A DNA stretch of 64,000 nt. It comes from a virus. Lineage: Duplodnaviria; Caudoviricetes. Made by a program: the position numbers and the translations under genes. Positions 1-64,000 of the stretch are shown one piece after another. Position 1 is the stretch's first letter, and every line of letters begins with the position of its first letter. The notes under the pieces are model-generated. The model was not told where the DNA came from. It made no database searches and saw nothing but the letters and a program-made list of their open reading frames with translations. The DNA is taken from IMG/VR virus record IMGVR_UViG_3300028588_000019, positions 1-64,000 of that record, one strand, 5' to 3'.

Positions 1-87
1 CTTGACCATCCGCTGCCGTATGCTGTTCTTTGATAAATTGGCGACCGTCAACCTGAACCTCGCCATACGTGAGGGTCGAGGTCAGAT

Positions 88-582
88 TCAATTGGAATCC
101 CCTTCAACACGCAAGACGAATGGGTCGCTCGACAGTGCAGCAGTTTCAGCGCCAACGGTGCGTTCGAACCAGATGAAGCGCGAGCCACCCGGTGGGATGT
201 CGCCCAGCGAAATACCGGTAGATTTGGTGGATGGAGCAGTGAAAGTGACGCCAGTTGGCTTCGTCGTTTCGTTGGCAACCGTTTGTTCTTGTGCGCCCTG
301 AACCGAAGTACCCAGGCCAATTTTTACGTCGGTGGTTGCACTTGGCGTATTGGAAGTGAGCCACGCTTTCGCGTCGTACAGCGTCAGGGTGGCATGGCTG
401 TTGACCACATACACGCCGCGATATTCGGTACGGCCCACCAAGGCCTCCGCGGAACTCACGTCATCATAGACGTTCAAGCCTGCGGTTGTGCCCGACTTTG
501 CCCCGCCCAACGATGCGTTTGGGTTGGAGTTTGCGGCGCCACCGGACAGGCGGTATTCGAGGTCTGACGAGGCGATAGGCAT
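88..582 (-). CDS. Virion structural protein (head-tail region)
   Basis: 164 aa ORF in the structural operon downstream of the capsid gene; MPIASSDLEYRLSGG N-terminus is typical of siphophage structural proteins. Confidence 0.6.
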   Translation of the reverse strand: MPIASSDLEYRLSGGAANSNPNASLGGAKSGTTAGLNVYDDVSSAEALVGRTEYRGVYVVNSHATLTLYDAKAWLTSNTPSATTDVKIGLGTSVQGAQEQTVANETTKPTGVTFTAPSTKSTGISLGDIPPGGSRFIWFERTVGAETAALSSDPFVLRVEGDSN

Positions 583-592
583 AATGGCTCAC

Positions 593-802
593 TTATTCCG
601 CATGGCGCGGCAGGGGTTTGACTAAACGGTTGTGTAGCATTTCTAACATCTCGGAATCGGACTTACCGTCGATGTCTTCTTTAAAAAAGGCTACAAGACC
701 ATTCACTTTAGAGCGAACGGTGTAGCAGTCAATTGGATGGCTGCTACACTCGTCAGCTGCCCAAGCACGCATTTCTGCAATTAAGGCTTGGGCTTTGCTC
801 AT
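593..802 (-). CDS. Small hypothetical protein
   Basis: 69 aa; ATG overlaps the upstream stop (TAATG at 802), indicating translational coupling. Confidence 0.5.
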   Translation of the reverse strand: MSKAQALIAEMRAWAADECSSHPIDCYTVRSKVNGLVAFFKEDIDGKSDSEMLEMLHNRLVKPLPRHAE

Positions 803-996
803 TACGCAGGCTTCCAGGACGGGGTCGTGGCGGTCGCTTCCTGCTTGACCACACTTACAGCGGGTTCGGGCTCCACGCCGTGCAGCTTGTGCACTGCCGG
901 ATCGAAGTCCGACTTATTGATGACGATGAAGCCGTCCGGGATGTGGGCGGTCGGTTCTACAGCGATTCGGACAGTCTCGCATTCATATTGGGACAT
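802..996 (-). CDS. Small capsid-associated protein
   Basis: 64 aa directly after the major capsid gene; FIVINKSDFDPAVHKL motif is common in such genes. Confidence 0.55.
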   Translation of the reverse strand: MSQYECETVRIAVEPTAHIPDGFIVINKSDFDPAVHKLHGVEPEPAVSVVKQEATATTPSWKPA

Positions 997-1020
997 TTTG
1001 GATTCTCCTAGTGTGGTTAG

Positions 1021-1050
1021 AAAAACACCCAGCCGAAGCCGGGTGTTTCC
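1021..1050 (-). terminator. Intrinsic terminator after major capsid gene
   Basis: Minus strand AAACACCCGGC-TTCG-GCTGGGTGTTTTT. Confidence 0.75.
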
Positions 1051-1072
1051 TCGCTCGCAATAACTTGAACGA

Positions 1073-2227
1073 TTAGCCCAGCAGCTGGGCGGCGTGAGCG
1101 GCTTTGATGCCGCCGCAGCCCCAGGCCGCCGAAACTTCGTACTGCATCTGGCGATAGCCAGCGTACAGCGCGACTTCGAAGGTGATACCCGAACGCGGGT
1201 CGGTGACCAGCATGCGATCGACGGCCGAGTCGCCGTTGGTTGGCAGCGCAGGGGCGCGGGTTGCCAGCAGCATCGAGGCTTTGTGGAAAGCGATGGCTGC
1301 GGTTGCCGAGGCGCCGACGGTGACAGTGGTTGCTGCGGCCGGGATGGCTTGGCGCAGACCAGGCTTGGCCAGGGTCAGGACGTTATTGCCATCTTGACCG
1401 AGGTCTTTTGCAACGACGTACTTGTTGGTGTCGCCCGCGAAGGTGACGGTATCGCCTGCCAGGATCGTGCCGGTGCCGGTCGAAACGGTGATCAGACGCG
1501 CGCCGGCCAGATAGCCTGCGGTGTTGGTGACGTAGCCTGCGCCGGTGCCTTTAGCGATTTGACGCGGTGCAGCCGACTCGTGGAACGACAGGCCGTTCAG
1601 GTCCAGCAGTTCGCCTTGACGCAGGGTCAGACTGGTGCCAGCTTCGTTGACTTTGATCAGGTTCGGCACTTTGCGCAAGTTGACGCCCATGCTCGAGTTG
1701 ATGACCAGTGCACGTTCGCCGCCAGGGGCGCCGTTGTCGTCCAGGATTTGGCGGATCAGCGCGGTGTCGCCCGACGAATCGGTCAGCGGGGTCGTGCCTG
1801 GGGTGCCGTATGCGCGCGAAGTTGCCTTGCGTGCAGCCAGCCACATGTCGAGCTCGATCTCGTTCACCAGCGTGCGGATTGCCTGGGTCAGCTGGTCGCC
1901 CTGGATTGCGGCAGGTGCCGTACCCGAGGCGCGCAGGCCCTGTTCTTGTTCGCCGGTCCAGCGGAACGGGACGCGACGGGTTTTGGTAATGCGGAATTCG
2001 TTCGAGTCGATCACTTGCTCACCGTCGTCCGGCGGCAGCATGCCAGGCACGACGTCGGTAGCTTGCGAAGGATTGGTTTCGAACGAATACAGCACTTGGC
2101 CGACAGCCGCGCGTTCAGCGTTGGCGTCGAGGGTGACGCAAGGGATCACACCCACCATTTCGCGGGACACGATGTCCAGCGAACGGTAGAGGGGGCCGAC
2201 GAGATTGTTCAGGGTATTCAGGGCCAT
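1073..2227 (-). CDS. Major capsid protein (P22 coat-like, HK97 fold)
   Basis: 384 aa; follows scaffold; C-terminal DPRSGITFEVALYAGYRQMQYEVSAAWG pattern. Confidence 0.88.
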   Translation of the reverse strand: MALNTLNNLVGPLYRSLDIVSREMVGVIPCVTLDANAERAAVGQVLYSFETNPSQATDVVPGMLPPDDGEQVIDSNEFRITKTRRVPFRWTGEQEQGLRASGTAPAAIQGDQLTQAIRTLVNEIELDMWLAARKATSRAYGTPGTTPLTDSSGDTALIRQILDDNGAPGGERALVINSSMGVNLRKVPNLIKVNEAGTSLTLRQGELLDLNGLSFHESAAPRQIAKGTGAGYVTNTAGYLAGARLITVSTGTGTILAGDTVTFAGDTNKYVVAKDLGQDGNNVLTLAKPGLRQAIPAAATTVTVGASATAAIAFHKASMLLATRAPALPTNGDSAVDRMLVTDPRSGITFEVALYAGYRQMQYEVSAAWGCGGIKAAHAAQLLG

Positions 2228-2242
2228 GATGGTTCCTATTGA

Positions 2243-3064
2243 TTAAACGATTTGGACGCCCGAGGTCGCAACACGAGCCTTCTCCGTTGCGGAGAGAGCG
2301 TCGAAGTTCGCGCGGGTAATGGTATTGCCTTTGCCGCCGCCGCTTTCGCGTGCACCGGACGAGCCGCTGCCGCTGGTGCCTGCTGGGAACCAGTGTGGCT
2401 TCAGTTCGCGTTGCTTGTCGATCCATTCAGCAGGGCTGAAATGGGTCGTGCCGTCTTTGCCCAGCTCCGGACGGCCCTCGGCGTCCAGTTTTACTGCTTT
2501 GCCGCTTTCGTCCAGTTGGAACACATTGCGGCCATGCAACAGCGCGTCCTCGACGGCGCTTGGATGCAGACCAGCGCAAGCTGCGCGGATCTGGTTTTCC
2601 AGGACGGCGCCCTTGTAGACGTCGGCCCGTTTTGCTTCAGCTTGGATGCGCGCTTCCGCGGCTTCCAGGTCAGCTTTGTGCTGGTCACGCATACGCTGGG
2701 TATGCTTGTTGATGACAGCTTCGTGCTTGCCTTCCGCGATCAGTTGCAGGTCTTCGTTGGCGTCGAGTTTGTCCTTCAGCGCTTTCAGCTGGACGGGGTC
2801 CAGACCTTCGAACGACTTCAGCACATCCTTGTTTGCCGCCAGCTTGCCCAGCAGTTCATCGTTTTTGGCTTTGAGGCCAGCAGTCTCCCGGGCAATGCGC
2901 TCGGTCACTGCTGCTTCGATACGTGCATTGATTGCCGCTTCCGCGTCGGCGCCACCCGAACCGCCGCCAGCTGGAGGTGCACCGTCGTCGTTGACCGACA
3001 AAACGTAAGCACGAGCCAGGCTCGAAGCAGTGTAAAAGAATGGGCGGTGTGGATGTTTCGTCAT
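2243..3064 (-). CDS. Capsid scaffolding protein
   Basis: 273 aa, helical/coiled coil, lies between portal and capsid; ends with ITRANFDALS..EK motif. Confidence 0.8.
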   Translation of the reverse strand: MTKHPHRPFFYTASSLARAYVLSVNDDGAPPAGGGSGGADAEAAINARIEAAVTERIARETAGLKAKNDELLGKLAANKDVLKSFEGLDPVQLKALKDKLDANEDLQLIAEGKHEAVINKHTQRMRDQHKADLEAAEARIQAEAKRADVYKGAVLENQIRAACAGLHPSAVEDALLHGRNVFQLDESGKAVKLDAEGRPELGKDGTTHFSPAEWIDKQRELKPHWFPAGTSGSGSSGARESGGGKGNTITRANFDALSATEKARVATSGVQIV

Positions 3065-3139
3065 TTTATTCCCCTTGGGAGTTGATTTGTGCTGCCTAGC
3101 AGCGGAAGCGAAAACGAGTCTTTGACTCGATCAGTGCTA

Positions 3140-3168
3140 ATTATATGCGTTCTAAAAATAGAATGCAA
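3140..3168 (-). promoter_or_regulatory. Sigma70-like promoter for scaffold/capsid
   Basis: TTGCAT-17 nt-TATAAT on the minus strand. Confidence 0.75.
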
Positions 3169-3179
3169 CGACTATTTGT

Positions 3180-3211
3180 AAAAAAGGGGCCTTATTTCTA
3201 AGACCCCTTGT
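3180..3211 (-). terminator. Intrinsic terminator after portal
   Basis: AAGGGGTCTTA-GAAA-TAAGGCCCCTT followed by a T run on the minus strand. Confidence 0.75.
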
Positions 3212-3215
3212 TCCG

Positions 3216-4790
3216 TTACTTCCCGGCGTTCTGGAGTTGCGTCTGAGTTGGGTTGTTACTGGTGGCGCCTTTCTTGGTAACCACACCCTTCGACGCACCT
3301 TGGTTCGGTCCGTTACCTGCGCGGTCACCTGGAGTGGTCGGGACGTCTTGCGCTGGCGGCGGGTTTTCCTTGATGCGCTTCTGCTCTTCTTCAGCGTCAC
3401 CGTCCATTGGAATGATTTCACCGCGCTTCAGGTTTTCGAACATCGTTTCGTAGCTGATGGCACCGTTCTGCCATGCGGCAATTACAGCGGTCATCGTAAG
3501 CGAGTCCATCGGGATTGGGAAGAAGTCGCGGTTCAGCTCAACCAGTACGTCCTTGCTGTCCTCTTCAGCGTATTCGCAGAACTCCACCATTGCAGCTGTC
3601 ACACCGATGGACACCGACTGTGCAACACTGGCAAGCATGGACTGTTCCCCGCCCCGGTGTATGGCGGCAGTGTTAGCGCTCTCCACACCACTCGGTTGCG
3701 CCTCCAGCATACGCGCACCCATCACAGCCATTTTGTTCTCTTTACCCTCGAGGTTTTCCTTGAGGACGTTCAAACCTTGACCGGTGAACTCCAGGTAGTG
3801 CGCCGTAGCTTCGTGCCGCCGGAAGGTCCAGGCGGTCGTGCTGCCGATGTTGAAAGCCCCGTCGGCTAGATCTTCGTCCGTGACCCCGCTGATGACAGGT
3901 GTGGGTAAGCCCGTGAAGTGGCAACCGTGCTCGTAGTCAGCCGTTACGCGATAGTGCGCGAGGTTGGTGTCGACCAAGTCGATCAGCGGCGGTTCCGAGA
4001 TATCCCAGCTTGTGTTGTCGACACCGATGAAGTGGAATGGGAGCTTCTCGATGTGCTTGCCCCGGATCTTTGGGTACGATGTTGAAATAACCTTGTCAAC
4101 ATCCTTACCCTTGTCGTCCTGCTCAACGACCATGACGCGCACACGATACATGAGTTTGCCTGGGTGTAGCAGGTTGCCCACACTATCGACCTCGTTATTT
4201 GGCACCAGATCCAGCACGCGGAACTGCACCTGATCTTCGTCGGTGAACTCATCTTTTGGAACGGAGACGATTTCTTCCAGAACAACCATAGACAGGATTG
4301 TCGCGCTTTTGTAGACGGACGTTTTCCAGTTGCGGATCGACAGCGCGCCATACATCTTAAGCATGGGGCGCCAGTTCTTGTCCGCACCATCCGCCTGCGT
4401 TGCGTCAGCAGGTACGTCCGGATAGTCCACGAACAGACCCACACGCCCCAGCTTGAGCGCTTCTTCGACAAGCTTCAGGCACAGCATGTGCAGCGAGGTG
4501 CCGCTCATGTCGATGTCTTTCTTCATGTCCTCCACCGTACCCGGCAGCACCACAGTTGGCGGTTTGCGGAAGATCATGCCTTGCAAGCCGACGATTGTGC
4601 GCCAGGTTGCATTGTAGAACAGCGCGCGCTTTTTGTACTTCTCGTAGTCGGCGCTCTCTTGATTGCTCAATTTGGGCAGGAAGAGCTCACCGGCAGCGTG
4701 CACAGCGTCTTGACCCTTGGCCACCGCAATGCAGCGCTCCCAAAGGTTCACCATGTTTCTGTGTTGCGGATGCTGATTATTAACAGGCAT
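3216..4790 (-). CDS. Portal protein (DUF4055-like)
   Basis: About 524 aa directly after TerL; YKKRALFYNATWRT and HYRVTADYEHGCHFTGLP motifs; start chosen just after the TerL stop. Confidence 0.88.
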   Translation of the reverse strand: MPVNNQHPQHRNMVNLWERCIAVAKGQDAVHAAGELFLPKLSNQESADYEKYKKRALFYNATWRTIVGLQGMIFRKPPTVVLPGTVEDMKKDIDMSGTSLHMLCLKLVEEALKLGRVGLFVDYPDVPADATQADGADKNWRPMLKMYGALSIRNWKTSVYKSATILSMVVLEEIVSVPKDEFTDEDQVQFRVLDLVPNNEVDSVGNLLHPGKLMYRVRVMVVEQDDKGKDVDKVISTSYPKIRGKHIEKLPFHFIGVDNTSWDISEPPLIDLVDTNLAHYRVTADYEHGCHFTGLPTPVISGVTDEDLADGAFNIGSTTAWTFRRHEATAHYLEFTGQGLNVLKENLEGKENKMAVMGARMLEAQPSGVESANTAAIHRGGEQSMLASVAQSVSIGVTAAMVEFCEYAEEDSKDVLVELNRDFFPIPMDSLTMTAVIAAWQNGAISYETMFENLKRGEIIPMDGDAEEEQKRIKENPPPAQDVPTTPGDRAGNGPNQGASKGVVTKKGATSNNPTQTQLQNAGK

Positions 4791-4791
4791 T

Positions 4792-6222
4792 TTAGACTCC
4801 ACCAATCTTGATTCTTTTAACTACGGTATCGAGAGCAAGGACGCGGTAACGAGTATCATCAGCAGAGTGGTCTTCTGCGTCGGTATCTACGTCGTCCATG
4901 TCTTTTTGGTCTCGGGGAATAGGCGGCACTGTTCGAATCCAGTCTCGGCAGGTGTCGAATATGTACATGCCAGGCTTGTCATTACGTTCTTTGTCGGTAA
5001 CTGCGCTCAAGCGATCTCGCATCAGCTCCCAACCGTTCTTCCGACTACCAGCTTTCTTGTCGGCGCGAGTCCAATAAACACCCTCGGACTCCATGTTCTG
5101 CCCGATGGAAGCATCGTCAGTAACGTTGTAGATTGCTGAGTCAGCTGGACCACCAACTACGCGGCCAACAATGCCCATTTGAGCTTCGCGATTTTTGATG
5201 CCGATAGCCACATTACGCGCGGTCATGTACAGACCTTCGTTTGGCTTGCCCGATGAACCGTACCATTCGCCTATACGGAACAGGGTTTTCGGAGGGAATG
5301 AGCGTTTCGTACCGTCCGCCATTTCAGCGTCGGTCCCGTCGCTCTGCGCCCACCAGCCCACACTGAACGGCTTGCTTGAGCCCCAGTCGAACGAGCGATC
5401 AATCTTCCAAGTTTTCGGAATCTTGAATGGTTTGAGGACATGCTGCTGCGCATCCCAAATATCGTCGAACATGCCACCAGACGTAATATCCCAGCTACCT
5501 TCAAGCCAGGCCTTGCGCTTGTTGACGTCCGTAATGGACTCAAGGGTCTGGATGTAGTCTTCGCCGAGGTACGGGTTTTCGCGCACCGAGCCGAAAATGG
5601 CAACGCGCTGATTACCCTTATTGTCGGTGATAATTTTGCCATATGGTGCTGGGTCAATGAAGTATCCCTTCACCCATGTATGCCCGACACCATAAGGGTT
5701 CGTTGACGAGCGGATGATGCGCGGGATTGTGGGCAAACGCGCGGTCCCCTGGAAGGACGAACGGTTCGTCGACTTCATGGACTCGTAGCAGCTAATGGAC
5801 GACCAACTGGTCAACTCCTCCCAGCCAACGAACGGGTATTCGTGGCCGTGGTAGGACCAATAGTCTTCCTCGCTTTCGAACGCACGTAGCAGTAATTCCT
5901 CACCAGTAGGCCACACCCACTTAAGGCTCGAACTTCCCGCAAGAAAGCGGGGCTTCTGCGCTGAACGATTGAACCACCGCTTCGACTTAGCGATAATATC
6001 ATCCAGATGCTTGTAGTTTCGTCGAAATATAACGCCGCGCCAAAAGTCTTCATATCCTCGTCCACAATGCTGTGCGAACGCCATTAGCATAGCATCTGTC
6101 TTACCCGGACCCCGCGTCCCTGCAAAGCAGACCTCACGGACAGGGCTCTGCAAAAACAGGCTCTGACTGCCAGGGAGGGCTGTCCAGATGGGACGTTGAC
6201 GGGGTAGGATAATTTGCGACAT
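4792..6222 (-). CDS. terL: Terminase large subunit
   Basis: Walker A GTRGPGKT, Walker B GWEELT, RSSTNPYG, nuclease DWGSSKP and C-terminal EDHSADD. Confidence 0.95.
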   Translation of the reverse strand: MSQIILPRQRPIWTALPGSQSLFLQSPVREVCFAGTRGPGKTDAMLMAFAQHCGRGYEDFWRGVIFRRNYKHLDDIIAKSKRWFNRSAQKPRFLAGSSSLKWVWPTGEELLLRAFESEEDYWSYHGHEYPFVGWEELTSWSSISCYESMKSTNRSSFQGTARLPTIPRIIRSSTNPYGVGHTWVKGYFIDPAPYGKIITDNKGNQRVAIFGSVRENPYLGEDYIQTLESITDVNKRKAWLEGSWDITSGGMFDDIWDAQQHVLKPFKIPKTWKIDRSFDWGSSKPFSVGWWAQSDGTDAEMADGTKRSFPPKTLFRIGEWYGSSGKPNEGLYMTARNVAIGIKNREAQMGIVGRVVGGPADSAIYNVTDDASIGQNMESEGVYWTRADKKAGSRKNGWELMRDRLSAVTDKERNDKPGMYIFDTCRDWIRTVPPIPRDQKDMDDVDTDAEDHSADDTRYRVLALDTVVKRIKIGGV

Positions 6223-6810
6223 TTAATCCACTTGCGGCGGTGCGATTTGTTTTGCTTGAGCGATGCGCCCTGCTACTAGGTCTGCTTGTTGACGTTCAGC
6301 TTCGATGGCCCACTGCTCAGGGGTCATCAGTCCCGGAATCACAAATGCACCGCCAACCAGCGGTTGACCGTCTGCGCCGGTGAGTTCGTTTGCAATCTTT
6401 TTAACAGGCTCCATGTTGTTCAGGTGTGCCAGTTTTGCAAGTGCAGCAACGCGCGCAGCTTGGGACGAACCCGGACCGCGATAATTCGCCTCGCGAATTA
6501 AACCAGCCATGATGCGCTTCTTGAGAATTGCCTCCTCGTCTTCCGTGCCCGGGGCGGCTTCCTTCTTTGCGATTTCACGCAGCACATACGGCTCTTCCAT
6601 GAAGCGCACAGCGTATTCGCGTGCAATCGACTTTGGGTAGCCGACACGGATTGCAGCTTGAACTGCGTCGTAATCGGTCAGATATTCTTTGACGAAGAAG
6701 TCCCGCAAGGATTTTTCGCGGTGCGTATAGCTGCGCTCCTGAGCCTCTTCCATGTCGGGTGGAGGTTGGATGGGCAATGCGTCAAGCGACTCTTTGTCAA
6801 TGGGTTCCAT
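6223..6810 (-). CDS. terS: Terminase small subunit
   Basis: FVKEYLTDYDAVQAAIRVGY Terminase_2-like HTH motif, adjacent to terL; ATG at 6810 has an AGGA RBS. Confidence 0.85.
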   Translation of the reverse strand: MEPIDKESLDALPIQPPPDMEEAQERSYTHREKSLRDFFVKEYLTDYDAVQAAIRVGYPKSIAREYAVRFMEEPYVLREIAKKEAAPGTEDEEAILKKRIMAGLIREANYRGPGSSQAARVAALAKLAHLNNMEPVKKIANELTGADGQPLVGGAFVIPGLMTPEQWAIEAERQQADLVAGRIAQAKQIAPPQVD

Positions 6811-6845
6811 GGTAATCCTGGGCACGATTTACGATCAATGCACAG

Positions 6846-6874
6846 AGTATAGCTAGAATCCGGGAGCCAAGCAA
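6846..6874 (-). promoter_or_regulatory. Sigma70-like promoter for terS
   Basis: TTGCTT-17 nt-TATACT on the minus strand. Confidence 0.7.
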
Positions 6875-6986
6875 GCGCTAAATGCAAAACGGGGGCGGCA
6901 AGGGGGTAAATCCGCACGGCAAACGCGTGCAATCGGTAGGGTAGGGAGTTGGGAGGGTGCGCAGGACGCGCACCCTGTAGCGCGTT

Positions 6987-7535
6987 TTAAACGATTCGCG
7001 CCAAGCGTGCAGCAGCTTTGACAATCTGCTCGCGGATTTGCTCTTCGGTGTGGTAGTGGTCGATACCCAGCATGTCACGCTGACGGAAACCCTTAGGCAT
7101 CATTACTGTCACAGGAATTCCGAGCAAGTAGGCGGCAGTTGCGCCGGCAAGGTCGATTCCAGTTTGACCGCCACAGCGCACGCGCTCAATCTTATGCTCA
7201 TTGACCACAACACGCAGGATGCCGTACATGACTCGGTCGACGTCGCTTTGGTTGAGCTTGTACAGGTTCAGCGTGTACAAGCCGTTACCAGCGATGTTGA
7301 TTACCTTGACGGAACCCGGAGGCCGTGTCTTGATGTGGTCACTAACCGCACGCCCTGGATACAGCATTTCCTTAGTGACAGCAAAATACTTCTCGCCGGC
7401 AGCCTGTTTGGTCATCTTTTCGCCGCCGGTTGTGAAGTCCATTGCGATTGCGACAGTCAGGTCCGCTTCACGGGCGTTGCGGTAGGTTCGTCCCGTATAG
7501 CTGGACGATGGATGTTCGAGGATTTGGAGGCTCAT
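6987..7535 (-). CDS. SLOG-family (YpsA/MoCo-carrier-like) nucleotide-binding protein
   Basis: RT..NAREAD, INIAGN, CGGQTGIDLAG and PKGF motifs. Confidence 0.7.
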   Translation of the reverse strand: MSLQILEHPSSSYTGRTYRNAREADLTVAIAMDFTTGGEKMTKQAAGEKYFAVTKEMLYPGRAVSDHIKTRPPGSVKVINIAGNGLYTLNLYKLNQSDVDRVMYGILRVVVNEHKIERVRCGGQTGIDLAGATAAYLLGIPVTVMMPKGFRQRDMLGIDHYHTEEQIREQIVKAAARLARIV

Positions 7536-7951
7536 TTAGCCACCGTTTGCGTACGATCCATATACCACTCGATGGTTCGACGAGCTTCCTCCCATGTGTA
7601 GCAGACAGCGTAGAGGTAACCTTGTTCGGAAACATGCTGCCCGAATTCGATTTGCTTGTCGGACTCTTTACCGGCGCGCTGTTTCTTTTCCTTGTCGGTA
7701 GGCTTTTTCATTTCAATGAACAGGCCGAAGTTCATACCCCTGGCGCACGGCAGGAAGATGTCAGACACACCCGAGCGCACGCCTTCAGCTTTCAGCCTGG
7801 ACGCAACAGCGATGTTACGCTCGCCGCCGTTCGGGATTGCGAACATCCATTTCAGCTCAGGATGCTTCTCCCGGTTTTGTGCAGCCCAGCAGAAGAGAGC
7901 AACTTGGTGGGCGTGTTCGGTATTTGGTTTTGCGAGGTCTTCTGGTTTCAT
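7532..7951 (-). CDS. VRR-NUC domain nuclease
   Basis: FAIPNGG..R, EGVRSGVSDIFL, FIEMKK, Q..F pattern (PD-(D/E)xK). Confidence 0.85.
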   Translation of the reverse strand: MKPEDLAKPNTEHAHQVALFCWAAQNREKHPELKWMFAIPNGGERNIAVASRLKAEGVRSGVSDIFLPCARGMNFGLFIEMKKPTDKEKKQRAGKESDKQIEFGQHVSEQGYLYAVCYTWEEARRTIEWYMDRTQTVAK

Positions 7952-8232
7952 TTGACTAATGCTTCCGTAATTGGTTGACGCATAATATGCTGGTAATAGT
8001 GCTCCAGGCCGTGTTTTTTCATCCCCTCAACCAGCGCTTCAAACTTCAACGACTGGATGTAGTCTTTGTTTTTACGGTCGAGGGCCTGCTCGCAGACTTC
8101 TTGAAAGCTCACGCCGTATTGAACCCCTTCGTGGACCACGACTTGATACTGCGTCTTCGTATCTTCGAAGTCCCAACGGGCGTATTCCGCAAGACATTTT
8201 TCGATTACTTCGCGTGGCAGCTCGCGCATCAT
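7948..8232 (-). CDS. Hypothetical protein
   Basis: 94 aa with 4-nt overlaps on both sides. Confidence 0.6.
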   Translation of the reverse strand: MMRELPREVIEKCLAEYARWDFEDTKTQYQVVVHEGVQYGVSFQEVCEQALDRKNKDYIQSLKFEALVEGMKKHGLEHYYQHIMRQPITEALVK

Positions 8233-8498
8233 TGTATCGGGTTCCCTTTGTAGGTGAAGGCGTTGTGCTTATCGCTCCAGCCCCAGCCTTCGTTATAGAT
8301 GACCTCGATCGTTCCAACAAGTAACTCTTTGCACGGTGTATTCTTGATACAAAGAACTTCGTTCTTCTTACCCGTCTTAAAACGCTCCAGTTCCCCCGAA
8401 TCCGTATCAATTGCTGTTACGCGGGTAACAACGACACCGTCCAGGAGGATCTTATCTACGGCCGAATGGCAGTAGGGTGTGTCCTTATCGATTTTCAT
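8229..8498 (-). CDS. Hypothetical protein
   Basis: Starts MKIDKDTP; ATGA overlap with the upstream stop. Confidence 0.6.
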   Translation of the reverse strand: MKIDKDTPYCHSAVDKILLDGVVVTRVTAIDTDSGELERFKTGKKNEVLCIKNTPCKELLVGTIEVIYNEGWGWSDKHNAFTYKGNPIQ

Positions 8499-8983
8499 GG
8501 GAATGGGAACGCAGCAGCGTCGTTGACGTCTTTCTTCATTTCCCATTGCGGGTCCATGGTGTCGACGCCGTTGCCGCAGAAGACGTCGAAGTTGCTTGCG
8601 AGGACAACGGCCTCTTTCGAGCTTTGACCACACGCCATTGCCGCCATTGCGAAATCGCGACCGCTACCCATTGCCATATACGGTTCCACGATGAAGTCTG
8701 GCATCGTTTGAGGACCGTCGCAGTACAAATAAAGCTCACGATCGGTAGTTGCGAACAAAGCGTCCGCATGCTGGTCCAGGTCCGTCGAGCCTGGAGGGAA
8801 GTTCGCCAAATCCGCCCCCTTCATGAACCAATCCAGCAAGACCAAAGCGCGCATACGACTACCACTGAATGCCACCACGCCGCCCGGTACTTTGTGGATT
8901 TTAGTCACGGTGCGGGGCATACCATTTGCCACCGCACGTTTATCAGCCGAAAGGGTTTTACCATCCCATGCAATAACTGTCAT
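8495..8983 (-). CDS. HslV/proteasome-like Ntn-hydrolase
   Basis: N-terminal M-T-VIAWDG..SAD, TKIHK, MAMGSG..FAMAAM pattern matches the HslV/proteasome beta fold. Confidence 0.65.
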   Translation of the reverse strand: MTVIAWDGKTLSADKRAVANGMPRTVTKIHKVPGGVVAFSGSRMRALVLLDWFMKGADLANFPPGSTDLDQHADALFATTDRELYLYCDGPQTMPDFIVEPYMAMGSGRDFAMAAMACGQSSKEAVVLASNFDVFCGNGVDTMDPQWEMKKDVNDAAAFPFP

Positions 8984-9402
8984 AATTTTACCTCATTGTA
9001 GTTGAAGAGTGCTGCAAACGGACCCTGCGGCCAACGATTGCACACTTCGTTGATGAATTTGTTGGTACGACGCAGGGAACCGGCACCGGGCTCCCTGCCA
9101 AAAGTTTCGGCGGTGCCAACTTCTGTGTACACCGTTGGTGGAACAAAGTTTGGATCGGTTGGACCGGGTACGTCTGGACCTTCACCATAAGACCAGACTG
9201 CAATGTAGGGCCCGTGACCGTTCTGAGGGCGCACCCAGCCGCTAACGTACAACTTGGACTGCCCGCGAAGTTCCTTCAACCGCGACCGAACGGCTGAACG
9301 ACCCACGCCAAGTTTTGCAGCCAATTCGTTCAGCGTCCCGGGCATGTGGGCAATTACTTGGTCGTGGGTGAGGCGGTTGATGCCTTTGCGAGCGTTAAGC
9401 AT
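8980..9402 (-). CDS. HTH DNA-binding protein
   Basis: TLNELAAKLGVGRSAVRSRL helix-turn-helix followed by a wing. Confidence 0.65.
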   Translation of the reverse strand: MLNARKGINRLTHDQVIAHMPGTLNELAAKLGVGRSAVRSRLKELRGQSKLYVSGWVRPQNGHGPYIAVWSYGEGPDVPGPTDPNFVPPTVYTEVGTAETFGREPGAGSLRRTNKFINEVCNRWPQGPFAALFNYNEVKL

Positions 9403-9626
9403 TAGAAGCTCCAGTCCTTGGTACAGATGTCCAGCGCTTCTGCTGGCGTGAACCCTTGCGCAATAGCTGCATCGTAACGGGCTTTGCAGATGCGCGCCTT
9501 ATACCCAATTACTTCAACTTGCATGTCGAAGCCGTCGTTTAAGCTTTTGAGCGCATGCGCCTGCGTTGCACCAACCTTATTGACGCTGGTCAGCGCGTTG
9601 TTTGGAGTTTTCGGTTCGTTGTTCAT
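9402..9626 (-). CDS. Hypothetical protein
   Basis: 74 aa, coupled; ends GFTPAEALDIC. Confidence 0.6.
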   Translation of the reverse strand: MNNEPKTPNNALTSVNKVGATQAHALKSLNDGFDMQVEVIGYKARICKARYDAAIAQGFTPAEALDICTKDWSF

Positions 9627-9627
9627 T

Positions 9628-9879
9628 TTATTCTTTCGGGAACGACAGTTTGAGGGATTCGAGCAGTAGGGCTGAGACGCCTGCGTCGCCGTAGTGCTTG
9701 AGGAAACGGTCGAGGTCTACGCTGGCAGACGCGACCTTGTTGTAGTAGTCGGCACCTTGAGCCCGAACGTAGCCGAGCATATCCACGTAGCTCTGACGAG
9801 TGGCTGCAAGTTGCGGACCAAGATCCACCAACGGCTCGCGGCCCGTGGTCTTTTGTGCGTGTTCTTCGATCGGGGACAT
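9628..9879 (-). CDS. Hypothetical protein
   Basis: 83 aa in a tightly packed operon. Confidence 0.55.
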   Translation of the reverse strand: MSPIEEHAQKTTGREPLVDLGPQLAATRQSYVDMLGYVRAQGADYYNKVASASVDLDRFLKHYGDAGVSALLLESLKLSFPKE

Positions 9880-10088
9880 TACAAACCCTTTCCGCCGCGA
9901 CGCAGGTGACGCTTGCGCTGCCTGATGTAGATTGGCAGGAACAGCAAAAGGATGAAGGCGTCGAACAGCAGTTCAAGGATGTCCAGGCGCAGTACGTCAA
10001 AGAAGATGTTGAGCAGTGCAAGCACGCAGATGAACAACACGAAATAGCGGTGGCGCACCGCCTTCCAGATGAGTTTAACGCAGTCCAT
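9879..10088 (-). CDS. Small membrane protein
   Basis: Two hydrophobic segments and a basic C-tail. Confidence 0.55.
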   Translation of the reverse strand: MDCVKLIWKAVRHRYFVLFICVLALLNIFFDVLRLDILELLFDAFILLLFLPIYIRQRKRHLRRGGKGL

Positions 10089-10089
10089 T

Positions 10090-10305
10090 TTACTTCCGAT
10101 CGTAAAGGATTTTAACGCAGCGGTCGATGTTTTTGATCTTTACGATCTTGTCGCCGCCGTTCTTTTCGCAGGTCAGCTCGTCCTCGATGAAATTGCCGCG
10201 CTGGGACATGACAAACCAGACCACAAGCGCAAGAACCAACAGCGACAGGAGGATTTCCGCACCCTGCCCCCATTCGGATTCAGGACGTTCTTTTTTAATT
10301 GACAT
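10090..10305 (-). CDS. Small membrane-anchored protein
   Basis: One TM segment (ILLSLLVLALVVWFVM) and a Cys pair. Confidence 0.55.
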   Translation of the reverse strand: MSIKKERPESEWGQGAEILLSLLVLALVVWFVMSQRGNFIEDELTCEKNGGDKIVKIKNIDRCVKILYDRK

Positions 10306-10555
10306 ATTGTTCGATTGGTTGCGTTGAAAAAGACCCGTCGTAGGTGTCGATGTCTACTTCGGGGATATTGCTGTACGGGAGGTACTGCACCGGAGCCGTG
10401 CCCAGCGGGTAAGCCCAGGCTGCAAAATACTCTCCCGGTTGACCACACCAGCGGCCCAGCACGCTCACGCCACAAACCGTCAACAGTTGTAGATCGTATT
10501 GTTGCTGCGCTTCTGTGGGCGCTTCGAAATTCCAGTTTGTGGTGATCGTGTTCAT
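10295..10555 (-). CDS. Hypothetical protein
   Basis: 86 aa; LQLLT..GV..LGRW....YFAAWAY pattern seen in phage accessory proteins. Confidence 0.55.
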   Translation of the reverse strand: MNTITTNWNFEAPTEAQQQYDLQLLTVCGVSVLGRWCGQPGEYFAAWAYPLGTAPVQYLPYSNIPEVDIDTYDGSFSTQPIEQYVN

Positions 10556-10566
10556 GGTTCCGCCAA

Positions 10567-11349
10567 TTATTGCACTTGGTCCCGTACCCAGCCCGGATAT
10601 GGGAGGGGTGTGACTTCTTTACCCAAAGCGCGCTCGACATCCGCGCCAGTGGTGGACGTCGGCACAGCAGCGCACGGACCGTCGTGACCTTCGGTGCGGG
10701 TGCACATCCAGCCCGGTGGCGGCACGTTGCAGGCGGTCGGCATGTGGGTGAAGTCCACCTTTACGCTCGAAGCTTTCGCTGTCTTGTCTTCGTAGATTTC
10801 GCCGACGGCGTCCATACTTGTCATTTTGACGTTGCTGAGATTCAGCGAGCCGTTTTCGCAGATCTGGAAGACACCGAAGTCCAGCGGTAATTGCGTATGG
10901 TCAACGCTTGCGGGCGCCAGCATGTCGCGTACCTTGAACATATCACCTTGCTGGCAGGCGTCTTTCAGCGCCAGCAGCTTGTCGTGGTAACCATCTTGCA
11001 TCGCTTTGCTGATGCGCAGGTCGCATTCCAGGGTACTGATCCGAGCGTAAGCGTGCTTCAGCTCGGTACGCATTTTGTCGATGCGTCCGTGAAGGCTGTT
11101 AATTTCGCCCTGCTTTGCTTCTTCGATCAGTTTAGCAATCGTTTCGTTATCCAGAGTGACCTGGATTGGTACGGACAGGGTTTTGACAGCCTTGTTACCC
11201 GAACCCTCGCCGAGCTTCTTGTTAGCACGTTGCAGCGCGTCGATGCTGTTACGGTGGATGCTAATCACCGAGTTTTTGATGGCGGATACGAAACCGCCGC
11301 CGACGAGTGCGCCACCAACGACGCACAGGGTTGCTTGAATCAGTTCCAT
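10567..11349 (-). CDS. Hypothetical protein (N-terminal TM, coiled coil, Cys/His motif)
   Basis: 260 aa; CTRTEGHDGPC near the C-terminus. Confidence 0.6.
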   Translation of the reverse strand: MELIQATLCVVGGALVGGGFVSAIKNSVISIHRNSIDALQRANKKLGEGSGNKAVKTLSVPIQVTLDNETIAKLIEEAKQGEINSLHGRIDKMRTELKHAYARISTLECDLRISKAMQDGYHDKLLALKDACQQGDMFKVRDMLAPASVDHTQLPLDFGVFQICENGSLNLSNVKMTSMDAVGEIYEDKTAKASSVKVDFTHMPTACNVPPPGWMCTRTEGHDGPCAAVPTSTTGADVERALGKEVTPLPYPGWVRDQVQ

Positions 11350-11352
11350 TTA

Positions 11353-11691
11353 TTAATCCTCGAAGATGTTACAACGAACAGCAGGGGAACCGTCCTTGCC
11401 GGAACGGAACTGGAAGAACTTCAAACCCATTGCGGCAACATGGGTGCGGCAGACGCCGACCAGCGCAGCATCCGCGGCCTGCGTTTGGACGTGGTCAGTG
11501 GCTTTATGCCAGGTGTTTGGAATACCGATGCAGCGTGCGATCAGTTCCAGCGCCAGGCGGGTAGTAGTACCGACACCGCGCGTATCGCTGCACATCGGGT
11601 AGAGACGATTCTTGCGTTGCTTGTCTTTGGGCTTGTCGGCAGCGCGATCGAACGGCTGGCTCCAGTGGGTAAGCTTTTTGTGGTCGGTCAT
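11353..11691 (-). CDS. Hypothetical protein
   Basis: Starts MTDHKK with an ATGA overlap. Confidence 0.55.
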   Translation of the reverse strand: MTDHKKLTHWSQPFDRAADKPKDKQRKNRLYPMCSDTRGVGTTTRLALELIARCIGIPNTWHKATDHVQTQAADAALVGVCRTHVAAMGLKFFQFRSGKDGSPAVRCNIFED

Positions 11692-12086
11692 AATTTCACC
11701 AGATACTCGAAGGTCCATTCGGACGGGTTACCGAGCAAACCAGCCCGGCTTGGATGTGGGTCGAACACGATTTCGCCGTCTTTGCCGACAACGGAGTGGA
11801 ACAAACCTGCACCGCGAGGCGACGGGCCACCGATCAGATGGTAGCCTTCCATGTCGACCGCATAGGTTGGATCGTGACCGTCGGTGCGGAAGATCATACC
11901 AAGGCTGCGTGCGTCCAGGAAATTGAACACAGCATCCCAAAACTCTTCATTCTTGGTGTCCAGCTTTGCAAGGAAGTGCGGCACGTCCGCAATCGGCAGG
12001 TCCAGAACCGAAGCGATGGTTGCACGCATGCAGTCACCGTTTTGCACGCCCGGGATGTTGACGAACTCTTGGTCTTGGGGTGTCAT
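11688..12086 (-). CDS. Conserved phage protein, possible papain/C39-like Cys hydrolase
   Basis: GDCMRATIAS...HSVV...FDPHP gives candidate Cys/His/Asp residues. Confidence 0.5.
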   Translation of the reverse strand: MTPQDQEFVNIPGVQNGDCMRATIASVLDLPIADVPHFLAKLDTKNEEFWDAVFNFLDARSLGMIFRTDGHDPTYAVDMEGYHLIGGPSPRGAGLFHSVVGKDGEIVFDPHPSRAGLLGNPSEWTFEYLVKL

Positions 12087-12292
12087 GGTTCGAACCTGAT
12101 GAAGTGGATCTTGGTTTTGCCGTTTGCACCGACACGGAACTGTGGGCAGCAGATATCGTCCAGGACATCGATAGCCTTGGCCCAGATTGCTTCACCCTTC
12201 GGCGTGCGTTCCGCTTCGCAGTCCTTGCCCGGGTTGCGCAGTGCCGTCGCAATATATTCGAACACTGCTGCGTCGCTTGGTTGGAAGTGCAT
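12083..12292 (-). CDS. Hypothetical protein
   Basis: 69 aa with an ATGA overlap. Confidence 0.55.
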   Translation of the reverse strand: MHFQPSDAAVFEYIATALRNPGKDCEAERTPKGEAIWAKAIDVLDDICCPQFRVGANGKTKIHFIRFEP

Positions 12293-12295
12293 GGC

Positions 12296-12610
12296 TTATT
12301 CCGTGTACAGGTTGAAGCGGAGCCAGAGGTTACCAGCAGCTTCTTGACCACACTCAAAGAACTGCATCTCGGTCTGCGCGATGATCTGCATGATGCGGTC
12401 GCGGAGCATGCGGTTCACGATTGGTGCTTTACCGACACCTTCCATCGTCGCATGGTCGATGATCATCAGCTTCTTGTTGGGTTGCTGCATTGCTTTAGCG
12501 ATCATCATAAACGCTTGGGCTTGCGTCTTGCCGGTGAGGCGGTCGCTCGCAACGTTGCGCATGTCGTAGTTCGCGCCGAGCAGTTGGAACAGTTGGTTCT
12601 GTTTGGTCAT
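12296..12610 (-). CDS. Hypothetical protein (first gene of the leftward arm)
   Basis: Starts MTKQNQ; DRLTGKT resembles a degenerate P-loop, as does the protein at 11353. Confidence 0.55.
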   Translation of the reverse strand: MTKQNQLFQLLGANYDMRNVASDRLTGKTQAQAFMMIAKAMQQPNKKLMIIDHATMEGVGKAPIVNRMLRDRIMQIIAQTEMQFFECGQEAAGNLWLRFNLYTE

Positions 12611-13330
12611 GGGATCATGTATCCAGAGGGTTAAGGGGTGCAACAGGGACAACTGTACAGGGGAAATGCGGTTATGCAAAGGAATATTTTACGGGGTGGA
12701 ATTTGGACTGATCGTGGTGTAACTATCGGGTCCGAGATACGGAATTTTCGGTGGGGTATTTTTTCCGCAAATGGGTAATGTTGAGGTGAAAAAGGGAAGG
12801 GGGTGGGTCTAGTGGAACAGATAGAGGATGGGATTGGAGGGCAGTGATGGTTCTAGATAGGGAACTTTGGATTTTTTACCTAAAATATCACCCCATAGCC
12901 TAATATATAGGCATCCGCCCCGATTTACTTACGGCCACTATGTTCCACGCGTTCCACGCACCCTACAGCGCACGCGCGCACAGCACCCTCCTGCCCCACG
13001 CGCAAATTGTTCCACGCGCGCCTACCCCTGTTCCACGCGGTTTAAACCGCATACCTGCTGCCAGGGTGCGCCAGGGTGCACCAGGCACCCCAGCCGCAGC
13101 CCCATAGGTTTTAGCTATGTGTTCCAGTTTGCCCGATAGTTATATACAATCTGCCAAGGTGCACAACCGTGTATAGTTACACCTATGCGCTGCACACAAC
13201 GCTGCACGCAGTACCCCGCAAGGGGTGCGCTGTACCCTTGCTTTTTAACAACATAGCAGCTTACTACTAAGCAACATTACTATATAGCAATAATGCTGTA
13301 TAGCAACATACTTTACTATAGGTAAACATT
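12611..13330. other. Divergent non-coding control region; candidate origin or genome terminus
   Basis: No convincing ORF; plus strand is G-rich to about 12870, then C-rich; iteron-like repeats and a palindrome. Confidence 0.6.
12941..13050 (+). repeat. TGTTCCACGCG direct repeats and 14-bp palindrome
   Basis: Copies at 12941, 13008 and 13029, a partial copy at 12951; GCGGTTTAAACCGC at 13037-13050. Confidence 0.8.
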
Positions 13331-13900
13331 ATGCAAAACGCTAAATTCGGTAATACCAAAAACGCAATCGCACGTATGCAAGCACGCATTGCAGCTGTAC
13401 AAGCACTGCGCAGCAGCAAGCACGCTGCTCGGGTTGCAGCACGCAACCAACAAGCGTTTACCCTGCAAATGCAGCAGCTAGCAGCACAGTACAACGTTGC
13501 ACCCGAGCAGCTTAAAGCAATGCTTGGTGCTACCGACCGTGCAGCACGCGCTAACAGTGCAACTGCTAACCCTAGCACCGAACTGGTAACGGTTAACGGT
13601 GTTAGTTACAAACCATGCGCAGCAGTGCACGCACTGTGCGATTGGTTGGTTAGCACCGAACCAAACGCAACCCGTAAGCAAATGTTGGAGTTGTGCAAGG
13701 ATAATGGCATTAACGCAAGTACTGCTGCAACGCAGGTCGGTTTGTACCGTGCACGCGCTAAAGCAGCAGCAGACGCAGCACAGTAATGCAGCAGCACCCC
13801 GAACAGGGGTGCGCTTGCTAGTGTACCTTGGCAACAGGGTGCACCACCAAGCAACAACGTAGCAGATACAAGGTACGCAAGGCGCCCTACCCCTCGCTGG
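13151..13900. other. GA/TC-depleted island
   Basis: No GA or TC dinucleotide from 13151 to 13347; about 12 in the 456-bp ORF that follows (manual count). Confidence 0.9.
13331..13786 (+). CDS. Ala/Gln-rich protein with C-terminal wHTH-like domain (paralog family member 1)
   Basis: C-terminal AVHALCD...RKQMLELCKDNGINASTAATQ aligns with the proteins at 18422, 39782 and 40696. Confidence 0.7.
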   Translation: MQNAKFGNTKNAIARMQARIAAVQALRSSKHAARVAARNQQAFTLQMQQLAAQYNVAPEQLKAMLGATDRAARANSATANPSTELVTVNGVSYKPCAAVHALCDWLVSTEPNATRKQMLELCKDNGINASTAATQVGLYRARAKAAADAAQ

Positions 13901-14239
13901 GTAGCATCGCTGACCAGCACACCAATGGGTGTGAACAATTAGTAAGCTCTTTAACAATCTATAAGCTCTGCTCCCACGTTTACACCTTCACGAATAGGGT
14001 GTGGGATGACAGGCAACCCCCATGAGTAACCGCGTGCGTGTATGAGCCCGGGACCAAGGATTAAAAGCCGCATGGGGGAAAATATATTCAGTGGTCCGAC
14101 CTAACCTGAGTAACAGCTAGTACCTTATCACGAGAAGGTTAGTCAGCATGGTCGGGGTGTGCCCGCGTGACAGGCGGCATACTTATGTTCACTACCAAGT
14201 GCACATAAGTTGATAACCACACTAACAGGGGAATTAATC

Positions 14240-14479
14240 ATGGCATACAACGCTAATATCGAGCAACTTGCAGTCGACATCAAAAGCTTGACCGATACCG
14301 ACCTGCAATACCTCGTCAGCTTGCTCAGCAGCGACAGTGACATGGAGGACGACGTCCGCGAGTCAAGCTGCATGGGTGCAATGGCTTACGCATACCGTAC
14401 CAGCCGTGCAGTCATCGCTCAGCGCGACTTCAACCTGCGCGAGCAGGCAGCGATGGATGACGCGAACTACAAATGGTAG
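14240..14479 (+). CDS. Small early protein
   Basis: AGGGG RBS; starts MAYNANIEQL. Confidence 0.6.
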   Translation: MAYNANIEQLAVDIKSLTDTDLQYLVSLLSSDSDMEDDVRESSCMGAMAYAYRTSRAVIAQRDFNLREQAAMDDANYKW

Positions 14480-14527
14480 AGTAATTTACTAGCTTGCCGT
14501 GGCAGGCTAGTGAGTGCACTCTGCACT
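14480..14527 (+). repeat. Two-hairpin intergenic element, copy 1
   Basis: AGTAATTT + ACTAGCTTGC-CGTG-GCAGGCTAGT + G + AGTGC-ACTCT-GCACT. Confidence 0.85.
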
Positions 14528-14550
14528 AAACCAACTAACAGGAGTAATTC

Positions 14551-14700
14551 ATGGCAAAGTATAAGATTTCTTACACCCTCAACGGTGCACCACGGAGCAA
14601 GGCTGTTTCAGCTGAAAGCGACGGAGAAGCTTGGGAGCTAGCTGAAGAAATAGCTGACCAGTTTGACGACTGTGAAATCATAAGCGTTGTCGAACAGTAA
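14551..14700 (+). CDS. Small early protein (49 aa)
   Basis: AGGAG RBS; MAKYKISYTLNG...; below the ORF-track cutoff. Confidence 0.65.
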   Translation: MAKYKISYTLNGAPRSKAVSAESDGEAWELAEEIADQFDDCEIISVVEQ

Positions 14701-14752
14701 GAGTAATTTAGTAGCCTATTCACGAGTAGGTTACTGAGTGCGCTCTTGCACT
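14701..14752 (+). repeat. Two-hairpin intergenic element, copy 2
   Basis: GAGTAATTT + AGTAGCCTATT-CACG-AGTAGGTTACT + G + AGTGC-GCTCTT-GCACT. Confidence 0.85.
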
Positions 14753-14777
14753 AAAACAACAACATAGGGAGTAACTC

Positions 14778-14975
14778 ATGAAAATGATTAAATTCGGTCT
14801 TATCCTCACCTTCACGCTTAACACCGTACTGCTTGGCGCTTTTGACCGCTGGGCTAAGTCCGGTGATGGTTTGGAGTGGTACGGTTTGCTGATGGAAGTT
14901 GCAGTGAGTCTTGCAATGTTGGCAAACTTGCTGTCCGCTTCCATGGTGGCAATTTTGCATGCGGAGGGCAAGTGA
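14778..14975 (+). CDS. Small two-TM membrane protein
   Basis: GGGAG RBS; two hydrophobic helices. Confidence 0.6.
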   Translation: MKMIKFGLILTFTLNTVLLGAFDRWAKSGDGLEWYGLLMEVAVSLAMLANLLSASMVAILHAEGK

Positions 14976-15058
14976 CCCTCTACATCACTCTGCTCGGGTA
15001 CGTTGTACCTGCAATCGCAATCACGTACTTCGTCAAAACCATCATTAACGACCTGTGA
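14972..15058 (+). CDS. 28-aa single-TM peptide
   Basis: GTGA overlap; MTLYITLLGYVVPAIAITYFVKTIINDL. Confidence 0.5.
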   Translation: MTLYITLLGYVVPAIAITYFVKTIINDL

Positions 15059-15110
15059 AAGTAATTTGTAAGCCTGGCGCGCTAGGCTTGCGAGTGCACT
15101 TTCCCGCACT
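15059..15110 (+). repeat. Two-hairpin intergenic element, copy 3
   Basis: AAGTAATTT + GTAAGCCTGG-CGCG-CTAGGCTTGC + G + AGTGC-ACTTTCCC-GCACT. Confidence 0.85.
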
Positions 15111-15132
15111 ATCACAACATAAAGGTAATACT

Positions 15133-15483
15133 ATGAACACCATCACCACCCACGCAGCATACATCGCTCACCTCGTTTCTAACGGTCGTCACGCAGGCCT
15201 TGCCAAAGCAATGGTCACCGAGTTCTTCTGGTCAAGCATTAACGGACCAGAAAACGACCTGTTGTATTCGGGTAGCGACGAGGAAACGCCATGCAGCCTC
15301 GAGCCAGCGCAAGCACTTGCCGAATTCGATGCAATTGTTCATGATTACAACGCTGCTGTAACCGAGGATGGCATCATGTTCGACGGTGAACTTATGTTCG
15401 ACCTCGACGGTGAGTATGCCACAAGCGGCTCAGGCAACGCATCGATCGTTCGTGGCTACGAGAACGGCGGTAACTTCAACTAA
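15133..15483 (+). CDS. Acidic early protein
   Basis: AAGG RBS; D/E-rich, 116 aa. Confidence 0.65.
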   Translation: MNTITTHAAYIAHLVSNGRHAGLAKAMVTEFFWSSINGPENDLLYSGSDEETPCSLEPAQALAEFDAIVHDYNAAVTEDGIMFDGELMFDLDGEYATSGSGNASIVRGYENGGNFN

Positions 15484-15533
15484 GAGCAATTTACTACCTC
15501 AGCGTGCTGGGGTAGTGAGTGCGCTCTTGCACT
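15484..15533 (+). repeat. Two-hairpin intergenic element, copy 4
   Basis: GAGCAATTT + ACTACCTCAG-CGTG-CTGGGGTAGT + G + AGTGC-GCTCTT-GCACT. Confidence 0.85.
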
Positions 15534-15553
15534 ATCACAACATAAGGATTCAC

Positions 15554-15682
15554 ATGTACACAATTATCGCCTTGATTGAAGTTTGCCATGAAGTAGTCTT
15601 CACCCGCGACGGGTTGTACCTCGTCACCACCATCGTGGACCACTTCAACAAGCGCACCATCCAAATTGCAGAGGAGATCTAA
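15554..15682 (+). CDS. Small early protein
   Basis: AAGGA RBS; starts MYTIIALIEV. Confidence 0.55.
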   Translation: MYTIIALIEVCHEVVFTRDGLYLVTTIVDHFNKRTIQIAEEI

Positions 15683-15684
15683 TC

Positions 15685-15903
15685 ATGCGTCATCCAATCG
15701 ACTTTCAAGCTTCGCATGCTCAGATTAAAGAAGACCCTGAGTACGCAATCGAAGTGCTTGTTCACTATGTGCCGTTCAACCTGCACATGATGATTAACGA
15801 ATTCATGGACGAGTTCGTACAAAAGCATTCATTCCAGGTGTACACGGCCAGCCCACTCGTTGGTCAGTTCTTCATGTGGTTGAAGGACACCCACAAAGAT
15901 TAA
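15685..15903 (+). CDS. Small early protein
   Basis: GAGGAG RBS; 72 aa. Confidence 0.65.
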   Translation: MRHPIDFQASHAQIKEDPEYAIEVLVHYVPFNLHMMINEFMDEFVQKHSFQVYTASPLVGQFFMWLKDTHKD

Positions 15904-15952
15904 AGCTCTAGCTAAGTGGTCTTCACGGGCCACTTGACGAGCGCTTTGCTCG
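15904..15952 (+). repeat. Two-hairpin intergenic element, copy 5 (variant B)
   Basis: AGCTCTAGCT + AAGTGGTC-TTCACG-GGCCACTT + GA + CGAGC-GCTTT-GCTCG. Confidence 0.75.
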
Positions 15953-15969
15953 CTAACAAAGGAACTAAA

Positions 15970-16260
15970 ATGACTAAGATTGAATTAACGCAGTTCAAAC
16001 AGACCAACCTGCGCGATGTTCTTGAACGTGCACAGGAACTCTTGGTGAGTCTTGCAACCATCTGCAACGACAACAAGAGCCGAATCCAAATCGCTGAAAA
16101 GATGCTGAAGCAAGTTGACCCAGGCGATGACTGGGAGCGGGTTGCTTGGTCGCTGGTCAACATCGAGTTGGTTGAGCGGATTATTCGTGAAGAGGACGCA
16201 AGCCTTCTGAAGTATCCTGAAGACTGGGATGGCGGCATCAACGTTGGGACGAAGGAGTAA
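15970..16260 (+). CDS. Small early protein
   Basis: AAAGGA RBS; starts MTKIELTQF. Confidence 0.65.
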   Translation: MTKIELTQFKQTNLRDVLERAQELLVSLATICNDNKSRIQIAEKMLKQVDPGDDWERVAWSLVNIELVERIIREEDASLLKYPEDWDGGINVGTKE

Positions 16261-16263
16261 TTC

Positions 16264-16452
16264 ATGATTAAGCTGATCCCGCTCCCAAAGACGCCGAAGG
16301 TTCGCGTCAACCTGCACCTCGAGGAAGGTGTGGTCGCCCACTTCAAGCATGTCGCTGAGCTTGAAGAACGCCCATACCAGCCACTCATTAACAAGGTGCT
16401 TCGCGAGTATATCGAGTCGCTGCCGCCTGAGCAACGTTATCACAATCGCTGA
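16264..16452 (+). CDS. BrnA-antitoxin/CopG-like ribbon-helix-helix protein
   Basis: KVRVNLHLEEGVVAHFK...PYQPLINKVLREYI matches the BrnA pattern VtiRld.dV..wFk...gYQtriN..LR. Confidence 0.7.
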   Translation: MIKLIPLPKTPKVRVNLHLEEGVVAHFKHVAELEERPYQPLINKVLREYIESLPPEQRYHNR

Positions 16453-16570
16453 GGTGCTGATGTGTTTTGGGACTACGTTCTAGCAGTCATTGCACTGTGT
16501 TTGATCCCACCCGCCGTCGTATTCCTGATTCTTTGGTGGTTTGGCGACGACTTTTAATTAGGAGAGCGAA

Positions 16571-16789
16571 ATGAGTAAACCCCTCACGATTGAACAAGAA
16601 ATCCACGCTCGCATCAAACGGACCGAGCTTTTCGCAGCAATGAGGTCTTCAGGTAATTACGAAGACGATCTTGCAATTATCGACATCATTCTCGAAATGC
16701 GCGAGCGTGCCCGCAACGGGGGTGACCCCGAAGAACTCTTATACGAAGAGGGCTTTGAACCCGACTACGTATTTGACCTTATTGACTAA
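16571..16789 (+). CDS. Small early protein
   Basis: AGGAG RBS; DPEELLYEEGFEPDYVFDL acidic C-terminus. Confidence 0.7.
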   Translation: MSKPLTIEQEIHARIKRTELFAAMRSSGNYEDDLAIIDIILEMRERARNGGDPEELLYEEGFEPDYVFDLID

Positions 16790-16845
16790 AGCTCTAGCTC
16801 ATGACCACACTACCACGGTGCGGTCATGGTCGAGCGCTTTGCTCG
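16790..16845 (+). repeat. Two-hairpin intergenic element, copy 6 (variant B)
   Basis: AGCTCTAGCT + CATGACC..CACG..GGTCATG + GT + CGAGC-GCTTT-GCTCG. Confidence 0.75.
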
Positions 16846-16863
16846 TAATAGAAAGGACATTGT

Positions 16864-17028
16864 ATGCTGCAATACAGAAAGGCGCTGATTGATTTCAGCC
16901 ACGAGTACTTCCATCAGTACATCGATGAATTCCTTGCGGGATACAGCATCCCAGCAGGTATGACCTATCCTCAACTTGTCCACCAGTTCGCTGAGTGGTG
17001 CGAGTCTTGCGGCTTTTGGGAGGTTTAA
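16864..17028 (+). CDS. Small early protein (54 aa)
   Basis: AAAGGA RBS; starts MLQYRKALIDF. Confidence 0.55.
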   Translation: MLQYRKALIDFSHEYFHQYIDEFLAGYSIPAGMTYPQLVHQFAEWCESCGFWEV

Positions 17029-17030
17029 CC

Positions 17031-17237
17031 ATGAAGTTCGAATTCAAAAGCTCGAACGGCCAACTCATGATGAGTATTGAGTCCCCGAACACTAAGTTCG
17101 CCAAGCTGGTCAAGCAAATGTTCATTAACGAAATGAAAGACATTCACGGACCAGGCTTCAACATGTCCGTCTCCACTCCTATCGAGGGTGGGACGTTCGA
17201 GCAATACAGCCACGGTATCGAGTGCCGGGTATCATAA
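17031..17237 (+). CDS. Small early protein
   Basis: GGAGG RBS; starts MKFEFKSSNG. Confidence 0.6.
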   Translation: MKFEFKSSNGQLMMSIESPNTKFAKLVKQMFINEMKDIHGPGFNMSVSTPIEGGTFEQYSHGIECRVS

Positions 17238-17291
17238 AGTAATCTCCTAGCTCGTTCTGCGGGCTAGTGGATGCACTTTAAATATGTGTAT
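17238..17291 (+). repeat. Two-hairpin intergenic element, copy 7 (degenerate)
   Basis: AGTAATCT + CTAGCTCG-TTCTG-CGGGCTAG + altered second hairpin ATGCAC..GTGTAT. Confidence 0.5.
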
Positions 17292-17353
17292 GCACTTTTG
17301 CTTTTGCCATGGTATAATAACCGTGTTGTTCAATTTCACGACAAGGATAAACC

Positions 17354-17821
17354 ATGAGCAAGCGTCACGACATAAGCGGTCAAAAGTTTAATCAACTCAC
17401 TGTAACGAGTTTCTCGCACACAAGCCCAACAAGGCGTGCGATGTGGAATTGTGTCTGTGATTGTGGAGGCACAACAGTTGTGTCACTGCAAAACCTGCGC
17501 AATGAAAAGGTCAAAACTTGCGGGTGCATATTCACGTACCTCTGCCAAGATGAGATCTATGGTGTTTGGAGGGGTATGATTCAACGCTGTACCAATCCAA
17601 ACTCTGAAGGTTGGAAGCATTATGGTGGTCGAGGGATTACTGTCTGCGAACGATGGAAGTTGTTTAAGAACTTTCATGAAGATATGAGCCCGCGCCCTAG
17701 TCCCGAGTACCAGTTGGACCGCAAGAACAATGACGAAGGGTACTCAAAAGACAATTGTCATTGGATTACAGGCCTTGAGAACATTCAAAAGGCACACGCA
17801 ATTAAACGAAGTAAATCTTAA
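17354..17821 (+). CDS. HNH homing endonuclease
   Basis: WNCVCDCG, WRGMIQRCTNP, YGGRGITVCERW, LDRKNNDEGYSKDNCHW motifs; own extended -10 (TGGTATAAT) at about 17311. Confidence 0.9.
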   Translation: MSKRHDISGQKFNQLTVTSFSHTSPTRRAMWNCVCDCGGTTVVSLQNLRNEKVKTCGCIFTYLCQDEIYGVWRGMIQRCTNPNSEGWKHYGGRGITVCERWKLFKNFHEDMSPRPSPEYQLDRKNNDEGYSKDNCHWITGLENIQKAHAIKRSKS

Positions 17822-17843
17822 CAACGTAAAGGACAGACTAATC

Positions 17844-18122
17844 ATGAATAATCAGAACGCCCCGCAAACCGGTCAAGTATTCACCGGCGCAGGCATCGAC
17901 TACTACCGCTTGACCACACTCAAGCATGCTCTGAAACTGGAGTCCAAAGGCTTGAAGTCACGCGGAGGAGCACTTCGTCCGCAGTGGCATGCGCAACTTG
18001 GCCTTCGTTCACGTGACTCTTACCTCGTTTTCGTGAACAGGATCATTGACTTGCAGAACGAGTATCTCAAAGCTAATGGAACACCAGCTGAAAAGCTCAT
18101 TCCACATCTGGAGTCATTATAA
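17844..18122 (+). CDS. Hypothetical protein
   Basis: AAAGGA RBS; LKHALKLESKGLK motif. Confidence 0.65.
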   Translation: MNNQNAPQTGQVFTGAGIDYYRLTTLKHALKLESKGLKSRGGALRPQWHAQLGLRSRDSYLVFVNRIIDLQNEYLKANGTPAEKLIPHLESL

Positions 18123-18421
18123 GACGCAGAGTCGACGCCAAAATAAATTGTAACAGTTCCGTCCAATTGCGCGCAAACAAGCCCACAGCACCGAAAATCG
18201 GTTAAACTGGGCGTGTTGGTGCAGTAATTAGCGGGGTTTTGGGGGGTTTTTGGGTGCGGGTGCGCCCTACCCCCTAACCTAGTGCGCAAAACAGCGCCTA
18301 GGGTGCTTGCCGTGCGCGGCAGCTACCTTGCGGGTTACATGGTAAGTCCCCACGTTGCAGCTGCAAGGGGGTTTACCGGGTAATCTTGCCCAAGTTCTTT
18401 CACAATCTAAGGAGAAACACC

Positions 18422-19198
18422 ATGGCACAAGCTCAAACCTCCGCAGCTCCTGGCAAAACCAAAGCTGCGCCACGCGCATCCCGCGCAAAGAAACCGCAAG
18501 CTGAGCAAGTCGTGCAGACGACTGGCAATGCAACGGGCCCTGGCGGCAAGAACATGCCAGAAGTCACCGCGCAGAACCAGAACCCGCCTGAAATCACGCA
18601 AGAGCAGCGTCAAGGTGAACGTCGTCAGCAACAGCAGAGCGCAATCGCGCGCTTTGCCAACCAGTCGATGGACACCCCGGCAGCTCACAACGTGCCTGAA
18701 GTCACGGACGAACAGCGTAAGCTGATCGCCTTCCAGGAGCAGATGCGCATCACCGCTGAGCAGTTCGGTGTGCAGCTTCCGCCAAACCTCGAAGACGTGC
18801 TCAACGGCAAGGTTGAACAGCCGCAAGCTCAAGGCGCGCAGGGTGCACAACGTGCTCCGCGCAACGCTGACAGCCAGAACGGTGTCACGCGCCCTGCCAA
18901 GGGTACGAAGACCGGTCAGGTGTGGGACGCAGCCGACGCAATCTCGACCAGCAAGAACGGCCAACCGGCCACGATTGCTGAAGTCAAAGAGAAGTTGGCT
19001 GGTAGCGTCAACGACGCCACGACCCGCACGCAGTATTCGCGGTGGCGTAACTACCACGGCATCAAAGGCCGGCTCGATGCTCAACCTCAGCAGCAACAAG
19101 CTGCCAGTCCTGAAGGACGTGACGAGGGTATCGAGAAAGCCTTCGGTCGTCGCAAGGACGATGTCGACCGTCGCCAAGCTGAACCAGCTGCACAGTAA
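18422..19198 (+). CDS. Gln/Ala-rich protein with C-terminal wHTH-like domain (paralog family member 2)
   Basis: AAGGAG RBS; NGVTRPAKGTKTGQVWDAAD...VNDATTRTQYSRWR. Confidence 0.8.
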   Translation: MAQAQTSAAPGKTKAAPRASRAKKPQAEQVVQTTGNATGPGGKNMPEVTAQNQNPPEITQEQRQGERRQQQQSAIARFANQSMDTPAAHNVPEVTDEQRKLIAFQEQMRITAEQFGVQLPPNLEDVLNGKVEQPQAQGAQGAQRAPRNADSQNGVTRPAKGTKTGQVWDAADAISTSKNGQPATIAEVKEKLAGSVNDATTRTQYSRWRNYHGIKGRLDAQPQQQQAASPEGRDEGIEKAFGRRKDDVDRRQAEPAAQ

Positions 19199-19207
19199 TA
19201 CAATTTC

Positions 19208-19238
19208 AACCCCGCCCTGAACCAGCGGGGTTTTTTAT
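19208..19238 (+). terminator. Intrinsic terminator
   Basis: AACCCCGC-loop-GCGGGGTT followed by a T run. Confidence 0.7.
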
Positions 19239-19261
19239 TGGCAAAACTTTAGGAGTTAATC

Positions 19262-19435
19262 ATGATGAGTGGTGAAAAGCTTTACGCACTCTACGAAGAG
19301 GGGAACTCCACGTTGAACAATTGTATCGTCGACACTTGGGAGCAGTTATCAACTGACGACAAAGCTGTTTGGGAGCGCATGGCAGAAGATATCAACGACC
19401 ATACGCAACGTGCCATTACCGACGTATTCACCTAA
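19262..19435 (+). CDS. Small protein (57 aa)
   Basis: AGGAG RBS; its stop TAA abuts hammerhead 1. Confidence 0.6.
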   Translation: MMSGEKLYALYEEGNSTLNNCIVDTWEQLSTDDKAVWERMAEDINDHTQRAITDVFT

Positions 19436-19484
19436 CCACACTGACGAGACCTCAATGGTCGAAACCGCTTCGGCGGTCTGTGGT
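19435..19484 (+). ncRNA. Type I hammerhead ribozyme 1
   Basis: ACCACA CTGACGA GAC-CTCAATG-GTC GAAA CCGC-TTCG-GCGG TC TGTGGT: intact core, three stems, predicted cleavage after C19478. Confidence 0.92.
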
Positions 19485-19514
19485 ATGTGCCACGAGTAAC
19501 AGAAAGGAAGTAAG

Positions 19515-19796
19515 ATGGCAAAGATGTTTATGACAATCAAAACGGTCTATCATATTCGAGGTAAGTCTCCGAAAGTTAACCGTTCATACAACGCAAACAG
19601 AGCAGTCATGCAATGCGTCGCTCACATGCAAATCAACCACTACGGAGCACACGTTGCTGAAGTGTACGATGATGGCACAGGTGAACTGCATGCACAGGTC
19701 AAGCGCAAAGCAGACGGTTCGTTGCACATTCACTTCCAACGTGACCCGCAGAACTTCGAAACCAAGTACGCCATGTCCCATCTTTTAGGCCTTTAA
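19515..19796 (+). CDS. Hypothetical protein
   Basis: AAAGGA RBS just downstream of hammerhead 1. Confidence 0.65.
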   Translation: MAKMFMTIKTVYHIRGKSPKVNRSYNANRAVMQCVAHMQINHYGAHVAEVYDDGTGELHAQVKRKADGSLHIHFQRDPQNFETKYAMSHLLGL

Positions 19797-19806
19797 GGAG
19801 TTAGCC

Positions 19807-20046
19807 ATGAATAGTCAGATCCCGAGCAACTATACCTGCATGATTGACGAGTACCAGCGCAAGCTGATGCACGACGTGTTCCAGGCTGTGCTCCTGCGCG
19901 ACGATATGCGTGCACACTTAACCACACTAGAAGGATCCTTCGCGGACAACGCTCTGGAGGAACTGGAGATACTGCGTGACATGCTTAAGGATCTTCCCGA
20001 GCAAGAACAAAAGAGCCCAGGCGTAACTCACGGGCTGTGCCTGTAG
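19807..20046 (+). CDS. Hypothetical protein
   Basis: AAGGAG RBS; 79 aa. Confidence 0.65.
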   Translation: MNSQIPSNYTCMIDEYQRKLMHDVFQAVLLRDDMRAHLTTLEGSFADNALEELEILRDMLKDLPEQEQKSPGVTHGLCL

Positions 20047-20054
20047 TAATCACG

Positions 20055-20081
20055 AAGGGCTGAGTAGAGCCCTTTTATTTT
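20055..20081 (+). terminator. Intrinsic terminator
   Basis: AAGGGCT-GAGTAG-AGCCCTT followed by TTATTTT. Confidence 0.6.
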
Positions 20082-20096
20082 AATGAGGAGGTAATC

Positions 20097-20270
20097 GTGA
20101 ATAGTCTTGATCGGAGAATCGTACGTAGTCGTAATAAGCGAGAGGGTTGCTACTACGACCGACCTATTTGGTGGAAATACAAAAATGGTCCAAACCGTAA
20201 GAAACGGAACGAGTTAAAGCTGGTGCAACGCGGGAAGAAGTTTAGTACCACTCGGACCAAGAAAGTTTAA
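20097..20270 (+). CDS. Small basic protein (57 aa)
   Basis: GAGGAGG RBS, GTG start, K/R-rich; its stop abuts hammerhead 2. Confidence 0.6.
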   Translation: MNSLDRRIVRSRNKREGCYYDRPIWWKYKNGPNRKKRNELKLVQRGKKFSTTRTKKV

Positions 20271-20331
20271 CCACACTGACGAGCGCTAGTGCGCGAAACC
20301 GTGGCACGGAATATTGTGCGCGGTCTGTGGT
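20270..20331 (+). ncRNA. Type I hammerhead ribozyme 2
   Basis: ACCACA CTGACGA GCGC-TAGT-GCGC GAAA CCG..GCAC-loop-GTGC..CGG TC TGTGGT; predicted cleavage after C20325. Confidence 0.9.
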
Positions 20332-20650
20332 AGAAGTGAACAGTTTGCTGTTATTTGGGTTAGTATATGACAAATAATGGGTGCTTACCCTATGTAAACG
20401 TACTATAAATTAAGTAAAAAAGAAGATTATATATAGTATAGGTAGGAACACCCACCCTCCCGGGATGGTTTCGCAGCCCCAACACCACCCACAAATAACG
20501 CTAAAGCATAACTTGCTCGTTATTATGGCAATTAACTGTATATACTACCCTACCCCCGGCTGTTGTTTATTGCGTTAGCCCTGTTTCAGCACTATACAGG
20601 GGAGGGGTAGGGTGTTATATTAGTGGTTTCCCCACCACGCAAGGATCACC

Positions 20651-21316
20651 ATGCCCCCGATTCAACTACTTAACCATGTCAATCTTGAAACAGCTTACCT
20701 GCTGCCTGATTTCCCATACAGCTTCGGGACCAAAACGAAAGCTCGCTATTGGATTGAAACCCGCCAAGCATACGGGCAGCGGCTGTACACACAGTTCTGC
20801 GCACCTCGTTCGGAAAGCTGGTACAAGCCGAAGCCAAGCCTGTACAGCGACATCATTGTGATGACGGTGGACACCAATGGCTATGACGCTGGCTTAGTTG
20901 TCCCGCACTTTATCGACGTGCAATCATTAAACGCAGAGCAGCTCAAGCAGTTTGCGGAATATTTCGTCCTAACCCCTTTCCAAAAGGATCGTGTGATGAA
21001 GGGTCTTGCCCGGAACAATGTCCACTATGCCCCAAAGTGGCGCAACAGTGAGGGGCTTAACCTGCGCTTGCATATGATGGCTGAAACTAAACCAACTGCG
21101 TTGGAGCAAGTCACTAGAGGGGTAAACAGTGTGGGTATCACAACACAGTCTGCGGAGGATGCGCTCAAGGAACAACGTCGCCGCGAACGGGAAGCTAAGA
21201 CCATTATCAACACGCCCACCCCGGTCGCAAGGATGCCTAATGCAGACGCTGACGATACGACGGGCATGACCCCAGAGCAAATCGCTGTTTACAACGACCT
21301 GATGGGGAAGAGCTGA
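20651..21316 (+). CDS. Conserved phage hypothetical protein
   Basis: 221 aa; FPYSFG...RYWIE...WYKPKPSLY motif. Confidence 0.7.
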   Translation: MPPIQLLNHVNLETAYLLPDFPYSFGTKTKARYWIETRQAYGQRLYTQFCAPRSESWYKPKPSLYSDIIVMTVDTNGYDAGLVVPHFIDVQSLNAEQLKQFAEYFVLTPFQKDRVMKGLARNNVHYAPKWRNSEGLNLRLHMMAETKPTALEQVTRGVNSVGITTQSAEDALKEQRRREREAKTIINTPTPVARMPNADADDTTGMTPEQIAVYNDLMGKS

Positions 21317-21732
21317 TGACCTTCGACTTTATGAGCCTACCGCGCTCCGTCCAATCGGACGTCAAACCAATTGCTGAGCTCCAAGTGTACCATGTGGATG
21401 CACAGCTGGACGATGACCACACTTGGCCGGTTCTGTACCGCGCTCACTCACGCGTGGAATTCGCAGACTACTACGTCAGCGCTTCAGTCTGGTTTGCAGC
21501 TTACCGCATCCTGGACTACACGCCGTGTGGCGTTTGGATTTCGCAAGGTGTGCAGAAGCGCAAGTTCGTCAATCTCAAAGCTGTTAAGCAATGGGCTTAC
21601 CTTACTAAGGAAGAAGCCCTGCACAGCCTGAACCGGCGTAAGCAAATGCACGTTCGCCATCTTACACACGAACTTGCAGCGGCCGAGGCCCTTGCAGACT
21701 ACGTTCAGCGCACGATGGAGCATAACAAATGA
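21316..21732 (+). CDS. Hypothetical protein
   Basis: TGATG coupling; TPCGVWI...KQWAYLTKEEAL motif. Confidence 0.7.
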   Translation: MTFDFMSLPRSVQSDVKPIAELQVYHVDAQLDDDHTWPVLYRAHSRVEFADYYVSASVWFAAYRILDYTPCGVWISQGVQKRKFVNLKAVKQWAYLTKEEALHSLNRRKQMHVRHLTHELAAAEALADYVQRTMEHNK

Positions 21733-21840
21733 CACAGCAATACGATAAGCCCGTCACCCGGCATTTGTCGGTAACGGGTATTTCGAAGAAGATGTATTCA
21801 ACCAGATGTACGAAGATTTAGCTCCCGAGAAAGGAAGATA

Positions 21841-22116
21841 ATGGACTATAAATACCTCACATTCAAAACCGAGCGTTCTAGGATCCGCATAGCTAGGATT
21901 CTGAAGCTACTGGAAACTCCCATGACCCGCGACAAGCTGGAGGAATGTGGTTATATGAGCAAGACAACAGCGATTTACTGTCTACGTCATTTGCGAGAAT
22001 GTACGCCGCCGAAAATCTTCATCAGTGGCTACGAAGAACGTTTTCAAAACAGGCCTGCGCCGGTCTATTCATTAGGTGCGGGTCCGGACGTTCAACCGCC
22101 ACGGAAGGTTGCATGA
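21841..22116 (+). CDS. Winged-HTH protein
   Basis: MTRDKLEECGYMSKTTAIYCLRHL...PVYSLG. Confidence 0.6.
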   Translation: MDYKYLTFKTERSRIRIARILKLLETPMTRDKLEECGYMSKTTAIYCLRHLRECTPPKIFISGYEERFQNRPAPVYSLGAGPDVQPPRKVA

Positions 22117-22191
22117 ACAAATGGCGCTGCCGCTATTGCGGTGTATGGAACCGACCAACCGCTGTCATTTGCTGGTGCAGGAGGAAAATTA

Positions 22192-22416
22192 ATGAGCGAA
22201 CCTAAAGCGTACGACTACGTGATTGCCGCTGCTAAACTGGCTGCTCGCGATATGAAGCGTCTGAAAGCAAAGCCGCACATTGTCCAGATTCGTGATTTGG
22301 GTGGTACAGTTTTTTATGCGGTTTATAGGAACCGAAATGCTGTTCGTTTGATAGGTTACGTCAACAGCTTGGACCAGCTAACGCAAAATTGGGCCTACAT
22401 AACGCGGATGCCCTAA
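22192..22416 (+). CDS. Hypothetical protein
   Basis: GGAGG RBS; starts MSEPKAY. Confidence 0.6.
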   Translation: MSEPKAYDYVIAAAKLAARDMKRLKAKPHIVQIRDLGGTVFYAVYRNRNAVRLIGYVNSLDQLTQNWAYITRMP

Positions 22417-22507
22417 TAGCTGGAAATAAATTAAATTTCAGCCAATGCACTGTGGTATAATACTTACAGTGCATTTACGGAAGTTTATCAAAATACTAGA
22501 GGGTTAC

Positions 22508-22693
22508 ATGTTCAACAGTCCAGAACGACTCAAGCGTCTCGATGAGACTTGCATGCTCTGCGCCCAAAGGTTCGGAGATCATAGCGTCCACAACGAGTGC
22601 CCTACGATGAAGGAACGTAAGATCGTTCGGCACCATTTTGAAACCACCTTGTTCCGCGGAACGGGTCATTACAGGGAGCGACTGAAAGAATGA
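22508..22693 (+). CDS. Small Cys/His protein
   Basis: CMLCAQRFGDHSVHNEC; preceded by TGGTATAAT. Confidence 0.55.
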   Translation: MFNSPERLKRLDETCMLCAQRFGDHSVHNECPTMKERKIVRHHFETTLFRGTGHYRERLKE

Positions 22694-23016
22694 CGTACAA
22701 GACAGTAATCTGTGAAAACTTAGACTGCCGAAAGCAGTTTAAAGCACGCCTTGCGGACATTGCGCGGGGCTGGGGTCGTTTCTGCTGCAAAAGCTGTAAA
22801 GCTGCTGTACAGTCCCGTAACGGGGGTAAGCTACCAGCACTGCCCAAGCGGGGTAAACGCGCAGCACAACCCCGTAGGTTGCAACCAAAGGACCGTCCGC
22901 GCTACGCTACAACGCAACCTAAGCGCCCCGTAAACCATTGGGAAGTTGAGCATCAGCGGGCAAAAGACAATTTTGATGAGTACGATCGTATTTGCGCTGA
23001 GGAGGACCAGCAATGA
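22690..23016 (+). CDS. Zn-finger-like basic protein
   Basis: CENLDC...GRFCCKSC. Confidence 0.65.
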   Translation: MTYKTVICENLDCRKQFKARLADIARGWGRFCCKSCKAAVQSRNGGKLPALPKRGKRAAQPRRLQPKDRPRYATTQPKRPVNHWEVEHQRAKDNFDEYDRICAEEDQQ

Positions 23017-23186
23017 AGCCTTCCGGTGCACTTATCTTCGTCCGTACGACAAAGACCTACAACGTTGAAATGCCCTTGTACAGGCTGTACACCAAGTCTG
23101 GTTCAGCTGCTGGCGTTTACGCAAGTCACAGCGACGCTGCACGCTTCGCAGCTAAAAGCAATCTCGTGCATGTAGGTCCACAATGA
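23013..23186 (+). CDS. Small hypothetical protein
   Basis: GAGGAGG RBS; ATGA overlap. Confidence 0.5.
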   Translation: MKPSGALIFVRTTKTYNVEMPLYRLYTKSGSAAGVYASHSDAARFAAKSNLVHVGPQ

Positions 23187-23308
23187 ACCGTATCTGCAAA
23201 GTTTGCGGTCAACCCAAGGGCCTACCCATTCACACCGCTTGCAGTAGACAACTCAAAGCGGTCAAACGCTTAGCAGCTATTGCTAAGAAACAATCAGGTC
23301 TTAAATAG
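23183..23308 (+). CDS. Small Cys-containing peptide
   Basis: MNRICKVCGQPKG..H..C; ATGA overlap. Confidence 0.45.
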   Translation: MNRICKVCGQPKGLPIHTACSRQLKAVKRLAAIAKKQSGLK

Positions 23309-23316
23309 GAGGTATA

Positions 23317-23508
23317 ATGAAGTACAAAGCATTTTACAAATGTCGCTGGTGTCAGGGGGTTTTTAGCTATAGTGTGCCTGAAAACCACCGTAACAATCCG
23401 GTCGGTCTCACCATGCAACATTCGATGGTGACAACGCATAAGTGCGACGACATCCGAACAGGAATCGCTGACCTCATAGGCGTTAAGACGGAGAACTTAA
23501 ATGATTAA
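23317..23508 (+). CDS. Small Zn-ribbon protein
   Basis: GGAGG RBS; YKCRWC...HKC...GIADLIG. Confidence 0.65.
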   Translation: MKYKAFYKCRWCQGVFSYSVPENHRNNPVGLTMQHSMVTTHKCDDIRTGIADLIGVKTENLND

Positions 23509-23788
23509 CGCAACCAACTTCAAAACCCTCGACCTCAAGAAAGTAATTGAGCGCGCCAACGAAATCCTGTGCTGTCTGCCACTGCTTGATCCGCATGTGG
23601 CCTACGGTCTTGAGATTGCTGAAGGTCGTTTGACCGGGCAAGACATTGTATCTCGTCACGAACCGCTGGACCTGTGGGAGAAGCTGGCGTGGCAAATGGT
23701 TTACGCAGAGCTTCGAGAGCAATGCATTCGTGACGGTGACCCGAGCGTTGAAAAGCGCCCAGTCAATTGGAATGGTGGTTTGACCTAA
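23501..23788 (+). CDS. Hypothetical protein
   Basis: GGAG RBS; 95 aa. Confidence 0.6.
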   Translation: MINATNFKTLDLKKVIERANEILCCLPLLDPHVAYGLEIAEGRLTGQDIVSRHEPLDLWEKLAWQMVYAELREQCIRDGDPSVEKRPVNWNGGLT

Positions 23789-23837
23789 GTACCAGCCACA
23801 GCGTCGTGACAGGGCGCTGTAACGGGTGCTTTACCCG
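23789..23837 (+). repeat. Two-hairpin intergenic element, copy 8 (variant C)
   Basis: After TAA: ACAGCGTC-GTGACAG-GGCGCTGT + AA + CGGGT-GCTTT-ACCCG + ACAAC-AGAGGAG. Confidence 0.65.
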
Positions 23838-23855
23838 ACAACAGAGGAGAATGAG

Positions 23856-24059
23856 ATGGTAAACGTTTTAATCACCACGACGATGATGGATGTTTTTGAC
23901 GGTGTAAGCTGTTCGGTCCACACCGTCGTGGTCCCTTGCAATTCGATGGAGGAGGCGCGCAGGGTTGCAGAGAAGGTCAATGACGCGCAGAACACACGAG
24001 GTGAATTGAAATTGGGTGGTGCCGCAAAATACCTCCAAACTGCAATGGTGCTCGCATGA
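23856..24059 (+). CDS. Hypothetical protein
   Basis: GAGGAG RBS; starts MVNVLITT. Confidence 0.6.
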   Translation: MVNVLITTTMMDVFDGVSCSVHTVVVPCNSMEEARRVAEKVNDAQNTRGELKLGGAAKYLQTAMVLA

Positions 24060-24259
24060 ACATCGACCAACTTCGCGCCTGGCACATGGCTCGTGCTGCA
24101 ACATACCGCCAGTCGGCGGACAACACTGCCAAGTTACCCCACGCAAACGAACCACGCCAGCGCAGTGTAATCAAACGCGCCCACGAGAACGCTAACTTTC
24201 ACGTTAAATGTGTGGCGGCAATCGACGAGGTTCTTGAAGAACTGGAACCTGTGGCATGA
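24056..24259 (+). CDS. Hypothetical protein
   Basis: ATGA overlap; 67 aa. Confidence 0.6.
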   Translation: MNIDQLRAWHMARAATYRQSADNTAKLPHANEPRQRSVIKRAHENANFHVKCVAAIDEVLEELEPVA

Positions 24260-24525
24260 ACCGCCGTTTTGAAACCATCGAAGCAGCTGTCTTACACATG
24301 CAGGCCGCTTATGCAAAGTTGAGTCCAAGTGTGGTCACCTGGCACGTGCTTGAGCCCGAAGATAAACCTCAAGCACTATTGTTCATCTCTCAGCATTTCG
24401 TAAAGCTTGCAGATTGTGAAGAGATCTACACCGCATGGGTGACTTATGCCTTCGCACTCGGGGACATGGAGGTTGTATTCGAGCAAACACCCTACCACAC
24501 CGGATCCCCGGATCGACCCCACTAG
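24256..24525 (+). CDS. Hypothetical protein
   Basis: ATGA overlap; 89 aa. Confidence 0.6.
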   Translation: MNRRFETIEAAVLHMQAAYAKLSPSVVTWHVLEPEDKPQALLFISQHFVKLADCEEIYTAWVTYAFALGDMEVVFEQTPYHTGSPDRPH

Positions 24526-24592
24526 ACGCCTTAACGGGTGTATAATGGGGGTTGCAGTACACCCCGTTACCTTAACAATTTAGGAGTAGTAA

Positions 24593-24799
24593 ATGGATAT
24601 GCGAGTGCGCGAAAAGACGGACACCGATCGCCAAAACGACATCAACCGTCTTTCGCACCAAGAAATGGCGGAAATCATGCATTTCACGCCGAATAACCAC
24701 ACTTACCGCACTGGCCCATACCGCGCCATGTTCGACGCACGATTCAAGCGGCTGGGTGGTATGACCAAAGAACTGAAAAAAGAACTTGCAGCCTACTGA
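24593..24799 (+). CDS. Hypothetical protein
   Basis: AGGAG RBS; its TGA stop lies inside the core of hammerhead 3. Confidence 0.65.
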   Translation: MDMRVREKTDTDRQNDINRLSHQEMAEIMHFTPNNHTYRTGPYRAMFDARFKRLGGMTKELKKELAAY

Positions 24800-24840
24800 T
24801 GAGCTCGTAAGAGCGAAACCGCCGAGAGGCGGTCTAGGCT
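24790..24840 (+). ncRNA. Type I hammerhead ribozyme 3
   Basis: AGCCTA CTGATGA GCTC-GTAA-GAGC GAAA CCGCC-GAGA-GGCGG TC TAGGCT; predicted cleavage after C24834. Confidence 0.93.
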
Positions 24841-24872
24841 TAATAACAAGTCTAACTAAACCGGAGGTTATT

Positions 24873-25142
24873 ATGTTTGGAGGAGCCAATAAGTCGGACA
24901 ACATGCGCCTGGAAATGGCAATTGCTGCGGCTTTAAAGAAAGAAGCACAGGAAAAGATTGCAGCAGGTATTGAACCTGAAGTCCCACGTGAGAAGATCAT
25001 TTGGAGTGCAACCTTTCCGGCATTACCGAAAATGAAGCCAATCCAGAGCGACGATCCTGTTCTGTTCAAACAGACCATTGATAAACTGCGTGCGCAACTT
25101 CCTGGAACGACGATTAACATCTACGAAATCCGCGGGCTGTAA
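24873..25142 (+). CDS. Hypothetical protein
   Basis: GGAGG RBS just downstream of hammerhead 3. Confidence 0.65.
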   Translation: MFGGANKSDNMRLEMAIAAALKKEAQEKIAAGIEPEVPREKIIWSATFPALPKMKPIQSDDPVLFKQTIDKLRAQLPGTTINIYEIRGL

Positions 25143-25143
25143 T

Positions 25144-25674
25144 ATGTCAAAAGTTATTGCAAGAGAGGTGCAGCAACGCCTCCATAAATTTGAACGTTGG
25201 TTGAAGTCACGTGGTGCCGAAATTCTTATAAACACCAACCAATACGAGTTAATCCGTTTTCGCGGAACCAAAGGTACGTCCATTGTTTACCGCAAGGACA
25301 ACCTTGATGCGGCTGCAAGCTTTTTCAACGAAGCTGAAGATGCTTGGTGCAACTATTTGGTGAACGGTCCGTGGCGTGCTATTTTGCCCACACCAAGGCA
25401 AGCCGGTCACCGCAATGGCGTCGAAATGCGCACCATCCGCGCACGCGACGGTAACGATTGCTTCTTTTGCTGTGAATACGTTACTGAGCACTCTGCAACA
25501 ATCGAGCATCTTGTTGCTCTTGGTCAGGGTGGACCGCAGCACATCAGCAACAAGTTCCTAGCCCACGGCGAGTGCAACATGCGCGCAGGTAACATTAGCG
25601 CACCGGAAAAGATTAAGATACACACTGACGCGCTTTTGCGCAAGAACGGAAGGAAGGTTTATGAACCAAGCTGA
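25144..25674 (+). CDS. HNH endonuclease with N-terminal extension
   Basis: RDGNDCFFC...TIEHLV...GG....N...AHGECN. Confidence 0.85.
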   Translation: MSKVIAREVQQRLHKFERWLKSRGAEILINTNQYELIRFRGTKGTSIVYRKDNLDAAASFFNEAEDAWCNYLVNGPWRAILPTPRQAGHRNGVEMRTIRARDGNDCFFCCEYVTEHSATIEHLVALGQGGPQHISNKFLAHGECNMRAGNISAPEKIKIHTDALLRKNGRKVYEPS

Positions 25675-26143
25675 AGGTATCGAGAAGCTCGAAGATGCCA
25701 CTATTAACCGAGCTCTCGAAATTTTGCACGGACGTATGAAGAAGCGCGGTCCGCTCATGTGCAGTCCGGAGCTTATGTATGACTTCATTAAACTTAAGAC
25801 CGGAAACCTGGAACACGAGGTGTTCGGTGCAATTTTGATGGACACTAGTGGGTGTTATATCACGCACGAAATCCTGTTCCGTGGTACGTTGCGCGAGACA
25901 CCTATCCCGGCGCGTGAAGTTATCAAGTTTGCGCTACATCACAACGCGTGCATGATGGTGGTGTTTCACAATCATCCTAGCGGAAGTACCAGCCCAAGCC
26001 CCGCCGACATTAAGTTCACAGCGGTGCTGGCAAAAATTCTCAAGTACGTAGACGTACAATTGGTTGACCACATTATCGTTGCAGGCGACCAGTACGTGTC
26101 GTTTGCAGAAACCGGCATTATGCCACAACCGGAGGCAGGTTAA
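25661..26143 (+). CDS. radC: RadC-like JAB/MPN protein
   Basis: EHEVFG, LFRGTL, FHNHPSG..PS.ADI, LVDHII motifs. Confidence 0.9.
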   Translation: MNQAEGIEKLEDATINRALEILHGRMKKRGPLMCSPELMYDFIKLKTGNLEHEVFGAILMDTSGCYITHEILFRGTLRETPIPAREVIKFALHHNACMMVVFHNHPSGSTSPSPADIKFTAVLAKILKYVDVQLVDHIIVAGDQYVSFAETGIMPQPEAG

Positions 26144-26146
26144 ATA

Positions 26147-26395
26147 ATGCGAGTTATCACCCTGTTACCGCTCAGCAAACGCGCTAAACAGCTTATTAAG
26201 CAACACGGTGAACGTTGGGAAGTCGTGCGCAAGCAGAACCAAGTGCTCTTTAATCTTGCACCCGGACCGTGGCTGTTAGTTCAGCCGCTCAGCGAAGAAC
26301 GTGCACCTGCGAACGACATGCGTGCGGCTCGAGTAGAAACCGCTTCGCGTTGGGTGCATGAGTTTAATGACACTGAATTTAAAGTAGCGCCTTAA
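26147..26395 (+). CDS. Hypothetical protein
   Basis: GGAGG RBS; 82 aa. Confidence 0.6.
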   Translation: MRVITLLPLSKRAKQLIKQHGERWEVVRKQNQVLFNLAPGPWLLVQPLSEERAPANDMRAARVETASRWVHEFNDTEFKVAP

Positions 26396-26404
26396 CCAGA
26401 AAGG

Positions 26405-27490
26405 ATGAGTATGAACAACGACAAATGCGCCCACTGTGGCGCCAAGGCTGGCGAACCAGCATGCGACTGGATTGAATGCAACGGTCATTCCCCGCAGATA
26501 GCGGAGAAGGTGGAGCTGCCGAGCATCGACACGCCTGAATTCCAAGCGCTGGTCGAGGGCTGGCGCAAATACCCATACGGCACACGAGAATTCTTGATCG
26601 CATGGGCCGCGATCATCGCTCATGTAGACCACGCTATCGCCGCATCCCGCCGTGCCGAGCTAACTTACACCGTCGATGGTGTCGTCATGTCGCCGTTGGA
26701 ATATATTGACTACCTGCATGACAAGATCGACACCCCTGCACCTGCCAGCGCAGGGCAAGCCGCCCCGGCCCTGCCCGAGCAGGACGCCAGGGCTGCATTC
26801 AAATCGGCGTTCTTGTCATGGAACGGGCTCCATACCGACGCAGAGCTAGAAAAGGAATGGGCGCGCGGGACGTTGGCTGGTGAAATGTTCCGTGCTGGTC
26901 TCGCCGCCCAGCCTGCCGAGGTCAGCGCAGGGCAAACCGGTCAGGTGGCGATTCCGCGCATTCCAACTGAAGCGATGTTGGACGCAGCCCGCGATTGGTC
27001 GGTGAATAAGTACAGCCAAGGTATCGGCAACGACGCCGCCATCGGCTGCTGGCAAGCGATGTACGACGCCACCGAGCGCGCAGCGGCACAGGGCGAGAAA
27101 GCACCCGCCACCAGCGCAGGCAATCAGGGCCATACGCCTGGGCCATGGGCGGTCGGCGATAAGGCCATGGACGAGTACCCGATATTCCGCAAGCATGACG
27201 GCAAAATGCACTGCGTGGCCGTCGCCTTCACCGAAGCCGATGCTAGGCTGATCGCCTCCGCACCGTCTCTTTCGACCGACAGAGCAGCGGCACCGGCAGA
27301 TGCACGCGACGCGGCGCGGTATCGCGTTCTGCGCATGCACGTTGCGCCGCGCGATGTGTCGATCAGCATGCAGGTCCCTCCCGAGGACATTCCGCCGGAT
27401 CAGGCTGTTGAGGAACGCATCGACATGCTGTGCGATCAGGTGGTGGACCGCGCCACCCATCAGCCCAGCGCACAGAAAGACAACAAATGA
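26405..27490 (+). CDS. Mosaic Ead/Ea22-like accessory protein
   Basis: Short modules (C..C Zn motif, PTEAML, HTPGPW, DAARYR) separated by PA/SAG linkers. Confidence 0.6.
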   Translation: MSMNNDKCAHCGAKAGEPACDWIECNGHSPQIAEKVELPSIDTPEFQALVEGWRKYPYGTREFLIAWAAIIAHVDHAIAASRRAELTYTVDGVVMSPLEYIDYLHDKIDTPAPASAGQAAPALPEQDARAAFKSAFLSWNGLHTDAELEKEWARGTLAGEMFRAGLAAQPAEVSAGQTGQVAIPRIPTEAMLDAARDWSVNKYSQGIGNDAAIGCWQAMYDATERAAAQGEKAPATSAGNQGHTPGPWAVGDKAMDEYPIFRKHDGKMHCVAVAFTEADARLIASAPSLSTDRAAAPADARDAARYRVLRMHVAPRDVSISMQVPPEDIPPDQAVEERIDMLCDQVVDRATHQPSAQKDNK

Positions 27491-27714
27491 CCACACAACG
27501 CCTTAACGGTTGCCATTCACTCCCGCGAGCAAATGAAACAAAGCTGCTCATTGTCCAAGATGGCTTCATGCCTATTGTTCACGACGGTTTTGGAAATCCG
27601 CAAGTAATTCCGAAGTACAAATACATCCAACACTTCACAAACAATGCTAAATGCATGTATGACCTCAAGAGCTCGGACGAAGGTTGTAAAGGATGCCCGT
27701 CGCAGATGACATAA
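27487..27714 (+). CDS. Small Cys-rich protein
   Basis: ATGA overlap; starts MTTQRLNGCH, ends GCKGCP. Confidence 0.6.
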   Translation: MTTQRLNGCHSLPRANETKLLIVQDGFMPIVHDGFGNPQVIPKYKYIQHFTNNAKCMYDLKSSDEGCKGCPSQMT

Positions 27715-27768
27715 ATTATTTAACGCAAGCGTTAAATATTCCACTTAACGCTTGCGTTATGCGCTATA

Positions 27769-28038
27769 ATGCACACCCCGAACACAACATTGCACGCTAT
27801 GGAAACTGTCACACAAGCGCAAGAGTGTTTCGATAAGAAATACATTGCAGCATCAGAAATCATGGAGCAACTTGGTGTAACCCGCGCCGCGTTGCTGTAC
27901 GCACGCCGAACTAACCGTCTGCCACAGGGTATTGTGGTTAGTAAAGGTCTGCTCTTTATTTGGGAACGCGAACAGGTTGAAGCGCAAATTCGCGAATGGA
28001 AAGCTGAACTAGAAATGCGCCGCAAGGGACAGGTATGA
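27769..28038 (+). CDS. Excisionase/AlpA-like HTH protein
   Basis: YIAASEIMEQLGVTRAAL...LP...LFIWERE; true start may be 27799. Confidence 0.65.
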   Translation: MHTPNTTLHAMETVTQAQECFDKKYIAASEIMEQLGVTRAALLYARRTNRLPQGIVVSKGLLFIWEREQVEAQIREWKAELEMRRKGQV

Positions 28039-30635
28039 GCATCACCAACTACGACAATATCCCAGAACAGATGCGCTGGTCCCGTTCTTGGCTCTTAGCT
28101 GGTCCGGATGAAAATGGGATCATGAAGGCCCCGCACAGTTTTAACTCACGCGGCATCTTTAAGGTTGACCCACGTGATACATCTAAATACATGGACCTGG
28201 AAACGGTCATTGAAGCCTCCGCACATTACGGCTGCGGCATCGGCTTCGCTTTGTCCGACTTAGACACATTCTCATGTGTTGACCTGGACATTAAAAACAT
28301 CCACAATTACCCGAACAAAATTGATCACAAAGGTAAGGCCGTTGAATGGACCTCGGAAGAGGACATTGCGCGTTACCACAAGATCATTAACAAGCTCGAC
28401 AGCTATACCGAGCGCAGCACCAGCGCACAGGGCTTCCACACATGGGTCCAAGGCGATATTGGCGCAGGCTGCAAGCGTGACGGTGTTGAGGTGTATTCGC
28501 GTGAACGCTTTATCGTGTGCACAGGCAACGTCTATCTTAATAAGGATATTGAGGACCGACAGGAACTTCTGAATATCCTTGTTGGTGAAATTCGTGCAGC
28601 AGCCGAAGCCGACGCACCCAAGGTGGCACTGACGGACTTGGAAGAAACCGAGACTGACGAGGTCATCCTCGAACGTGCACGCACCGCTGAAAACTCGGGG
28701 AAGTTTGCCGCCCTGTTTGGCGGTGATTGGAACGGTTACCCTTCGCAATCTGAAGCAGACCTTGCGCTGATGTCCATGTTTACGTTCTACAGCAAGTCGA
28801 ACGTACAATGTCGTCGCTTGTTCCGCATGTCTGGGCTCGGTCAACGCGACAAAGCTCAGAAGAACGACCGCCATCTGAACCTTATGTTGAGCATGATTCG
28901 TGGCCGCGAAGCTAAAGAAGAAGAACGCGATAACTTGGCTGTCGAAGCTGGTAAGCGATTGGTTGCGCAGCTTTTAGGGAGCGTTAGCAACCCCGCACCA
29001 GTGCAAGCGCAGCAGTACGCTCCAGCACCGTACCAGTACACCCCGCCACCAGCGCTACCACCCCTGCCGCCTGTGCAGATGTATAATCCTGTAATCCCAC
29101 CAAGTGACCAGACTGTGATTGCAGCCGGTCAGGAATGGAGCATGGCTGTAGCTGAGCCAGAAGACGACTTCGAATACCTGCCGCCTGGCGTGGGTCCACA
29201 AATTAAGTTCGACTTTGACCCTGTGTTGGCCGGTCTTGAGCCACGTAAGGACGAGGTTGAGCTTCCGGGTATCAGCTGGCCTCCAGGCGTGGCGGGTGCA
29301 CTCGCACAGTACATCTTTGACGGTGCACCACGTCCAGTTAAAGAGGTCGCAATTGTGGCAGCGATTGGCTTGCTGGCGGGTGTATGTGGTAAATCGTTCA
29401 CCATTCCACAATCGGGCTTGAACGTGTACATGGTTCTGGTTGCTAAGTCAGCTGTTGGTAAAGAAGCAATGCACAGTGGTATTGCCAACATGATGAGTTA
29501 CATCCGTGATAGCGTACCAAATGTCACCAATTTTGTCGACTTTACCGACTATGCTTCGGGGCCTGCGCTATCTAAGGCTGTTGCAACTAATCCAAGCTTT
29601 GTAAACGTGTCCGGTGAGTGGGGTCGTAAGCTGCGCCGCTTGGGCATGGAAGATGGCAGGGACGGTCCTATGCAACAGCTTCGCACCGTAATGACGAACC
29701 TCTACCAGAAGTCCGGTCCTAAATCGGTTGTTGGTGGTATTGGCTATTCAGATAAAGAAAAGAACATTGCGTCTGTGTCGGGTGTTGCGTACAGCATGAT
29801 TGGTGAAACGACTCCAAGCACATTCTACGATTCGCTTACCGAAACAATGATGGAAGACGGGTTCTTGTCGCGTTTTACCGTGCTGGAATATACGGGCAAT
29901 CGTCCCAAGTACAACGTGGACGCAGTCAAAGCGCCAAACACGATGCTACTTGAGACCATGTGTTCGCTGGTACAGCGCGCAATTGATCTTAACGACCGCT
30001 TTACGACACAAGAAGTGCTCTCTGATCCTGAGGCGCACAAGATTTTGTCCAACTTTAACTTTGAGTGCGACGACCACATTAACAGCAGCGAGGATGAAGG
30101 TTTCCGTCAGATGTGGAACCGTGCACACTTGAAGGCGTATCGTATGGCAGCACTGCTTGCAGTAGCGGATAACCACACATTCCCGGTAATCCAAAAAGAG
30201 CACGCTGAATGGGCGCTGCTGCTGATTCGCAAGGACATTGGTGTGATGAGTCGTCGTATTAACTCGGGTGACGTTGGCGTTGGCGACAGTCCGCGTGAAC
30301 GCAAAGTGTTGTCGCTCATTGAAAAGTTCCTCAAAGAAGGTGCACCGCCTAGCTATGGTGTCCCTGAAAAGATGCGCGAAGCTGCCGTTATTCCTCGAAA
30401 GTACCTGCAAATCTGCACGCAGAAATCCGGGTCGTTTACTTCGCATCGTTTGGGGCAAAGCGCTGCCCTGGACCTCACCTTGAAGTCTCTTGCAGATAGC
30501 GGCTATATTAGTCTGCTCGATAAAGCAAAAGCTGCCACGGATTTCCAATTCCACGGCATATGCTACCGCGTCATTACTCTTCCTCGCAGCTCGCAGGAAG
30601 AGCGCGATGCCAAGATTGCGAAGCAGCACCAATAA
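28035..30635 (+). CDS. Primase-polymerase fused to DUF3987-like helicase-type domain
   Basis: DLDIK/YTERSTS.QGFH AEP motifs, SQSEADLAL primase C-terminal domain, Pro-rich linker, AKSAVGKE P-loop-like region. Confidence 0.8.
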   Translation: MSITNYDNIPEQMRWSRSWLLAGPDENGIMKAPHSFNSRGIFKVDPRDTSKYMDLETVIEASAHYGCGIGFALSDLDTFSCVDLDIKNIHNYPNKIDHKGKAVEWTSEEDIARYHKIINKLDSYTERSTSAQGFHTWVQGDIGAGCKRDGVEVYSRERFIVCTGNVYLNKDIEDRQELLNILVGEIRAAAEADAPKVALTDLEETETDEVILERARTAENSGKFAALFGGDWNGYPSQSEADLALMSMFTFYSKSNVQCRRLFRMSGLGQRDKAQKNDRHLNLMLSMIRGREAKEEERDNLAVEAGKRLVAQLLGSVSNPAPVQAQQYAPAPYQYTPPPALPPLPPVQMYNPVIPPSDQTVIAAGQEWSMAVAEPEDDFEYLPPGVGPQIKFDFDPVLAGLEPRKDEVELPGISWPPGVAGALAQYIFDGAPRPVKEVAIVAAIGLLAGVCGKSFTIPQSGLNVYMVLVAKSAVGKEAMHSGIANMMSYIRDSVPNVTNFVDFTDYASGPALSKAVATNPSFVNVSGEWGRKLRRLGMEDGRDGPMQQLRTVMTNLYQKSGPKSVVGGIGYSDKEKNIASVSGVAYSMIGETTPSTFYDSLTETMMEDGFLSRFTVLEYTGNRPKYNVDAVKAPNTMLLETMCSLVQRAIDLNDRFTTQEVLSDPEAHKILSNFNFECDDHINSSEDEGFRQMWNRAHLKAYRMAALLAVADNHTFPVIQKEHAEWALLLIRKDIGVMSRRINSGDVGVGDSPRERKVLSLIEKFLKEGAPPSYGVPEKMREAAVIPRKYLQICTQKSGSFTSHRLGQSAALDLTLKSLADSGYISLLDKAKAATDFQFHGICYRVITLPRSSQEERDAKIAKQHQ

Positions 30636-30649
30636 TCACGTCCACTAAA

Positions 30650-30680
30650 ACAGCTTTACCCCTTCGGGGGTAGGCTGTAA
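30650..30680 (+). terminator. UUCG hairpin / possible terminator
   Basis: ACAGC-TTT-ACCCC-TTCG-GGGGT-AG-GCTGT. Confidence 0.5.
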
Positions 30681-30721
30681 AATGGTTACGCTGTACTAAT
30701 AAACCCTAACTGGAGTAATAC

Positions 30722-31321
30722 ATGAAACTGACCGTTGCTGAAACCAAAGCGCTGCCGCGCGCCATGCAGTACGAAGAAATGATCCGCGACCTGTTCACCA
30801 AAGACCTGGGCGGCATCGACGGGCAGCGCATGCACGCTGCAATCGGCATCAGTGGCGAAAGCGCTGAGCTGATGAAAGCATTTATGCTGCGCGATGAACG
30901 GAACCTCGTCGAAGAAGGCGGCGATGCGTACTTCTACGTCCAGGCGCTGCTGAACCAGAATAACTGGACCGTCGAAGATGTGCTGAACGCACGTACCGAC
31001 TGCGAGCAAGACCTCGTGGGCATGGAGGGTGCGCAGACCATCATCTACGCCGGTGACATCCTGGACATCGCAAAGAAGTCGTGGGTGTACGGCAAGACCA
31101 TTGACCTCGCTGCGCTCAAGACCGCAGTTGGCAACTGGCTGCACGCGTTCATGTCACTCATGGACGCCGAAGGTGGCGACTTCTTCGAAGCCCTAACCCT
31201 GGAAGACCTGAAAGCGCACAACCAGTACAAACTCGTTACCGGCCCGAACGCCCGCTTCGCAACGGGCAAGTACACCGACGCAGCCGCAATCGCACGCGCA
31301 GACAAACCAGCCGGCGAATAA
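30722..31321 (+). CDS. MazG-like NTP pyrophosphohydrolase with tandem domains
   Basis: HAAIGISGESAEL...EEGGD..FY plus a second, degenerate GDILDIAKKSWVYGK unit. Confidence 0.7.
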   Translation: MKLTVAETKALPRAMQYEEMIRDLFTKDLGGIDGQRMHAAIGISGESAELMKAFMLRDERNLVEEGGDAYFYVQALLNQNNWTVEDVLNARTDCEQDLVGMEGAQTIIYAGDILDIAKKSWVYGKTIDLAALKTAVGNWLHAFMSLMDAEGGDFFEALTLEDLKAHNQYKLVTGPNARFATGKYTDAAAIARADKPAGE

Positions 31322-31364
31322 CCACACAACACGCCCGGTTCGCCGGGCCTCCTGAAAGGCACAA

Positions 31365-31802
31365 GTGGAACAAGTGAACCAAAACGTCGCAGCCGACGAC
31401 ATGGACCAACCGGCAACTCAAGACACCCTCAATGAGTGGTTCCTTGCACAGGAAGAACTGGCTAAGATCAAGGACCGTGAAATGGCGCTGCGCAAGCGCA
31501 TTGCACGCACGTACTTCCCGAACCCGGTCGAAGGTACTAACACGGCGCCACTGTCCGAAGGCTGGGTAATGAAGTTGACGCACAAGATCGACCGCAAGCT
31601 GGACATTCCAGTCCTTACCAACCTTGCCGACGAATTCCTCAAGGCAGAGCTGCCGCTGGGTATGCTCGTCAAAAACAAACCCGAGCTGGACCTGAAGGCC
31701 TACCGTGCACTACCGGACGAAAAGCGCGCTATGTTCGAGCGTGCAATGACCATCAAGCCCGGTTCGCCCTCCCTCGAAATCGTCAAACCGAAGCGAGCAT
31801 AA
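31365..31802 (+). CDS. Conserved phage protein (replication module)
   Basis: 145 aa; LAKIKDREMALRKRI...EGTNT...I.PGSPSLEI. Confidence 0.7.
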   Translation: MEQVNQNVAADDMDQPATQDTLNEWFLAQEELAKIKDREMALRKRIARTYFPNPVEGTNTAPLSEGWVMKLTHKIDRKLDIPVLTNLADEFLKAELPLGMLVKNKPELDLKAYRALPDEKRAMFERAMTIKPGSPSLEIVKPKRA

Positions 31803-31803
31803 A

Positions 31804-31983
31804 ATGCAAGTTGTCAAAAATTACGACAAGGTCACCTTGACCCCACAGGACATTCAAGAAGCGATCCGTGAATTTGTCCTGCAAAAGACCGGCCGCGTCA
31901 TGCGGGGTGAGGCCAGCGTGAACGGTAATGGTCAGGTCAACGGCGGCTACTGCCTGATTGAAGATCAAGTAAAGGCGAACTAA
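31804..31983 (+). CDS. Small hypothetical protein (59 aa)
   Basis: Fills the gap exactly; starts [13 protein letters not shown]. Confidence 0.55.
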
Positions 31984-31984
31984 C

Positions 31985-32818
31985 ATGAAACAATACCACG
32001 ACCTTCTGATTCACGTGCTGGAAAACGGCACGCTGAAAACCGACCGTACTGGTACGGGCACCCTGTCCGTGTTCGGCTATCAGATGCGCTTCAACCTCCA
32101 GGAAAGCTTCCCGCTGGTAACGACCAAGGCCCTGCACCTGAAGTCCATCGTTCACGAACTGCTGTGGTTCCTCGCCGGCGACACGAACGTCAAGTACCTG
32201 CAAGAAAATGGCGTCAAGATCTGGGATGACTGGGCGCGCGAAGACGGTAGCCTTGGTCCGGTGTACGGCGCACAGTGGCGCAGCTGGCCGAACCCGACGA
32301 TCGAACCTCACCCATCTGACGCCGCGTTGTCGTTCGTTAAGCGCGAAACTATCGACCAGATCAGTGAAGCGCTGGAGCAGCTGAAGCACAGCCCGGACTC
32401 CCGTCGCATTATCGTGTCGGCCTGGAACGTTGCGGACATTCCGAACATGAAGCTGCCACCGTGCCACTGCCTGTTCCAGTTCTACGTGGCCGACGGCAAG
32501 TTGTCCTGCCAGCTCTACCAGCGCAGCGCCGACATCTTCCTGGGCGTACCGTTCAACATCGCTTCCTATGCCTTGCTTACCCACATGGTGGCGCAGCAAG
32601 TCGGCCTGGAAGTCGGCGAGTTCATTTGGACTGGTGGCGATACGCACCTGTACCTGAACCATCGAGACCAAGCGCGCCTGCAACTCGAGCGCGGATTCCG
32701 CCCGGCGCCGCAACTGGTACTGAACAAGGCGCCGTCGCTGTTCGACTACAAGTTCGACGACGTGCAAATCGTGGGCTACGACCCGCACCCATCCATCAAA
32801 GCGAAAGTGGCGGTGTAA
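31985..32818 (+). CDS. thyA: Thymidylate synthase
   Basis: [30 protein letters not shown] motifs. Confidence 0.98.
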
Positions 32819-32819
32819 C

Positions 32820-33125
32820 GTGACGCAAGGTCAACCATTACCAATCGAGCAGGCGCAGTTCATCACTGACCTGGACGAGCAACTTGCAGAAATGCGTGCG
32901 CTGTTGATCAGCAAGAACCGCAAGTACGGTGACGCTGCGCTCAACCCGAAGCAAGTGTTCAGCACCTGCGATGCGGAAGAGCTTATCGACGTCCGCATCG
33001 ACGACAAGCTGTCGCGCATCCGCAATCGTCAGAACGACGAGGACGAGGATGTCGTAGGTGACCTGCTGGGTTACCTACTGCTCAAGAAGATCGCGCGTGC
33101 GCGTAAAATGCGGTCGCCGAAATGA
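32820..33125 (+). CDS. DUF1599 / nucleotide-modification-associated domain protein
   Basis: KNRKYGD...VRIDDKLSRI...DL.GY motif. Confidence 0.7.
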   Translation: MTQGQPLPIEQAQFITDLDEQLAEMRALLISKNRKYGDAALNPKQVFSTCDAEELIDVRIDDKLSRIRNRQNDEDEDVVGDLLGYLLLKKIARARKMRSPK

Positions 33126-33655
33126 AGAACCTACTCTGGAAGCTGGTGGCGAAAGCCGTGTCGCATCCTAGTGTGGTTAAATGGCTCATTGCTCGCGCCA
33201 AGAAGACGCCGTATTCCCACATCTACAAGGACGGCGACGTCTATATGGAACGGTACTGGCTGTTCAACCCGTACCCGGTCAACGAGGTGGAGCGTGAGCG
33301 CTGGCGCAGCAAGTGGCCGTCGGTCCGCCTGCACAAGATCATGCGCCCGGACCGCGACCGTCACATGCACGATCATCCGTGGGACGCACGCACGATCATC
33401 CTGCAAGGCTGGTATCGTGAAGAACGTCTGGAACGTCGTTACCATTTCTTAGGATACCAATCCAAGATCGTCAGGGCGTATCGCTACGCTGGTGAAACTG
33501 CTACCCTGAAGTTCGGTGAGTACCATAAAATCACCGACGTTCCGGACGAAGGTGTTTGGACGATGTTCATCACCTGGAAGTATATGGGGACGTGGGGCTT
33601 CATGGTCGATGGTCAGAAAGTACAATGGAGGAAGTATCTTGGTCTCGACAAGTAA
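33122..33655 (+). CDS. Cupin-fold phage protein
   Basis: RLHKI..PD..RHMHDHPW...IIL.G.Y.EE...YHKI. Confidence 0.65.
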   Translation: MKNLLWKLVAKAVSHPSVVKWLIARAKKTPYSHIYKDGDVYMERYWLFNPYPVNEVERERWRSKWPSVRLHKIMRPDRDRHMHDHPWDARTIILQGWYREERLERRYHFLGYQSKIVRAYRYAGETATLKFGEYHKITDVPDEGVWTMFITWKYMGTWGFMVDGQKVQWRKYLGLDK

Positions 33656-34613
33656 TCCAATCATTAAGCCCATGAGGGCGGAAAACGCTGACCTGAAAAA
33701 GATCAAACGTTGGCCTGTATGGGTGTTCCCGAAGGTGGATGGCGTGCGGGGTTATAACCCGCAAGGCACGCTCCTGTCCCGGCCGTTGAAGCGTCACCGC
33801 AATGCGTACACGACGAATTACTTCAGTCGTGAGGAATACGCAGGCTTTGACGGTGAGCTTGCGGCGGAGCACGAATGCCACCCGCGTCTGTGCCACCTGA
33901 CCCAAAGCGCTGTCAGCACCGCAGAAGGCACGCCGTTTGTGCTGTGGCATCTGTTCGACTATGTAACGCCGGAGTCCCGCACGCTACCATACAGCGAGCG
34001 CTATAAAATGCTCACAAAGCAGGTGTATGACCTCAAGCTGATGGGTCTTGCTGATCGTTTGCGCGTGTTAAGCTATGTAATCTGTGATAACGTCGAGCAA
34101 GTGCTCGCAGCGCACACCAAGAACATGGAGCTCGGCTACGAGGGTTCGTGCTACTACGATCCAACCGTGACGCACAAGGAGGGCAAGAGCTCCCCGACCC
34201 ATGGTGGCGTACTGCGCATTAAGGACTTCATCGACTTCGAGGCTGAAGTGCTGGAGGTGCAAGAAGGTCGCACCAACCTGAACGAAGCACAGGTCAATGA
34301 GTTGGGTCGTCAGTTCCGCTCTTCGCACCAAGAAAATATGGTTCCCAACGGCATGGTTGGCACGCTGGTCTGTAAAGCGCTCAAAGATGTCGTCGACCCG
34401 TATGACAAGAAGAAGATTCTGATTGCAAAGGACCAGATCTTTAATTGCTCGCCTGGTAAAATGACGGACGATGAAGCGGTGATGTTCCTGAAACACCCGG
34501 AGTTGATTGTGGGCAAGCCCAGTACCGTCAAATTCTTCCCGAAGGGGATGAAAGACGCACCGCGCTTTCCACAATGGCAGTGTATCCGCGCAACAGGCGA
34601 TCACGAAGGTTAA
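33639..34613 (+). CDS. ATP-dependent DNA ligase
   Basis: KPM, PKVDG (adenylated Lys), FDGEL, LFDYV, GYEG, RIKDF..EA, PRFP; TTG start after GGAGG. Confidence 0.9.
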   Translation: MVSTSNPIIKPMRAENADLKKIKRWPVWVFPKVDGVRGYNPQGTLLSRPLKRHRNAYTTNYFSREEYAGFDGELAAEHECHPRLCHLTQSAVSTAEGTPFVLWHLFDYVTPESRTLPYSERYKMLTKQVYDLKLMGLADRLRVLSYVICDNVEQVLAAHTKNMELGYEGSCYYDPTVTHKEGKSSPTHGGVLRIKDFIDFEAEVLEVQEGRTNLNEAQVNELGRQFRSSHQENMVPNGMVGTLVCKALKDVVDPYDKKKILIAKDQIFNCSPGKMTDDEAVMFLKHPELIVGKPSTVKFFPKGMKDAPRFPQWQCIRATGDHEG

Positions 34614-34635
34614 TGCGGATCACGTAAAATTCTGC

Positions 34636-34664
34636 TTGCATATACGTAACAACGCGCGCATAAT
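34636..34664 (+). promoter_or_regulatory. Sigma70-like promoter
   Basis: TTGCAT-17 nt-CATAAT. Confidence 0.65.
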
Positions 34665-34730
34665 AGCGGTTCCTGTTCAAGCAGGTAAGTCCCCGGTTCA
34701 CGCCGGGGAATTCTAACAAACGGAGAGTAA

Positions 34731-35573
34731 ATGTCCATCCTCGGAGCAGTTACCCACACTTCCCAAGGCATCCAGCCCGGTATCCGCGCAGTCATCGCGG
34801 GTGTCGAAAAAATGGGTAAGACCACCCTGACGACCAATGCACCGCGTGCGCTGCTGGTCCCACTCGAAATCGGTTACAGCGGCGTGCAGGTCAATATGAC
34901 CCCGATGCTGACCGAGTTCCAGCATGTGTTGATGCTGCTGGACGAACTTATCGCTTCGCGCATGGCTGGTACGCTGCCGTATCTGAGTGTTGTGATCGAC
35001 AGCGCTACCGCACTCGAGCGTCTGATCCATAACGACGTGCTCAAGCGTGACCCGCAATATGCGCCGGGTAACAAGAAAACCGTCACCATGGACTCGGCGC
35101 TCGGCGGTTACGGTAAGGCCTACGCCTTCTCGAACGAGCTATTCGAGAACTTCCTGAAAAAGTGCGACCAACTGTCGCAGATGGGGATTAATATCATCCT
35201 CACCTGCCACGTTTTCGCAGCGGAAGTCGTTGACCCGACCGCAGGCACGTTCAATACGTGGGATCTGCTGCTGCATTCGCCGAAAAACCAGAAGACCTAC
35301 GGCAAGCGTGAAATGATGACGCAGTGGGCTGACCTTATCGGTTTCCTGCACGAACCCATCTTCGTCACCGAAGGTAAAACGATGAACCAAGCTGTGAGCC
35401 AAAACAAAGGCCGCGTCCTGGGCATCGCTCGTCAACCCGGTTATGTGGCGGGTAACCGTTACAACATGACCGACGAAATCCAGATTCCGTCGCAAAACGG
35501 CTGGAACAGCCTCGCTGCACAGATCTGGCAGTGCAGTGGTAAGAACTACTACAATCAGGACGTTGCACAATGA
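34731..35573 (+). CDS. Sak4-like AAA ATPase (AAA_24)
   Basis: GVEKMGKT Walker A, VIDS Walker B, GYGK.Y, EWADL-like, AGNRY. Confidence 0.85.
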   Translation: MSILGAVTHTSQGIQPGIRAVIAGVEKMGKTTLTTNAPRALLVPLEIGYSGVQVNMTPMLTEFQHVLMLLDELIASRMAGTLPYLSVVIDSATALERLIHNDVLKRDPQYAPGNKKTVTMDSALGGYGKAYAFSNELFENFLKKCDQLSQMGINIILTCHVFAAEVVDPTAGTFNTWDLLLHSPKNQKTYGKREMMTQWADLIGFLHEPIFVTEGKTMNQAVSQNKGRVLGIARQPGYVAGNRYNMTDEIQIPSQNGWNSLAAQIWQCSGKNYYNQDVAQ

Positions 35574-35743
35574 CCACACATCTGCATCCAGCGCTGCGCG
35601 GCGCTGCAAACATCCAAAAGCGCATCCACTTCAGCCGTCTGCGTGCACACGCGCACGCCAATGGCAATCTGCGCCCAACGCGCATTGCTGAAGCTGTGAA
35701 CGTGATGTTCCAGGGCGGCGTGCCTTTCAGCTGGGGTAAGTAA
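35570..35743 (+). CDS. Small basic protein
   Basis: ATGA overlap; 57 aa. Confidence 0.5.
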   Translation: MTTHLHPALRGAANIQKRIHFSRLRAHAHANGNLRPTRIAEAVNVMFQGGVPFSWGK

Positions 35744-35744
35744 C

Positions 35745-35993
35745 GTGAACCACCAGCGCATCAAACCCGCAGAGTCACCTATCGACGAGTTGTTGAACCG
35801 CGTGCAGGAAATTCTGAATATCCGCACCCGGACAGCTACGATCAAAAAGATTGGTTCAACTCCGGCAACTGTTAGCCGCATCCGCAAAGGTGAGCTAACC
35901 CCGTCTGCGGATTTGGTGTTGCGGGTGCACGACTTAACCGGCTTGTCTGTTGCTGAAATTCGTAAGCTCGGCGACATTGCTATAACGATTTAA
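35745..35993 (+). CDS. XRE/Cro-type HTH protein
   Basis: IGSTPATVSRIRKGE..PS...VLRVHDLTG. Confidence 0.8.
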   Translation: MNHQRIKPAESPIDELLNRVQEILNIRTRTATIKKIGSTPATVSRIRKGELTPSADLVLRVHDLTGLSVAEIRKLGDIAITI

Positions 35994-36044
35994 CCCGCAA
36001 GCTGTCTGGCGTTTAACAGACAGCATTCTTCCTAGGAAAAAGAA

Positions 36045-36950
36045 ATGACCGCTTTTAATTTTAACGCAAATTCCGTCGCACCTGACTCCGGACGTGTTGG
36101 CGCGCTGCCTGCCGGCTGGTATGCTTCGATGCTGACCAAGACCGAAATCAAGCCCACCAACGGTGGCGGCGGCGCATATATCGCCGTGCAGGGTCAGGTT
36201 TCGGAAGGTCCGCACAAGGGCGCCAGCTGGTTCACCAACTTCAACATCCAGAACGCCAACGAAAAGGCTGTCGAAATTGGCATGGCGCAACTGTCGTCGC
36301 TGTGCCACGCAACCGGCGTCATGCAGTTCAGCGATACCGACCAGCTGAAAAACAAACCGTTTTACGTCCGCCTCAAGCTGGTGCCTGCCGAACTGAACGA
36401 ACCGGGCAACCCGGCCTCCGGCGTGAAATACGAAGAAAAGAACGAAGTGATGGCTTACCGCGCGATCACCGACCAGGCCGCAATGGAAGCAGCGAAGAAC
36501 CAAGCTGTCGCCAAGACGCCAGCCGGCGCGCAGGTTCCGCCGCAACAACCGCCGGCATTCGTTCCGCCGCAACAGCAGATGCAGCAGCAAGCGGCACCCG
36601 TCCAGCAACAGCAGCAGTGGAACCAACAGCCGCAACAACAGCAGGCACCACAGCAACAGCAATGGAGCCAGCAACCACAGCCGCAAGCCCCGCAACAGCA
36701 AGCTCCGCAACAGCAGCCGCCAGCATCGTGGCAGGGTCAGCAACAGCAGCAACAGCAGCAACAGGCGCCAGTTCAACAACAGCAAGCTCCTGCCGCTGAA
36801 GCACAACCAGCCTGGGCACAAGCTGGCGCCGCTCAACCGTGGGCACAGCAGCAAGCCCCGCAACAGCAGCAACAGCAGCAAGCTCCAGCCGGCCCGGCGG
36901 TAGATCCCGCAATGCCGGCCTGGATGCAGGGTCAGCCGCAACCACAGTAA
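36045..36950 (+). CDS. DUF669-type ssDNA-binding protein with long Q/P-rich tail
   Basis: LPAGWY..N-terminal OB-like domain, KNEV, then about 130 aa of Q/P/A; lies between Sak4 and the exonuclease. Confidence 0.8.
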   Translation: MTAFNFNANSVAPDSGRVGALPAGWYASMLTKTEIKPTNGGGGAYIAVQGQVSEGPHKGASWFTNFNIQNANEKAVEIGMAQLSSLCHATGVMQFSDTDQLKNKPFYVRLKLVPAELNEPGNPASGVKYEEKNEVMAYRAITDQAAMEAAKNQAVAKTPAGAQVPPQQPPAFVPPQQQMQQQAAPVQQQQQWNQQPQQQQAPQQQQWSQQPQPQAPQQQAPQQQPPASWQGQQQQQQQQQAPVQQQQAPAAEAQPAWAQAGAAQPWAQQQAPQQQQQQQAPAGPAVDPAMPAWMQGQPQPQ

Positions 36951-36953
36951 TGC

Positions 36954-36982
36954 GAAATGCCTTCCTTCGGGAGGGCATTTTT
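36954..36982 (+). terminator. Intrinsic terminator
   Basis: AAATGCCTTCC-TTCG-GGAGGGCATTTTT. Confidence 0.85.
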
Positions 36983-37060
36983 AGATGGTGAGACACATAC
37001 GTGTGGGCTTTATCTGCTGGCAAAGAACAGCTACCATCTAAAAATTCACAGAGGAGCATT

Positions 37061-37957
37061 ATGGCTGTCAGACTTGCAACAAAAACGCTCGCAGCAATTG
37101 ACCACACTATGATGGAAGATCAGGGTGCGGCTTTCCGCGTTTGGTCGGGTAAAGTGCTGCCTGCAATGAAGGACGCGTATCGGGGTGAAGAGGACGGTTT
37201 CCGTTCGCACCTTGGCGCATCAATGATTGGTCGCGCATGCGCTCGCGAAATTTGGTACGGCTTCCGCTGGAGCAAGAAGCCTAGGCACCAGGCGCGGACA
37301 CTTCGTCTTTTCAATAGGGGGCATCTTGAAGAAGCTCGATTTATCGCAGCCTTGCTGTCGATCGGTGTGCAGGTTGTGCAGCAAGATGCTAACGGCAATC
37401 AGTTCCGCATTAGTGACGCTGGTGGCCATTTTGGGGGCAGTGGTGACGGTGTTGCTTTGGGCATCCCTGACGTTCCTGCTGGGACTTGGTGTCTCTTAGA
37501 ATTCAAAACGCACGGTGACAAGTCCTTCCAGAAGCTGAAAAAAGAAGGCGTCAAGATTGCCAAGCCCGAGCATTATACGCAGATGCAAGTCTACATGCGC
37601 AAGATGCAATTGACCGTTGCGCTGTACGGTGCTGTCAATAAGAACGACGACGAGTACCACTTCGAAATTATCGTCATTGACCCGTTGCACGCCGACCAGT
37701 TCCTGGACCGCGGGCGACAAATCGTGCGTCTGCACAAAGCACCAGAGCGCATTAACGAGTCGCCAGGCTGGTACGAATGCAAGTTCTGCGACTACAAGCC
37801 GATCTGCCACGGTGGTGAACCGCCTGAGCGCAACTGCCGTACTTGCCACCATGTGCGCTGTGACGACACGAACGGCTCGTGGGTGTGTGGTCAAACAGGT
37901 GAAGTCCGCGATAAGGAAGCTCAACTCGCTGGCTGCGACGACTATTTGGTGAACTAA
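37061..37957 (+). CDS. Cas4-like PD-(D/E)xK exonuclease
   Basis: HLGASMIG..C.R, GSGDG, LEFKT, QMQVYM, C-terminal CKFC..C..C cluster. Confidence 0.88.
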   Translation: MAVRLATKTLAAIDHTMMEDQGAAFRVWSGKVLPAMKDAYRGEEDGFRSHLGASMIGRACAREIWYGFRWSKKPRHQARTLRLFNRGHLEEARFIAALLSIGVQVVQQDANGNQFRISDAGGHFGGSGDGVALGIPDVPAGTWCLLEFKTHGDKSFQKLKKEGVKIAKPEHYTQMQVYMRKMQLTVALYGAVNKNDDEYHFEIIVIDPLHADQFLDRGRQIVRLHKAPERINESPGWYECKFCDYKPICHGGEPPERNCRTCHHVRCDDTNGSWVCGQTGEVRDKEAQLAGCDDYLVN

Positions 37958-39702
37958 TGTCTGTTCGCCTCATACCCCGCGACTATCAGCTGGAAACAGT
38001 TAATAGCATCTTTCGTTACTTTCAGGCAAACCGCACTGGCAATCCGGTTGCGGGGTTGCCCACGGGTACGGGCAAGGCTTTCTGCATTGCCTACTTCCTG
38101 TTCAAAGCTCTGGAGATGTATTCCAAGCAAAAGATTCTCGTTGCGACACACGTTAAAGAGCTTGTTGACCAGAACTATAAAGAGTTCATTGAAATCTGGC
38201 CGCAAGCTCCGGCAGGTGTCTACAGTGCCGGTTTGAAGCGCAAAGATACGCATCAGTCTGTTATCTTCTGCGGTATTGCGTCGATTGCTAAGAATATCGA
38301 AGCTTTCGGTCGGGTGGACTTAGTGATTGTGGACGAGTGCCACCTCATCAGCCTCAAAGAAGACTCGATGTACCGTGCGGTATTTGACGCGCTCAAGGTT
38401 ATTAATCCGAACCTTCGCATCATTGGTTTCACCGCCACCCCATGGCGCGCTGGTCAAGGTCGTCTTACCGAAGGCGATGGTATCTTTACCGATATGTGTA
38501 TCGACCTTACCGACATGGCGTCCTTTAACCGCTTTGTGCGGGAGGGGTACTTAGTCCCACTGGTGTCCAAGCCTACAAAGCTCTTGCTTGACGTTACAGG
38601 GGTTAAAATCACAGCAGGTGAGTATAACGAGAAATCGCTGGACTTGGCTGTAAATAAAGACCATATCACTTTTGCTGCACTTCAGGAGGCGCAGCAGTAT
38701 GCGTACGAAACAGGGCGCCGTAGTTGGATCATTTTTGCAACAAGCCTAGCGCATGCCGACAAGATTAAAGAAATGCTGGAATATCTCGGTGTGACTTGTC
38801 GTGTCGTGCACAGTAAAATGTCTTCGACCGAGCGTGACAACAACGTTGCTGACTGGAAAGCAATGAAGTTTACCGCCATCATTAACATGGGCGTCCTAAC
38901 AACTGGTGTGAACCATCCTGCGCTAGACTTAATTGTCATGCTGCGTCCAACAATGTCGTCTGTCCTTTGGGTACAGATGCTCGGTCGCGGGACTCGTCCG
39001 TTATTTGTTCGTGAAGGTTACGACTTAACAACCATCCAAGGGCGACTCGATTCTATTGCTGCTAGTGCAAAACAGTATTGTCTAGTAATGGACTTTGCGG
39101 GTAACATCAAGCGCTTGGGACCCGTCAACGACCCGGTCATCCCCCGCAAGAAGGGTGCATCAAAAGGCGAAGTCCCGATTAAAGAATGCGACGCTTGCGG
39201 GATGTATAACCACATCAGTGCGAAGTGGTGCGGTGGCACCCCATTCAAAACGAATGAAGGTTGCGGCGCGGAGTTTGTATTCCGTGTACAGCTGAAGCAG
39301 GAAGCAAGCACCGAGGCTGTCGTTCGTGAGGACGACTTACCTGTTATTGAAACCTTCCCTGTGATGCAAACGACCGCCTCAGTGCATCGAAAAGAGGGTA
39401 AGCCTGACAGCTTGAAGGTGACGTACTATTGCTTCACCAAAAAGTTCACAAAGTACATTCTAATTGAGCATCCCGGATTTGGCCGTCGCAAAGCTGAAAT
39501 GTGGTGGAGTGAGCGAACGAACTTGACTTTACCCATCACAACGGCTGAGGCAATGGAAATATTCACGGAGCTTAGCGTACCGACTCACATCCAAGTGTGG
39601 ACAAACGCTCCGTATCCTGAAATTATGAAGGAGTGCTTCATGGGCGAATTTGCAAATAGCGTCCCCGGTAACGAACTTGCAAAGAATGATATTCCGTTCT
39701 AA
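37957..39702 (+). CDS. SF2 helicase (RadD/YejH-like) with Zn finger
   Basis: PTGTGKA, DECH, TATP, LTTG, QMLGRG.R, KECDAC. Confidence 0.92.
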   Translation: MSVRLIPRDYQLETVNSIFRYFQANRTGNPVAGLPTGTGKAFCIAYFLFKALEMYSKQKILVATHVKELVDQNYKEFIEIWPQAPAGVYSAGLKRKDTHQSVIFCGIASIAKNIEAFGRVDLVIVDECHLISLKEDSMYRAVFDALKVINPNLRIIGFTATPWRAGQGRLTEGDGIFTDMCIDLTDMASFNRFVREGYLVPLVSKPTKLLLDVTGVKITAGEYNEKSLDLAVNKDHITFAALQEAQQYAYETGRRSWIIFATSLAHADKIKEMLEYLGVTCRVVHSKMSSTERDNNVADWKAMKFTAIINMGVLTTGVNHPALDLIVMLRPTMSSVLWVQMLGRGTRPLFVREGYDLTTIQGRLDSIAASAKQYCLVMDFAGNIKRLGPVNDPVIPRKKGASKGEVPIKECDACGMYNHISAKWCGGTPFKTNEGCGAEFVFRVQLKQEASTEAVVREDDLPVIETFPVMQTTASVHRKEGKPDSLKVTYYCFTKKFTKYILIEHPGFGRRKAEMWWSERTNLTLPITTAEAMEIFTELSVPTHIQVWTNAPYPEIMKECFMGEFANSVPGNELAKNDIPF

Positions 39703-39781
39703 AAATAAATGTGTTTGCGCTGCCGCATGTGCTGTACAATGTGTGCTTGTGGTAGCGCAAACCTTAAAGGAGATGTGACTT

Positions 39782-40534
39782 ATGTATGTTGTCATAGACC
39801 GCGAATACTTGTGTGTCAAGTACAAGCACCCAAACCAATCCGCCATTAACAATCTGGCGTGCATTGAAATCCCGTACCAGCCAATCGTCGTTGTTAGCGC
39901 GACTGATAAAGATAGCTTCGAGTCTTTTACGGACTACGAACTGAAGGTTATGTACGAAAACCTGTGCGGACTGCTGTACTCGGGCTTTCGTCGTCCGGAC
40001 CTCGTCACAAGCGTAATCCGTTTGATTGGTATGTTGTCTGAAACCGACTTGGTCCCTCGTGAAGTTGACCAACAACTGGACACCATCAAGGACCCGGACG
40101 ATGGCCCGTTCCAATACGTGCGCGGTTCAGCTGTACCGAAAAAGCAGAACGAGCTCTGGCTACCACCTACGATGGTCACTCGCGACGGCGTCATCCCAAA
40201 CGGAAAAAAGTACCATGTACCAGACCCCGTTAAACGCGTGCAACCTCTGTACAGCCCCGTATATACCAACCCCGCACTGTTTGCAGCGCCTAGCACCCCT
40301 GCCGCGCGTGCAAACAGCACCGGGGAACCCAGCGCACCAGCGGCACCGCCCAAAGCGGGTAGCACAACAGGTCGGGTATGGGCAATTGCGGACGACTGCT
40401 ACCAGAAGCACTCGGTTCTCGACAAGACCCTGCGCAAGATGGTTGCTGACGAATGCGAAGCGCAGGGTATCAATTCCTCCACCATGAGCGTGCAGTTCAG
40501 CAAATGGAAGGGACACAAATTGGCACAGTCCTAA
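39782..40534 (+). CDS. Protein with C-terminal wHTH-like domain (paralog family member 3)
   Basis: PKAGSTTGRVWAIAD...ECEAQGINSSTMSVQFSKWK. Confidence 0.75.
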   Translation: MYVVIDREYLCVKYKHPNQSAINNLACIEIPYQPIVVVSATDKDSFESFTDYELKVMYENLCGLLYSGFRRPDLVTSVIRLIGMLSETDLVPREVDQQLDTIKDPDDGPFQYVRGSAVPKKQNELWLPPTMVTRDGVIPNGKKYHVPDPVKRVQPLYSPVYTNPALFAAPSTPAARANSTGEPSAPAAPPKAGSTTGRVWAIADDCYQKHSVLDKTLRKMVADECEAQGINSSTMSVQFSKWKGHKLAQS

Positions 40535-40594
40535 GTGTCAAGGCAAGCACTTTTTCGTGATCCAAAAATATTTGCTTGTATCCGAAAAAAGTGC

Positions 40595-40623
40595 TTGCAG
40601 TTAGTAAATAAGCCGGTTATAGT
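40595..40623 (+). promoter_or_regulatory. Sigma70-like promoter overlapping an inverted repeat
   Basis: TTGCAG-17 nt-TATAGT; IR GCAAGCACTTTTTCG...CGAAAAAAGTGCTTGC. Confidence 0.7.
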
Positions 40624-40695
40624 TAAGCCTCACTCGCCGCAAACAGTGTAACGTAGTTAATCCAGTTTACATCAAATCATTATTAGGAGTTTCAA

Positions 40696-41292
40696 ATGTC
40701 CGAGCAAAAATCCCAAGAGCAAATCGCAGCAGAAGCTGCTGAAACCAAAGCCAAAGCCGACGCCGCCAAAGCGGAAGCGAAAGCTGCCAAAGACAAGGCC
40801 GCCGCTGAAGCCAAGGAAAAGAAACAAGCCGCCGCTGCCGAAGCCAAGCGCCTGAAGGACGAAGCCAAGGCCGCCGAGAAAGCCGAAAAAGAAGCCAAAG
40901 CTGCCGCTGCTGCCAAAGAAAAAGCCGACAAAGCCGCTGCCGCTGCTGCCGAAAAAGCCGCTACTGCCGCTGCCAAGGTCAAGGTCGTCATGCCATCGCA
41001 AAACGGTATCACCCGTCCGAAGACCGGCACCAAGACCGGCGACGTCTGGGCCCTGGCCGACAAGCTGTCCACCGAAAAGAATGCGCCGATCGCTATCGCT
41101 GAACTGCTGCCAGCCGGCGCCGCCGCAGGCCTGAACGACGCGACCATCCGCACGCAATACGCACGCTGGAAAACCTTCAACGGCATCTTCGGTTCGGTCA
41201 AAGCTGCACCGAAAGCCCCTGAAACCCCGGCACCGACCGCGCAGACCGAACAGACCGCCGGCGCCGAAGCAACCGAACCGGCCGCCGCCTAA
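40696..41292 (+). CDS. Histone H1-like (Ala/Lys/Glu) protein with wHTH-like domain (paralog family member 4)
   Basis: About 95 aa of AKE repeats, then NGITRPKTGTKTGDVWALAD...LNDATIRTQYARWK. Confidence 0.85.
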   Translation: MSEQKSQEQIAAEAAETKAKADAAKAEAKAAKDKAAAEAKEKKQAAAAEAKRLKDEAKAAEKAEKEAKAAAAAKEKADKAAAAAAEKAATAAAKVKVVMPSQNGITRPKTGTKTGDVWALADKLSTEKNAPIAIAELLPAGAAAGLNDATIRTQYARWKTFNGIFGSVKAAPKAPETPAPTAQTEQTAGAEATEPAAA

Positions 41293-41314
41293 TTCGGCCT
41301 GGTCGAGCAGTTAA

Positions 41315-41394
41315 GAGGTGCTAATCGCGGGTACGGGTTTCCAAAATCACGTATCGCAGGATTACGGTCCCGTTTAAGCCGGGCCACCTCACCA
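41315..41394 (+). ncRNA. tRNA-like RNA (D-armless, CCA/Trp-type loop, 3' ACCA)
   Basis: GAGGTG/CACCTC stem + ACCA; long hairpin capped by TTCCAAA; T-arm-like CCCG-TTTAAGC-CGGG. Confidence 0.5.
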
Positions 41395-41584
41395 AATCGC
41401 GCCACTTACCAGATAGGTCTGGGCGCAACCGAGCGGACCCTGTCGTGTAGTTAAGCCCAAGGCGCGAAAGCGTTGACTTGGTGACTCAGGGGTGAGAAAA
41501 ACACGATGACAGCTGGCAAAGACCGCCCCGAAAGGGTTCCCATTTACCCGTACACAGACAAGGTCTGTTCCTCTGAGGTGTCAA

Positions 41585-42313
41585 TTGCAAGTCATCCCAA
41601 TCAATAAGCAACCGATCGAAAAGCGCAACAACGAGGCGCGTTCGCTCGAAGTCCATTCCATTTTCCTCACCATTCAAGGTGAGGGTCCATTCACCGGATA
41701 CCCAGCAGTATTCATCCGCCTCGCGGGCTGCAACCTGCAATGCCCTTCGTGCGACACCGACTACACCAACGGTCGCAAGGGTATGTCCGTCGAAGCAATT
41801 GTGTCGGAAGTGAAAAGCGTGCACTCGGAATGCAATGCGCGGCCCATTGTGGTCATCACCGGTGGCGAACCCTTCCGTCAAAACATCGAACAACTGGTTG
41901 AACTGCTGTTGCGCCAGGACTTTACCGTCCAGGTCGAGACCAACGGTACGCTTGCACCACTCAACGTCCAAGCACCAGTGTGGTTCAATCGCAAGTTTCA
42001 CATCGTATGCAGCCCGAAGGCTGGCAAGGTACACAACTGGATTGCCAATCGCGCCGACTGCTTCAAGTACGTCCTGAGCGCCGACAGTGTCGACCCGGAA
42101 GACGGCCTGCCAATCCTTGCGCTTAACCACACTGCCTCGCCGCGCGTTGCTCGTCCATTCTTCAGCACGAAGAACAAGCCCATCTATCTGCAACCGATGG
42201 ACGCGAAAGACCAAGCTAAGAACGATGCTAACGTCTGCGCAGTCCTGCAAAGCTGCATCAAACACGGCTATATCTTCCAACTGCAAACGCACAAATACAT
42301 CGGGGTCGAATGA
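41585..42313 (+). CDS. queE: 7-carboxy-7-deazaguanine synthase (radical SAM)
   Basis: IFLTIQGEG, FIRLAGCNLQCPSCDT, VITGGEP, VETNG, CSPK, LQTHK. Confidence 0.95.
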   Translation: MQVIPINKQPIEKRNNEARSLEVHSIFLTIQGEGPFTGYPAVFIRLAGCNLQCPSCDTDYTNGRKGMSVEAIVSEVKSVHSECNARPIVVITGGEPFRQNIEQLVELLLRQDFTVQVETNGTLAPLNVQAPVWFNRKFHIVCSPKAGKVHNWIANRADCFKYVLSADSVDPEDGLPILALNHTASPRVARPFFSTKNKPIYLQPMDAKDQAKNDANVCAVLQSCIKHGYIFQLQTHKYIGVE

Positions 42314-42513
42314 TGGCAATTAACGTTAAACGCATTGTCGAGGTTTCGGTTGACATGACCCTCGACGAGCAACAGGCTGGCGAGCTTCTGGATTTTTTGC
42401 GGACCGCTGTCACTGTCACTGCACCGCGCCCCATGACTCCAGGTTCCCGACCAACTAACATCGTGCGCGAGCTGGCAGACGCACTCATCGCTCAAGGGGT
42501 TGTTTCAAAATGA
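42313..42513 (+). CDS. Small hypothetical protein in que cluster
   Basis: Overlaps the queE stop. Confidence 0.55.
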   Translation: MAINVKRIVEVSVDMTLDEQQAGELLDFLRTAVTVTAPRPMTPGSRPTNIVRELADALIAQGVVSK

Positions 42514-42797
42514 GGCTCGAAGACTGGAGTGTGGTCGCTTCACCATTGTCAGGTTACCGTGACCCGGAGCAATGGTCCCCTAAGCTGTACGGCACGGTGT
42601 ACGGTAATCCAAAGTTCGCGGACGGTTCGCTTATTTTTACGAGCCGCATTGTTACGGTGGACAAAAAGGCTGGCACTGCAACCACCAAGTCCGGCAGCGT
42701 CTATGTGCTGGGTGAAGTGTCCGCAGAATACGAAAACATTCATCCAAACGCGCGTGAGCGCTTCTTCAATCAAGGGGTTAGCAATGTTCAAAATTAA
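42510..42797 (+). CDS. Conserved small phage protein in que cluster
   Basis: LEDWSVV...LYG.VYG.PKF.DG..I.TS.IV...T.SGS.Y.LG. Confidence 0.7.
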   Translation: MRLEDWSVVASPLSGYRDPEQWSPKLYGTVYGNPKFADGSLIFTSRIVTVDKKAGTATTKSGSVYVLGEVSAEYENIHPNARERFFNQGVSNVQN

Positions 42798-43581
42798 AGC
42801 ACTGGTCGTCCTGTCCGGCGGCCAAGATTCGACCACCTGCGCATTCTGGGCCAAGCAGCAGGGTTACGAGATCCACGCGGTGACTTTCGATTACGGTCAG
42901 AAGCACGTCATCGAAATCGAAGCGGCCAAGAAGATCGCGGAACTCGTCGGCGCCGTGTCGCACGAGATCATCAAGCTGGGCGACGGCGTCCTGGCCGGTA
43001 CGTCCCCGCTCACCAACAAAGCGGAAGTCCTGGAACAATACGCCGACCACCAATCGCTGCCAGGCGGTCTGGAAAAGACCTTCGTACCGCTGCGCAATCA
43101 GCTGTTCTTGACCGTTGCTGCGAACCGCGCCTACGTCATGGGCTGTACCGTGCTGGTCACCGGCGTCTGTCAAGAAGACAGCGGAGGCTATCCGGACTGC
43201 CGCGCCACCTTCATCAGCGCCGTACAGGACGCAACCAACTATGGTACGTTTACCGGCGAACCCGGTACGCTGCCACCCCTGCGCATCCTGACCCCGCTGA
43301 TGTACCTGACCAAGGCCGACAGCGTGCGCCTGGCGCGTGCCATCCCGGGCTGCTACGATGCGCTGGCGTATTCCCACACCAGCTACGACGGCGCTTACCC
43401 GCCCGTAGGTAAAGACCATGCAACCCTCCTGCGCGCAAAAGGCTTCGAAGAAGCAGGCTTGCCTGACCCGCTGGTCGTGCGTGCATGGAAAGAGGGTCTG
43501 ATGGACCTTCCAGATACGAAGGTTTACAACGACTTCGAAGACCAAATGGACGCTGCTCGCGAAGCTGCTGAGGGCGACTAA
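42784..43581 (+). CDS. queC: 7-cyano-7-deazaguanine (preQ0) synthase
   Basis: VLSGGQDSTT, FDYGQ.H..E, TFVPLRN, GYPDCR, TPLMYLTKA. Confidence 0.95.
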   Translation: MFKIKALVVLSGGQDSTTCAFWAKQQGYEIHAVTFDYGQKHVIEIEAAKKIAELVGAVSHEIIKLGDGVLAGTSPLTNKAEVLEQYADHQSLPGGLEKTFVPLRNQLFLTVAANRAYVMGCTVLVTGVCQEDSGGYPDCRATFISAVQDATNYGTFTGEPGTLPPLRILTPLMYLTKADSVRLARAIPGCYDALAYSHTSYDGAYPPVGKDHATLLRAKGFEEAGLPDPLVVRAWKEGLMDLPDTKVYNDFEDQMDAAREAAEGD

Positions 43582-43582
43582 C

Positions 43583-43777
43583 ATGGCAATCGGCGGCGGT
43601 ATTCGTAAAGGCAATGGCTGCGTTACCGCCGCCAAGCCCGAGTCCATTTACGAGGCGCATCGTAAGCTCGAGAAGAAGTACACTGAAAAGTGCCAGCAAC
43701 TTGAGCGTGCAGAGAAGAAAATCTTAATTCTGAACGAGCGCATTAAAAAACTTTCTGCAAAGAAGAATCCAAAATGA
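43583..43777 (+). CDS. Small coiled-coil protein
   Basis: 64 aa filling the gap between queC and queD. Confidence 0.55.
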   Translation: MAIGGGIRKGNGCVTAAKPESIYEAHRKLEKKYTEKCQQLERAEKKILILNERIKKLSAKKNPK

Positions 43778-44298
43778 GCAAATATCGCAGTACCAAGACC
43801 TACGGTCACGAGCTCGGACTGTCGGCGTGCTTCCGCCAGCATCGTGCAACGCATTCGCACTGCTCGATGCTGCACGGTTACGCGCTCGCGTTCACTTTCA
43901 CGTTCGAAGCAGACACGCTGGACGACCGCAATTGGGTCCAGGACTTCGGAGGCCTGAAAGAACTGAAGCAAAAGCTTCAACGGACGTTCGACCACAAGCT
44001 GGTCGTCGCGGAAGACGATCCGAAGGTGCACGAGATTTGCCGTTTGGACGGCTACGTCGCGGACGTACTTGTGCTGCCTGCGGTCGGCTGCGAAGCGTTC
44101 GCGAAACAGGCTTACGACATGGCCTGTGAAGTTATTCGTGACGCAAACAAGGCTGAGGTTGCTCGTCTCCAGTCTGAGCACAAGCCTGGCACCCAATGGC
44201 CAACCGCTGGTCGTCAGCGCGTCCGCGTCGTGTCGGTCGAGTGCCGCGAGCACGGCGCCAACAGCGCAATTTACATCGGTGGCGAGGATGAAGCATAA
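43774..44298 (+). CDS. queD: 6-carboxytetrahydropterin synthase
   Basis: HCSMLHGY, WVQDFG.LK, FDHK, ECREHGANSA. Confidence 0.93.
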   Translation: MSKYRSTKTYGHELGLSACFRQHRATHSHCSMLHGYALAFTFTFEADTLDDRNWVQDFGGLKELKQKLQRTFDHKLVVAEDDPKVHEICRLDGYVADVLVLPAVGCEAFAKQAYDMACEVIRDANKAEVARLQSEHKPGTQWPTAGRQRVRVVSVECREHGANSAIYIGGEDEA

Positions 44299-44527
44299 AC
44301 TCATCTATGACAGGCGAGCAGGCGGTTACTCAGCAATCTGTTCGCTTTATAACCAACTCGGGGTGGCGGAATTCGTCATCACTATGGACCATAACGAAGG
44401 ATTTACGCATAGCGTGCTTCGTGTTCCAGACGAGAAGGTTATTGTCACCTGGCGCAAACTTGGCAAGGACATGCACAACTGTCCTGTCGAACCTAATAAA
44501 TTTATTGTTACGAAATCACTAGCATGA
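44288..44527 (+). CDS. Small hypothetical protein
   Basis: GAGG RBS; starts MKHKLIY; overlaps both neighbours. Confidence 0.55.
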   Translation: MKHKLIYDRRAGGYSAICSLYNQLGVAEFVITMDHNEGFTHSVLRVPDEKVIVTWRKLGKDMHNCPVEPNKFIVTKSLA

Positions 44528-45147
44528 ACATTAAAGAAAACGAGCAAGGTCAAAAGCACTACATCCGCGTGAAAGCTGTCGAACAACTGCTACGCACGAT
44601 CCCGGGCACACTAGCACCTGCACCAGCAGAATTCGGACAGCTGACCGGCGCACTGCGCGAAGGCGTCCAGGACACGCCGAATCGCGTTGCCAAGGCTTGG
44701 GCGGAATGGACCAGCGGTTATAGCATTGACATCGCAGAACTGCTGAAGGTGTTCGAAGACGGCGCCGAGGGCTACGATGAGATGGTTGTGGTCAAAGACA
44801 TCCCCATCTACAGCAAGTGCGAGCATCACCTCGCAGACATCTTCGGCACGGCAACCATCGCGTATATCCCGGACGGCAAGGTTGTCGGCCTGTCCAAGCT
44901 GTCCCGCCTGGCAGATGCGTTCGCAAAGCGTCTGCAAGTGCAGGAGCGCCTGACGGTGCAGATCGCTGACGCGCTGATGGAACATCTGCAACCGAAAGGC
45001 TGTGGCGTTATCGTCCGTGCCAGACATATGTGCATGGAATCGCGGGGCATCTGCCAGCAAGGTCACCACACTGTGACTTCCGCATTGCGCGGTGTGTTCA
45101 AGGATCAACCTGAAACCCGCGCCGAATTCCTGGCGCACGGAAAATAA
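44524..45147 (+). CDS. folE: GTP cyclohydrolase I
   Basis: DTPNRVAKA, CEHHL, VVGLSKL.R, RLQVQERLT, HMCM..RG. Confidence 0.97.
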   Translation: MNIKENEQGQKHYIRVKAVEQLLRTIPGTLAPAPAEFGQLTGALREGVQDTPNRVAKAWAEWTSGYSIDIAELLKVFEDGAEGYDEMVVVKDIPIYSKCEHHLADIFGTATIAYIPDGKVVGLSKLSRLADAFAKRLQVQERLTVQIADALMEHLQPKGCGVIVRARHMCMESRGICQQGHHTVTSALRGVFKDQPETRAEFLAHGK

Positions 45148-45156
45148 GGAGTCACC

Positions 45157-45522
45157 ATGTTGTTCCGTAAAAAGCCAGTCGTTATCGATGCGACGCAGTG
45201 GTTTAAGAATGGGGACCATCCGCAGGACTACGCCAAAGACGTAGAGGGATTCAAAAACGGCCAACACCATGTCTATGACAAATGTGTTGCGTCCACGAAC
45301 GGTTGGGAAGGTCAGGTTGTCCGCCACTACCGCCACCCGGAAGTGGCGGGTGACACCCCGTGCAAGCATTGCGGTCAAACCATGCACGACCACGGTTTGG
45401 TCGAAACGTTGGAAGGCGGTCACATCGTCTGTCCTGGAGACTGGATTATTACGGGTGTGAAGGGTGAACACTATCCGTGCAAACCTGACATTTTTGATGT
45501 AACGTACGAACAAGTTAAATAA
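45157..45522 (+). CDS. Conserved phage protein (PGDWII family)
   Basis: FRKKPVVI.A.QW...TLEG.H...PGDWII.GVKGE.YPCKPDIF..TYE. Confidence 0.8.
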   Translation: MLFRKKPVVIDATQWFKNGDHPQDYAKDVEGFKNGQHHVYDKCVASTNGWEGQVVRHYRHPEVAGDTPCKHCGQTMHDHGLVETLEGGHIVCPGDWIITGVKGEHYPCKPDIFDVTYEQVK

Positions 45523-45667
45523 GTCTGCCAGGGTGACCCAGAGCCACTGCAATGGTTAGGTGACACCTTTTTGACTGAAGCTGGTAGGTGGCAGCATCTA
45601 GCGAACAGCAGACCGGAGCCGAAAGGTAGTCTGATCCGGTCACCTTCTAACCTACTGAGGAAATAAC

Positions 45668-46231
45668 ATGAATCAAAAATATAACTTCTCGCTGTCCAAG
45701 AATGCGCTGTTCGGTATCGGTGCAGTGATCCTGCTGGCACTGGCAATCATGGTTGCCGTCTGGCCATCCAAGCCGACGCAAAGCTACCGTGAAGGTGCGG
45801 GCACCACGCGCGAGGGTACGGGCATCTATCGCGAAGGCATCGGCGGCGCTGCACCAGTTGCCCACAACTACCAACCGGAGCAGTACGCGCATCCCGCACC
45901 AGTACAAGCGCAACCCGCTCCGGTTGTGGTGCAACAAGCTGCATCGTCGCGCGGCACGGACATGCTGACCGGTGCCGCTATCGGTGCGCTCGCAACCCAT
46001 GCGCTGACGTCCAAACCGGCTGCACCCGCGCCGGAACGCATCGTCGAACGTCGTACTGTGGTCAAGTACGTGCAGACCCCTCGCCCGAGCGTGCGTCCGC
46101 AGAAACCATACGTGCCTGCATACAAGTCCGATCGCTACGTGTCGACGTATAAAGCACCGACCAGCTACAGGCCAGCGAGCTATTCCAGCGGGTCGTCATA
46201 TCGCTCGACAGCAAGCTTCAGCAAGCGTTAA
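45668..46231 (+). CDS. Membrane-anchored protein with low-complexity S/Y/R-rich tail
   Basis: N-terminal TM, GAAIGALA segment, basic Ser/Tyr tail. Confidence 0.65.
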   Translation: MNQKYNFSLSKNALFGIGAVILLALAIMVAVWPSKPTQSYREGAGTTREGTGIYREGIGGAAPVAHNYQPEQYAHPAPVQAQPAPVVVQQAASSRGTDMLTGAAIGALATHALTSKPAAPAPERIVERRTVVKYVQTPRPSVRPQKPYVPAYKSDRYVSTYKAPTSYRPASYSSGSSYRSTASFSKR

Positions 46232-46346
46232 AACGCGCTACAAGCGCGTGCAATCCGGGGGTGCAGTGTGCTATGCTGTACCCCTTTTTAACGCGCTGCG
46301 CACCCTTGCCGCAAGCGCAAACCGCATTCCAGGGCCAGTACAAGCT

Positions 46347-47273
46347 ATGAAACTTTTCCTCGCTGCTGTCTACACCAATCATTACATGGAGACGCAGAAC
46401 CGCTACGAGAAGCTGAACGAAGCTGAGCAGCACATTATGTCGGATGTCCCGAACATCCTTGAATCATATCACTACGTTAAGAACCAGTCCTTTGTAGATA
46501 CAATGAGGTCGCGCGGTGCAAAGGTCTTTCTTGACTCGGGCGCATTCTCCGCGCACTCGCTGAACGCCCATATTGATATCAACCAGTATTGCGACTACAT
46601 CATCCGCAACAGGGATATCCTGCGCGTCGAAGATGGCGCAGTAATGGCTTCGGTGCTTGACGGTATCGGTGACCCGCTCAAGACCTACCAGCACCAGCTT
46701 CACATGGAAAAGATGGGTGCAAAGCCTCTCCCCTGCTTCCACTACGGCGAAGACATCCGTTACCTCGAGTTCTACGTCAAGAACTATGACTACATTACGA
46801 TCGGTGGTCTGGTGCGGCGCACGTCCGAAGCACAGAAGGTGTGGTTAGACCGCATTTGGCCGTACATGCTGGACGGTAGCGGTCGTCCAAAGTTGAAAGT
46901 CCATGCCTTCGGTATGACGGCACCGTGGCTGATGGAACGATATCCATGGTACAGTGTCGACTCCTCGTCTTGGATTCAGGCAGCGGCGTTCGGTTCCATC
47001 TTTACCAGCGAGCACGGACCAATTGCAGTGTCCAGCACTTCGCCTTCCCGGCACGACTACGGCAGGCACATAACCACACTACCCGACGTCGAGCGTCAAT
47101 ACATGGAGCAAATGCTCGCTAAAAAAGGTTTTGAAACTGAGCGTCTAGGCACAGTTTACGAATCCCGGGCAGTGTATAATATGCTGGGGTACATGGAATT
47201 AAACGACCTGATCCTCGAGCGGATCAAAGGCAAGCAGACATTCGATTGCAGTAAAATTCAGGAGCTATTCTAA
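46347..47273 (+). CDS. dpdA: DNA guanine transglycosylase DpdA
   Basis: TGT-barrel motifs FLDSGAFS, LD.IGD, FHYGE, VHAFG, YSVDSSSW; adjacent to que genes. Confidence 0.88.
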   Translation: MKLFLAAVYTNHYMETQNRYEKLNEAEQHIMSDVPNILESYHYVKNQSFVDTMRSRGAKVFLDSGAFSAHSLNAHIDINQYCDYIIRNRDILRVEDGAVMASVLDGIGDPLKTYQHQLHMEKMGAKPLPCFHYGEDIRYLEFYVKNYDYITIGGLVRRTSEAQKVWLDRIWPYMLDGSGRPKLKVHAFGMTAPWLMERYPWYSVDSSSWIQAAAFGSIFTSEHGPIAVSSTSPSRHDYGRHITTLPDVERQYMEQMLAKKGFETERLGTVYESRAVYNMLGYMELNDLILERIKGKQTFDCSKIQELF

Positions 47274-47692
47274 TGTGTGTAATTGACAGCTTTAACGGGG
47301 AGTTCCGCTTCCTGTCCAACTTTGCTTATTCTGAATTCACTTTGTACGGTACGCGCTACCCGACCGTTGAGCACGCCTACCAAGCATTGAAGTGTGTCAG
47401 CCAGCGCGACCACGACGGGATTGCGACTGCGCGAACTCCAGGCGTTGCCAAGAAGCTCGGTCGTGTAGTTCAGCTGCGCGAAGATTGGGAACAGTCAAAA
47501 GATGCGGTTATGATAGCATGTGTGTACGCCAAGTTCAAACAGAACCCGCATCTAGCCGAGCAACTGCGCAACACTCGCGGATGCACGCTAATCGAAGGGA
47601 ATACGTGGGGTGACCATTATTGGGGCGTCTGTAAGGGGACCGGGCAGAACATGCTTGGACAAATTCTAATGCGAGTAAGGGACATGGTTTAA
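47273..47692 (+). CDS. NADAR (YbiA-like) ADP-ribose hydrolase
   Basis: FLSNF, YPTVEHAYQA.K, AKKLG, LREDWE, KFKQN..L..L, EGNTWGD.YWG, GQNMLG.ILM..R. Confidence 0.93.
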   Translation: MCVIDSFNGEFRFLSNFAYSEFTLYGTRYPTVEHAYQALKCVSQRDHDGIATARTPGVAKKLGRVVQLREDWEQSKDAVMIACVYAKFKQNPHLAEQLRNTRGCTLIEGNTWGDHYWGVCKGTGQNMLGQILMRVRDMV

Positions 47693-47904
47693 TGAATAAC
47701 ATCAAGTTCAAATGGTTGCTGTTGCGTAAAGCAATCTTCACCAAGTGGTTGGAGTTCCGCTACCGCAACCAAGATGGTGAAACCTGTTGCTGTGGATCGC
47801 AGATAGGTAAAGGTGGTGACATTTGCTATCACGGCGGGTGCCGCAGTATGAAGGACTATGTCATTGAACGCGAAGTCGAAAGGAAGTTTCCAAATGCCAC
47901 GTAA
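47692..47904 (+). CDS. Small Cys-rich protein
   Basis: TAATG coupling; CCCG...C.HGGC. Confidence 0.55.
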   Translation: MNNIKFKWLLLRKAIFTKWLEFRYRNQDGETCCCGSQIGKGGDICYHGGCRSMKDYVIEREVERKFPNAT

Positions 47905-48124
47905 CGAGCCCCCGAGCCACAGCCCGAAGGACTTCCCCGAAATGGAAGTATGGGTCGATGGAAAGCCGCAGCGTCGCCCTGTCGAGAGTGTACAGATGCC
48001 TAGTGCAATGGGTATGCTGATCGGCTTTGTGCCAACACCCCGTCTTGAACCTATCCTGTTTGAAAACGAACGTGCAGAACACTTGCTCGACGGTCGCGTT
48101 ATTATTATCAAGGTGAAGCAATGA
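47894..48124 (+). CDS. Hypothetical protein
   Basis: AAGGA RBS; starts MPRNEPP. Confidence 0.5.
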   Translation: MPRNEPPSHSPKDFPEMEVWVDGKPQRRPVESVQMPSAMGMLIGFVPTPRLEPILFENERAEHLLDGRVIIIKVKQ

Positions 48125-49095
48125 CTACAATGCTCGAAGCGTTGAAGTTTGTACAAGGAAGTATCGCTAAAAAAGAACTGGTCGATGAGCTCACGCACTT
48201 CCAAATTAAGAACGGTCGGGTTAGCGGTTACAACGGCGTGATTGCGCTTAGCAGCCCTATCCCGTTCGATCTCAACTGCAACCCCAAAGCAGCAGAGCTC
48301 ATCAAAGCTATCTCAAACTGCGACGAAAATGACACCATCCAGTTGTCGTTGACCCCAGGCGGCAAGCTGACCGTCAAGAGCGCAGGGTTCCGCGTCAACA
48401 TCCAGTCTTTCAATGAGCCTGTGCACAGTTACGAGCCTGAAGGTGAAGTTGTAGAGTTCGACGGCGAAGCGTTCTTGCAGGGTGTGAAGGCTGTGTCCCC
48501 ATTCATTGGACAGGATGCTTCGCGTAAATGGTCGCAGGGTGTGCTAATTAAAGACAGCTCGTTCTTTGCGACCAATAATGTCACGTTGGTCCAATACTGG
48601 CTGGGCGCAGTATTTCCGTTCGAGATTAACATCCCGATGCCTACGGTTAAAGAAATTCTGCGCATCAAGGAAGCACCCCTCTCGATGCAGGTTGCGGAGA
48701 ACTGCTTTACCCTGCACTACAGCGGGGACCGCTGGCTCCGGTCGCAGTATTACAGTATCAAAGAGTGGCCTGACCTTGGGAAGATCCTGGACCGCCCGTT
48801 TAACCCCGGACCACTTGATCCAGCAGTCTTTGTTGGTCTTGAAAAGATGAAAAGCTTCGTCGACCCGCTGGGGAGCATTTACTTCCAGGGCGGTCTGATG
48901 ACCACACATCCTGACGTTGCTGAAGCTAACGCCACGTTCGCGGTCCCGAGCATCCAAACCGAAGGCCTGTTTAACAATCAAATGCTTGCGCTGCTCGAAG
49001 GTGTTGCGACGCATATCGACTGGACAACCTACCCTGCACCGTGCCTGTTCTCAGGCGATCGGCTGCGCGGTGCAATTGTGGGGATGCGCAAATGA
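48121..49095 (+). CDS. Sliding clamp (DNA Pol III beta-like)
   Basis: 324 aa upstream of the polymerase; beta-rich repeats ending LRGAIVGMR. Confidence 0.65.
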   Translation: MTTMLEALKFVQGSIAKKELVDELTHFQIKNGRVSGYNGVIALSSPIPFDLNCNPKAAELIKAISNCDENDTIQLSLTPGGKLTVKSAGFRVNIQSFNEPVHSYEPEGEVVEFDGEAFLQGVKAVSPFIGQDASRKWSQGVLIKDSSFFATNNVTLVQYWLGAVFPFEINIPMPTVKEILRIKEAPLSMQVAENCFTLHYSGDRWLRSQYYSIKEWPDLGKILDRPFNPGPLDPAVFVGLEKMKSFVDPLGSIYFQGGLMTTHPDVAEANATFAVPSIQTEGLFNNQMLALLEGVATHIDWTTYPAPCLFSGDRLRGAIVGMRK

Positions 49096-49448
49096 ACGAT
49101 ACTACCGCGAAGCGAAGGCCTGTAATTGTGGTCATGGGGGCGCCAATGGGCGGCAAAAGCTGGGTGAACGACGCCCTCCGCAAGTTCGCAGAAGAGGGTC
49201 ATGCCACCGTGCTTATCGTACCTGAGCTCGGAACCGTTCAAGGTACGCGGTTTGTTGCGTTGGACGAGTACGCTGACCTAACTTGCTCGAACACCATGAC
49301 CCCACACACGGCGTTCCCGGAATTCATCGAACCTACCGACACCCGCAAGGAGAAGTTCGCACAGCTGACAGCTGAACTGTACCGTGCAAAAGCGATGCGC
49401 AATAAGCATCTTGTTAAAGAACTTGAAAAGCGCATTAAGCGACTCTAA
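49092..49448 (+). CDS. Hypothetical protein
   Basis: ATGA overlap; GAPMGGKS P-loop-like motif. Confidence 0.55.
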   Translation: MNDTTAKRRPVIVVMGAPMGGKSWVNDALRKFAEEGHATVLIVPELGTVQGTRFVALDEYADLTCSNTMTPHTAFPEFIEPTDTRKEKFAQLTAELYRAKAMRNKHLVKELEKRIKRL

Positions 49449-49450
49449 TC

Positions 49451-51517
49451 ATGCGGGCAGATAGCGTAGGATTATTCTGGGAGGACGTTGCTAAAGTCAA
49501 GCCTCCCAAGAAAGAAAAAGTAAAGCGCACTCCACCCGAGAAGTTTTGGACGGTGGAAGGTTACATTCCGCCTGGTGCACTGGAGGAAGCGCAGTCGTAC
49601 GAGTACAAGTTCTTCAACGATATGGAACTGTACCAGGCAATGTTGCGCGGTGAACGCTTGGTGTATGACTTGGAGGTCTACCCGAATTATTTCCTAGCAG
49701 GCTTTAAAGGCATTGATAGCGGAAAGTATGTGTTCCTCGAAGAGATTCACCACGATCTTGGCGACCTCCCTGAACGCACTTACAACCGCGAAAAGCTCAA
49801 GTGGATCCTTGAAAAGTTTACGCTGATTAGCTTCAACGGCAAGAAGTACGACGATATCATTTCTGCGCTTGCAGTGCACCCGCAATTCGGCTGCATTGAC
49901 TTCTGGAACGCAACCTGCATGCTGATCCAGGAGGGTTTGCGCGACCGTGATATTTATTCGCACTACTCTGTCAAGAAACTTGAAATTGACAGTATCGACA
50001 TTAAAGAGCTTACAGCGCAAGGGCCTAGTTTGAAGAAATGCGCAGCACGCTTGCATGCCCCACGATTGCAAGACCTGCCGTTCATCCCCGGTACATACCT
50101 CACGGACAGGCAAATTGTTGTGTTGCGCCGATACAACATCAACGACTTGGACAACACGCAGATTGTTTACGAGTCCAAGCTCGACATTATTGCGATTCGT
50201 GAGCAGAAGGGTAAAGAATACGGCGTAGACCTGCGGTCTAGTTCCGATGCGCAAATGGCTGAAGCGATTGTTGGCGCTGAGATTCGGCGTATGACCGGAC
50301 GCAAGTATATCCAGCGCACCAAGATTGACCCCGGTACAGCTTACAAATACCGCGCGCCAACGTGGGTGAACTTTAAGACTCCGATGATGCAAGACTTCTT
50401 GCGTCGATTGCAGAAGCTGGACTTTGTGGTCAACCATTGGGACGGCGGTTTGCTCATGCCGCCTGAGCTCGATAAGTACACTATTAAGATTGCAGAGGGT
50501 AGCTATGCTGTCGGTATCGGTGGGCTGCACAGCCAGGAGAAGTCGGTTGCATGGTACGCAGACGACGAATACGAACTGGTTGACACCGACGCGACGTCCT
50601 ACTATCCCACACTGATCCTTAACGCGGGTCTGAAACCGCAATCGCTCGGTGACGCGTTCATTCAGATTTATCGTCGCATCGTTCAAGAGCGTGTTGCAGC
50701 AAAGCACGCAGGCGACGACATCACCGCGCAGTGCTTGAAGATTGTCATTAACGGCACGTTCGGTAAACTTGGCAATATGTACTCAATCATGTACGCGCCC
50801 CACCTCATGTTGCAGGTTACGATTACGGGTCAGCTGTCGCTGCTGATGCTCATTGAGCGCTTTGAGCTTGCAGGTATTCGCGTCATTAATGCTAACACCG
50901 ACGGTGTGGTTGCTCGTCCGCACAAGTCCCAGCGCGAAACCTTTAACGCTATCGTCAAGCAGTGGGAACGCGAAACGGGCTTCGGTACGGAAGAAACGCT
51001 CTACAAAGCGTACATGGCTAAAGACGTGAATAACTACCTTGCACAGTACGTTAAGCCTGAAAAGGGTCAGCACTTTAAGACAAAGGGTCTGTACGCTAAA
51101 ACCTCGTCGGCGAAGAATGCCGTCAATGAGGTCTGTATCCTTGCGCTGAAGGAATATCTCATCAACAAGACCTCCGTCGAAGAAACAATTCGCAACTGCA
51201 CAAAGCCATCCATGTTTACCACAATGCGCGAGACGCACATGGGCGGTGGAGCGGTCAAAGGGGACCAGTACCTCGGCAAAGTGGTTCGTTGGTATTACGC
51301 GAAAGGTGAGACCGGAGAGATTCAGGTCGTTAAGACGGGTAACAAGGTTGCACGCTCGGACGGTGCAATTCCACTGATGGATTTACCAGACGAGCTACCG
51401 GAGGATTTAGACTACGACTGGTACATCGCTGAGGCGAATAAGATCCTTGGTAAGATCGGTACAGTGGCGGAAGAGGGGGAGTCTGACGAAGAAGACGAAG
51501 AAACTGAAACCGCTTAA
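49451..51517 (+). CDS. Family B DNA polymerase
   Basis: Exo DLE and FNG..YD; motif A DATSYYP, motif B KIVINGTFGK, motif C NTDG. Confidence 0.9.
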   Translation: MRADSVGLFWEDVAKVKPPKKEKVKRTPPEKFWTVEGYIPPGALEEAQSYEYKFFNDMELYQAMLRGERLVYDLEVYPNYFLAGFKGIDSGKYVFLEEIHHDLGDLPERTYNREKLKWILEKFTLISFNGKKYDDIISALAVHPQFGCIDFWNATCMLIQEGLRDRDIYSHYSVKKLEIDSIDIKELTAQGPSLKKCAARLHAPRLQDLPFIPGTYLTDRQIVVLRRYNINDLDNTQIVYESKLDIIAIREQKGKEYGVDLRSSSDAQMAEAIVGAEIRRMTGRKYIQRTKIDPGTAYKYRAPTWVNFKTPMMQDFLRRLQKLDFVVNHWDGGLLMPPELDKYTIKIAEGSYAVGIGGLHSQEKSVAWYADDEYELVDTDATSYYPTLILNAGLKPQSLGDAFIQIYRRIVQERVAAKHAGDDITAQCLKIVINGTFGKLGNMYSIMYAPHLMLQVTITGQLSLLMLIERFELAGIRVINANTDGVVARPHKSQRETFNAIVKQWERETGFGTEETLYKAYMAKDVNNYLAQYVKPEKGQHFKTKGLYAKTSSAKNAVNEVCILALKEYLINKTSVEETIRNCTKPSMFTTMRETHMGGGAVKGDQYLGKVVRWYYAKGETGEIQVVKTGNKVARSDGAIPLMDLPDELPEDLDYDWYIAEANKILGKIGTVAEEGESDEEDEETETA

Positions 51518-51598
51518 AACGCGTTTGCCGCGTTTTGTTTGCGCGGTAGGGGGTAAGTGTAGGGGGTACGGGCTTTGCAGCGTGTACCCCCTTTGCCG

Positions 51599-52111
51599 TT
51601 ACTGCGCTGGTGCGTTGCAGGTGTCCCGCGCAGCGTTGTACAGGTCGATCAGGAGGTTGCGTTCTCGCACAAGTCTTGCACTGTCTGCTGCGGCGCGGAG
51701 AACGTCTTCAGAAGCTTCTGGCACCAGATCGGTTCCTCCTTCTTCGACACCGAATCCGGCAGTGGTGGGATTTGAGGGCGCTTGGTTTCCAGGAGCCGGA
51801 CTTGCGGGGCAGCGCAACCCGCTAGTGCCAGCACGAGCCCGAGCAATAGCTTTTTCAATTGCATCTTCATGTTTAGCTTTCAGGATGGATTCGTTGGTGG
51901 TGAGGGTTTGGACTTGAGCTTTCAACGCTGCTTCGCGCTGTTCGGCAAGCTTGTTCAGTTTGACTTGAGCGTCTTTCGCGATCTTGTCGTCGGATGCAAT
52001 TTGAGCAAGCAATTCTTGCGCACCGTCGTGACGCCCGTACTGGAATAGACCATAACCCAGCAGCGCAGCAAGCAGAAGGCCCACGAACCAGTCCAACAGG
52101 TCGGACTTCAT
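51599..52111 (-). CDS. Rz: Inner-membrane spanin (Rz-like)
   Basis: N-terminal TM and coiled coil, directly after the endolysin. Confidence 0.85.
   Translation of the reverse strand: MKSDLLDWFVGLLLAALLGYGLFQYGRHDGAQELLAQIASDDKIAKDAQVKLNKLAEQREAALKAQVQTLTTNESILKAKHEDAIEKAIARARAGTSGLRCPASPAPGNQAPSNPTTAGFGVEEGGTDLVPEASEDVLRAAADSARLVRERNLLIDLYNAARDTCNAPAQ
51649..51870 (-). CDS. Rz1: Outer-membrane lipoprotein spanin (Rz1-like), embedded in Rz
   Basis: Lipobox LALAGC and Pro-rich mature part, in an alternate frame within Rz. Confidence 0.8.
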   Translation of the reverse strand: MKMQLKKLLLGLVLALAGCAAPQVRLLETKRPQIPPLPDSVSKKEEPIWCQKLLKTFSAPQQTVQDLCENATS

Positions 52112-52596
52112 GCCAGCACCCCGCCAGCTTTTACGTAGGCGTTACGCAGAACGACGATATTGTTCATGTGCTGGTTTGCGTAGTTAGCACCAGGCAAGGA
52201 CGCCCAGCGGCTCTTGCACTTTTCGACAGCAACGTCGAAACGACCCGCTTCAACATCTTGCAAAGCTTTGCATTCACGGATCATTTGCACCGCGATTGCA
52301 TCTTGCGCAGCTGGGGAGAAGTCTTTCAGCTTCAACGACGCCTTGTAGAAGTCGAAGTAGCGCTTGAGCAGCTGGTAACGGCCAGCAGCGGTGGATGGGA
52401 TGACCACACCAGACTTCTGCTTCACCTGCACCAGCTTGCGCGGGTGGTCTTTGTAGCCTGTGAACAGATCGGGTTTGCTTGGCGTACTGCCAACGATCAC
52501 ATTGTAACCGTTGTCGGACTTTTGCAGCAAGACAGCGCCAAGCTCGCTGAATGCAATCATGTCCAGGAAGGCTTTAAGGTTGCGACTGATTTCCAT
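52108..52596 (-). CDS. Endolysin (lambda R-like lytic transglycosylase/lysozyme)
   Basis: KAFLDMIAFSE, STAAGRYQ, FSP..QD, WASLPG; ATG at 52596 has a GGAG RBS. Confidence 0.93.
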   Translation of the reverse strand: MEISRNLKAFLDMIAFSELGAVLLQKSDNGYNVIVGSTPSKPDLFTGYKDHPRKLVQVKQKSGVVIPSTAAGRYQLLKRYFDFYKASLKLKDFSPAAQDAIAVQMIRECKALQDVEAGRFDVAVEKCKSRWASLPGANYANQHMNNIVVLRNAYVKAGGVLA

Positions 52597-52978
52597 TACG
52601 TACTCCACGGATGTCGCCAATCACGTCGGTGATGGTCGAGTTTTGGTTGCGGATGATATAGTTGAACACCCAGCGAACGAATGCCCAACCCGGAAGCCCG
52701 CAGGTGAACACCAGCGCGAGCATGGCAATCAAACCGAACGGGGTGTTGACCCAGGATTGCAGGTCGTAATACTGGATGACTGCTGCTCCGCCACCAATGG
52801 ACGAGACGACTGTGCTGATGATGCCCACGGCCCATTCTTTCGGGCTGCGTGGTGTGGTAATACACATGACCACAATCGCCGCAAGTGTGGCCATTGCAAG
52901 AGCACCCAACCCTGCGGCGCTGTAAAGGGAAATGAATGCCACGGAAGTGTCCAGCGATTTAGGGTTGATGTCGTTCAT
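52574..52978 (-). CDS. Holin
   Basis: Three TM segments; first gene of the lysis cassette. Confidence 0.75.
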   Translation of the reverse strand: MNDINPKSLDTSVAFISLYSAAGLGALAMATLAAIVVMCITTPRSPKEWAVGIISTVVSSIGGGAAVIQYYDLQSWVNTPFGLIAMLALVFTCGLPGWAFVRWVFNYIIRNQNSTITDVIGDIRGVRNGNQSQP

Positions 52979-53028
52979 GTTGCGCCTTAGTAATTTGAGG
53001 TAGGTGATGGACTACAGATACACGGCCA

Positions 53029-53057
53029 ATTGTAGCCATCAACTACCTACAACGCAA
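53029..53057 (-). promoter_or_regulatory. Sigma70-like promoter of lysis cassette
   Basis: TTGCGT-17 nt-TACAAT on the minus strand. Confidence 0.7.
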
Positions 53058-53086
53058 ATGATATTTGTATCTAGTTGCTCGTCTCT

Positions 53087-54508
53087 TTAGACCTCTTCAA
53101 TTGTTAACTCGGTGGAGTAAGCTTCTGCAAACTCCAGTTCGATGTCCGAATCTTCTGCGCGGCGACCAAAAATAGTCAGGTCGCGTGCTAGTTCAGAATC
53201 AGAGTGTCCAGGAAATACCGAAACATAAATTGGATTGATTCTAGATTGCCGCACCATGCGAACAAACTGTTTACGGTCCTGGGCCGGCATCATTGACAAT
53301 TTAATCGGTAAGACCTTATGGATTGTCCCTGCGCGTCCAGTCTGCGTTCCAGCGTTCGTTCGTTTGATCTCACTGCTGTCAGCAATGCGCGGGGTTACGT
53401 CTGAAGGCTGGTATTTAGTCTCCCAATATTTGCCAACAACAGCTTGCGCAATATTGATGGCACCAATTGGGTTTGCTGGGTCGTCAATCTCAATTATAAG
53501 ATAGGCACAGAGCATTTCTGGAATCCACATCTCCGCGCAAGTTCCGCCGCCATAAGTGTACGCGCAGGAGCTCTGTGCCACGGTCCAACCATCCAGCACA
53601 ATTTGCTCGGCTGGTGCAGCGACCTTCCAACCGCTGTCGAATGAGCTAGTCTGTTGCCAGTTGTCGCTGTAGCCTAGAGGACGAGTTGAAGTTCCACCTG
53701 TATTGTTCGGGTAATACGAAGAGATTGTACCGTATTCGAATTGGGCACCCCACACGTAGAAGCCGTATCCAGCAATGCCTGTGTATAGCAGTACGGGCTG
53801 TCCGCTGCCGTTGAGCGAACCAGCCACTAGTCGTGGAACGATGTTCCCTGCGGCGGTGGTGGTTCGGGTTGCCCAGACCCTCCACCAGCCGTTACCAATG
53901 TTCTGCATGCCATGCGTCCAGCCACCATCCACGTCCATCGTGACAGTGCCGGCAGCCAGGTCAAAAAATGCTCGCGAGCCGAACGGTGCAGCCGTGTTCG
54001 CAGTGTTGTCGAATTTGATTGCGACAAGGGTTCGTTCTGCGGCCCTCACAAAGAATGAAACGGTAACCTGTTGTCCGGCAGGAACAGCCCAGACTTGGCT
54101 GATATACTTCTCGCTTCCTGTTTGCTCCTTGAATTTTTCGACGCCACCGGCGCCAGATGGTGCCTTCACCCCAGCGGCATCAGCTTCGGTGGTCCCGATA
54201 GTGGAACTCCATTTGGACCAAGCAGCGTTGCTGAAGCTCTCACTGTATTTGGCGTAATTGGTCTTTGTCCCCTCGCCGTTTGCGCGCACCCGCCACAAAG
54301 CGCTAGGCGAAAGGCCACAAATTGGCAGAACAACTGCCGAGATCCTTTCTGCAGTGTTCCACCCAGCTTCGATGCGCGCGGTAGTCCCGACCGACTGGTA
54401 AACTTCAGTCTTGTCGGTGCTAAGAATATTACCCACACTAAGAACGCCTGCTGTGGTCAAAGCGCTTAGTGTGGCACGTTTGAGGACGTTGTCCGAGATC
54501 ACTCGCAT
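53087..54508 (-). CDS. Minor tail protein with inserted carbohydrate-binding-like domain
   Basis: Central TNYAKYSESFSNAAW...GNGWWRVW...WGAQFE.G module inside a distal-tail-like protein. Confidence 0.65.
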   Translation of the reverse strand: MRVISDNVLKRATLSALTTAGVLSVGNILSTDKTEVYQSVGTTARIEAGWNTAERISAVVLPICGLSPSALWRVRANGEGTKTNYAKYSESFSNAAWSKWSSTIGTTEADAAGVKAPSGAGGVEKFKEQTGSEKYISQVWAVPAGQQVTVSFFVRAAERTLVAIKFDNTANTAAPFGSRAFFDLAAGTVTMDVDGGWTHGMQNIGNGWWRVWATRTTTAAGNIVPRLVAGSLNGSGQPVLLYTGIAGYGFYVWGAQFEYGTISSYYPNNTGGTSTRPLGYSDNWQQTSSFDSGWKVAAPAEQIVLDGWTVAQSSCAYTYGGGTCAEMWIPEMLCAYLIIEIDDPANPIGAINIAQAVVGKYWETKYQPSDVTPRIADSSEIKRTNAGTQTGRAGTIHKVLPIKLSMMPAQDRKQFVRMVRQSRINPIYVSVFPGHSDSELARDLTIFGRRAEDSDIELEFAEAYSTELTIEEV

Positions 54509-54509
54509 T

Positions 54510-54776
54510 TTATTTCCGTTCGGATGGTGGAGGCGACTGGTAGCGTGCCAGTTCTTTAATATTGGCGTTCACGCAGTGGTTCGGTCCTTGGAAGGGGTGG
54601 AAGATAAAGTCGATGATTACTTTCCAGAACTTGTATGGGTAACGGTGACCCAGGCGGCCGCAACGAGCCGACAACGTTTCGTCGGGCCAGCCGAAAAGGA
54701 TCGTGTTCACTAACTGGTCAACGCCAATGAGAACATTGCTGATGTATTTCAGAATAGCTAAAGCAGTCTTCTTCAT
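54510..54776 (-). CDS. Small tail-region hypothetical protein
   Basis: DQLVNTILFGWPDETLSAR..R...IDFIF...HC motif. Confidence 0.7.
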   Translation of the reverse strand: MKKTALAILKYISNVLIGVDQLVNTILFGWPDETLSARCGRLGHRYPYKFWKVIIDFIFHPFQGPNHCVNANIKELARYQSPPPSERK

Positions 54777-54788
54777 GTTACCCCCTAG

Positions 54789-55403
54789 TTATAGGCCGAG
54801 TATCTCACGCAGCCACTTAATGAAATTGTCCCACGAAGCAACTGCTGCGTCAAGCATCTCCAGCGAAGTTGCTGCACGCATCTCAGCCTGGTGAAGAAAG
54901 CGAACGTTGCGCATCTGAAGCTCAGCCCAGCGAAACGCGTCAGCACGCTCAATGATTTGTTGTGCTGCCCACACTTCACTTTGCACTTGCCCGGTCGGGT
55001 TGTTTAGCGCGTGCCCTGTGATGTACCCGGAAGCAGGGGAGGGTTTCGGGTCAGCTGCAATGTACGCACGCGCTGCGCTCTCGGCGTTAGCGTACTCCGT
55101 TGCACGCAGACCTATTGCGTCTTGATAAACCGAGTCTACATCAGGGTAGGTTTTAGTGACTGCTGCGACCTTCTCGTCCTCCAGCACCGCACGGTCTTCC
55201 CATTCGACGGCACCGTTGCGCAGATAGGCTACTTCGGTATCGCGGCGCCCTTCACGCGTGAACTCGCCGTCAAAGGCCACGATTGTTTCGCCAGGGCAGG
55301 AGGAGAAAACAGGCGTTGTTGGGCCATTGTTCGGATTGTCGATCCAGCCTGACGCAGAGATAACACCGTCTTCGCGCACAAATAAAATATGTTGTTGGCT
55401 CAT
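54789..55403 (-). CDS. Tail fiber assembly-like protein
   Basis: Follows the fiber gene; EY..AE.AA..Y pattern. Confidence 0.55.
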   Translation of the reverse strand: MSQQHILFVREDGVISASGWIDNPNNGPTTPVFSSCPGETIVAFDGEFTREGRRDTEVAYLRNGAVEWEDRAVLEDEKVAAVTKTYPDVDSVYQDAIGLRATEYANAESAARAYIAADPKPSPASGYITGHALNNPTGQVQSEVWAAQQIIERADAFRWAELQMRNVRFLHQAEMRAATSLEMLDAAVASWDNFIKWLREILGL

Positions 55404-55415
55404 TTCGTACCTCGC

Positions 55416-58046
55416 TTAAGCGCCGTTACCATAGCCGACAAGGCACCGAATAGACCGGCTGACCACTGCGCCGCTACCCTCATCAATAAGTACCAAGCCG
55501 ATGTTTACCGATACCGTGATGTTCTGCCCACGACAGCGGAATGAGCAGCTAGTGGCCGATGGATCGCTGGTCATCATCGCGTCGCCTTCGACTACGGTCA
55601 GTGACCATTGGTAACGCAGATTGCCGACTGCACCAGACACCGTGGCGAATGCCGTAAAGTTCTCGTAGTTGAACGTGTTTGCCCGATTGCGCTGATTGGT
55701 AAAAGACAACGTGGCACTGAGCGATACTTGAATACGCGCGTTGTACAGAATCGTGTTGTCCAGCGTTAGTTGCCTATTCACCAAAGAGAAGCCGGGGGCT
55801 AAAATAGTCCCGTCAGCTCTAGCTTCAAGAAACGCGCCCTGCCCGTCAATGTTGTTCCCTAGCAGGATGCCTTCAGGTCCGAAGTAAGAGCCTCTTCCAC
55901 CCGGCGCGGGCCATGCCCATCCATTGAAATCACCTGTAGCGATATAGCCCCTTGCTCGCAGAGAATTACAAAAGATGTCGCCATTACGCTGTAGTAGCCA
56001 GCCGGACCCGCCCGTACTAGTCTGACCGTTCCAAGCGTTGCTATAAATGTCACCACCGATTTGTGTGTTACCGATTGACCCCGGCGCAACATAATTGTTG
56101 ATCGTGCGCCAGTCGAGAACGTTATCGCTCCACGCAGTTCTTACTTTGCCGCGTTCCAGCTTGACATCGTAAATCAACAACTGCGATGCGTTCTTACCTG
56201 TGAAGATACGAACCTGACAGTTTTCTAGGCTCGCCTGAGTCCCGGTGCGCCAGTGAAGTTCGTAAGACCCCATGCCAACCTGAACTGCTACTACTCCTTC
56301 CGGTAGATCGTCTGGGAACAGGTCGCAGATAACCTCACGAACGCCTCCAGCACCATCGTTAGTAGCTTTGAAACTAAGTGTGTAGTCTGTGTTTTGGTTG
56401 AGCGAGAAAGTGCGCGAGCGGAACAAAGCAAAATCCGAATTCGGAAAAACCTTGTGAATGCCGTTACGGGCATAATCTGCCGTAACGTTTGTATCAATGT
56501 AGGTCCAAGCTGCCCCTTCGTTAATCCACAGGTCGATTCGCTCAAGAATGTTCGGGTTAAGCTGCGTTTGTTCTGCCAAGGTCGCCCCGGATCGTAGAAC
56601 CACGCCTCCCTTTCCGTCGTAGAGCGTGGCAGTGCCACCGTCTACCACAAACAACGGCTGGCCGTTAGGAGCTTCCGTACGGAACGACCTAGACACTACG
56701 TACCCATCTTTGCTGACCCTGAAGGGGGCGTTGGCCCACGAATCAGAACCAGACCACATATCACCAACTGGTGACACATGCCAGCTGTTGCTTCCAGAAC
56801 CAATGTGGATCTCGCCACCAGTAATGACGCCCAGATTGGAAATAATGGCTGAGAGCGTACCAACCTTAAGTGACGACCAGTAAGGGATTGACCACACTAC
56901 GGTGTTCGTCGCTGGGTTGTAGATACCGTCGGACTGGTACAGGAACTGGCCTGCCGACAGTGTGGGAACAGTCTTGGTCCAGGCGCCAACAATCCCGCCA
57001 CCGTTCGGGCTCGGGACGCTGCTGCGGCCAGACGTGTTTGCCGGTACAGTGGTTGTCGCAGGCGTGACGGACGCGCAGTAGGCGGTGACATAGCTTGCGC
57101 CTTCCGTACCCGTCCCGTTATTACCCGAATAACCCACAGCGCGAATTGATGCGTTTTGCCAGTTGAAATCTGTCTGTGCGTTCGCAGCGGAGTCGGTAAT
57201 GAAAACGCGCGCCGCCCATAACGTCATCCCTGGAGACGGAGCGTCACCCGGAGTTAAACCCCAGCCTGTAGGCGCTGCACCGAACGTTCCGTTAGACCAT
57301 GTCAGCTGCGCTGGGCCAGTTGGACCCGATGGGATGGTAGCAGCCCATTTAAAGACAACAGCTTCACCCGAATTGACCCCGCTTGTGCCGTTGTTCCCGT
57401 TATTGCCGTTCTGGGCCCATGCGACTACGGTCGACGAAGCGTAGGAAACAGTTGTGCTGACAGCACTAGCTGCCACGCTTAAGCCGACAGCGACGCTAAA
57501 CAGCTGAGTCCCGGGCGTGCCAGGGTTAGTTGGTACAGCTACGCTCCAGCCGTCGCTCCCAGCATACGCGGTGTTTACGCCCGCCGCCCAGGTGAACGTT
57601 GACGAATTGTTTGGGCGTGCAGGGGGTGAACCTGCCGGGGCCCACTTCCACAGATAGGCTGTGCCGGTCTTATTTGGGCTGACACCCGCATCACCTTTGA
57701 CACCGTCTGCGATTTTGCTGACGGTTGTAGACTTAGTATAGGTCGTACCGTCATAAGCGATTGTGGCAGTAATGACGGCAGTATCGGTCGTCATATTTGC
57801 AAACGTCAACGTTGCGCTGTTACCGTTGACCGTAAGCGTTGCGCCGGCTGTAGCTGACCAGTTTACAGTTCCCGGGATGTTCAACAGCGTTGCTTCGAAG
57901 GTGTACGATCCGGGAGTGCTGTCCCCTGATACCACCTTGAAAACGGCGGATGACGGATAAAGGAACATGCCTCTGTCCGTCGGCGGGGTGAACCGTGGGT
58001 TCACCAAACGCATCATTACATCACGGTCGTTCAGGATGGTGGCCAT
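55416..58046 (-). CDS. Central tail fiber / host-specificity protein
   Basis: 876 aa; three W..P..G repeats with Gly-X-Y linkers, CBM-like domain, C-terminal Ig-like domain. Confidence 0.75.
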   Translation of the reverse strand: MATILNDRDVMMRLVNPRFTPPTDRGMFLYPSSAVFKVVSGDSTPGSYTFEATLLNIPGTVNWSATAGATLTVNGNSATLTFANMTTDTAVITATIAYDGTTYTKSTTVSKIADGVKGDAGVSPNKTGTAYLWKWAPAGSPPARPNNSSTFTWAAGVNTAYAGSDGWSVAVPTNPGTPGTQLFSVAVGLSVAASAVSTTVSYASSTVVAWAQNGNNGNNGTSGVNSGEAVVFKWAATIPSGPTGPAQLTWSNGTFGAAPTGWGLTPGDAPSPGMTLWAARVFITDSAANAQTDFNWQNASIRAVGYSGNNGTGTEGASYVTAYCASVTPATTTVPANTSGRSSVPSPNGGGIVGAWTKTVPTLSAGQFLYQSDGIYNPATNTVVWSIPYWSSLKVGTLSAIISNLGVITGGEIHIGSGSNSWHVSPVGDMWSGSDSWANAPFRVSKDGYVVSRSFRTEAPNGQPLFVVDGGTATLYDGKGGVVLRSGATLAEQTQLNPNILERIDLWINEGAAWTYIDTNVTADYARNGIHKVFPNSDFALFRSRTFSLNQNTDYTLSFKATNDGAGGVREVICDLFPDDLPEGVVAVQVGMGSYELHWRTGTQASLENCQVRIFTGKNASQLLIYDVKLERGKVRTAWSDNVLDWRTINNYVAPGSIGNTQIGGDIYSNAWNGQTSTGGSGWLLQRNGDIFCNSLRARGYIATGDFNGWAWPAPGGRGSYFGPEGILLGNNIDGQGAFLEARADGTILAPGFSLVNRQLTLDNTILYNARIQVSLSATLSFTNQRNRANTFNYENFTAFATVSGAVGNLRYQWSLTVVEGDAMMTSDPSATSCSFRCRGQNITVSVNIGLVLIDEGSGAVVSRSIRCLVGYGNGA

Positions 58047-59500
58047 TAGATCATCACTTCCACATTTACTTCAAAACTATTAATGTCAGGGGTTACACCA
58101 GTTACAACAGCGAAAGCGCCGTTCTCCAAATCGTACCAATCCGCGAACACTTGTACAGCTTGACCGAGCGTTAGCATCAGGTGGTTTGCGGTGAGCCGAG
58201 CAGTGTATGTCCCGCGTGCAACCTGCTCAACTACGAGTTGACGATTGGCTTCAGTCTGAGCGCTGGTGCCCACAATTATACAGGTGTCGCGCTGCGCCGG
58301 CTCCTGATTTAACTTATACAGGTCCGCAACAGTTTGATTCTTTGCAACAACCTCCAGCCATTCTTTCTTATAGAGGTCTTTATGTTCCTCGGGAAGTGTG
58401 GTCAGCAGATTGTCCTGCACCGTGTAGTTCTTGCAGTAACCTAACTTGATTGCTGCAACCGGCTCTGTCAGATCCACCAATGTGAGCGGCGCATCGTCAA
58501 ACTGATGCGCACGCTTGATAACCGTTGTAGCGCTGGTCGGGAAGTTAATCTGAATCAGCTGCAACAAACCCTCGCGTGACACAACCATCTGCGCACGGAC
58601 GCTGGAGGCAAGCTGACGGCATACTTCAATAACGTTCGTACGGTCTTTGATGTAGATGCCAACAGGGTGCGGATTGGCAGTCTCGAACGAGTCCAGGTTT
58701 GCGGTATCGAGATCTGTATTTGAAAAACGATCCGAGAGCTTACCGAACCCGGTGGCAATGCGGCGAATGATGTTCGTAATCGTGTTCCGGTAAACACCCC
58801 CAAACTTGTCACCCTGTACGCTGCAAGTAATGACACCTGCCGCCTTTTGGTTGAGGGTGAACGTGCCAGTTTCATGGTCAGCTGTAAACAAGACAGGCTT
58901 GCCGTTGTCTCGTACCTCAAAGATGTTTTCGACAGGGCCGTCGTGAATCTGGTATTTGTTGGGCCCCACCATGAGCGGGGTCACGTTGTGGCATTCCCCG
59001 AAGCAGAGCGGAATAAGGCTATTCTTATTTGTGGTGGTCCCGCCCAGCAGTTTTTCACTGATAGGTGTGTTCAATTGCTGGAGCTTGTCCACCATGCTGA
59101 GCGCAAGCGTATAACGGTCCTTTGGGGCGCACTTGCCCACAATACCCGTCCAGTAGAGTTTAAAGTCCGCACGGTCCCAGCGGGTGTCGCCGATGTACAT
59201 TCGGATCTTACGGTTCTTCCAAACGTCCTTGAACCAGCTTTGTCGCCCTGCGGTAAGATCGATCTCAAGCGCACCAATAGATACGCTGGCTTCTGCACTC
59301 AGGGAAATCTTAGCAGACACCGCGATGCTACCTGACACAATCGCCGAATACGGCGTTGCAACAGGTGCGTTGATGTACTGCTTATCGCTCAAATAACGAG
59401 TGATGGGGTTACCGCCACTCGTCACTTCAATCTCGTAAAGCACGACCCGCTGGGCCGTGCTGTCCAAGAGCCATGCTTCAAATTGCGCTTGAGTAATCAT
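58046..59500 (-). CDS. Tail tip / hub protein
   Basis: 484 aa after the tape measure gene; PLCFGECHNVTP motif. Confidence 0.7.
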   Translation of the reverse strand: MITQAQFEAWLLDSTAQRVVLYEIEVTSGGNPITRYLSDKQYINAPVATPYSAIVSGSIAVSAKISLSAEASVSIGALEIDLTAGRQSWFKDVWKNRKIRMYIGDTRWDRADFKLYWTGIVGKCAPKDRYTLALSMVDKLQQLNTPISEKLLGGTTTNKNSLIPLCFGECHNVTPLMVGPNKYQIHDGPVENIFEVRDNGKPVLFTADHETGTFTLNQKAAGVITCSVQGDKFGGVYRNTITNIIRRIATGFGKLSDRFSNTDLDTANLDSFETANPHPVGIYIKDRTNVIEVCRQLASSVRAQMVVSREGLLQLIQINFPTSATTVIKRAHQFDDAPLTLVDLTEPVAAIKLGYCKNYTVQDNLLTTLPEEHKDLYKKEWLEVVAKNQTVADLYKLNQEPAQRDTCIIVGTSAQTEANRQLVVEQVARGTYTARLTANHLMLTLGQAVQVFADWYDLENGAFAVVTGVTPDINSFEVNVEVMI

Positions 59501-62500
59501 TCCATTGCCATCGAAAGGACGTTGTTTTTATACGACGAGTTAGCTGCCGAGGACATTATACCACTAACAGTAGTTTGAGCGGCCCCGGCAGTCACCTTAG
59601 CATTCGAAGTAATAACGTTTGCAGTGTTGGTGTTCGCCTCAGCACGCATGCCCGAAACTTCTTCGCGCAGTGCTTTCAGCTCAGCTGCCATCATCGCCTT
59701 TTCCGACGCGGTGGTCGGGTTGCCGCTCAAGCTTGGCATTGCTGCCGCCGGACGAGGATCACGGATTGCCCACAACACATCGTTCAGGGTGTTGTTCAGG
59801 TTGGTGATGCCTGCAACCTGAGCATTCAGTGCATCCAGCGACAGCTGCTCGACGCTTGCCTTCGCAGTAGCCCACTGCTCCATCTCTTCCGTAATGCGCA
59901 GCACCTTGGCAAAGTCCGAGCTGTACTTCGGATCCGAGGCATTGACCACACGAGACGCTTGCAGGAATGCGTTGGCGGCTGCACTGATCTGCGACTGCGC
60001 TTCCTCGTCCCCGGTCTTAGCTTTCGCCACCGTGTTGTCAAATTGACGCAGAGCTTCAAGGTACTGTTGCTCAGGGGTCAGTGTGGTTAGATCGCTTAAC
60101 AGCAAGCCGTCGCGCATTTCACGCATGGACTGCGCAAACGTCTTCAACTTCTCGATCGTCTGCGACAAGCTCTCTTTGTTTGTGTCCTGCGCCTCTTTTT
60201 GCTTCTTGAGCAATTGGAGGTAGTCGAACAGCGAGCGGTTGCTTTCATCAAGCTCCTCGCGCTGCTTTGCAATCAGCTGCGCAGGGGTCATCACCAGTTC
60301 GTCGATCTCGTCCTGGATGCTTTGGCGTTCTTCTGCAATCGCCTTCGTTACATCCAAGATTTCCTTGAACGCTGGCACCAGCCCCATCAGTGCAGCATAT
60401 GCCTCTGCACCGTACTGCGTGGTGGTATCCAAGCCTTCGATAAACTTACGGAACATCTCTTCGGAGTTAGGCTGACTGGTAGTCAAACCGTACTTAGCGA
60501 AGGTCGGGTCCAGCTGTCCTTTTAGGAATTTGGCTTTTTCTTTATCCGTGTAGAACGTATCCAAGAAGGTGCTCGCTTGGCTTACGAACTCTTCCAGGCC
60601 ACCGGACAATTCGATCAGACGCGAACGTGCCGCAACAGACGAAAGACCAATCTGACCAAACGTCTTATTGAACGATTGGAACACGGTGTCGATAGTTTGG
60701 TATTCTGCGGCAATGCGAACCAGCGTTTCAAGCTGACCCTCACCAAGCTTGGCGTAATCGTTCAGACCTGCAACCATTAGGCTGGCCATGTCGTCGCCAA
60801 GCTTAGAAACGACAGCTTCGATTTCTTTTTGGATCTCTTCTGCGCTAAGATCCTTAAAACTAATCTTACCGAAGTCGATAATAATAGATTTCAAGCGTTC
60901 ATTGAACGCAGCACCACCGATGCCCAGTGCTTCACCAGCAGCATTAATGGTTGTAGACAAACCCTTGAAGATGAGCGCAAATTGGTCGTTTACATCTTTG
61001 TCCAAGGCGGTCAGTTGCGTCTTGTACTTATCGCTATGGAAGATGCCGCCGTCTTTCTTTGTATCAAGGTACTGGCTCATCACAAGCCCGCCGTTTACAA
61101 TATTGCCAACGGAGGTTTTGTTAGCGGTCAAGCCTGTATCTAAATTCGTGGTCTTACCGCCAAAGATCGAATTAGTCAAACTTGCGTACTGTTTTCCAAG
61201 CCACTCACCGCCAGGCATGGATTTCAAAGGGGAGCCAATGAGCGAGCCCAACGAGCTCATACCGCCATACGTGTTGGCAGGCATATCTCCGGTTACGCCA
61301 TTGTTCAGCAGAATACCACTCAAGCCACCGATACCTGCTTGAATGGCGCGTAGAGCTTGCAGCATCCCGCTACCGATGACAAGATTCTGGTAGGTGTTGT
61401 CTTCAATCAGCTCAAGAGACTTAGAAATGGATTCCGACTTAGCGTCTACATTGCCAAACACGGTCCCGGTCCCTTGAGCTTCTTGACGATCCTTGGCCAC
61501 ATTAACGTCACTGAACTTACCGCTGATGGCCACACCAAGCCCAGCAACGATCGCAGCCATTGCTGCCATACGTGCGAATGCGGAATACGAATCGCCTTGA
61601 CCTTGAGTCAAAATTGCAGAGATGCCTTTCGGTACGAGCTCAGCGATGGTCAGAGCAAGCTCTGCCGCGTGGAACACCTGCGACATCACCATCAATGCTT
61701 TATAGCCCTTCGACTGTTCGTCAAAGAAGCCGGCAGCAGCACCAGCCATGTTCCCGTATTCGTTCATACGGTTACGGGCAGAAGCTTGGTTGTATTCGTT
61801 CTGCGCTTTAGCATTACGCGCTTCTTCGTCTTGCAAGCCTTCGTTTTCTTTTTTGGACTTGCGCAGCTTGTTGTCCAGTTGCAACTGTTCTGCCGTACCA
61901 CGCGAGAATACTTTGAACAGTTCACCGGCAGCTTTGCCACCTTTGCCGAATGCCTGCTCCAGCGCTTTAGCGATATCGTTGCCGGCCTCTTTCCAGGACT
62001 TTGCGAGGTCGTCTGCTTTCTTGAAGTCTGCTTGCTCAGCATCCAGTTTAGCACCAATATCCTTCAAGCGATTGATGTCGGCTTGTGCTGCGATAAGCTT
62101 TTGGAGCGCAGCCAAACGCGCACCGTATGCAGCAATGGCAGCTTTATTTTGCTCGTCCTCAGGCTTAGCTTTTTCGGTGTCAAGCAGCGCTTCAAGATAC
62201 AGCGCGTCACGCTTACGCTGCTGGTCAGCTTCGTCAGCCAAAGCGATAGCCACCAGCTGACGCTGAGCAGCGGTCTTACCGATCTCCTCGTTGTACTTTT
62301 TCTGCGCCTCGATCTTCTTATTCAACTCTTCCAACTCACGAGCACCGTCTGTGGTGATATTGCCCACAGTGGTCTTGAGAGCTTTCTTGTTTGCGCCGAC
62401 TTCATCACGATCAAGGTTTTCGCCTGCGGCGCCGTTGCTGTCGATTGCTTTATCCAAGGCGGCGCGGATGTCTTGCATCTGTTTCGCCACCTTAGCGCGC

Positions 62501-64000
62501 TCCACCTCAGTCTTGGCGCTGAAGCCTTTAAGCGCCGCCACCTTCTTATCGTAGACTGCTTGCGCCGCGGAAAGCTCCTGCGCTTCAATTGCACGCAGTT
62601 TGTTGTAGTGTTCAGCGACACTCGACTCACCGTCGCGGAACGCGTCTTTCTCTTCCGCAACTTGTGCGTCAATGGCACGCTTGGCTTTATCGCCTTCGTC
62701 CTCAAATTTGGAAAGCTGGGTTTGCAGTTCGATCCAGCGCGGATCGTCTTTGTTGGTGTTACCACCGCCGCCACGGTTGTACTTCGCCCGGATGTCCGCA
62801 ACGGTTTTCTCAACACGCTCAGCGTTAATGATCTTCAGCTCACCGCTTGCGATAGCTGCTTCAACAGCAGCTTGATTATTGGCCGCGTCAATGTTGTGCG
62901 TTTTTTCCCATTGGTGGATGATGTCACGGTTTGCCATCGTCACACCTTGCAGGTAACGCTGGATGTACGTTTCTCCGATCTGGTTGCGCGAACGTGCGTG
63001 GGTCTCAATGTAATCAACCTCGCGCTGACCGAACACACCCTGTTGCTCAATCTGTTTGTCTTCCGACTTCTTCTGCGCAGCGAGTTGCTCGTCGTCGAAC
63101 TTTTTCTGCAGCTGTGCAACGACACCAGCTTGCTTGGCGTACTGAGCAGCGACGGCCATAAAACGGCCTTCGTAGATATTCTTGGTTTTTGGATTCGCCA
63201 TACCGGCAGCGAAACCCTCCGACGCTTGCTCCAAAGCTTTCAGTTGCTGCTTGGCAGCGTCCAGGAGTTGACCTGTACTGTCTTCCTTACCCCACTCCTT
63301 CATCGCATGACCGATCTCTTGGATGATCTGCTTGAAGCCGAGGTACGAAGCCATCAGGTAGCCAACATTCTTATCCTGCTTTTGCAGACTTTCGCTCATG
63401 CGGTCGGCAATTTCAATCATCGCCTCTTGGTTGCGACCTTCCAGCGCAAGCAGACGGATACGCTCATACGACTGCGCATTCAGGAAGTGATACGTCTCGT
63501 TTTGCTTCGCAGCCCACTCGGCAATCTTGTTCTGCATTTCGTTGAAGACTTTGCCGTGCACTGCACCAAGCTGCTGGAACATGCCCACAACTTGCTCCGT
63601 GGACTGTCCGCTCAAACGTTGGAAGTTCAGTGCTGCACCGCCAATAGCTTGCAGCGTGTCGGCAGTAAACTTACCAGTCGCGTTCAGTGCGAGCAGCATT
63701 TCGGTTGCCGTGCCGATTTGACCGTGCACGTTACCCTTCAGCTCCAGCGCCATTTCGTGCAGCGAGTCTCGGGTTTGACCCGAGAAGCCGCCGGTCAACT
63801 GCATGACGTTATTGAACTTGTAGAGCTCGCTAGCGCCCTTAGCCATTTCCCAAGCGACCGTACCCAGCGTAACAAGCATGGCGAGCGCAGCGACACCAAA
63901 GCCAGTGAACGCCAGCGAGGCCATGTTGGTATACTCAGCCAGCACCATCATGGATGCAGGCATACGGCTAAAGCGACCCTGCACCATTTCATGCAGCAGA
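59497..64000 (-). CDS. Tape measure protein (5' end outside the window)
   Basis: More than 1496 aa, helical A/E/K-rich; frame is open to the window edge. Confidence 0.9.
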   Translation of the reverse strand, partial: LLHEMVQGRFSRMPASMMVLAEYTNMASLAFTGFGVAALAMLVTLGTVAWEMAKGASELYKFNNVMQLTGGFSGQTRDSLHEMALELKGNVHGQIGTATEMLLALNATGKFTADTLQAIGGAALNFQRLSGQSTEQVVGMFQQLGAVHGKVFNEMQNKIAEWAAKQNETYHFLNAQSYERIRLLALEGRNQEAMIEIADRMSESLQKQDKNVGYLMASYLGFKQIIQEIGHAMKEWGKEDSTGQLLDAAKQQLKALEQASEGFAAGMANPKTKNIYEGRFMAVAAQYAKQAGVVAQLQKKFDDEQLAAQKKSEDKQIEQQGVFGQREVDYIETHARSRNQIGETYIQRYLQGVTMANRDIIHQWEKTHNIDAANNQAAVEAAIASGELKIINAERVEKTVADIRAKYNRGGGGNTNKDDPRWIELQTQLSKFEDEGDKAKRAIDAQVAEEKDAFRDGESSVAEHYNKLRAIEAQELSAAQAVYDKKVAALKGFSAKTEVERAKVAKQMQDIRAALDKAIDSNGAAGENLDRDEVGANKKALKTTVGNITTDGARELEELNKKIEAQKKYNEEIGKTAAQRQLVAIALADEADQQRKRDALYLEALLDTEKAKPEDEQNKAAIAAYGARLAALQKLIAAQADINRLKDIGAKLDAEQADFKKADDLAKSWKEAGNDIAKALEQAFGKGGKAAGELFKVFSRGTAEQLQLDNKLRKSKKENEGLQDEEARNAKAQNEYNQASARNRMNEYGNMAGAAAGFFDEQSKGYKALMVMSQVFHAAELALTIAELVPKGISAILTQGQGDSYSAFARMAAMAAIVAGLGVAISGKFSDVNVAKDRQEAQGTGTVFGNVDAKSESISKSLELIEDNTYQNLVIGSGMLQALRAIQAGIGGLSGILLNNGVTGDMPANTYGGMSSLGSLIGSPLKSMPGGEWLGKQYASLTNSIFGGKTTNLDTGLTANKTSVGNIVNGGLVMSQYLDTKKDGGIFHSDKYKTQLTALDKDVNDQFALIFKGLSTTINAAGEALGIGGAAFNERLKSIIIDFGKISFKDLSAEEIQKEIEAVVSKLGDDMASLMVAGLNDYAKLGEGQLETLVRIAAEYQTIDTVFQSFNKTFGQIGLSSVAARSRLIELSGGLEEFVSQASTFLDTFYTDKEKAKFLKGQLDPTFAKYGLTTSQPNSEEMFRKFIEGLDTTTQYGAEAYAALMGLVPAFKEILDVTKAIAEERQSIQDEIDELVMTPAQLIAKQREELDESNRSLFDYLQLLKKQKEAQDTNKESLSQTIEKLKTFAQSMREMRDGLLLSDLTTLTPEQQYLEALRQFDNTVAKAKTGDEEAQSQISAAANAFLQASRVVNASDPKYSSDFAKVLRITEEMEQWATAKASVEQLSLDALNAQVAGITNLNNTLNDVLWAIRDPRPAAAMPSLSGNPTTASEKAMMAAELKALREEVSGMRAEANTNTANVITSNAKVTAGAAQTTVSGIMSSAANSSYKNNVLSMAME

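Follow-up and report, generated by a model that had tools for sequence, protein, structure and literature searches.

Repeated elements between the early genes

Seven spacers between small genes of an uncultured soil phage contain the same succession of hairpins, and this raises the question of whether the repeated sequence acts as RNA or as DNA and, if as RNA, what it does to the message. The element is a repeated RNA signal between small early genes of this phage, and it was analyzed in a window of 64,000 nt, i.e. the whole stretch of DNA considered here. Each of the seven spacers displays the order stop codon, AGTAATTT/AGCAATTT/AGTAATCT or AGCTCTAGCT, hairpin 1, linker, hairpin 2, CA-rich tract, SD and ATG, which is the common layout described in a first-pass annotation of this DNA. 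In these spacers hairpin 1 is 9–12 bp long and variable, with T.G wobbles and loops that are mostly CGTG, CACG or CGCG; the linker is 1–2 nt and the hairpin 2 stem is 5 bp.

Six copies on the sense strand are intact, a seventh is interrupted by an inserted HNH gene, and the eighth is divergent. Each is located 3′ of a stop codon. All eight are on the + strand with the stop codon 5′ and the SD/ATG 3′. The earlier list of seven copies was correct as to layout, but copy 7 is cut inside hairpin 2 by the HNH gene and the eighth copy had been missed.

Copy 1: 14477–14527, + strand, type A; MFE −30.4 kcal/mol, z −6.3, 91% of the ensemble
Copy 2: 14698–14752, + strand, type A; hairpin 1 of 11 bp with a CACG loop
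Copy 3: 15056–15110, + strand, type A; stop codon UGA
Copy 4: 15481–15533, + strand, type A
Copy 5: 15901–15952, + strand, type B; AGCUCUAGCU leader, hairpin 2 CGAGC-GCUUU-GCUCG
Copy 6: 16787–16845, + strand, type B
Copy 7: 17235–17279, + strand, type A′; AGUAAUCU and a GAUGC-type hairpin 2, ends after the hairpin 2 loop, 37.7 bits
Insertion breaking copy 7: 17280–17843, + strand; TATAAT promoter and HNH endonuclease gene (17354–17821)
Copy 8: 23786–23837, + strand, divergent; hairpin 2 CGGGU-GCUUU-ACCCG

Types A and B differ at most single-stranded positions. The pattern AGTGC-N4-8-GCACT occurs four times, against 0.55 expected by chance, and is confined to element sites; CGAGCGCTTTGCTCG occurs twice within the array. 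At least 30 further copies of the hairpin element are found in related uncultured phages.

No Rfam family is found on the elements at the gathering score or at E-values up to 10, in agreement with the earlier remark that no known family could be recognized; weak Rfam matches to HCV_SLVII and Cyano-2 over the array are due to chance. Blastn searches of 50,697 records of cultured phages with the 4-kb region and with individual elements gave nothing real, and a match to Stenotrophomonas phage Sonora lies inside a structural gene and is also due to chance. Covariance models R1 and R2 gave nothing significant on the cultured relatives NP1, MMDA13, VPv62, DoCa3 and HD01 (best E-value 0.08), and an IMG/VR single-protein scan with the neighbouring gene found no relative. 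Exact-pattern contig scans gave mostly chance matches, with the exception of L005 and L037.

The extended fold

Each copy is able to form a single two-tier hairpin of approximately 20–23 bp. In its lower stem (P3, 5–7 bp) the end of the stop codon and the next 3–4 nt pair with the whole hairpin 2 "loop", and the stop codon is inside P3 in every copy. The middle tier (P2) of type A pairs AUUU with GAGU, i.e. the linker G and the first hairpin 2 bases, and has two G-U pairs plus a 1×2 internal loop; in type B the middle tier is a run of 1×1 mismatches, as seen in copy 5. The upper stem is hairpin 1. In copy 8 a 7-bp lower stem containing the stop codon and an 8-bp upper stem are separated by a 4×4 internal loop. 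The parts are positioned in copy 1 as follows.

P3: 14476–14482 with 14518–14524, + strand; stop codon UAG inside P3
P2 and hairpin 1: 14484–14497 with 14502–14515, + strand
Alternative hairpin 2: 14513–14527, + strand; followed by the CA-rich leader, SD and ATG at 14551

P3 is formed by AAGAGU with GCUCUU in copy 2, by AAGAGC with GCUCUU in copy 4 and by UAAAGC with GCUUUG in copy 5. In copy 3 it consists of GAAAGU with ACUUUC, thus the G of UGA is paired with a C that is absent from the other copies.

The extended fold is the MFE structure of copies 1–4 (−24.7 to −30.4 kcal/mol, z −3.7 to −6.3, 43–91% of the ensemble), remains so in the natural flanking context, and is also present in copies 5, 6 and 8. 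The RNAalifold consensus is the extended fold even when calculated from the alignment that was fitted to a two-hairpin model. The two-hairpin arrangement had previously been regarded as the main structure, however it is the less stable fold in type A. That the hairpin 2 loop pairs with the stop-codon region, and its 5′ arm with AUUU, had been overlooked. In type B the extended and two-hairpin folds are isoenergetic. Folding of type A copies gives −25 to −30 kcal/mol on the sense strand versus −12 to −19 kcal/mol on the antisense strand.

AGUAAUUU resembles the classic A/U-rich RNase E consensus. It was rejected as an RNase E site, as it is absent from type B and the word is explained by P2/P3 pairing.

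Covariation

In type A hairpins 95.4% of the cells are paired, compared with 71% in shuffles, and changes on both sides are seen in 13 of 15 pairs. The type B values are 93.8% versus 60.4%, with both-sided changes in 12 of 14 pairs. Covariation of hairpins 1 and 2 with G-U pairs, which the first-pass annotation had claimed, is strong in both types. Eleven different stem variants of hairpin 2 were counted by eye.

The P3 columns had been left unpaired in the model behind the type A alignment. All 106 of 106 type A cells are nevertheless paired in P3, with double changes in three of the six pairs (AU9/GC8/CG1/GU1 and UA7/CG6/UG6), and controls in which P3 was slid show 10–65% pairing. In type B, P3 is paired in 80 of 80 cells. 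P2 is 94.7% paired (UA13/CG6).

Strain variants display the same property. All hairpin 1 changes keep the pairing: three are compensatory double changes, three are wobble changes and one is a paired deletion. In strain variant X2, copy 2 has six hairpin 1 changes with pairing kept in all, and copy 3 has five, two compensatory pairs among them. The asymmetry in favor of the sense strand, the G-U pairs and the compensatory changes bear out the earlier proposal that the element functions as RNA.

The pairing of the hairpin 2 loop also bears on a possible protein ligand. Hairpin 2 may be the operator of a phage RNA-binding protein, either a protein that globally represses or activates translation of early genes, as with T4 RegA or the gp43 operator hairpin, or a Cas6/Csy4-like endoribonuclease. 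Hairpin 2 is indeed small (5 bp) and has a conserved apex, GC-RCUYU-GC, located 10–20 nt 5′ of the SD in at least seven genes. However the conserved loop is already accounted for, base for base, by its pairing with the stop-codon region, and the lower stem of hairpin 2 varies freely; this makes an operator improbable. Inspection of the array proteins and of the large open reading frames yielded no candidate for such a protein. The pairing of the loop with the stop-codon region makes a translational enhancer bound by protein, as had been suggested, unnecessary for explaining its conservation.

By eye, the hairpin 2 loop does not covary consistently with the SD that lies 3′ of it. A full pseudoknot with P3 and hairpin 2 together is unlikely from general pseudoknot geometry, as no linker bases are left to span P3 and P2 occupies the hairpin 2 5′ arm.

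Two predicted states at the stop codon

The extended fold and hairpin 2 are mutually exclusive. Hairpin 2 covaries though it is excluded by the extended fold, thus both states appear to be selected. When positions −15 to +12 around the stop codon are blocked, the predicted MFE structure of copies 1–6 changes to hairpin 1 plus hairpin 2, and the two-hairpin fold is thus predicted to be an alternative state that forms with a ribosome covering the stop codon. Predicted accessibility of the SD/AUG shows no consistent difference between the free and ribosome-at-stop states (copy 8 left out), and masking of the RBS was rejected as the output on this ground.

These properties may be those of a conformational switch that is gated by translation and for which a cut is not obligatory. 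The terminating ribosome would melt P3/P2 to give the two-hairpin state, while in a ribosome-free message the stop codon would be taken up into the long hairpin. Differential stability or insulation of each cistron would result, by a barrier to exonuclease or to scanning RNase E and not by site-specific RNase III cleavage. The mutually exclusive pairings that each covary, the stop codon within every P3, the change of fold on blocking the stop codon in copies 1–6 and the isoenergetic type B copies are all as expected of such a switch. No output is visible, however, in the accessibility of the downstream SD/AUG, and the hammerhead ribozymes in equivalent slots (see below) suggest that these spacers serve physical cutting. 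A switch that operates with no cut is considered rather unlikely.

Transcription signals

An intrinsic terminator has a GC-rich hairpin followed by a U-tract. Here G and hairpin 2 come after hairpin 1, and an A/C-rich tract comes after hairpin 2. A promoter/terminator scan found no sigma-70-like or terminator-like site on any copy. The earlier conclusion that these are not ordinary terminators is in accord with both results.

The elements may still act on transcription by host RNA polymerase, as a terminator lacking a U-tract, a pause site or a put-like antiterminator, and a stable hairpin does lie directly 3′ of each gene. The HK022 put antiterminator RNA consists of two stems split by one base, and the alternative state of the present elements likewise displays two stem-loops with one unpaired base between them. 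They differ from put in copy number, in position at the stop codon and in the dominance of the extended fold: there are seven to eight copies per operon, each after a stop codon, rather than a single promoter-proximal site, and the predicted ground state is the extended fold and not two stems. Canonical terminators, with the U-tract that is missing here, are found elsewhere in these operons. A transcription signal is thus very unlikely, and the put-like antiterminator proposed earlier does not fit the arrangement.

Hammerhead ribozymes in the same operon

Three other spacers of the operon contain hammerhead sequences.

Hammerhead 1: 19435–19484, + strand; UAA abuts stem I, 3′ product with a 5′-terminal hairpin, then SD and ATG; 26.6 bits, under the Rfam cut-off
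Hammerhead 2: 20270–20331, + strand; core complete, UAA abuts stem I
Hammerhead 3: 24786–24843, + strand; 3′ product with a 7-bp 5′-terminal hairpin, then SD and ATG; 25.8 bits (Rfam)

Hammerhead 1 is a functional analogue of the hairpin element in an equivalent slot. In two of the three hammerheads the released stem I strand is predicted to form a 5′-terminal hairpin ahead of the SD. Hammerheads of phage operons cleave the mRNA 5′ of a gene so that a short 5′ hairpin remains before the RBS, and the synthetic insulator RiboJ (a ribozyme plus a hairpin) works likewise; the hammerheads of the present window are predicted to do the same. The hairpin elements, unlike these, have no catalytic core and a protein nuclease would be needed.

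The operon and the equivalent slots that elements and hammerheads have in common had led to the suggestion of a new class of small self-cleaving ribozyme. This is extremely improbable. Pairing or the stop codon explains nearly all conserved bases, and P2, P3 and the stop codon together leave no conserved core unpaired; in addition, types A and B are unlike at most single-stranded positions, and no Rfam ribozyme is matched.

A putative RNase III-type processing site

The reading that we favor, and to which we give about an even chance, is that the element is an intercistronic punctuation signal in mRNA, i.e. a site of the host RNase III type that would refold after the cut, with hairpin 2 capping the downstream mRNA. 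A phage-encoded RNase III was searched for and not found; thus the host enzyme would be used. Its cut in the extended hairpin would fall in, or close to, the weak middle tier. The upstream message would keep hairpin 1 as a protective 3′ end, and the freed 3′ strand would form hairpin 2, capping the downstream 5′ end just before the unstructured CA-rich leader and strong SD. Hammerheads in other spacers of the operon would do the same job by self-cleavage. Of the hypotheses in the first-pass annotation a processing signal is the best supported, and cleavage itself is the part that we infer.

Judged from position only, the transcript appears to be early and polycistronic. RNA contigs from three metatranscriptomes cover small parts of the region. 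Inside the array there are only two assembled pieces of 151 nt (15118–15268 and 15335–15485), both from one run, and these might be one fragment that spans the gene at 15133–15483.

The T7 RNase III signals R0.3, R0.5, R1, R1.1 and R1.3 are also repeated sense-strand hairpins between early cistrons, with an upper stem of about 10 bp, a weak or internal-loop middle and a lower stem. Both the folds and the covariation of the present elements show this two-tier hairpin of about two helical turns. The T7 0.4/0.5 spacer (R0.5 region), when folded here, has a 9-bp lower stem with the gene 0.4 stop codon, a 4×5 internal loop and a 10-bp upper stem; thus the upstream stop codon is within the lower stem in both cases. 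The proposed outcome, as in T7, leaves a 3′ hairpin on the upstream message. There are differences as well. Sequence similarity to T7 is lacking, and the T7 upper-stem sequence (AAGGUC...GGCCUU then UAUGA in the T7 spacers folded) is absent, hairpin 1 being unrelated and variable. In the present elements the 3′ strand that forms the lower and middle tiers is able to pair instead with bases further downstream, which gives a second hairpin that also covaries; we know of no refolding of T7 RNase III sites. Hammerhead ribozymes occupy equivalent slots here. Early mRNA of the Bacillus phages SP82 and SPO1 has a conserved hairpin family between early genes that is cut by host RNase III (Bs-RNase III sites); as described, these belong to another sequence family and other hosts.

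The two-tier geometry resembling the T7 0.4/0.5 spacer, and the refolding precedent in the phage's own hammerheads, speak for RNase III. On the other side, the lower stem (5–7 bp) is shorter than the 9 bp of the folded T7 spacer, the upper stem has no sequence in common with T7 sites, the type B extended fold is only isoenergetic with the two-hairpin fold, and a switch operating with no cut explains the double covariation equally well. The variation of RNase III specificity among bacteria (PMC6121014) is a further point against. In favor of the geometry, T7 R1.1 is described in similar terms, with an internal loop of 4/5 nt within a hairpin of 60 nt, and is cut once (PMC6121014).

A more speculative proposal, which we regard as doubtful, is that the elements and the stop-codon-anchored hammerheads are ribosome-gated processing switches, a protein-dependent hairpin and a ribozyme having converged on one gating and refolding logic in one operon. 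The cut-competent fold needs the stop-codon strand and the next bases, and would therefore form only after the last ribosome leaves the upstream gene. Translation of the upstream neighbour would then set the time at which each cistron is released and capped.

If the elements are processing sites, the few mRNA punctuation signals known from phages would be joined by a well-defined, strongly covarying RNA family that is absent from Rfam and from cultured phages. Its design is undescribed for T7, in that the site is bistable and its 3′ strand would refold to cap the message that follows. This also raises the questions of whether protein-cut hairpins and ribozymes are interchangeable for splitting one transcript into separately stabilized messages, and whether the cut is gated by the terminating ribosome.

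Cassettes and strain variation

The array sits between conserved genes in a hypervariable block of ORFans, where gene content is different in every relative; Pfam families are absent from nine of the ten array proteins. Copy 4 is identical at 56 of 57 positions to a copy in the relative L138 which is there between unrelated genes, while a neighbouring conserved protein is only 55% identical between the two phages. In strain X2 copy 7 is intact: beyond position 17279 the whole of hairpin 2 is present, followed by the RBS of another gene, so that X2 departs exactly within the hairpin 2 loop. X2 depth is zero over 17406–17672, in the HNH insertion.

PeSLs (promoter-early stem-loops) of T4-like phages are conserved composite motifs that extend from the stop codon to the SD/ATG; they border ORFans in hyperplastic regions, at the points where genes are inserted, deleted or replaced (PMC2839356, PMC4122927). 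They are defined by a strong sigma-70 promoter and a terminator stem-loop (PMC2839356, PMC4122927). The present elements likewise flank ORFans in a hyperplastic region and mark end-points of indels and replacements, as at the strain break inside copy 7. Unlike PeSLs they show selection on RNA pairing and have no sigma-70-like promoter at any copy; the true TATAAT promoter that adjoins copy 7 is within the HNH insert. As to the terminator feature, a stable stem is present with neither a U-tract nor a match in the terminator scan.

The repeats might therefore matter mainly as DNA, i.e. as PeSL-like linkers for homologous recombination that shuffle single-gene cassettes. The relative-specific gene content between conserved genes, the near identity of copy 4 with the L138 copy amid unrelated genes, and the X2 break point are in its favor. 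However recombination needs identity, yet the stems change while pairing stays, G-U pairs are on the sense strand only, and the PeSL-type promoter or terminator consensus is missing. A main role as DNA is thus decidedly improbable. The earlier suggestion of cassette ends holds as a correlation, in that differences between strains and phages break at the elements within the hypervariable block, and recombination is more probably a result of the repeats than the function for which they were selected. As a by-product, the conserved elements would act as crossover points for swapping small accessory genes.

The element is compact, approximately 55 nt from stop codon to leader, and elements of this size could serve as natural insulators in operon engineering.

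Copies of the element in the window

The first-pass annotation described a common layout for seven intergenic spacers, i.e. stop codon, leader, two short hairpins (hairpin 1 and hairpin 2), ribosome binding site and ATG. Extraction and reading of the stop-to-start spacers bears this out at positions 14477, 14698, 15056, 15481, 15901 and 16787 (copies 1–6). In the seventh spacer (copy 7, at 17235) the leader and hairpin 1 are present, but hairpin 2 is interrupted after its 5′ half, which is followed by a TATAAT promoter and then an HNH endonuclease gene. In X2, a strain variant of the same phage from another leaf-litter sample, the sequence past position 17279 continues with an intact GATGC-type hairpin 2 and the RBS of a different gene, and there is zero cover over the HNH region. 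Thus copy 7 has been split by an insertion. The sequence ATGCACTTT is duplicated at the junction of the insert. The insert and a further, divergent copy are located as follows:

17280–17843, insert in the hairpin 2 loop of copy 7, with the HNH endonuclease gene at 17354–17821 under its own TATAAT promoter
23786–23837, divergent copy of the element (copy 8)

Covariance models found no copies beyond these across the whole 72-kb record. The hairpin 2 words are far more frequent than chance and are confined to element sites. A consensus scan shows no terminator-like site on any copy, in agreement with the earlier view that these are not ordinary terminators, and no promoter-like site on any copy.

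Related contigs and element types

Neither the region nor the elements were found in cultured phages. Contigs of related uncultured phages were obtained with homologues of the conserved neighbour protein (13331–13786) and with exact patterns. The same elements, again downstream of stop codons, are present on nine distinct contigs (L138/L005, L139, L140, L141, L142, L145, L037, L162 and L153), and L149 and L150 have one weaker match each. Type A elements consist of AGUAAUUU or AGCAAUUU, hairpin 1, a G and AGUGC-RCUCUU-GCACU; a variant of type A has a AGUAAUCU leader with GAUGC or GGUGC stems. Type B elements consist of AGCUCUAGCU, hairpin 1, two bases and CGAGC- or CAAGC-GCUUU.

The low-GC relative L037 displays two additional features on its minus strand. 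The spacer at 7815–7865 has a AGCAAUUU leader and a post-hairpin ACUAUCAC tract but neither hairpin, and looks like a deleted element. At positions 9330–9420, immediately after the conserved first gene, there is a long tandem run of CAAGCAA-like units.

Covariation of the two hairpins

Covariation of hairpins 1 and 2, as first proposed, is found in both types. In model-based alignments, which were fitted to the two-hairpin model and hence are biased toward it, 95.4% of type A cells pair vs 71% in shuffles, and 93.8% of type B cells pair vs 60% in shuffles; with slid partners pairing drops to 23–41%. Changes on both sides are seen in 13 of 15 pairs (type A) and 12 of 14 (type B). By eye, hairpin 2 shows 11 different complementary stems.

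The X2 strain provides evidence independent of the fitted alignment. Copies 2 and 3 show eleven differences within hairpin 1, none of which breaks a pair. Three pairs have compensatory double substitutions, one pair is deleted on both sides, and three changes make or replace a G-U pair. The X2 contigs are shallow in depth, so single differences are possibly errors, but errors would not give such a paired pattern. The sense strand of type A folds 10–13 kcal/mol better than the antisense strand; therefore selection acts on the mRNA, which supports the proposed function as RNA.

An extended fold anchored at the stop codon

Minimum-energy folding does not return the two-hairpin structure as originally drawn, and gives a different one. 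The lower stem of type A, P3, is formed where the final one or two nucleotides of the stop codon, with those that follow, base-pair along the full hairpin 2 "loop", e.g. AAGAGC/GCUCUU, AGAGU/ACUCU, GAAAGU/ACUUUC, AACAGU/ACUGUU and AAAAGU/ACUUUU. Above it is a weak middle tier, P2, formed by AUUU (or AUCU, GCC) on one side and the linker G with the first hairpin 2 bases on the other. Capped by hairpin 1, P3 and P2 form a single hairpin of 20–23 bp, interrupted by a 1x2 internal loop.

P3 was not in the model from which the alignment was built, and all 106 of 106 type A cells are paired, with double changes in three of the six pairs; slid controls for type A are 10–65% paired. In type B all 80 of 80 cells are paired, with little variation. 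Where the stop is UGA, the loop of that copy gains a C opposite the G, and in a relative an additional A after UAA is matched by an additional U in the loop. P2 is paired in 94.7% of cells, with CG in place of UA in six sequences. The leader variant (AAUUU or AAUCU) tracks the hairpin 2 variant (AGU or GAU) because of P2 pairing. RNAalifold, applied to the same alignment, gives the extended hairpin as the consensus. In most type A copies the extended fold is ahead by 3–8 kcal/mol. Type B has consecutive 1x1 mismatches as its middle tier, and its extended and two-hairpin folds are isoenergetic.

From the geometry, the extended fold and hairpin 2 should be mutually exclusive, because hairpin 2 gives up its 5′ arm to P2 and its whole loop to P3, and no bases remain as a bridge. 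Both states seem to be under selection, since hairpin 2 covaries in spite of its exclusion by the extended fold. Blocking of the stop-codon region, as by a terminating ribosome, switches copies 1–6 to a predicted fold of hairpin 1 plus hairpin 2. The predicted accessibility of the next SD/AUG shows no consistent change between the states. A translation-gated switch that operates without a cut is regarded as rather unlikely.

Comparison with T7 processing sites

The T7 early spacers were taken from the RefSeq record and folded. The gene 0.4/0.5 spacer, reportedly the location of RNase III site R0.5 (Dunn and Studier 1983), folds into a lower stem of 9 bp, which includes the gene 0.4 stop codon, and an upper stem of 10 bp, with a 4x5 internal loop between them. 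T7 R1.1, a hairpin of 60 nt, has a 4/5-nt internal loop and one main cut site that gives products of 47 and 13 nt (PMC6121014). The elements share the two-tier plan of the T7 RNase III sites, with a shorter lower stem and without similarity in sequence. Were the weak middle tier cut on its 3′ side, as happens in T7, the upstream RNA would keep hairpin 1, and most or all of hairpin 2 would come to lie at the extreme 5′ end of the downstream RNA.

Neighbouring hammerhead ribozymes

Hammerhead ribozymes are self-cleaving RNAs whose chemistry is known. Three with a complete core are present in the operon that carries the elements:

19435–19484, hammerhead
20270–20331, hammerhead
24786–24843, hammerhead

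Two of the three score just under the Rfam cut-offs. Relatives have hammerheads as well, and the first (19435) is in the same slot in L037, L138, L139, L140, L141 and L142. In two of the three, the stop codon UAA immediately adjoins stem I, and in the remaining one the stop codon is apparently within the core. The strand freed by cleavage and the downstream bases fold, also in two of three, into a 5′-terminal hairpin just 5′ of an A-rich leader, SD and ATG. The element would pair with the stop-codon side, be cut, and refold into a 5′ cap; this proposed logic is thus explicit in the ribozyme modules.

The word UAACCACAC is found at gene ends and in leaders at 14214, 19433, 20268, 27488 and 31319; among these five sites a hammerhead follows at 19433 and 20268 only.

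There is good support for the element structures and for selection on them. We infer a cut, its enzyme and stabilising roles for the hairpins from the parallels with T7 and with the neighbouring hammerheads. RNase III-type processing with refolding is given about an even chance, and each reading other than this and the cut-free switch is considered improbable. The family is a good model case, having stop-codon anchoring with clear covariation and coexistence with refolding hammerheads.

Cassette junctions

From the conserved gene at 13331 to the conserved 250-residue gene at 18422, the gene content differs in every relative. Copy 4 is identical to an L138 copy at 56 of 57 positions, and the L138 copy is flanked by unrelated genes; the conserved neighbour protein, by comparison, is merely 55% identical. 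Orthologues of gene 15970 have a type B element upstream here and type A′, the type A variant with a GAUGC-type hairpin 2, upstream in L138. Thus the elements mark cassette junctions, and the cassette framing suggested at first holds as a correlation. PeSLs mark cassette junctions in T4-like phages (PMC2839356, PMC4122927), and the elements stand at comparable places. PeSLs are defined by a promoter and a terminator; the elements show neither consensus, and the selection on them is for pairing, not identity.

Genome and setting

The whole virus record is 72,474 bp with direct terminal repeats, and the window is its first 64 kb. The phage is a siphovirus (tape-measure gene, portal, primase, helicase, DNA polymerase), and Nipunavirus phages of Pseudomonas and Xanthomonas have primases ~52% identical to its own. 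By word matching, metagenomes of leaf litter and soil contain DNA of this phage. Genes run leftward up to ~12.6 kb and rightward from 13.3 kb with a repeat-rich control region between, and the element array is at the start of the rightward block, amid small genes. No Pfam family was found in nine of ten array-region proteins tested.

Several copies of a GTTCCACGCG-like word are present at 12920–13040 in the divergent control region; the word is also repeated in the relative L137 (9130–9230). These could be operator or origin repeats. The first array gene is preceded by a 459-nt non-coding spacer (13787–14239) that relatives conserve, and its last hairpin (about 14180–14215) shows compensatory changes among them. 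RNA contigs from two metatranscriptome studies cover 13834–14156 and 13848–14090. The spacer possibly gives rise to an abundant, structured RNA that is either non-coding or a leader.

Gene 16264–16452 is weakly BrnA-antitoxin-like (24.1 bits, under the cut-off), and in relatives a member of the 15970–16260 gene family always precedes it. Gene 15970–16260 has a paralogue at 23501–23788. The two adjacent genes may represent a toxin-antitoxin-like pair.

What the first reader, a model, noticed from the sequence alone, without database searches (positions are those of the whole stretch)
19435..24840. Three hammerhead ribozymes each fused to the stop codon of an early phage gene
Seen: three separate loci (19435, 20270, 24790) each have a perfect core (CUGANGA, GAAA, GUC triplet) and fully paired stems I-III. 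Stem II and III sequences differ between copies, so the structure rather than the sequence is conserved. All are on the coding strand and start at or inside a stop codon. Established: hammerhead cleavage leaves a 2',3'-cyclic phosphate and a 5'-OH, and 5'-OH ends are poor RNase E substrates. Inference: the phage cuts its own early polycistronic RNA without protein, uncoupling or stabilising downstream genes.
Basis: partly seen in the sequence, partly recalled or inferred. Interest (0 to 1): 0.88.

Follow-up and report, generated by a model that had tools for sequence, protein, structure and literature searches.

The report
Three hammerhead ribozymes between phage genes
Three textbook self-cutting hammerhead RNAs sit directly behind the stop codons of small genes in an uncultured 72-kb phage. 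They most likely cut its long messages into pieces, an arrangement known for phages since 2011 and seen many times in this scan.

Summary
There are exactly three canonical type I hammerheads: 19435-19484, 20270-20331 and 24790-24840, all on the + strand. My own scan found 3, with 0.01 expected by chance. A covariance model built only from hammerheads of other phages scores them 63, 47 and 41 bits; the next hit scores 14. Each starts at the last base of a TAA stop, or holds the TGA stop inside CUGAUGA. Rfam's curated thresholds miss all three.

They belong to a widespread phage subfamily: 71 IMG/VR contigs share the CCACA/UGUGG stem I, and stems II and III covary strongly. In 45 of 66 members the upstream gene ends within 3 nt of stem I or inside the core. 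HH1 is kept at the syntenic site in a distant relative, although the flanking DNA has diverged fully.

The 3' cleavage products of HH1 and HH3 would begin with a hairpin that competes with stem I. This hairpin is enriched across the subfamily.

The function is inferred, not shown: cutting messages at gene borders and leaving protected ends. The "early" timing is a guess from gene position. This is a new member of a known kind (Perreault 2011). The scan has found the same design on other DNA many times. Interest is modest.

The parts
19435..19484 (+). HH1, type I hammerhead. Stem I is 19435-19440 with 19479-19484. Core CUGACGA is 19441-19447, stem-loop II 19448-19460, GAA 19461-19463, stem-loop III 19464-19477 and C17 19478. 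The cut follows 19478.
   Evidence: 63.2 bits, E 1e-15 with model R1 built from foreign phages; conserved at the syntenic site in G001
20270..20331 (+). HH2, type I hammerhead with the same stem I and core as HH1. Stem II is GCGC/GCGC. Stem III is long, with one bulge. The cut follows C17 at 20325.
   Evidence: 46.8 bits, E 5e-11
24790..24840 (+). HH3, type I hammerhead with its own stem I (AGCCUA/UAGGCU) and a GUAA loop II. The core CUGAUGA holds the upstream TGA stop at 24797-24799. The cut follows C17 at 24834.
   Evidence: 41.0 bits, E 2e-9
19479..19494 (+). Hairpin at the very 5' end of the HH1 3' product (UGUGGU-AUGU-GCCACG). It uses the 3' strand of stem I, so it excludes the ribozyme fold.
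   Evidence: -6.5 kcal/mol; 15 of its 16 bases are identical in G001, where the flanks are diverged; CCAC enrichment in the subfamily
24835..24854 (+). Hairpin at the 5' end of the HH3 3' product (UAGGCUU-AAUAAC-AAGUCUA). It has a different sequence but the same design as the HH1 hairpin.
19262..19435 (+). 57-aa ORF with a good ribosome-binding site. Its TAA supplies the first base of HH1 stem I. No family was found for it.
   Evidence: G001 has an unrelated 60-aa ORF in the same slot
19515..19796 (+). 93-aa gene, the first cistron after HH1. Its start lies 30 nt after the ribozyme.
   Evidence: 32% identical homologue directly after the G001 hammerhead; no family
20097..20270 (+). 57-aa basic ORF (GTG start, ribosome-binding site GAGGAGG). 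Its TAA supplies the first base of HH2 stem I.
24593..24799 (+). 68-aa ORF that ends on the UGA inside the HH3 core. A perfect TATAAT lies about 50 nt upstream of its start.
24873..25142 (+). 89-aa gene, the first cistron after HH3. An HNH endonuclease gene (25144-25674) and a DNA-repair-like gene follow it.
19214..19238 (+). Intrinsic-terminator-like hairpin plus a run of T, just upstream of the mini-gene that precedes HH1.
   Evidence: the same layout occurs in G001
20054..20083 (+). Intrinsic-terminator-like hairpin plus a run of T, just upstream of the mini-gene that precedes HH2.
20332..20650 (+). Non-coding stretch of 320 nt after HH2. It holds a 17-nt inverted repeat (20540-20556 with 20604-20620) and a promoter-like TATACA-17-TATATT with an upstream TG.
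   Evidence: not conserved in sequence with the equivalent G001 stretch

Best explanation
These are three working type I hammerhead self-cleaving ribozymes, transcribed as part of the rightward run of small phage genes.

Each folds as soon as it leaves the polymerase and cuts after its C17, at 19478, 20325 and 24834.

The upstream piece keeps its stop codon and ends in the compact ribozyme body with a 2',3'-cyclic phosphate. The downstream piece starts with a 5'-OH. For HH1 and HH3 its first 16-20 nt snap into a hairpin that takes over the 3' strand of stem I. That would release the product, block re-ligation and leave a flush 5' stem-loop ahead of the ribosome-binding site.

The net effect would be that neighbouring cistrons get separate, defined and protected ends, so their lifetimes and translation are uncoupled. 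HH2 has no gene for 320 nt downstream, so it mainly trims the 3' end of its unit.

Shown here: the motifs, their statistics, covariation, conservation and layout. Inferred: cleavage in vivo, and all effects on RNA fate.
For: - Core and stems are canonical, with 3 hits against 0.01 expected by chance.
- A model built from 28 hammerheads of other phages finds only these three in the window, at 63, 47 and 41 bits; the next hit scores 14.
- Subfamily covariation is strong. 99.2% of cells are paired, and 63 cells show changes on both sides against 19 in shuffles. The covariation score is 0.404 against 0.099, and slid controls give about 0.03.
- In the syntenic relative G001, HH1 and its downstream hairpin are conserved and stem III is replaced by a different pairing sequence. 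The upstream ORF shows no similarity and the downstream protein is 32% identical.
- The layout of stop, ribozyme, about 30 nt with a ribosome-binding site, then start fills the whole gap. This recurs in 45 of 66 subfamily members.
- CCAC, the complement of GUGG in stem I, lies 4-13 nt after stem I in 19 of 48 distinct contexts, against 2.7 +/- 1.4 in shuffles.
- The products of HH1 and HH3 fold into 5'-terminal hairpins.
- Published precedent exists: clustered hammerheads flanking prophage genes cleave in vitro and in E. coli, and a halovirus early transcript starts at a hammerhead site (PMC3088659).
Against:
- All three have 4-bp stems II with 4-5-nt loops. No loop II-downstream pseudoknot was found, although long-loop relatives use one. 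They look like minimal hammerheads, which are slow at low Mg2+ (stated in PMC3088659).
- For HH3, and for the G001 copy of HH1, the minimum-energy fold of the full-length RNA is the non-ribozyme conformer. Cutting would therefore have to be co-transcriptional.
- Terminators just upstream of the HH1 and HH2 mini-genes make the extent of polycistronic transcription uncertain.
- HH2 and HH3 are absent from the closest relative found.
- Whether a 5'-OH stabilises or destabilises the product depends on the host, which is unknown.
Confidence: 0.7

Rival explanations
1. Translation-gated cutting. The stop codon lies in stem I (HH1, HH2) or in the catalytic core (HH3). A terminating ribosome would therefore cover the 5' strand and prevent folding. 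On this reading, cleavage reports that the upstream mini-gene is not being translated.
For: The stop codon abuts or overlaps the ribozyme in all three copies, and in 45 of 66 subfamily members. The upstream ORFs are unrelated mini-genes with strong ribosome-binding sites, as would be expected of sensor ORFs.
Against: Tight packing alone could place the ribozyme flush against the stop, because the downstream side must hold the ribosome-binding site. Nothing links cutting to translation here. Earlier follow-ups in this scan reached the same open verdict.
Confidence: 0.15
2. The ribozymes make 3' ends rather than activate downstream genes. Their main job would be to give each upstream mini-gene message a structured end that resists exonucleases and cannot be polyadenylated. 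They would also stop read-through RNA from entering the next unit.
For: In type I topology the whole ribozyme stays on the upstream piece. HH2 is followed by 320 nt without a gene and by promoter-like sites. Terminator-like hairpins flank these units.
Against: HH1 and HH3 are followed within about 30 nt by a ribosome-binding site and a gene. A conserved hairpin is built into the downstream product, which points to selection on the downstream piece too. This reading overlaps with the best explanation rather than excluding it.
Confidence: 0.1
3. Circular or spliced RNA. HH1 and HH2 share identical stem I strands. The 847-nt piece between their cut sites could therefore pair its own two ends into a hammerhead and be ligated into a circle. 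Alternatively, the outer pieces could be joined.
For: Both begin TAACCACACUGACGAG and end GGUCUGUGGUA. Type I topology leaves the catalytic body on the cyclic-phosphate end. Perreault 2011 raised the idea.
Against: The shared stem I is a subfamily-wide trait, seen in 71 contigs, not a pairwise match. An intrinsic terminator lies inside the piece. The phage encodes no RtcB, RNA ligase or kinase. In phage G005 the stems I within one hammerhead array differ from each other. Perreault 2011 looked for such products and found none.
Confidence: 0.03
4. Chance motifs or dead relics with no present function.
For: None of the three reaches an Rfam gathering score. HH2 and HH3 are not found in the closest relative.
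Against: The chance expectation is 0.01. The cores are intact. Stem III changed compensatorily across a fully diverged flank. The E-values from the independent model range from 1e-15 to 2e-9.
Confidence: 0.02

Closest known systems
Clustered hammerhead ribozymes flanking single genes or short gene blocks in prophages (Perreault et al. 2011, PMC3088659)
   Same: Several hammerheads in one orientation lie between co-oriented phage genes. The proposed role is cutting a long transcript into gene-length mRNAs. Cleavage was shown in vitro, and in E. coli for the Agrobacterium triple.
   Different: This phage is an uncultured 72-kb siphophage with terminal repeats, and no integrase was seen in the window. 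All three copies are type I with short stem-loops II and no pseudoknot. They are flush with, or overlap, the upstream stop codon, and two are followed by a product hairpin that competes with stem I. No activity data exist.
Rfam Hammerhead_1 (RF00163), type I hammerhead
   Same: The topology (stem I open), the core and the cleavage site are the same. HH1 aligns end to end with the model.
   Different: The scores fall below the gathering cut-off (26.6 against 34). HH2 is not detected and HH3 matches HH9 better. Stem I is nearly fixed as CCACA/UGUGG in this phage subfamily.
Hammerhead variant of haloviruses HF1/HF2, upstream of an early helicase gene (discussed in PMC3088659)
   Same: It lies in a virus early region, a few nucleotides before a start codon. 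The mapped 5' end of the transcript lies at the cut site.
   Different: It is an archaeal virus with a core variant, present as a single copy.
RiboJ-type synthetic insulators: a hammerhead followed by a hairpin ahead of the ribosome-binding site (own knowledge: Lou et al. 2012)
   Same: The order of parts and the logic match: cut off the upstream context, then leave a hairpin at the new 5' end before the ribosome-binding site.
   Different: RiboJ is engineered from a type III satellite-RNA hammerhead, and its hairpin does not compete with stem I. This is a likeness of function only.
glmS ribozyme (5'-OH product fate; PMC6765202)
   Same: Self-cleavage leaves a 5'-OH that determines how host RNases treat the downstream mRNA.
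   Different: It is metabolite-dependent and a different fold. Its product is destabilised in Bacillus.

Membership tests
Hammerhead ribozyme (clan CL00010) | Conserved core: C3 U4 G5 A6 N7 G8 A9, G12 A13 A14, A15.1-U16.1, and H17 that is not G | tested here: met
   All 13 fixed positions are present in HH1, HH2 and HH3; H17 is C; G10.1-C11.1 is also present
Hammerhead ribozyme (clan CL00010) | Three helices around the core, with no mispair next to the core | tested here: met
   Stem I has 6 bp, stem II 4 bp and stem III 5-10 bp. The minimum-energy fold equals the hammerhead fold for all three. HH2 stem III has one bulge, away from the core.
Hammerhead ribozyme (clan CL00010) | Helices supported by covariation among relatives | tested here: met
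   28 foreign members: 99.2% paired, 63 cells changed on both sides against 19 in shuffles. 55 pattern-only members: stem III is 97-100% paired at its five pairs nearest the core that the search pattern left free, with 4-5 pair types at most of them. HH1 against G001: stem III was swapped compensatorily.
Hammerhead ribozyme (clan CL00010) | Site-specific self-cleavage that gives a 2',3'-cyclic phosphate and a 5'-OH | not testable with these tools
Hammerhead ribozyme (clan CL00010) | Tertiary contact between stem I and loop II (loop-loop or pseudoknot), needed for fast cutting at low Mg2+ | tested here: not met
   No loop II-downstream complement of 4 bp or more occurs in the short-loop class, which includes these three (1 of 20 against 2.8 expected). 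Long-loop relatives have one in 23 of 28. An unrecognised contact is not excluded. Perreault 2011 notes that many natural members lack a known contact, so this feature does not decide membership.
Rfam Hammerhead_1 (RF00163) | Score at or above the curated gathering cut-off (34 bits) | tested here: not met
   HH1 scores 26.6 bits. HH2 and HH3 are not listed for this model.
Type I topology | Stem I is open and stems II and III are closed by loops, so the ribozyme body stays on the 5' product | tested here: met
   Order along the strand: stem I 5' strand, core, hairpin II, GAA, hairpin III, C17, stem I 3' strand
Clustered phage/prophage hammerheads (Perreault 2011) | Several copies, in the same orientation as the genes, in gaps between phage genes | tested here: met
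   Three copies lie on the coding strand within 5.4 kb of an all-plus-strand run of small genes. The phage identity rests on portal, terminase, tape-measure, primase and polymerase hits.

The most novel reading that the evidence does not exclude
The ribozymes are one-shot timed switches rather than plain cutters. On the 5' side, the terminating ribosome sits on the stop codon built into stem I or the core. On the 3' side, a conserved hairpin competes for the 3' strand of stem I; in HH3 the freed 5' strand can instead pair with the next ribosome-binding site.

Cutting would then be possible only in a short co-transcriptional window. That window would fix the share of transcripts that become separate, hairpin-capped 5'-OH messages.

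The fixed CCACA/UGUGG stem I across phages of unrelated hosts would reflect this switch, not shared descent.
Probability: 0.2. Interest if true: 0.55.

Novelty: new member of a known kind. Interest (0 to 1): 0.3.

Why it matters
What bacterial and phage hammerheads are for is still open (PMC6765202). This locus adds clean, intact examples, with a conserved counterpart in a distant relative.

It also gives a compact, testable design: stop codon, ribozyme, competing product hairpin, ribosome-binding site. That design could be moved into a reporter to ask whether cutting insulates, stabilises or times expression of neighbouring genes.

On the practical side, Rfam's thresholds miss all three copies, so routine annotation under-counts this phage subfamily. 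The finding does not change what is known in kind.

Tried and rejected
- Rfam at gathering thresholds found nothing in the window. Rfam in E-value mode over 13000-19100 found no ribozyme class in the other gaps.
- Megablast and blastn of the region and of HH1 against cultured phages gave no usable match. The closest named phages are Seuratvirus-like, at about 45% identity in the DNA polymerase.
- The search for related loci with the 93-aa protein found nothing.
- PHROGs, Pfam and the protein atlas gave no function for the small proteins next to the ribozymes.
- RtcB, RNA ligase and kinase families are absent from the phage, so no phage enzyme heals or seals the ends.
- A loop II pseudoknot is not supported for these three copies.
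- A lenient, G-U-tolerant count of the downstream hairpin was only weakly above shuffles. The strict CCAC count was clear.
- A ribozyme-headed conserved small RNA after HH2 was tested against G001; the sequence is not conserved.
- Circular or spliced RNA between HH1 and HH2 was considered and found no support.
- Extension of stem I into the flanks gave only weak extra pairs for HH1.
Full report
**What the window is.** The window covers bases 1-64000 of a 72,474-bp IMG/VR virus record with direct terminal repeats. PHROG hits identify portal, terminase and tape-measure genes on the minus strand. Primase, helicase and DNA polymerase genes lie on the plus strand. The polymerase is about 45% identical to Seuratvirus-like siphophages, and no close cultured relative exists. 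From about 13,300 to 30,600 every plausible gene is on the plus strand, and most are small. The finding lies in this run. "Early" is therefore a guess from position, not a result.

**Observation.** The three sequences read as canonical type I hammerheads.
- HH1 (19435-19484): ACCACA-CUGACGA-[GACC UCAAU GGUC]-GAA-[A CCGC UUCG GCGG U]-C^UGUGGU.
- HH2 (20270-20331) has the same stem I and core, stem II GCGC/GCGC, and a 10-bp stem III with one bulge.
- HH3 (24790-24840): AGCCUA-CUGAUGA-[GCUC GUAA GAGC]-GAA-[A CCGCC GAGA GGCGG U]-C^UAGGCU.

The upstream ORFs are 19262-19435, 20097-20270 and 24593-24799. The first two end on TAA, whose last A is the first base of stem I. The third ends on the UGA inside CUGAUGA.

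A pairing-aware scan of both strands finds these three loci and nothing else, against 0.01 expected in shuffles. A pattern search of the whole record also gives only these three. Each folds into the hammerhead shape as its minimum-energy structure. Rfam's curated cut-offs report nothing. In E-value mode HH1 reaches 26.6 bits on Hammerhead_1, HH3 reaches 25.8 on HH9, and HH2 is not listed.

**A wider family.** A pattern fixing only the core and the HH1/HH2 stem I (CCACA...UGUGG) matched 71 IMG/VR contigs. It matched only 5 of about 185,000 species genomes, all metagenome bins of unrelated phyla. About 0.03 chance hits are expected by my estimate.

The pattern left most of stems II and III free, so pairing there is an unbiased test. 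Stem III pairs in 97-100% of 55 distinct members at its five pairs nearest the core that the pattern left free. Most of those positions show four or five pair types.

On a 28-sequence alignment, 99.2% of cells pair. 63 cells show changes on both sides against 19 in shuffles, and the slid controls collapse. A covariance model built from those 28 foreign sequences scores HH1 at 63.2 bits, HH2 at 46.8 and HH3 at 41.0. The next hit in 64 kb scores 14 bits. HH3 has a different stem I, so its score is a fair independent test.

**Conservation in a relative.** The contig behind L009 (G001, 69 kb, terminal repeats) shares gene order with this phage. It has the same unit: terminator, a small ORF, TAA plus hammerhead, then a gene whose product is 32% identical to that of 19515-19796. 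The small upstream ORFs show no similarity, and the flanking DNA aligns no better than random.

Even so, TAACCACACUGACGAGACCU..GGUCGAAAC and GUCUGUGGUAUGUGCCAC are identical in the two phages. Stem III is replaced by a different sequence that still pairs, CCGC/GCGG against GCCC/GGGC. That is purifying selection on the fold. HH2 and HH3 have no counterpart in G001. In the relatives behind L067 and L071, hammerheads sit after other homologous genes of the same array. The elements therefore come and go between slots.

**Layout.** In 45 of 66 distinct family members the upstream ORF stops 0-3 nt before stem I or on the core UGA. The next start codon, with a ribosome-binding site, follows 21-58 nt after the ribozyme. 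Fusion to the stop codon is thus a family trait, not a peculiarity of this phage. Earlier follow-ups in this scan report about the same share on other DNA.

Here the gaps are 79 nt (HH1) and 73 nt (HH3), and they are completely filled by ribozyme, about 30 nt of leader and the ribosome-binding site. HH2 differs, because 320 nt without a gene follow it. That stretch holds an inverted repeat and promoter-like sites and shows no sequence conservation with G001. Terminator-like hairpins lie just before the mini-genes that precede HH1 and HH2.

**Downstream hairpin and tertiary contact.** Relatives with long stem-loops II have a 4-5-bp complement between loop II and the bases just after stem I. This occurs in 23 of 28 against about 8 expected, and it is the pseudoknot described by Perreault 2011. 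Short-loop members, including all three here, have none.

Instead, CCAC lies 4-13 nt after stem I in 19 of 48 distinct contexts, against 2.7 +/- 1.4 in shuffles. It can pair with the GUGG of stem I's 3' strand. The 3' products of HH1 and HH3 fold from their first base into 6- and 7-bp hairpins, although their stem I sequences differ. HH2's product does not.

With flanks included, the hammerhead fold is the minimum-energy structure for HH1. For HH3 and for the G001 copy, the competing conformer wins. In HH3 the freed 5' strand then pairs with the next ribosome-binding site. I infer that cutting must happen co-transcriptionally. After cutting, the hairpin would capture the product, prevent re-ligation and leave a flush 5' stem-loop. 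A more lenient count that allowed G-U pairs was only weakly above chance, so this rests mainly on the strict count and on the G001 conservation. The same idea was noted on another phage in this scan.

**Mechanism and rivals.** The best reading is protein-free cutting at gene borders that gives each piece a defined and protected end. The upstream piece ends in the ribozyme body plus a cyclic phosphate. The downstream piece begins with a 5'-OH plus a hairpin. HH2 would serve chiefly as a 3'-end maker.

The phage encodes no RtcB, RNA ligase or kinase, so the ends stay as made unless the host acts on them. Translation gating by the stop codon is possible but untested. A circle or splice between HH1 and HH2 has no support. 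The shared stem I is family-wide, a terminator lies between the two, and stems I within the hammerhead array of another phage (G005) differ from each other. Chance is excluded.

**Comparison and novelty.** Perreault et al. 2011 (PMC3088659) described multiple hammerheads flanking genes in prophages. They proposed processing of long phage transcripts and showed cleavage in vitro and in E. coli. The 2019 review (PMC6765202) calls the function still unresolved. This locus is a new member of that kind.

The scan has reported the same design on many other genomes. The stop-codon fusion and the competing product hairpin are refinements, not a new category.

**Seen in passing.** The 9-mer TAACCACAC is the stop codon plus the 5' strand of stem I plus C3 of HH1 and HH2. 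It occurs 14 times in the window against 0.6 expected. Most copies lie inside genes, in different reading frames.

It is similarly enriched and strand-biased in the relatives G001-G003, but not in unrelated hammerhead-bearing phages. No flanking bases are conserved, and some copies sit at orthologous sites. I cannot explain it.

Noticed in passing
window + strand: 3278, 14214, 19433, 19919, 20268, 24694, 30170, 31319, 42124, 47071; - strand: 60089, 46847, 33179, 1019: The 9-mer TAACCACAC occurs 14 times against 0.6 expected, with at most 4 in 100 shuffles. Most copies lie inside coding regions in different frames; some lie just before a ribosome-binding site or a start codon. The relatives G001 (16 copies, 14 on one strand), G002 and G003 share the excess, and some copies are at orthologous sites. 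Unrelated hammerhead-bearing phages do not share it. No flanking bases are conserved. The word equals the stop codon plus stem I 5' strand plus C3 of HH1 and HH2. Its function is unknown; a nick site, a protein-binding site or an RNA signal are possibilities.
   Followed up: partly
window 14480-14550, 14701-14777, about 15058-15132, 15484-15553, 15904-15969, 16790-16863, 17238-17300, 23789-23855: A repeated intergenic element has this order: stop codon, AGTAATTT or AGCTCTAGCT, hairpin 1, hairpin 2 (GAGTGCRC..GCACT or GAGCGC..GCTCG), an A/C-rich tract, then the ribosome-binding site. It is conserved in relatives L009, L067 and L071. In L067 a hammerhead follows the homologue of gene 16571-16789, where this phage has the two-hairpin element. 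The two kinds of element therefore occupy equivalent slots after a stop codon. There is no Rfam match.
   Followed up: partly
window 20332-20650: A non-coding stretch of 320 nt follows HH2. It holds a 17-nt inverted repeat (20540-20556 with 20604-20620), C-rich and G-rich tracts and a promoter-like TATACA-17-TATATT with an upstream TG. The equivalent position in G001 is also about 300 nt of non-coding DNA, but the sequence is not conserved.
   Followed up: partly
window about 17320-17335, 22450-22465, 24538-24548: Strong sigma-70 -10 elements lie inside gaps of the small-gene run: TGGTATAAT twice (the second inside a perfect hairpin, 22444-22475) and TATAAT about 50 nt before ORF 24593-24799. 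The run may therefore be several transcription units rather than one.
   Followed up: no
G005 (contig of L004) about 8,680-13,230, minus strand: An unrelated 66.6-kb phage carries about eight type I hammerheads in 4.6 kb, roughly one per gene junction. Their stems I are similar but not identical: CCACA, CCACG, CCACU, UCACA and GUUACG.
   Followed up: partly
window 17354-17821 and 25144-25674: Two free-standing HNH endonuclease genes lie in the small-gene run. The second is one gene downstream of HH3.
   Followed up: no
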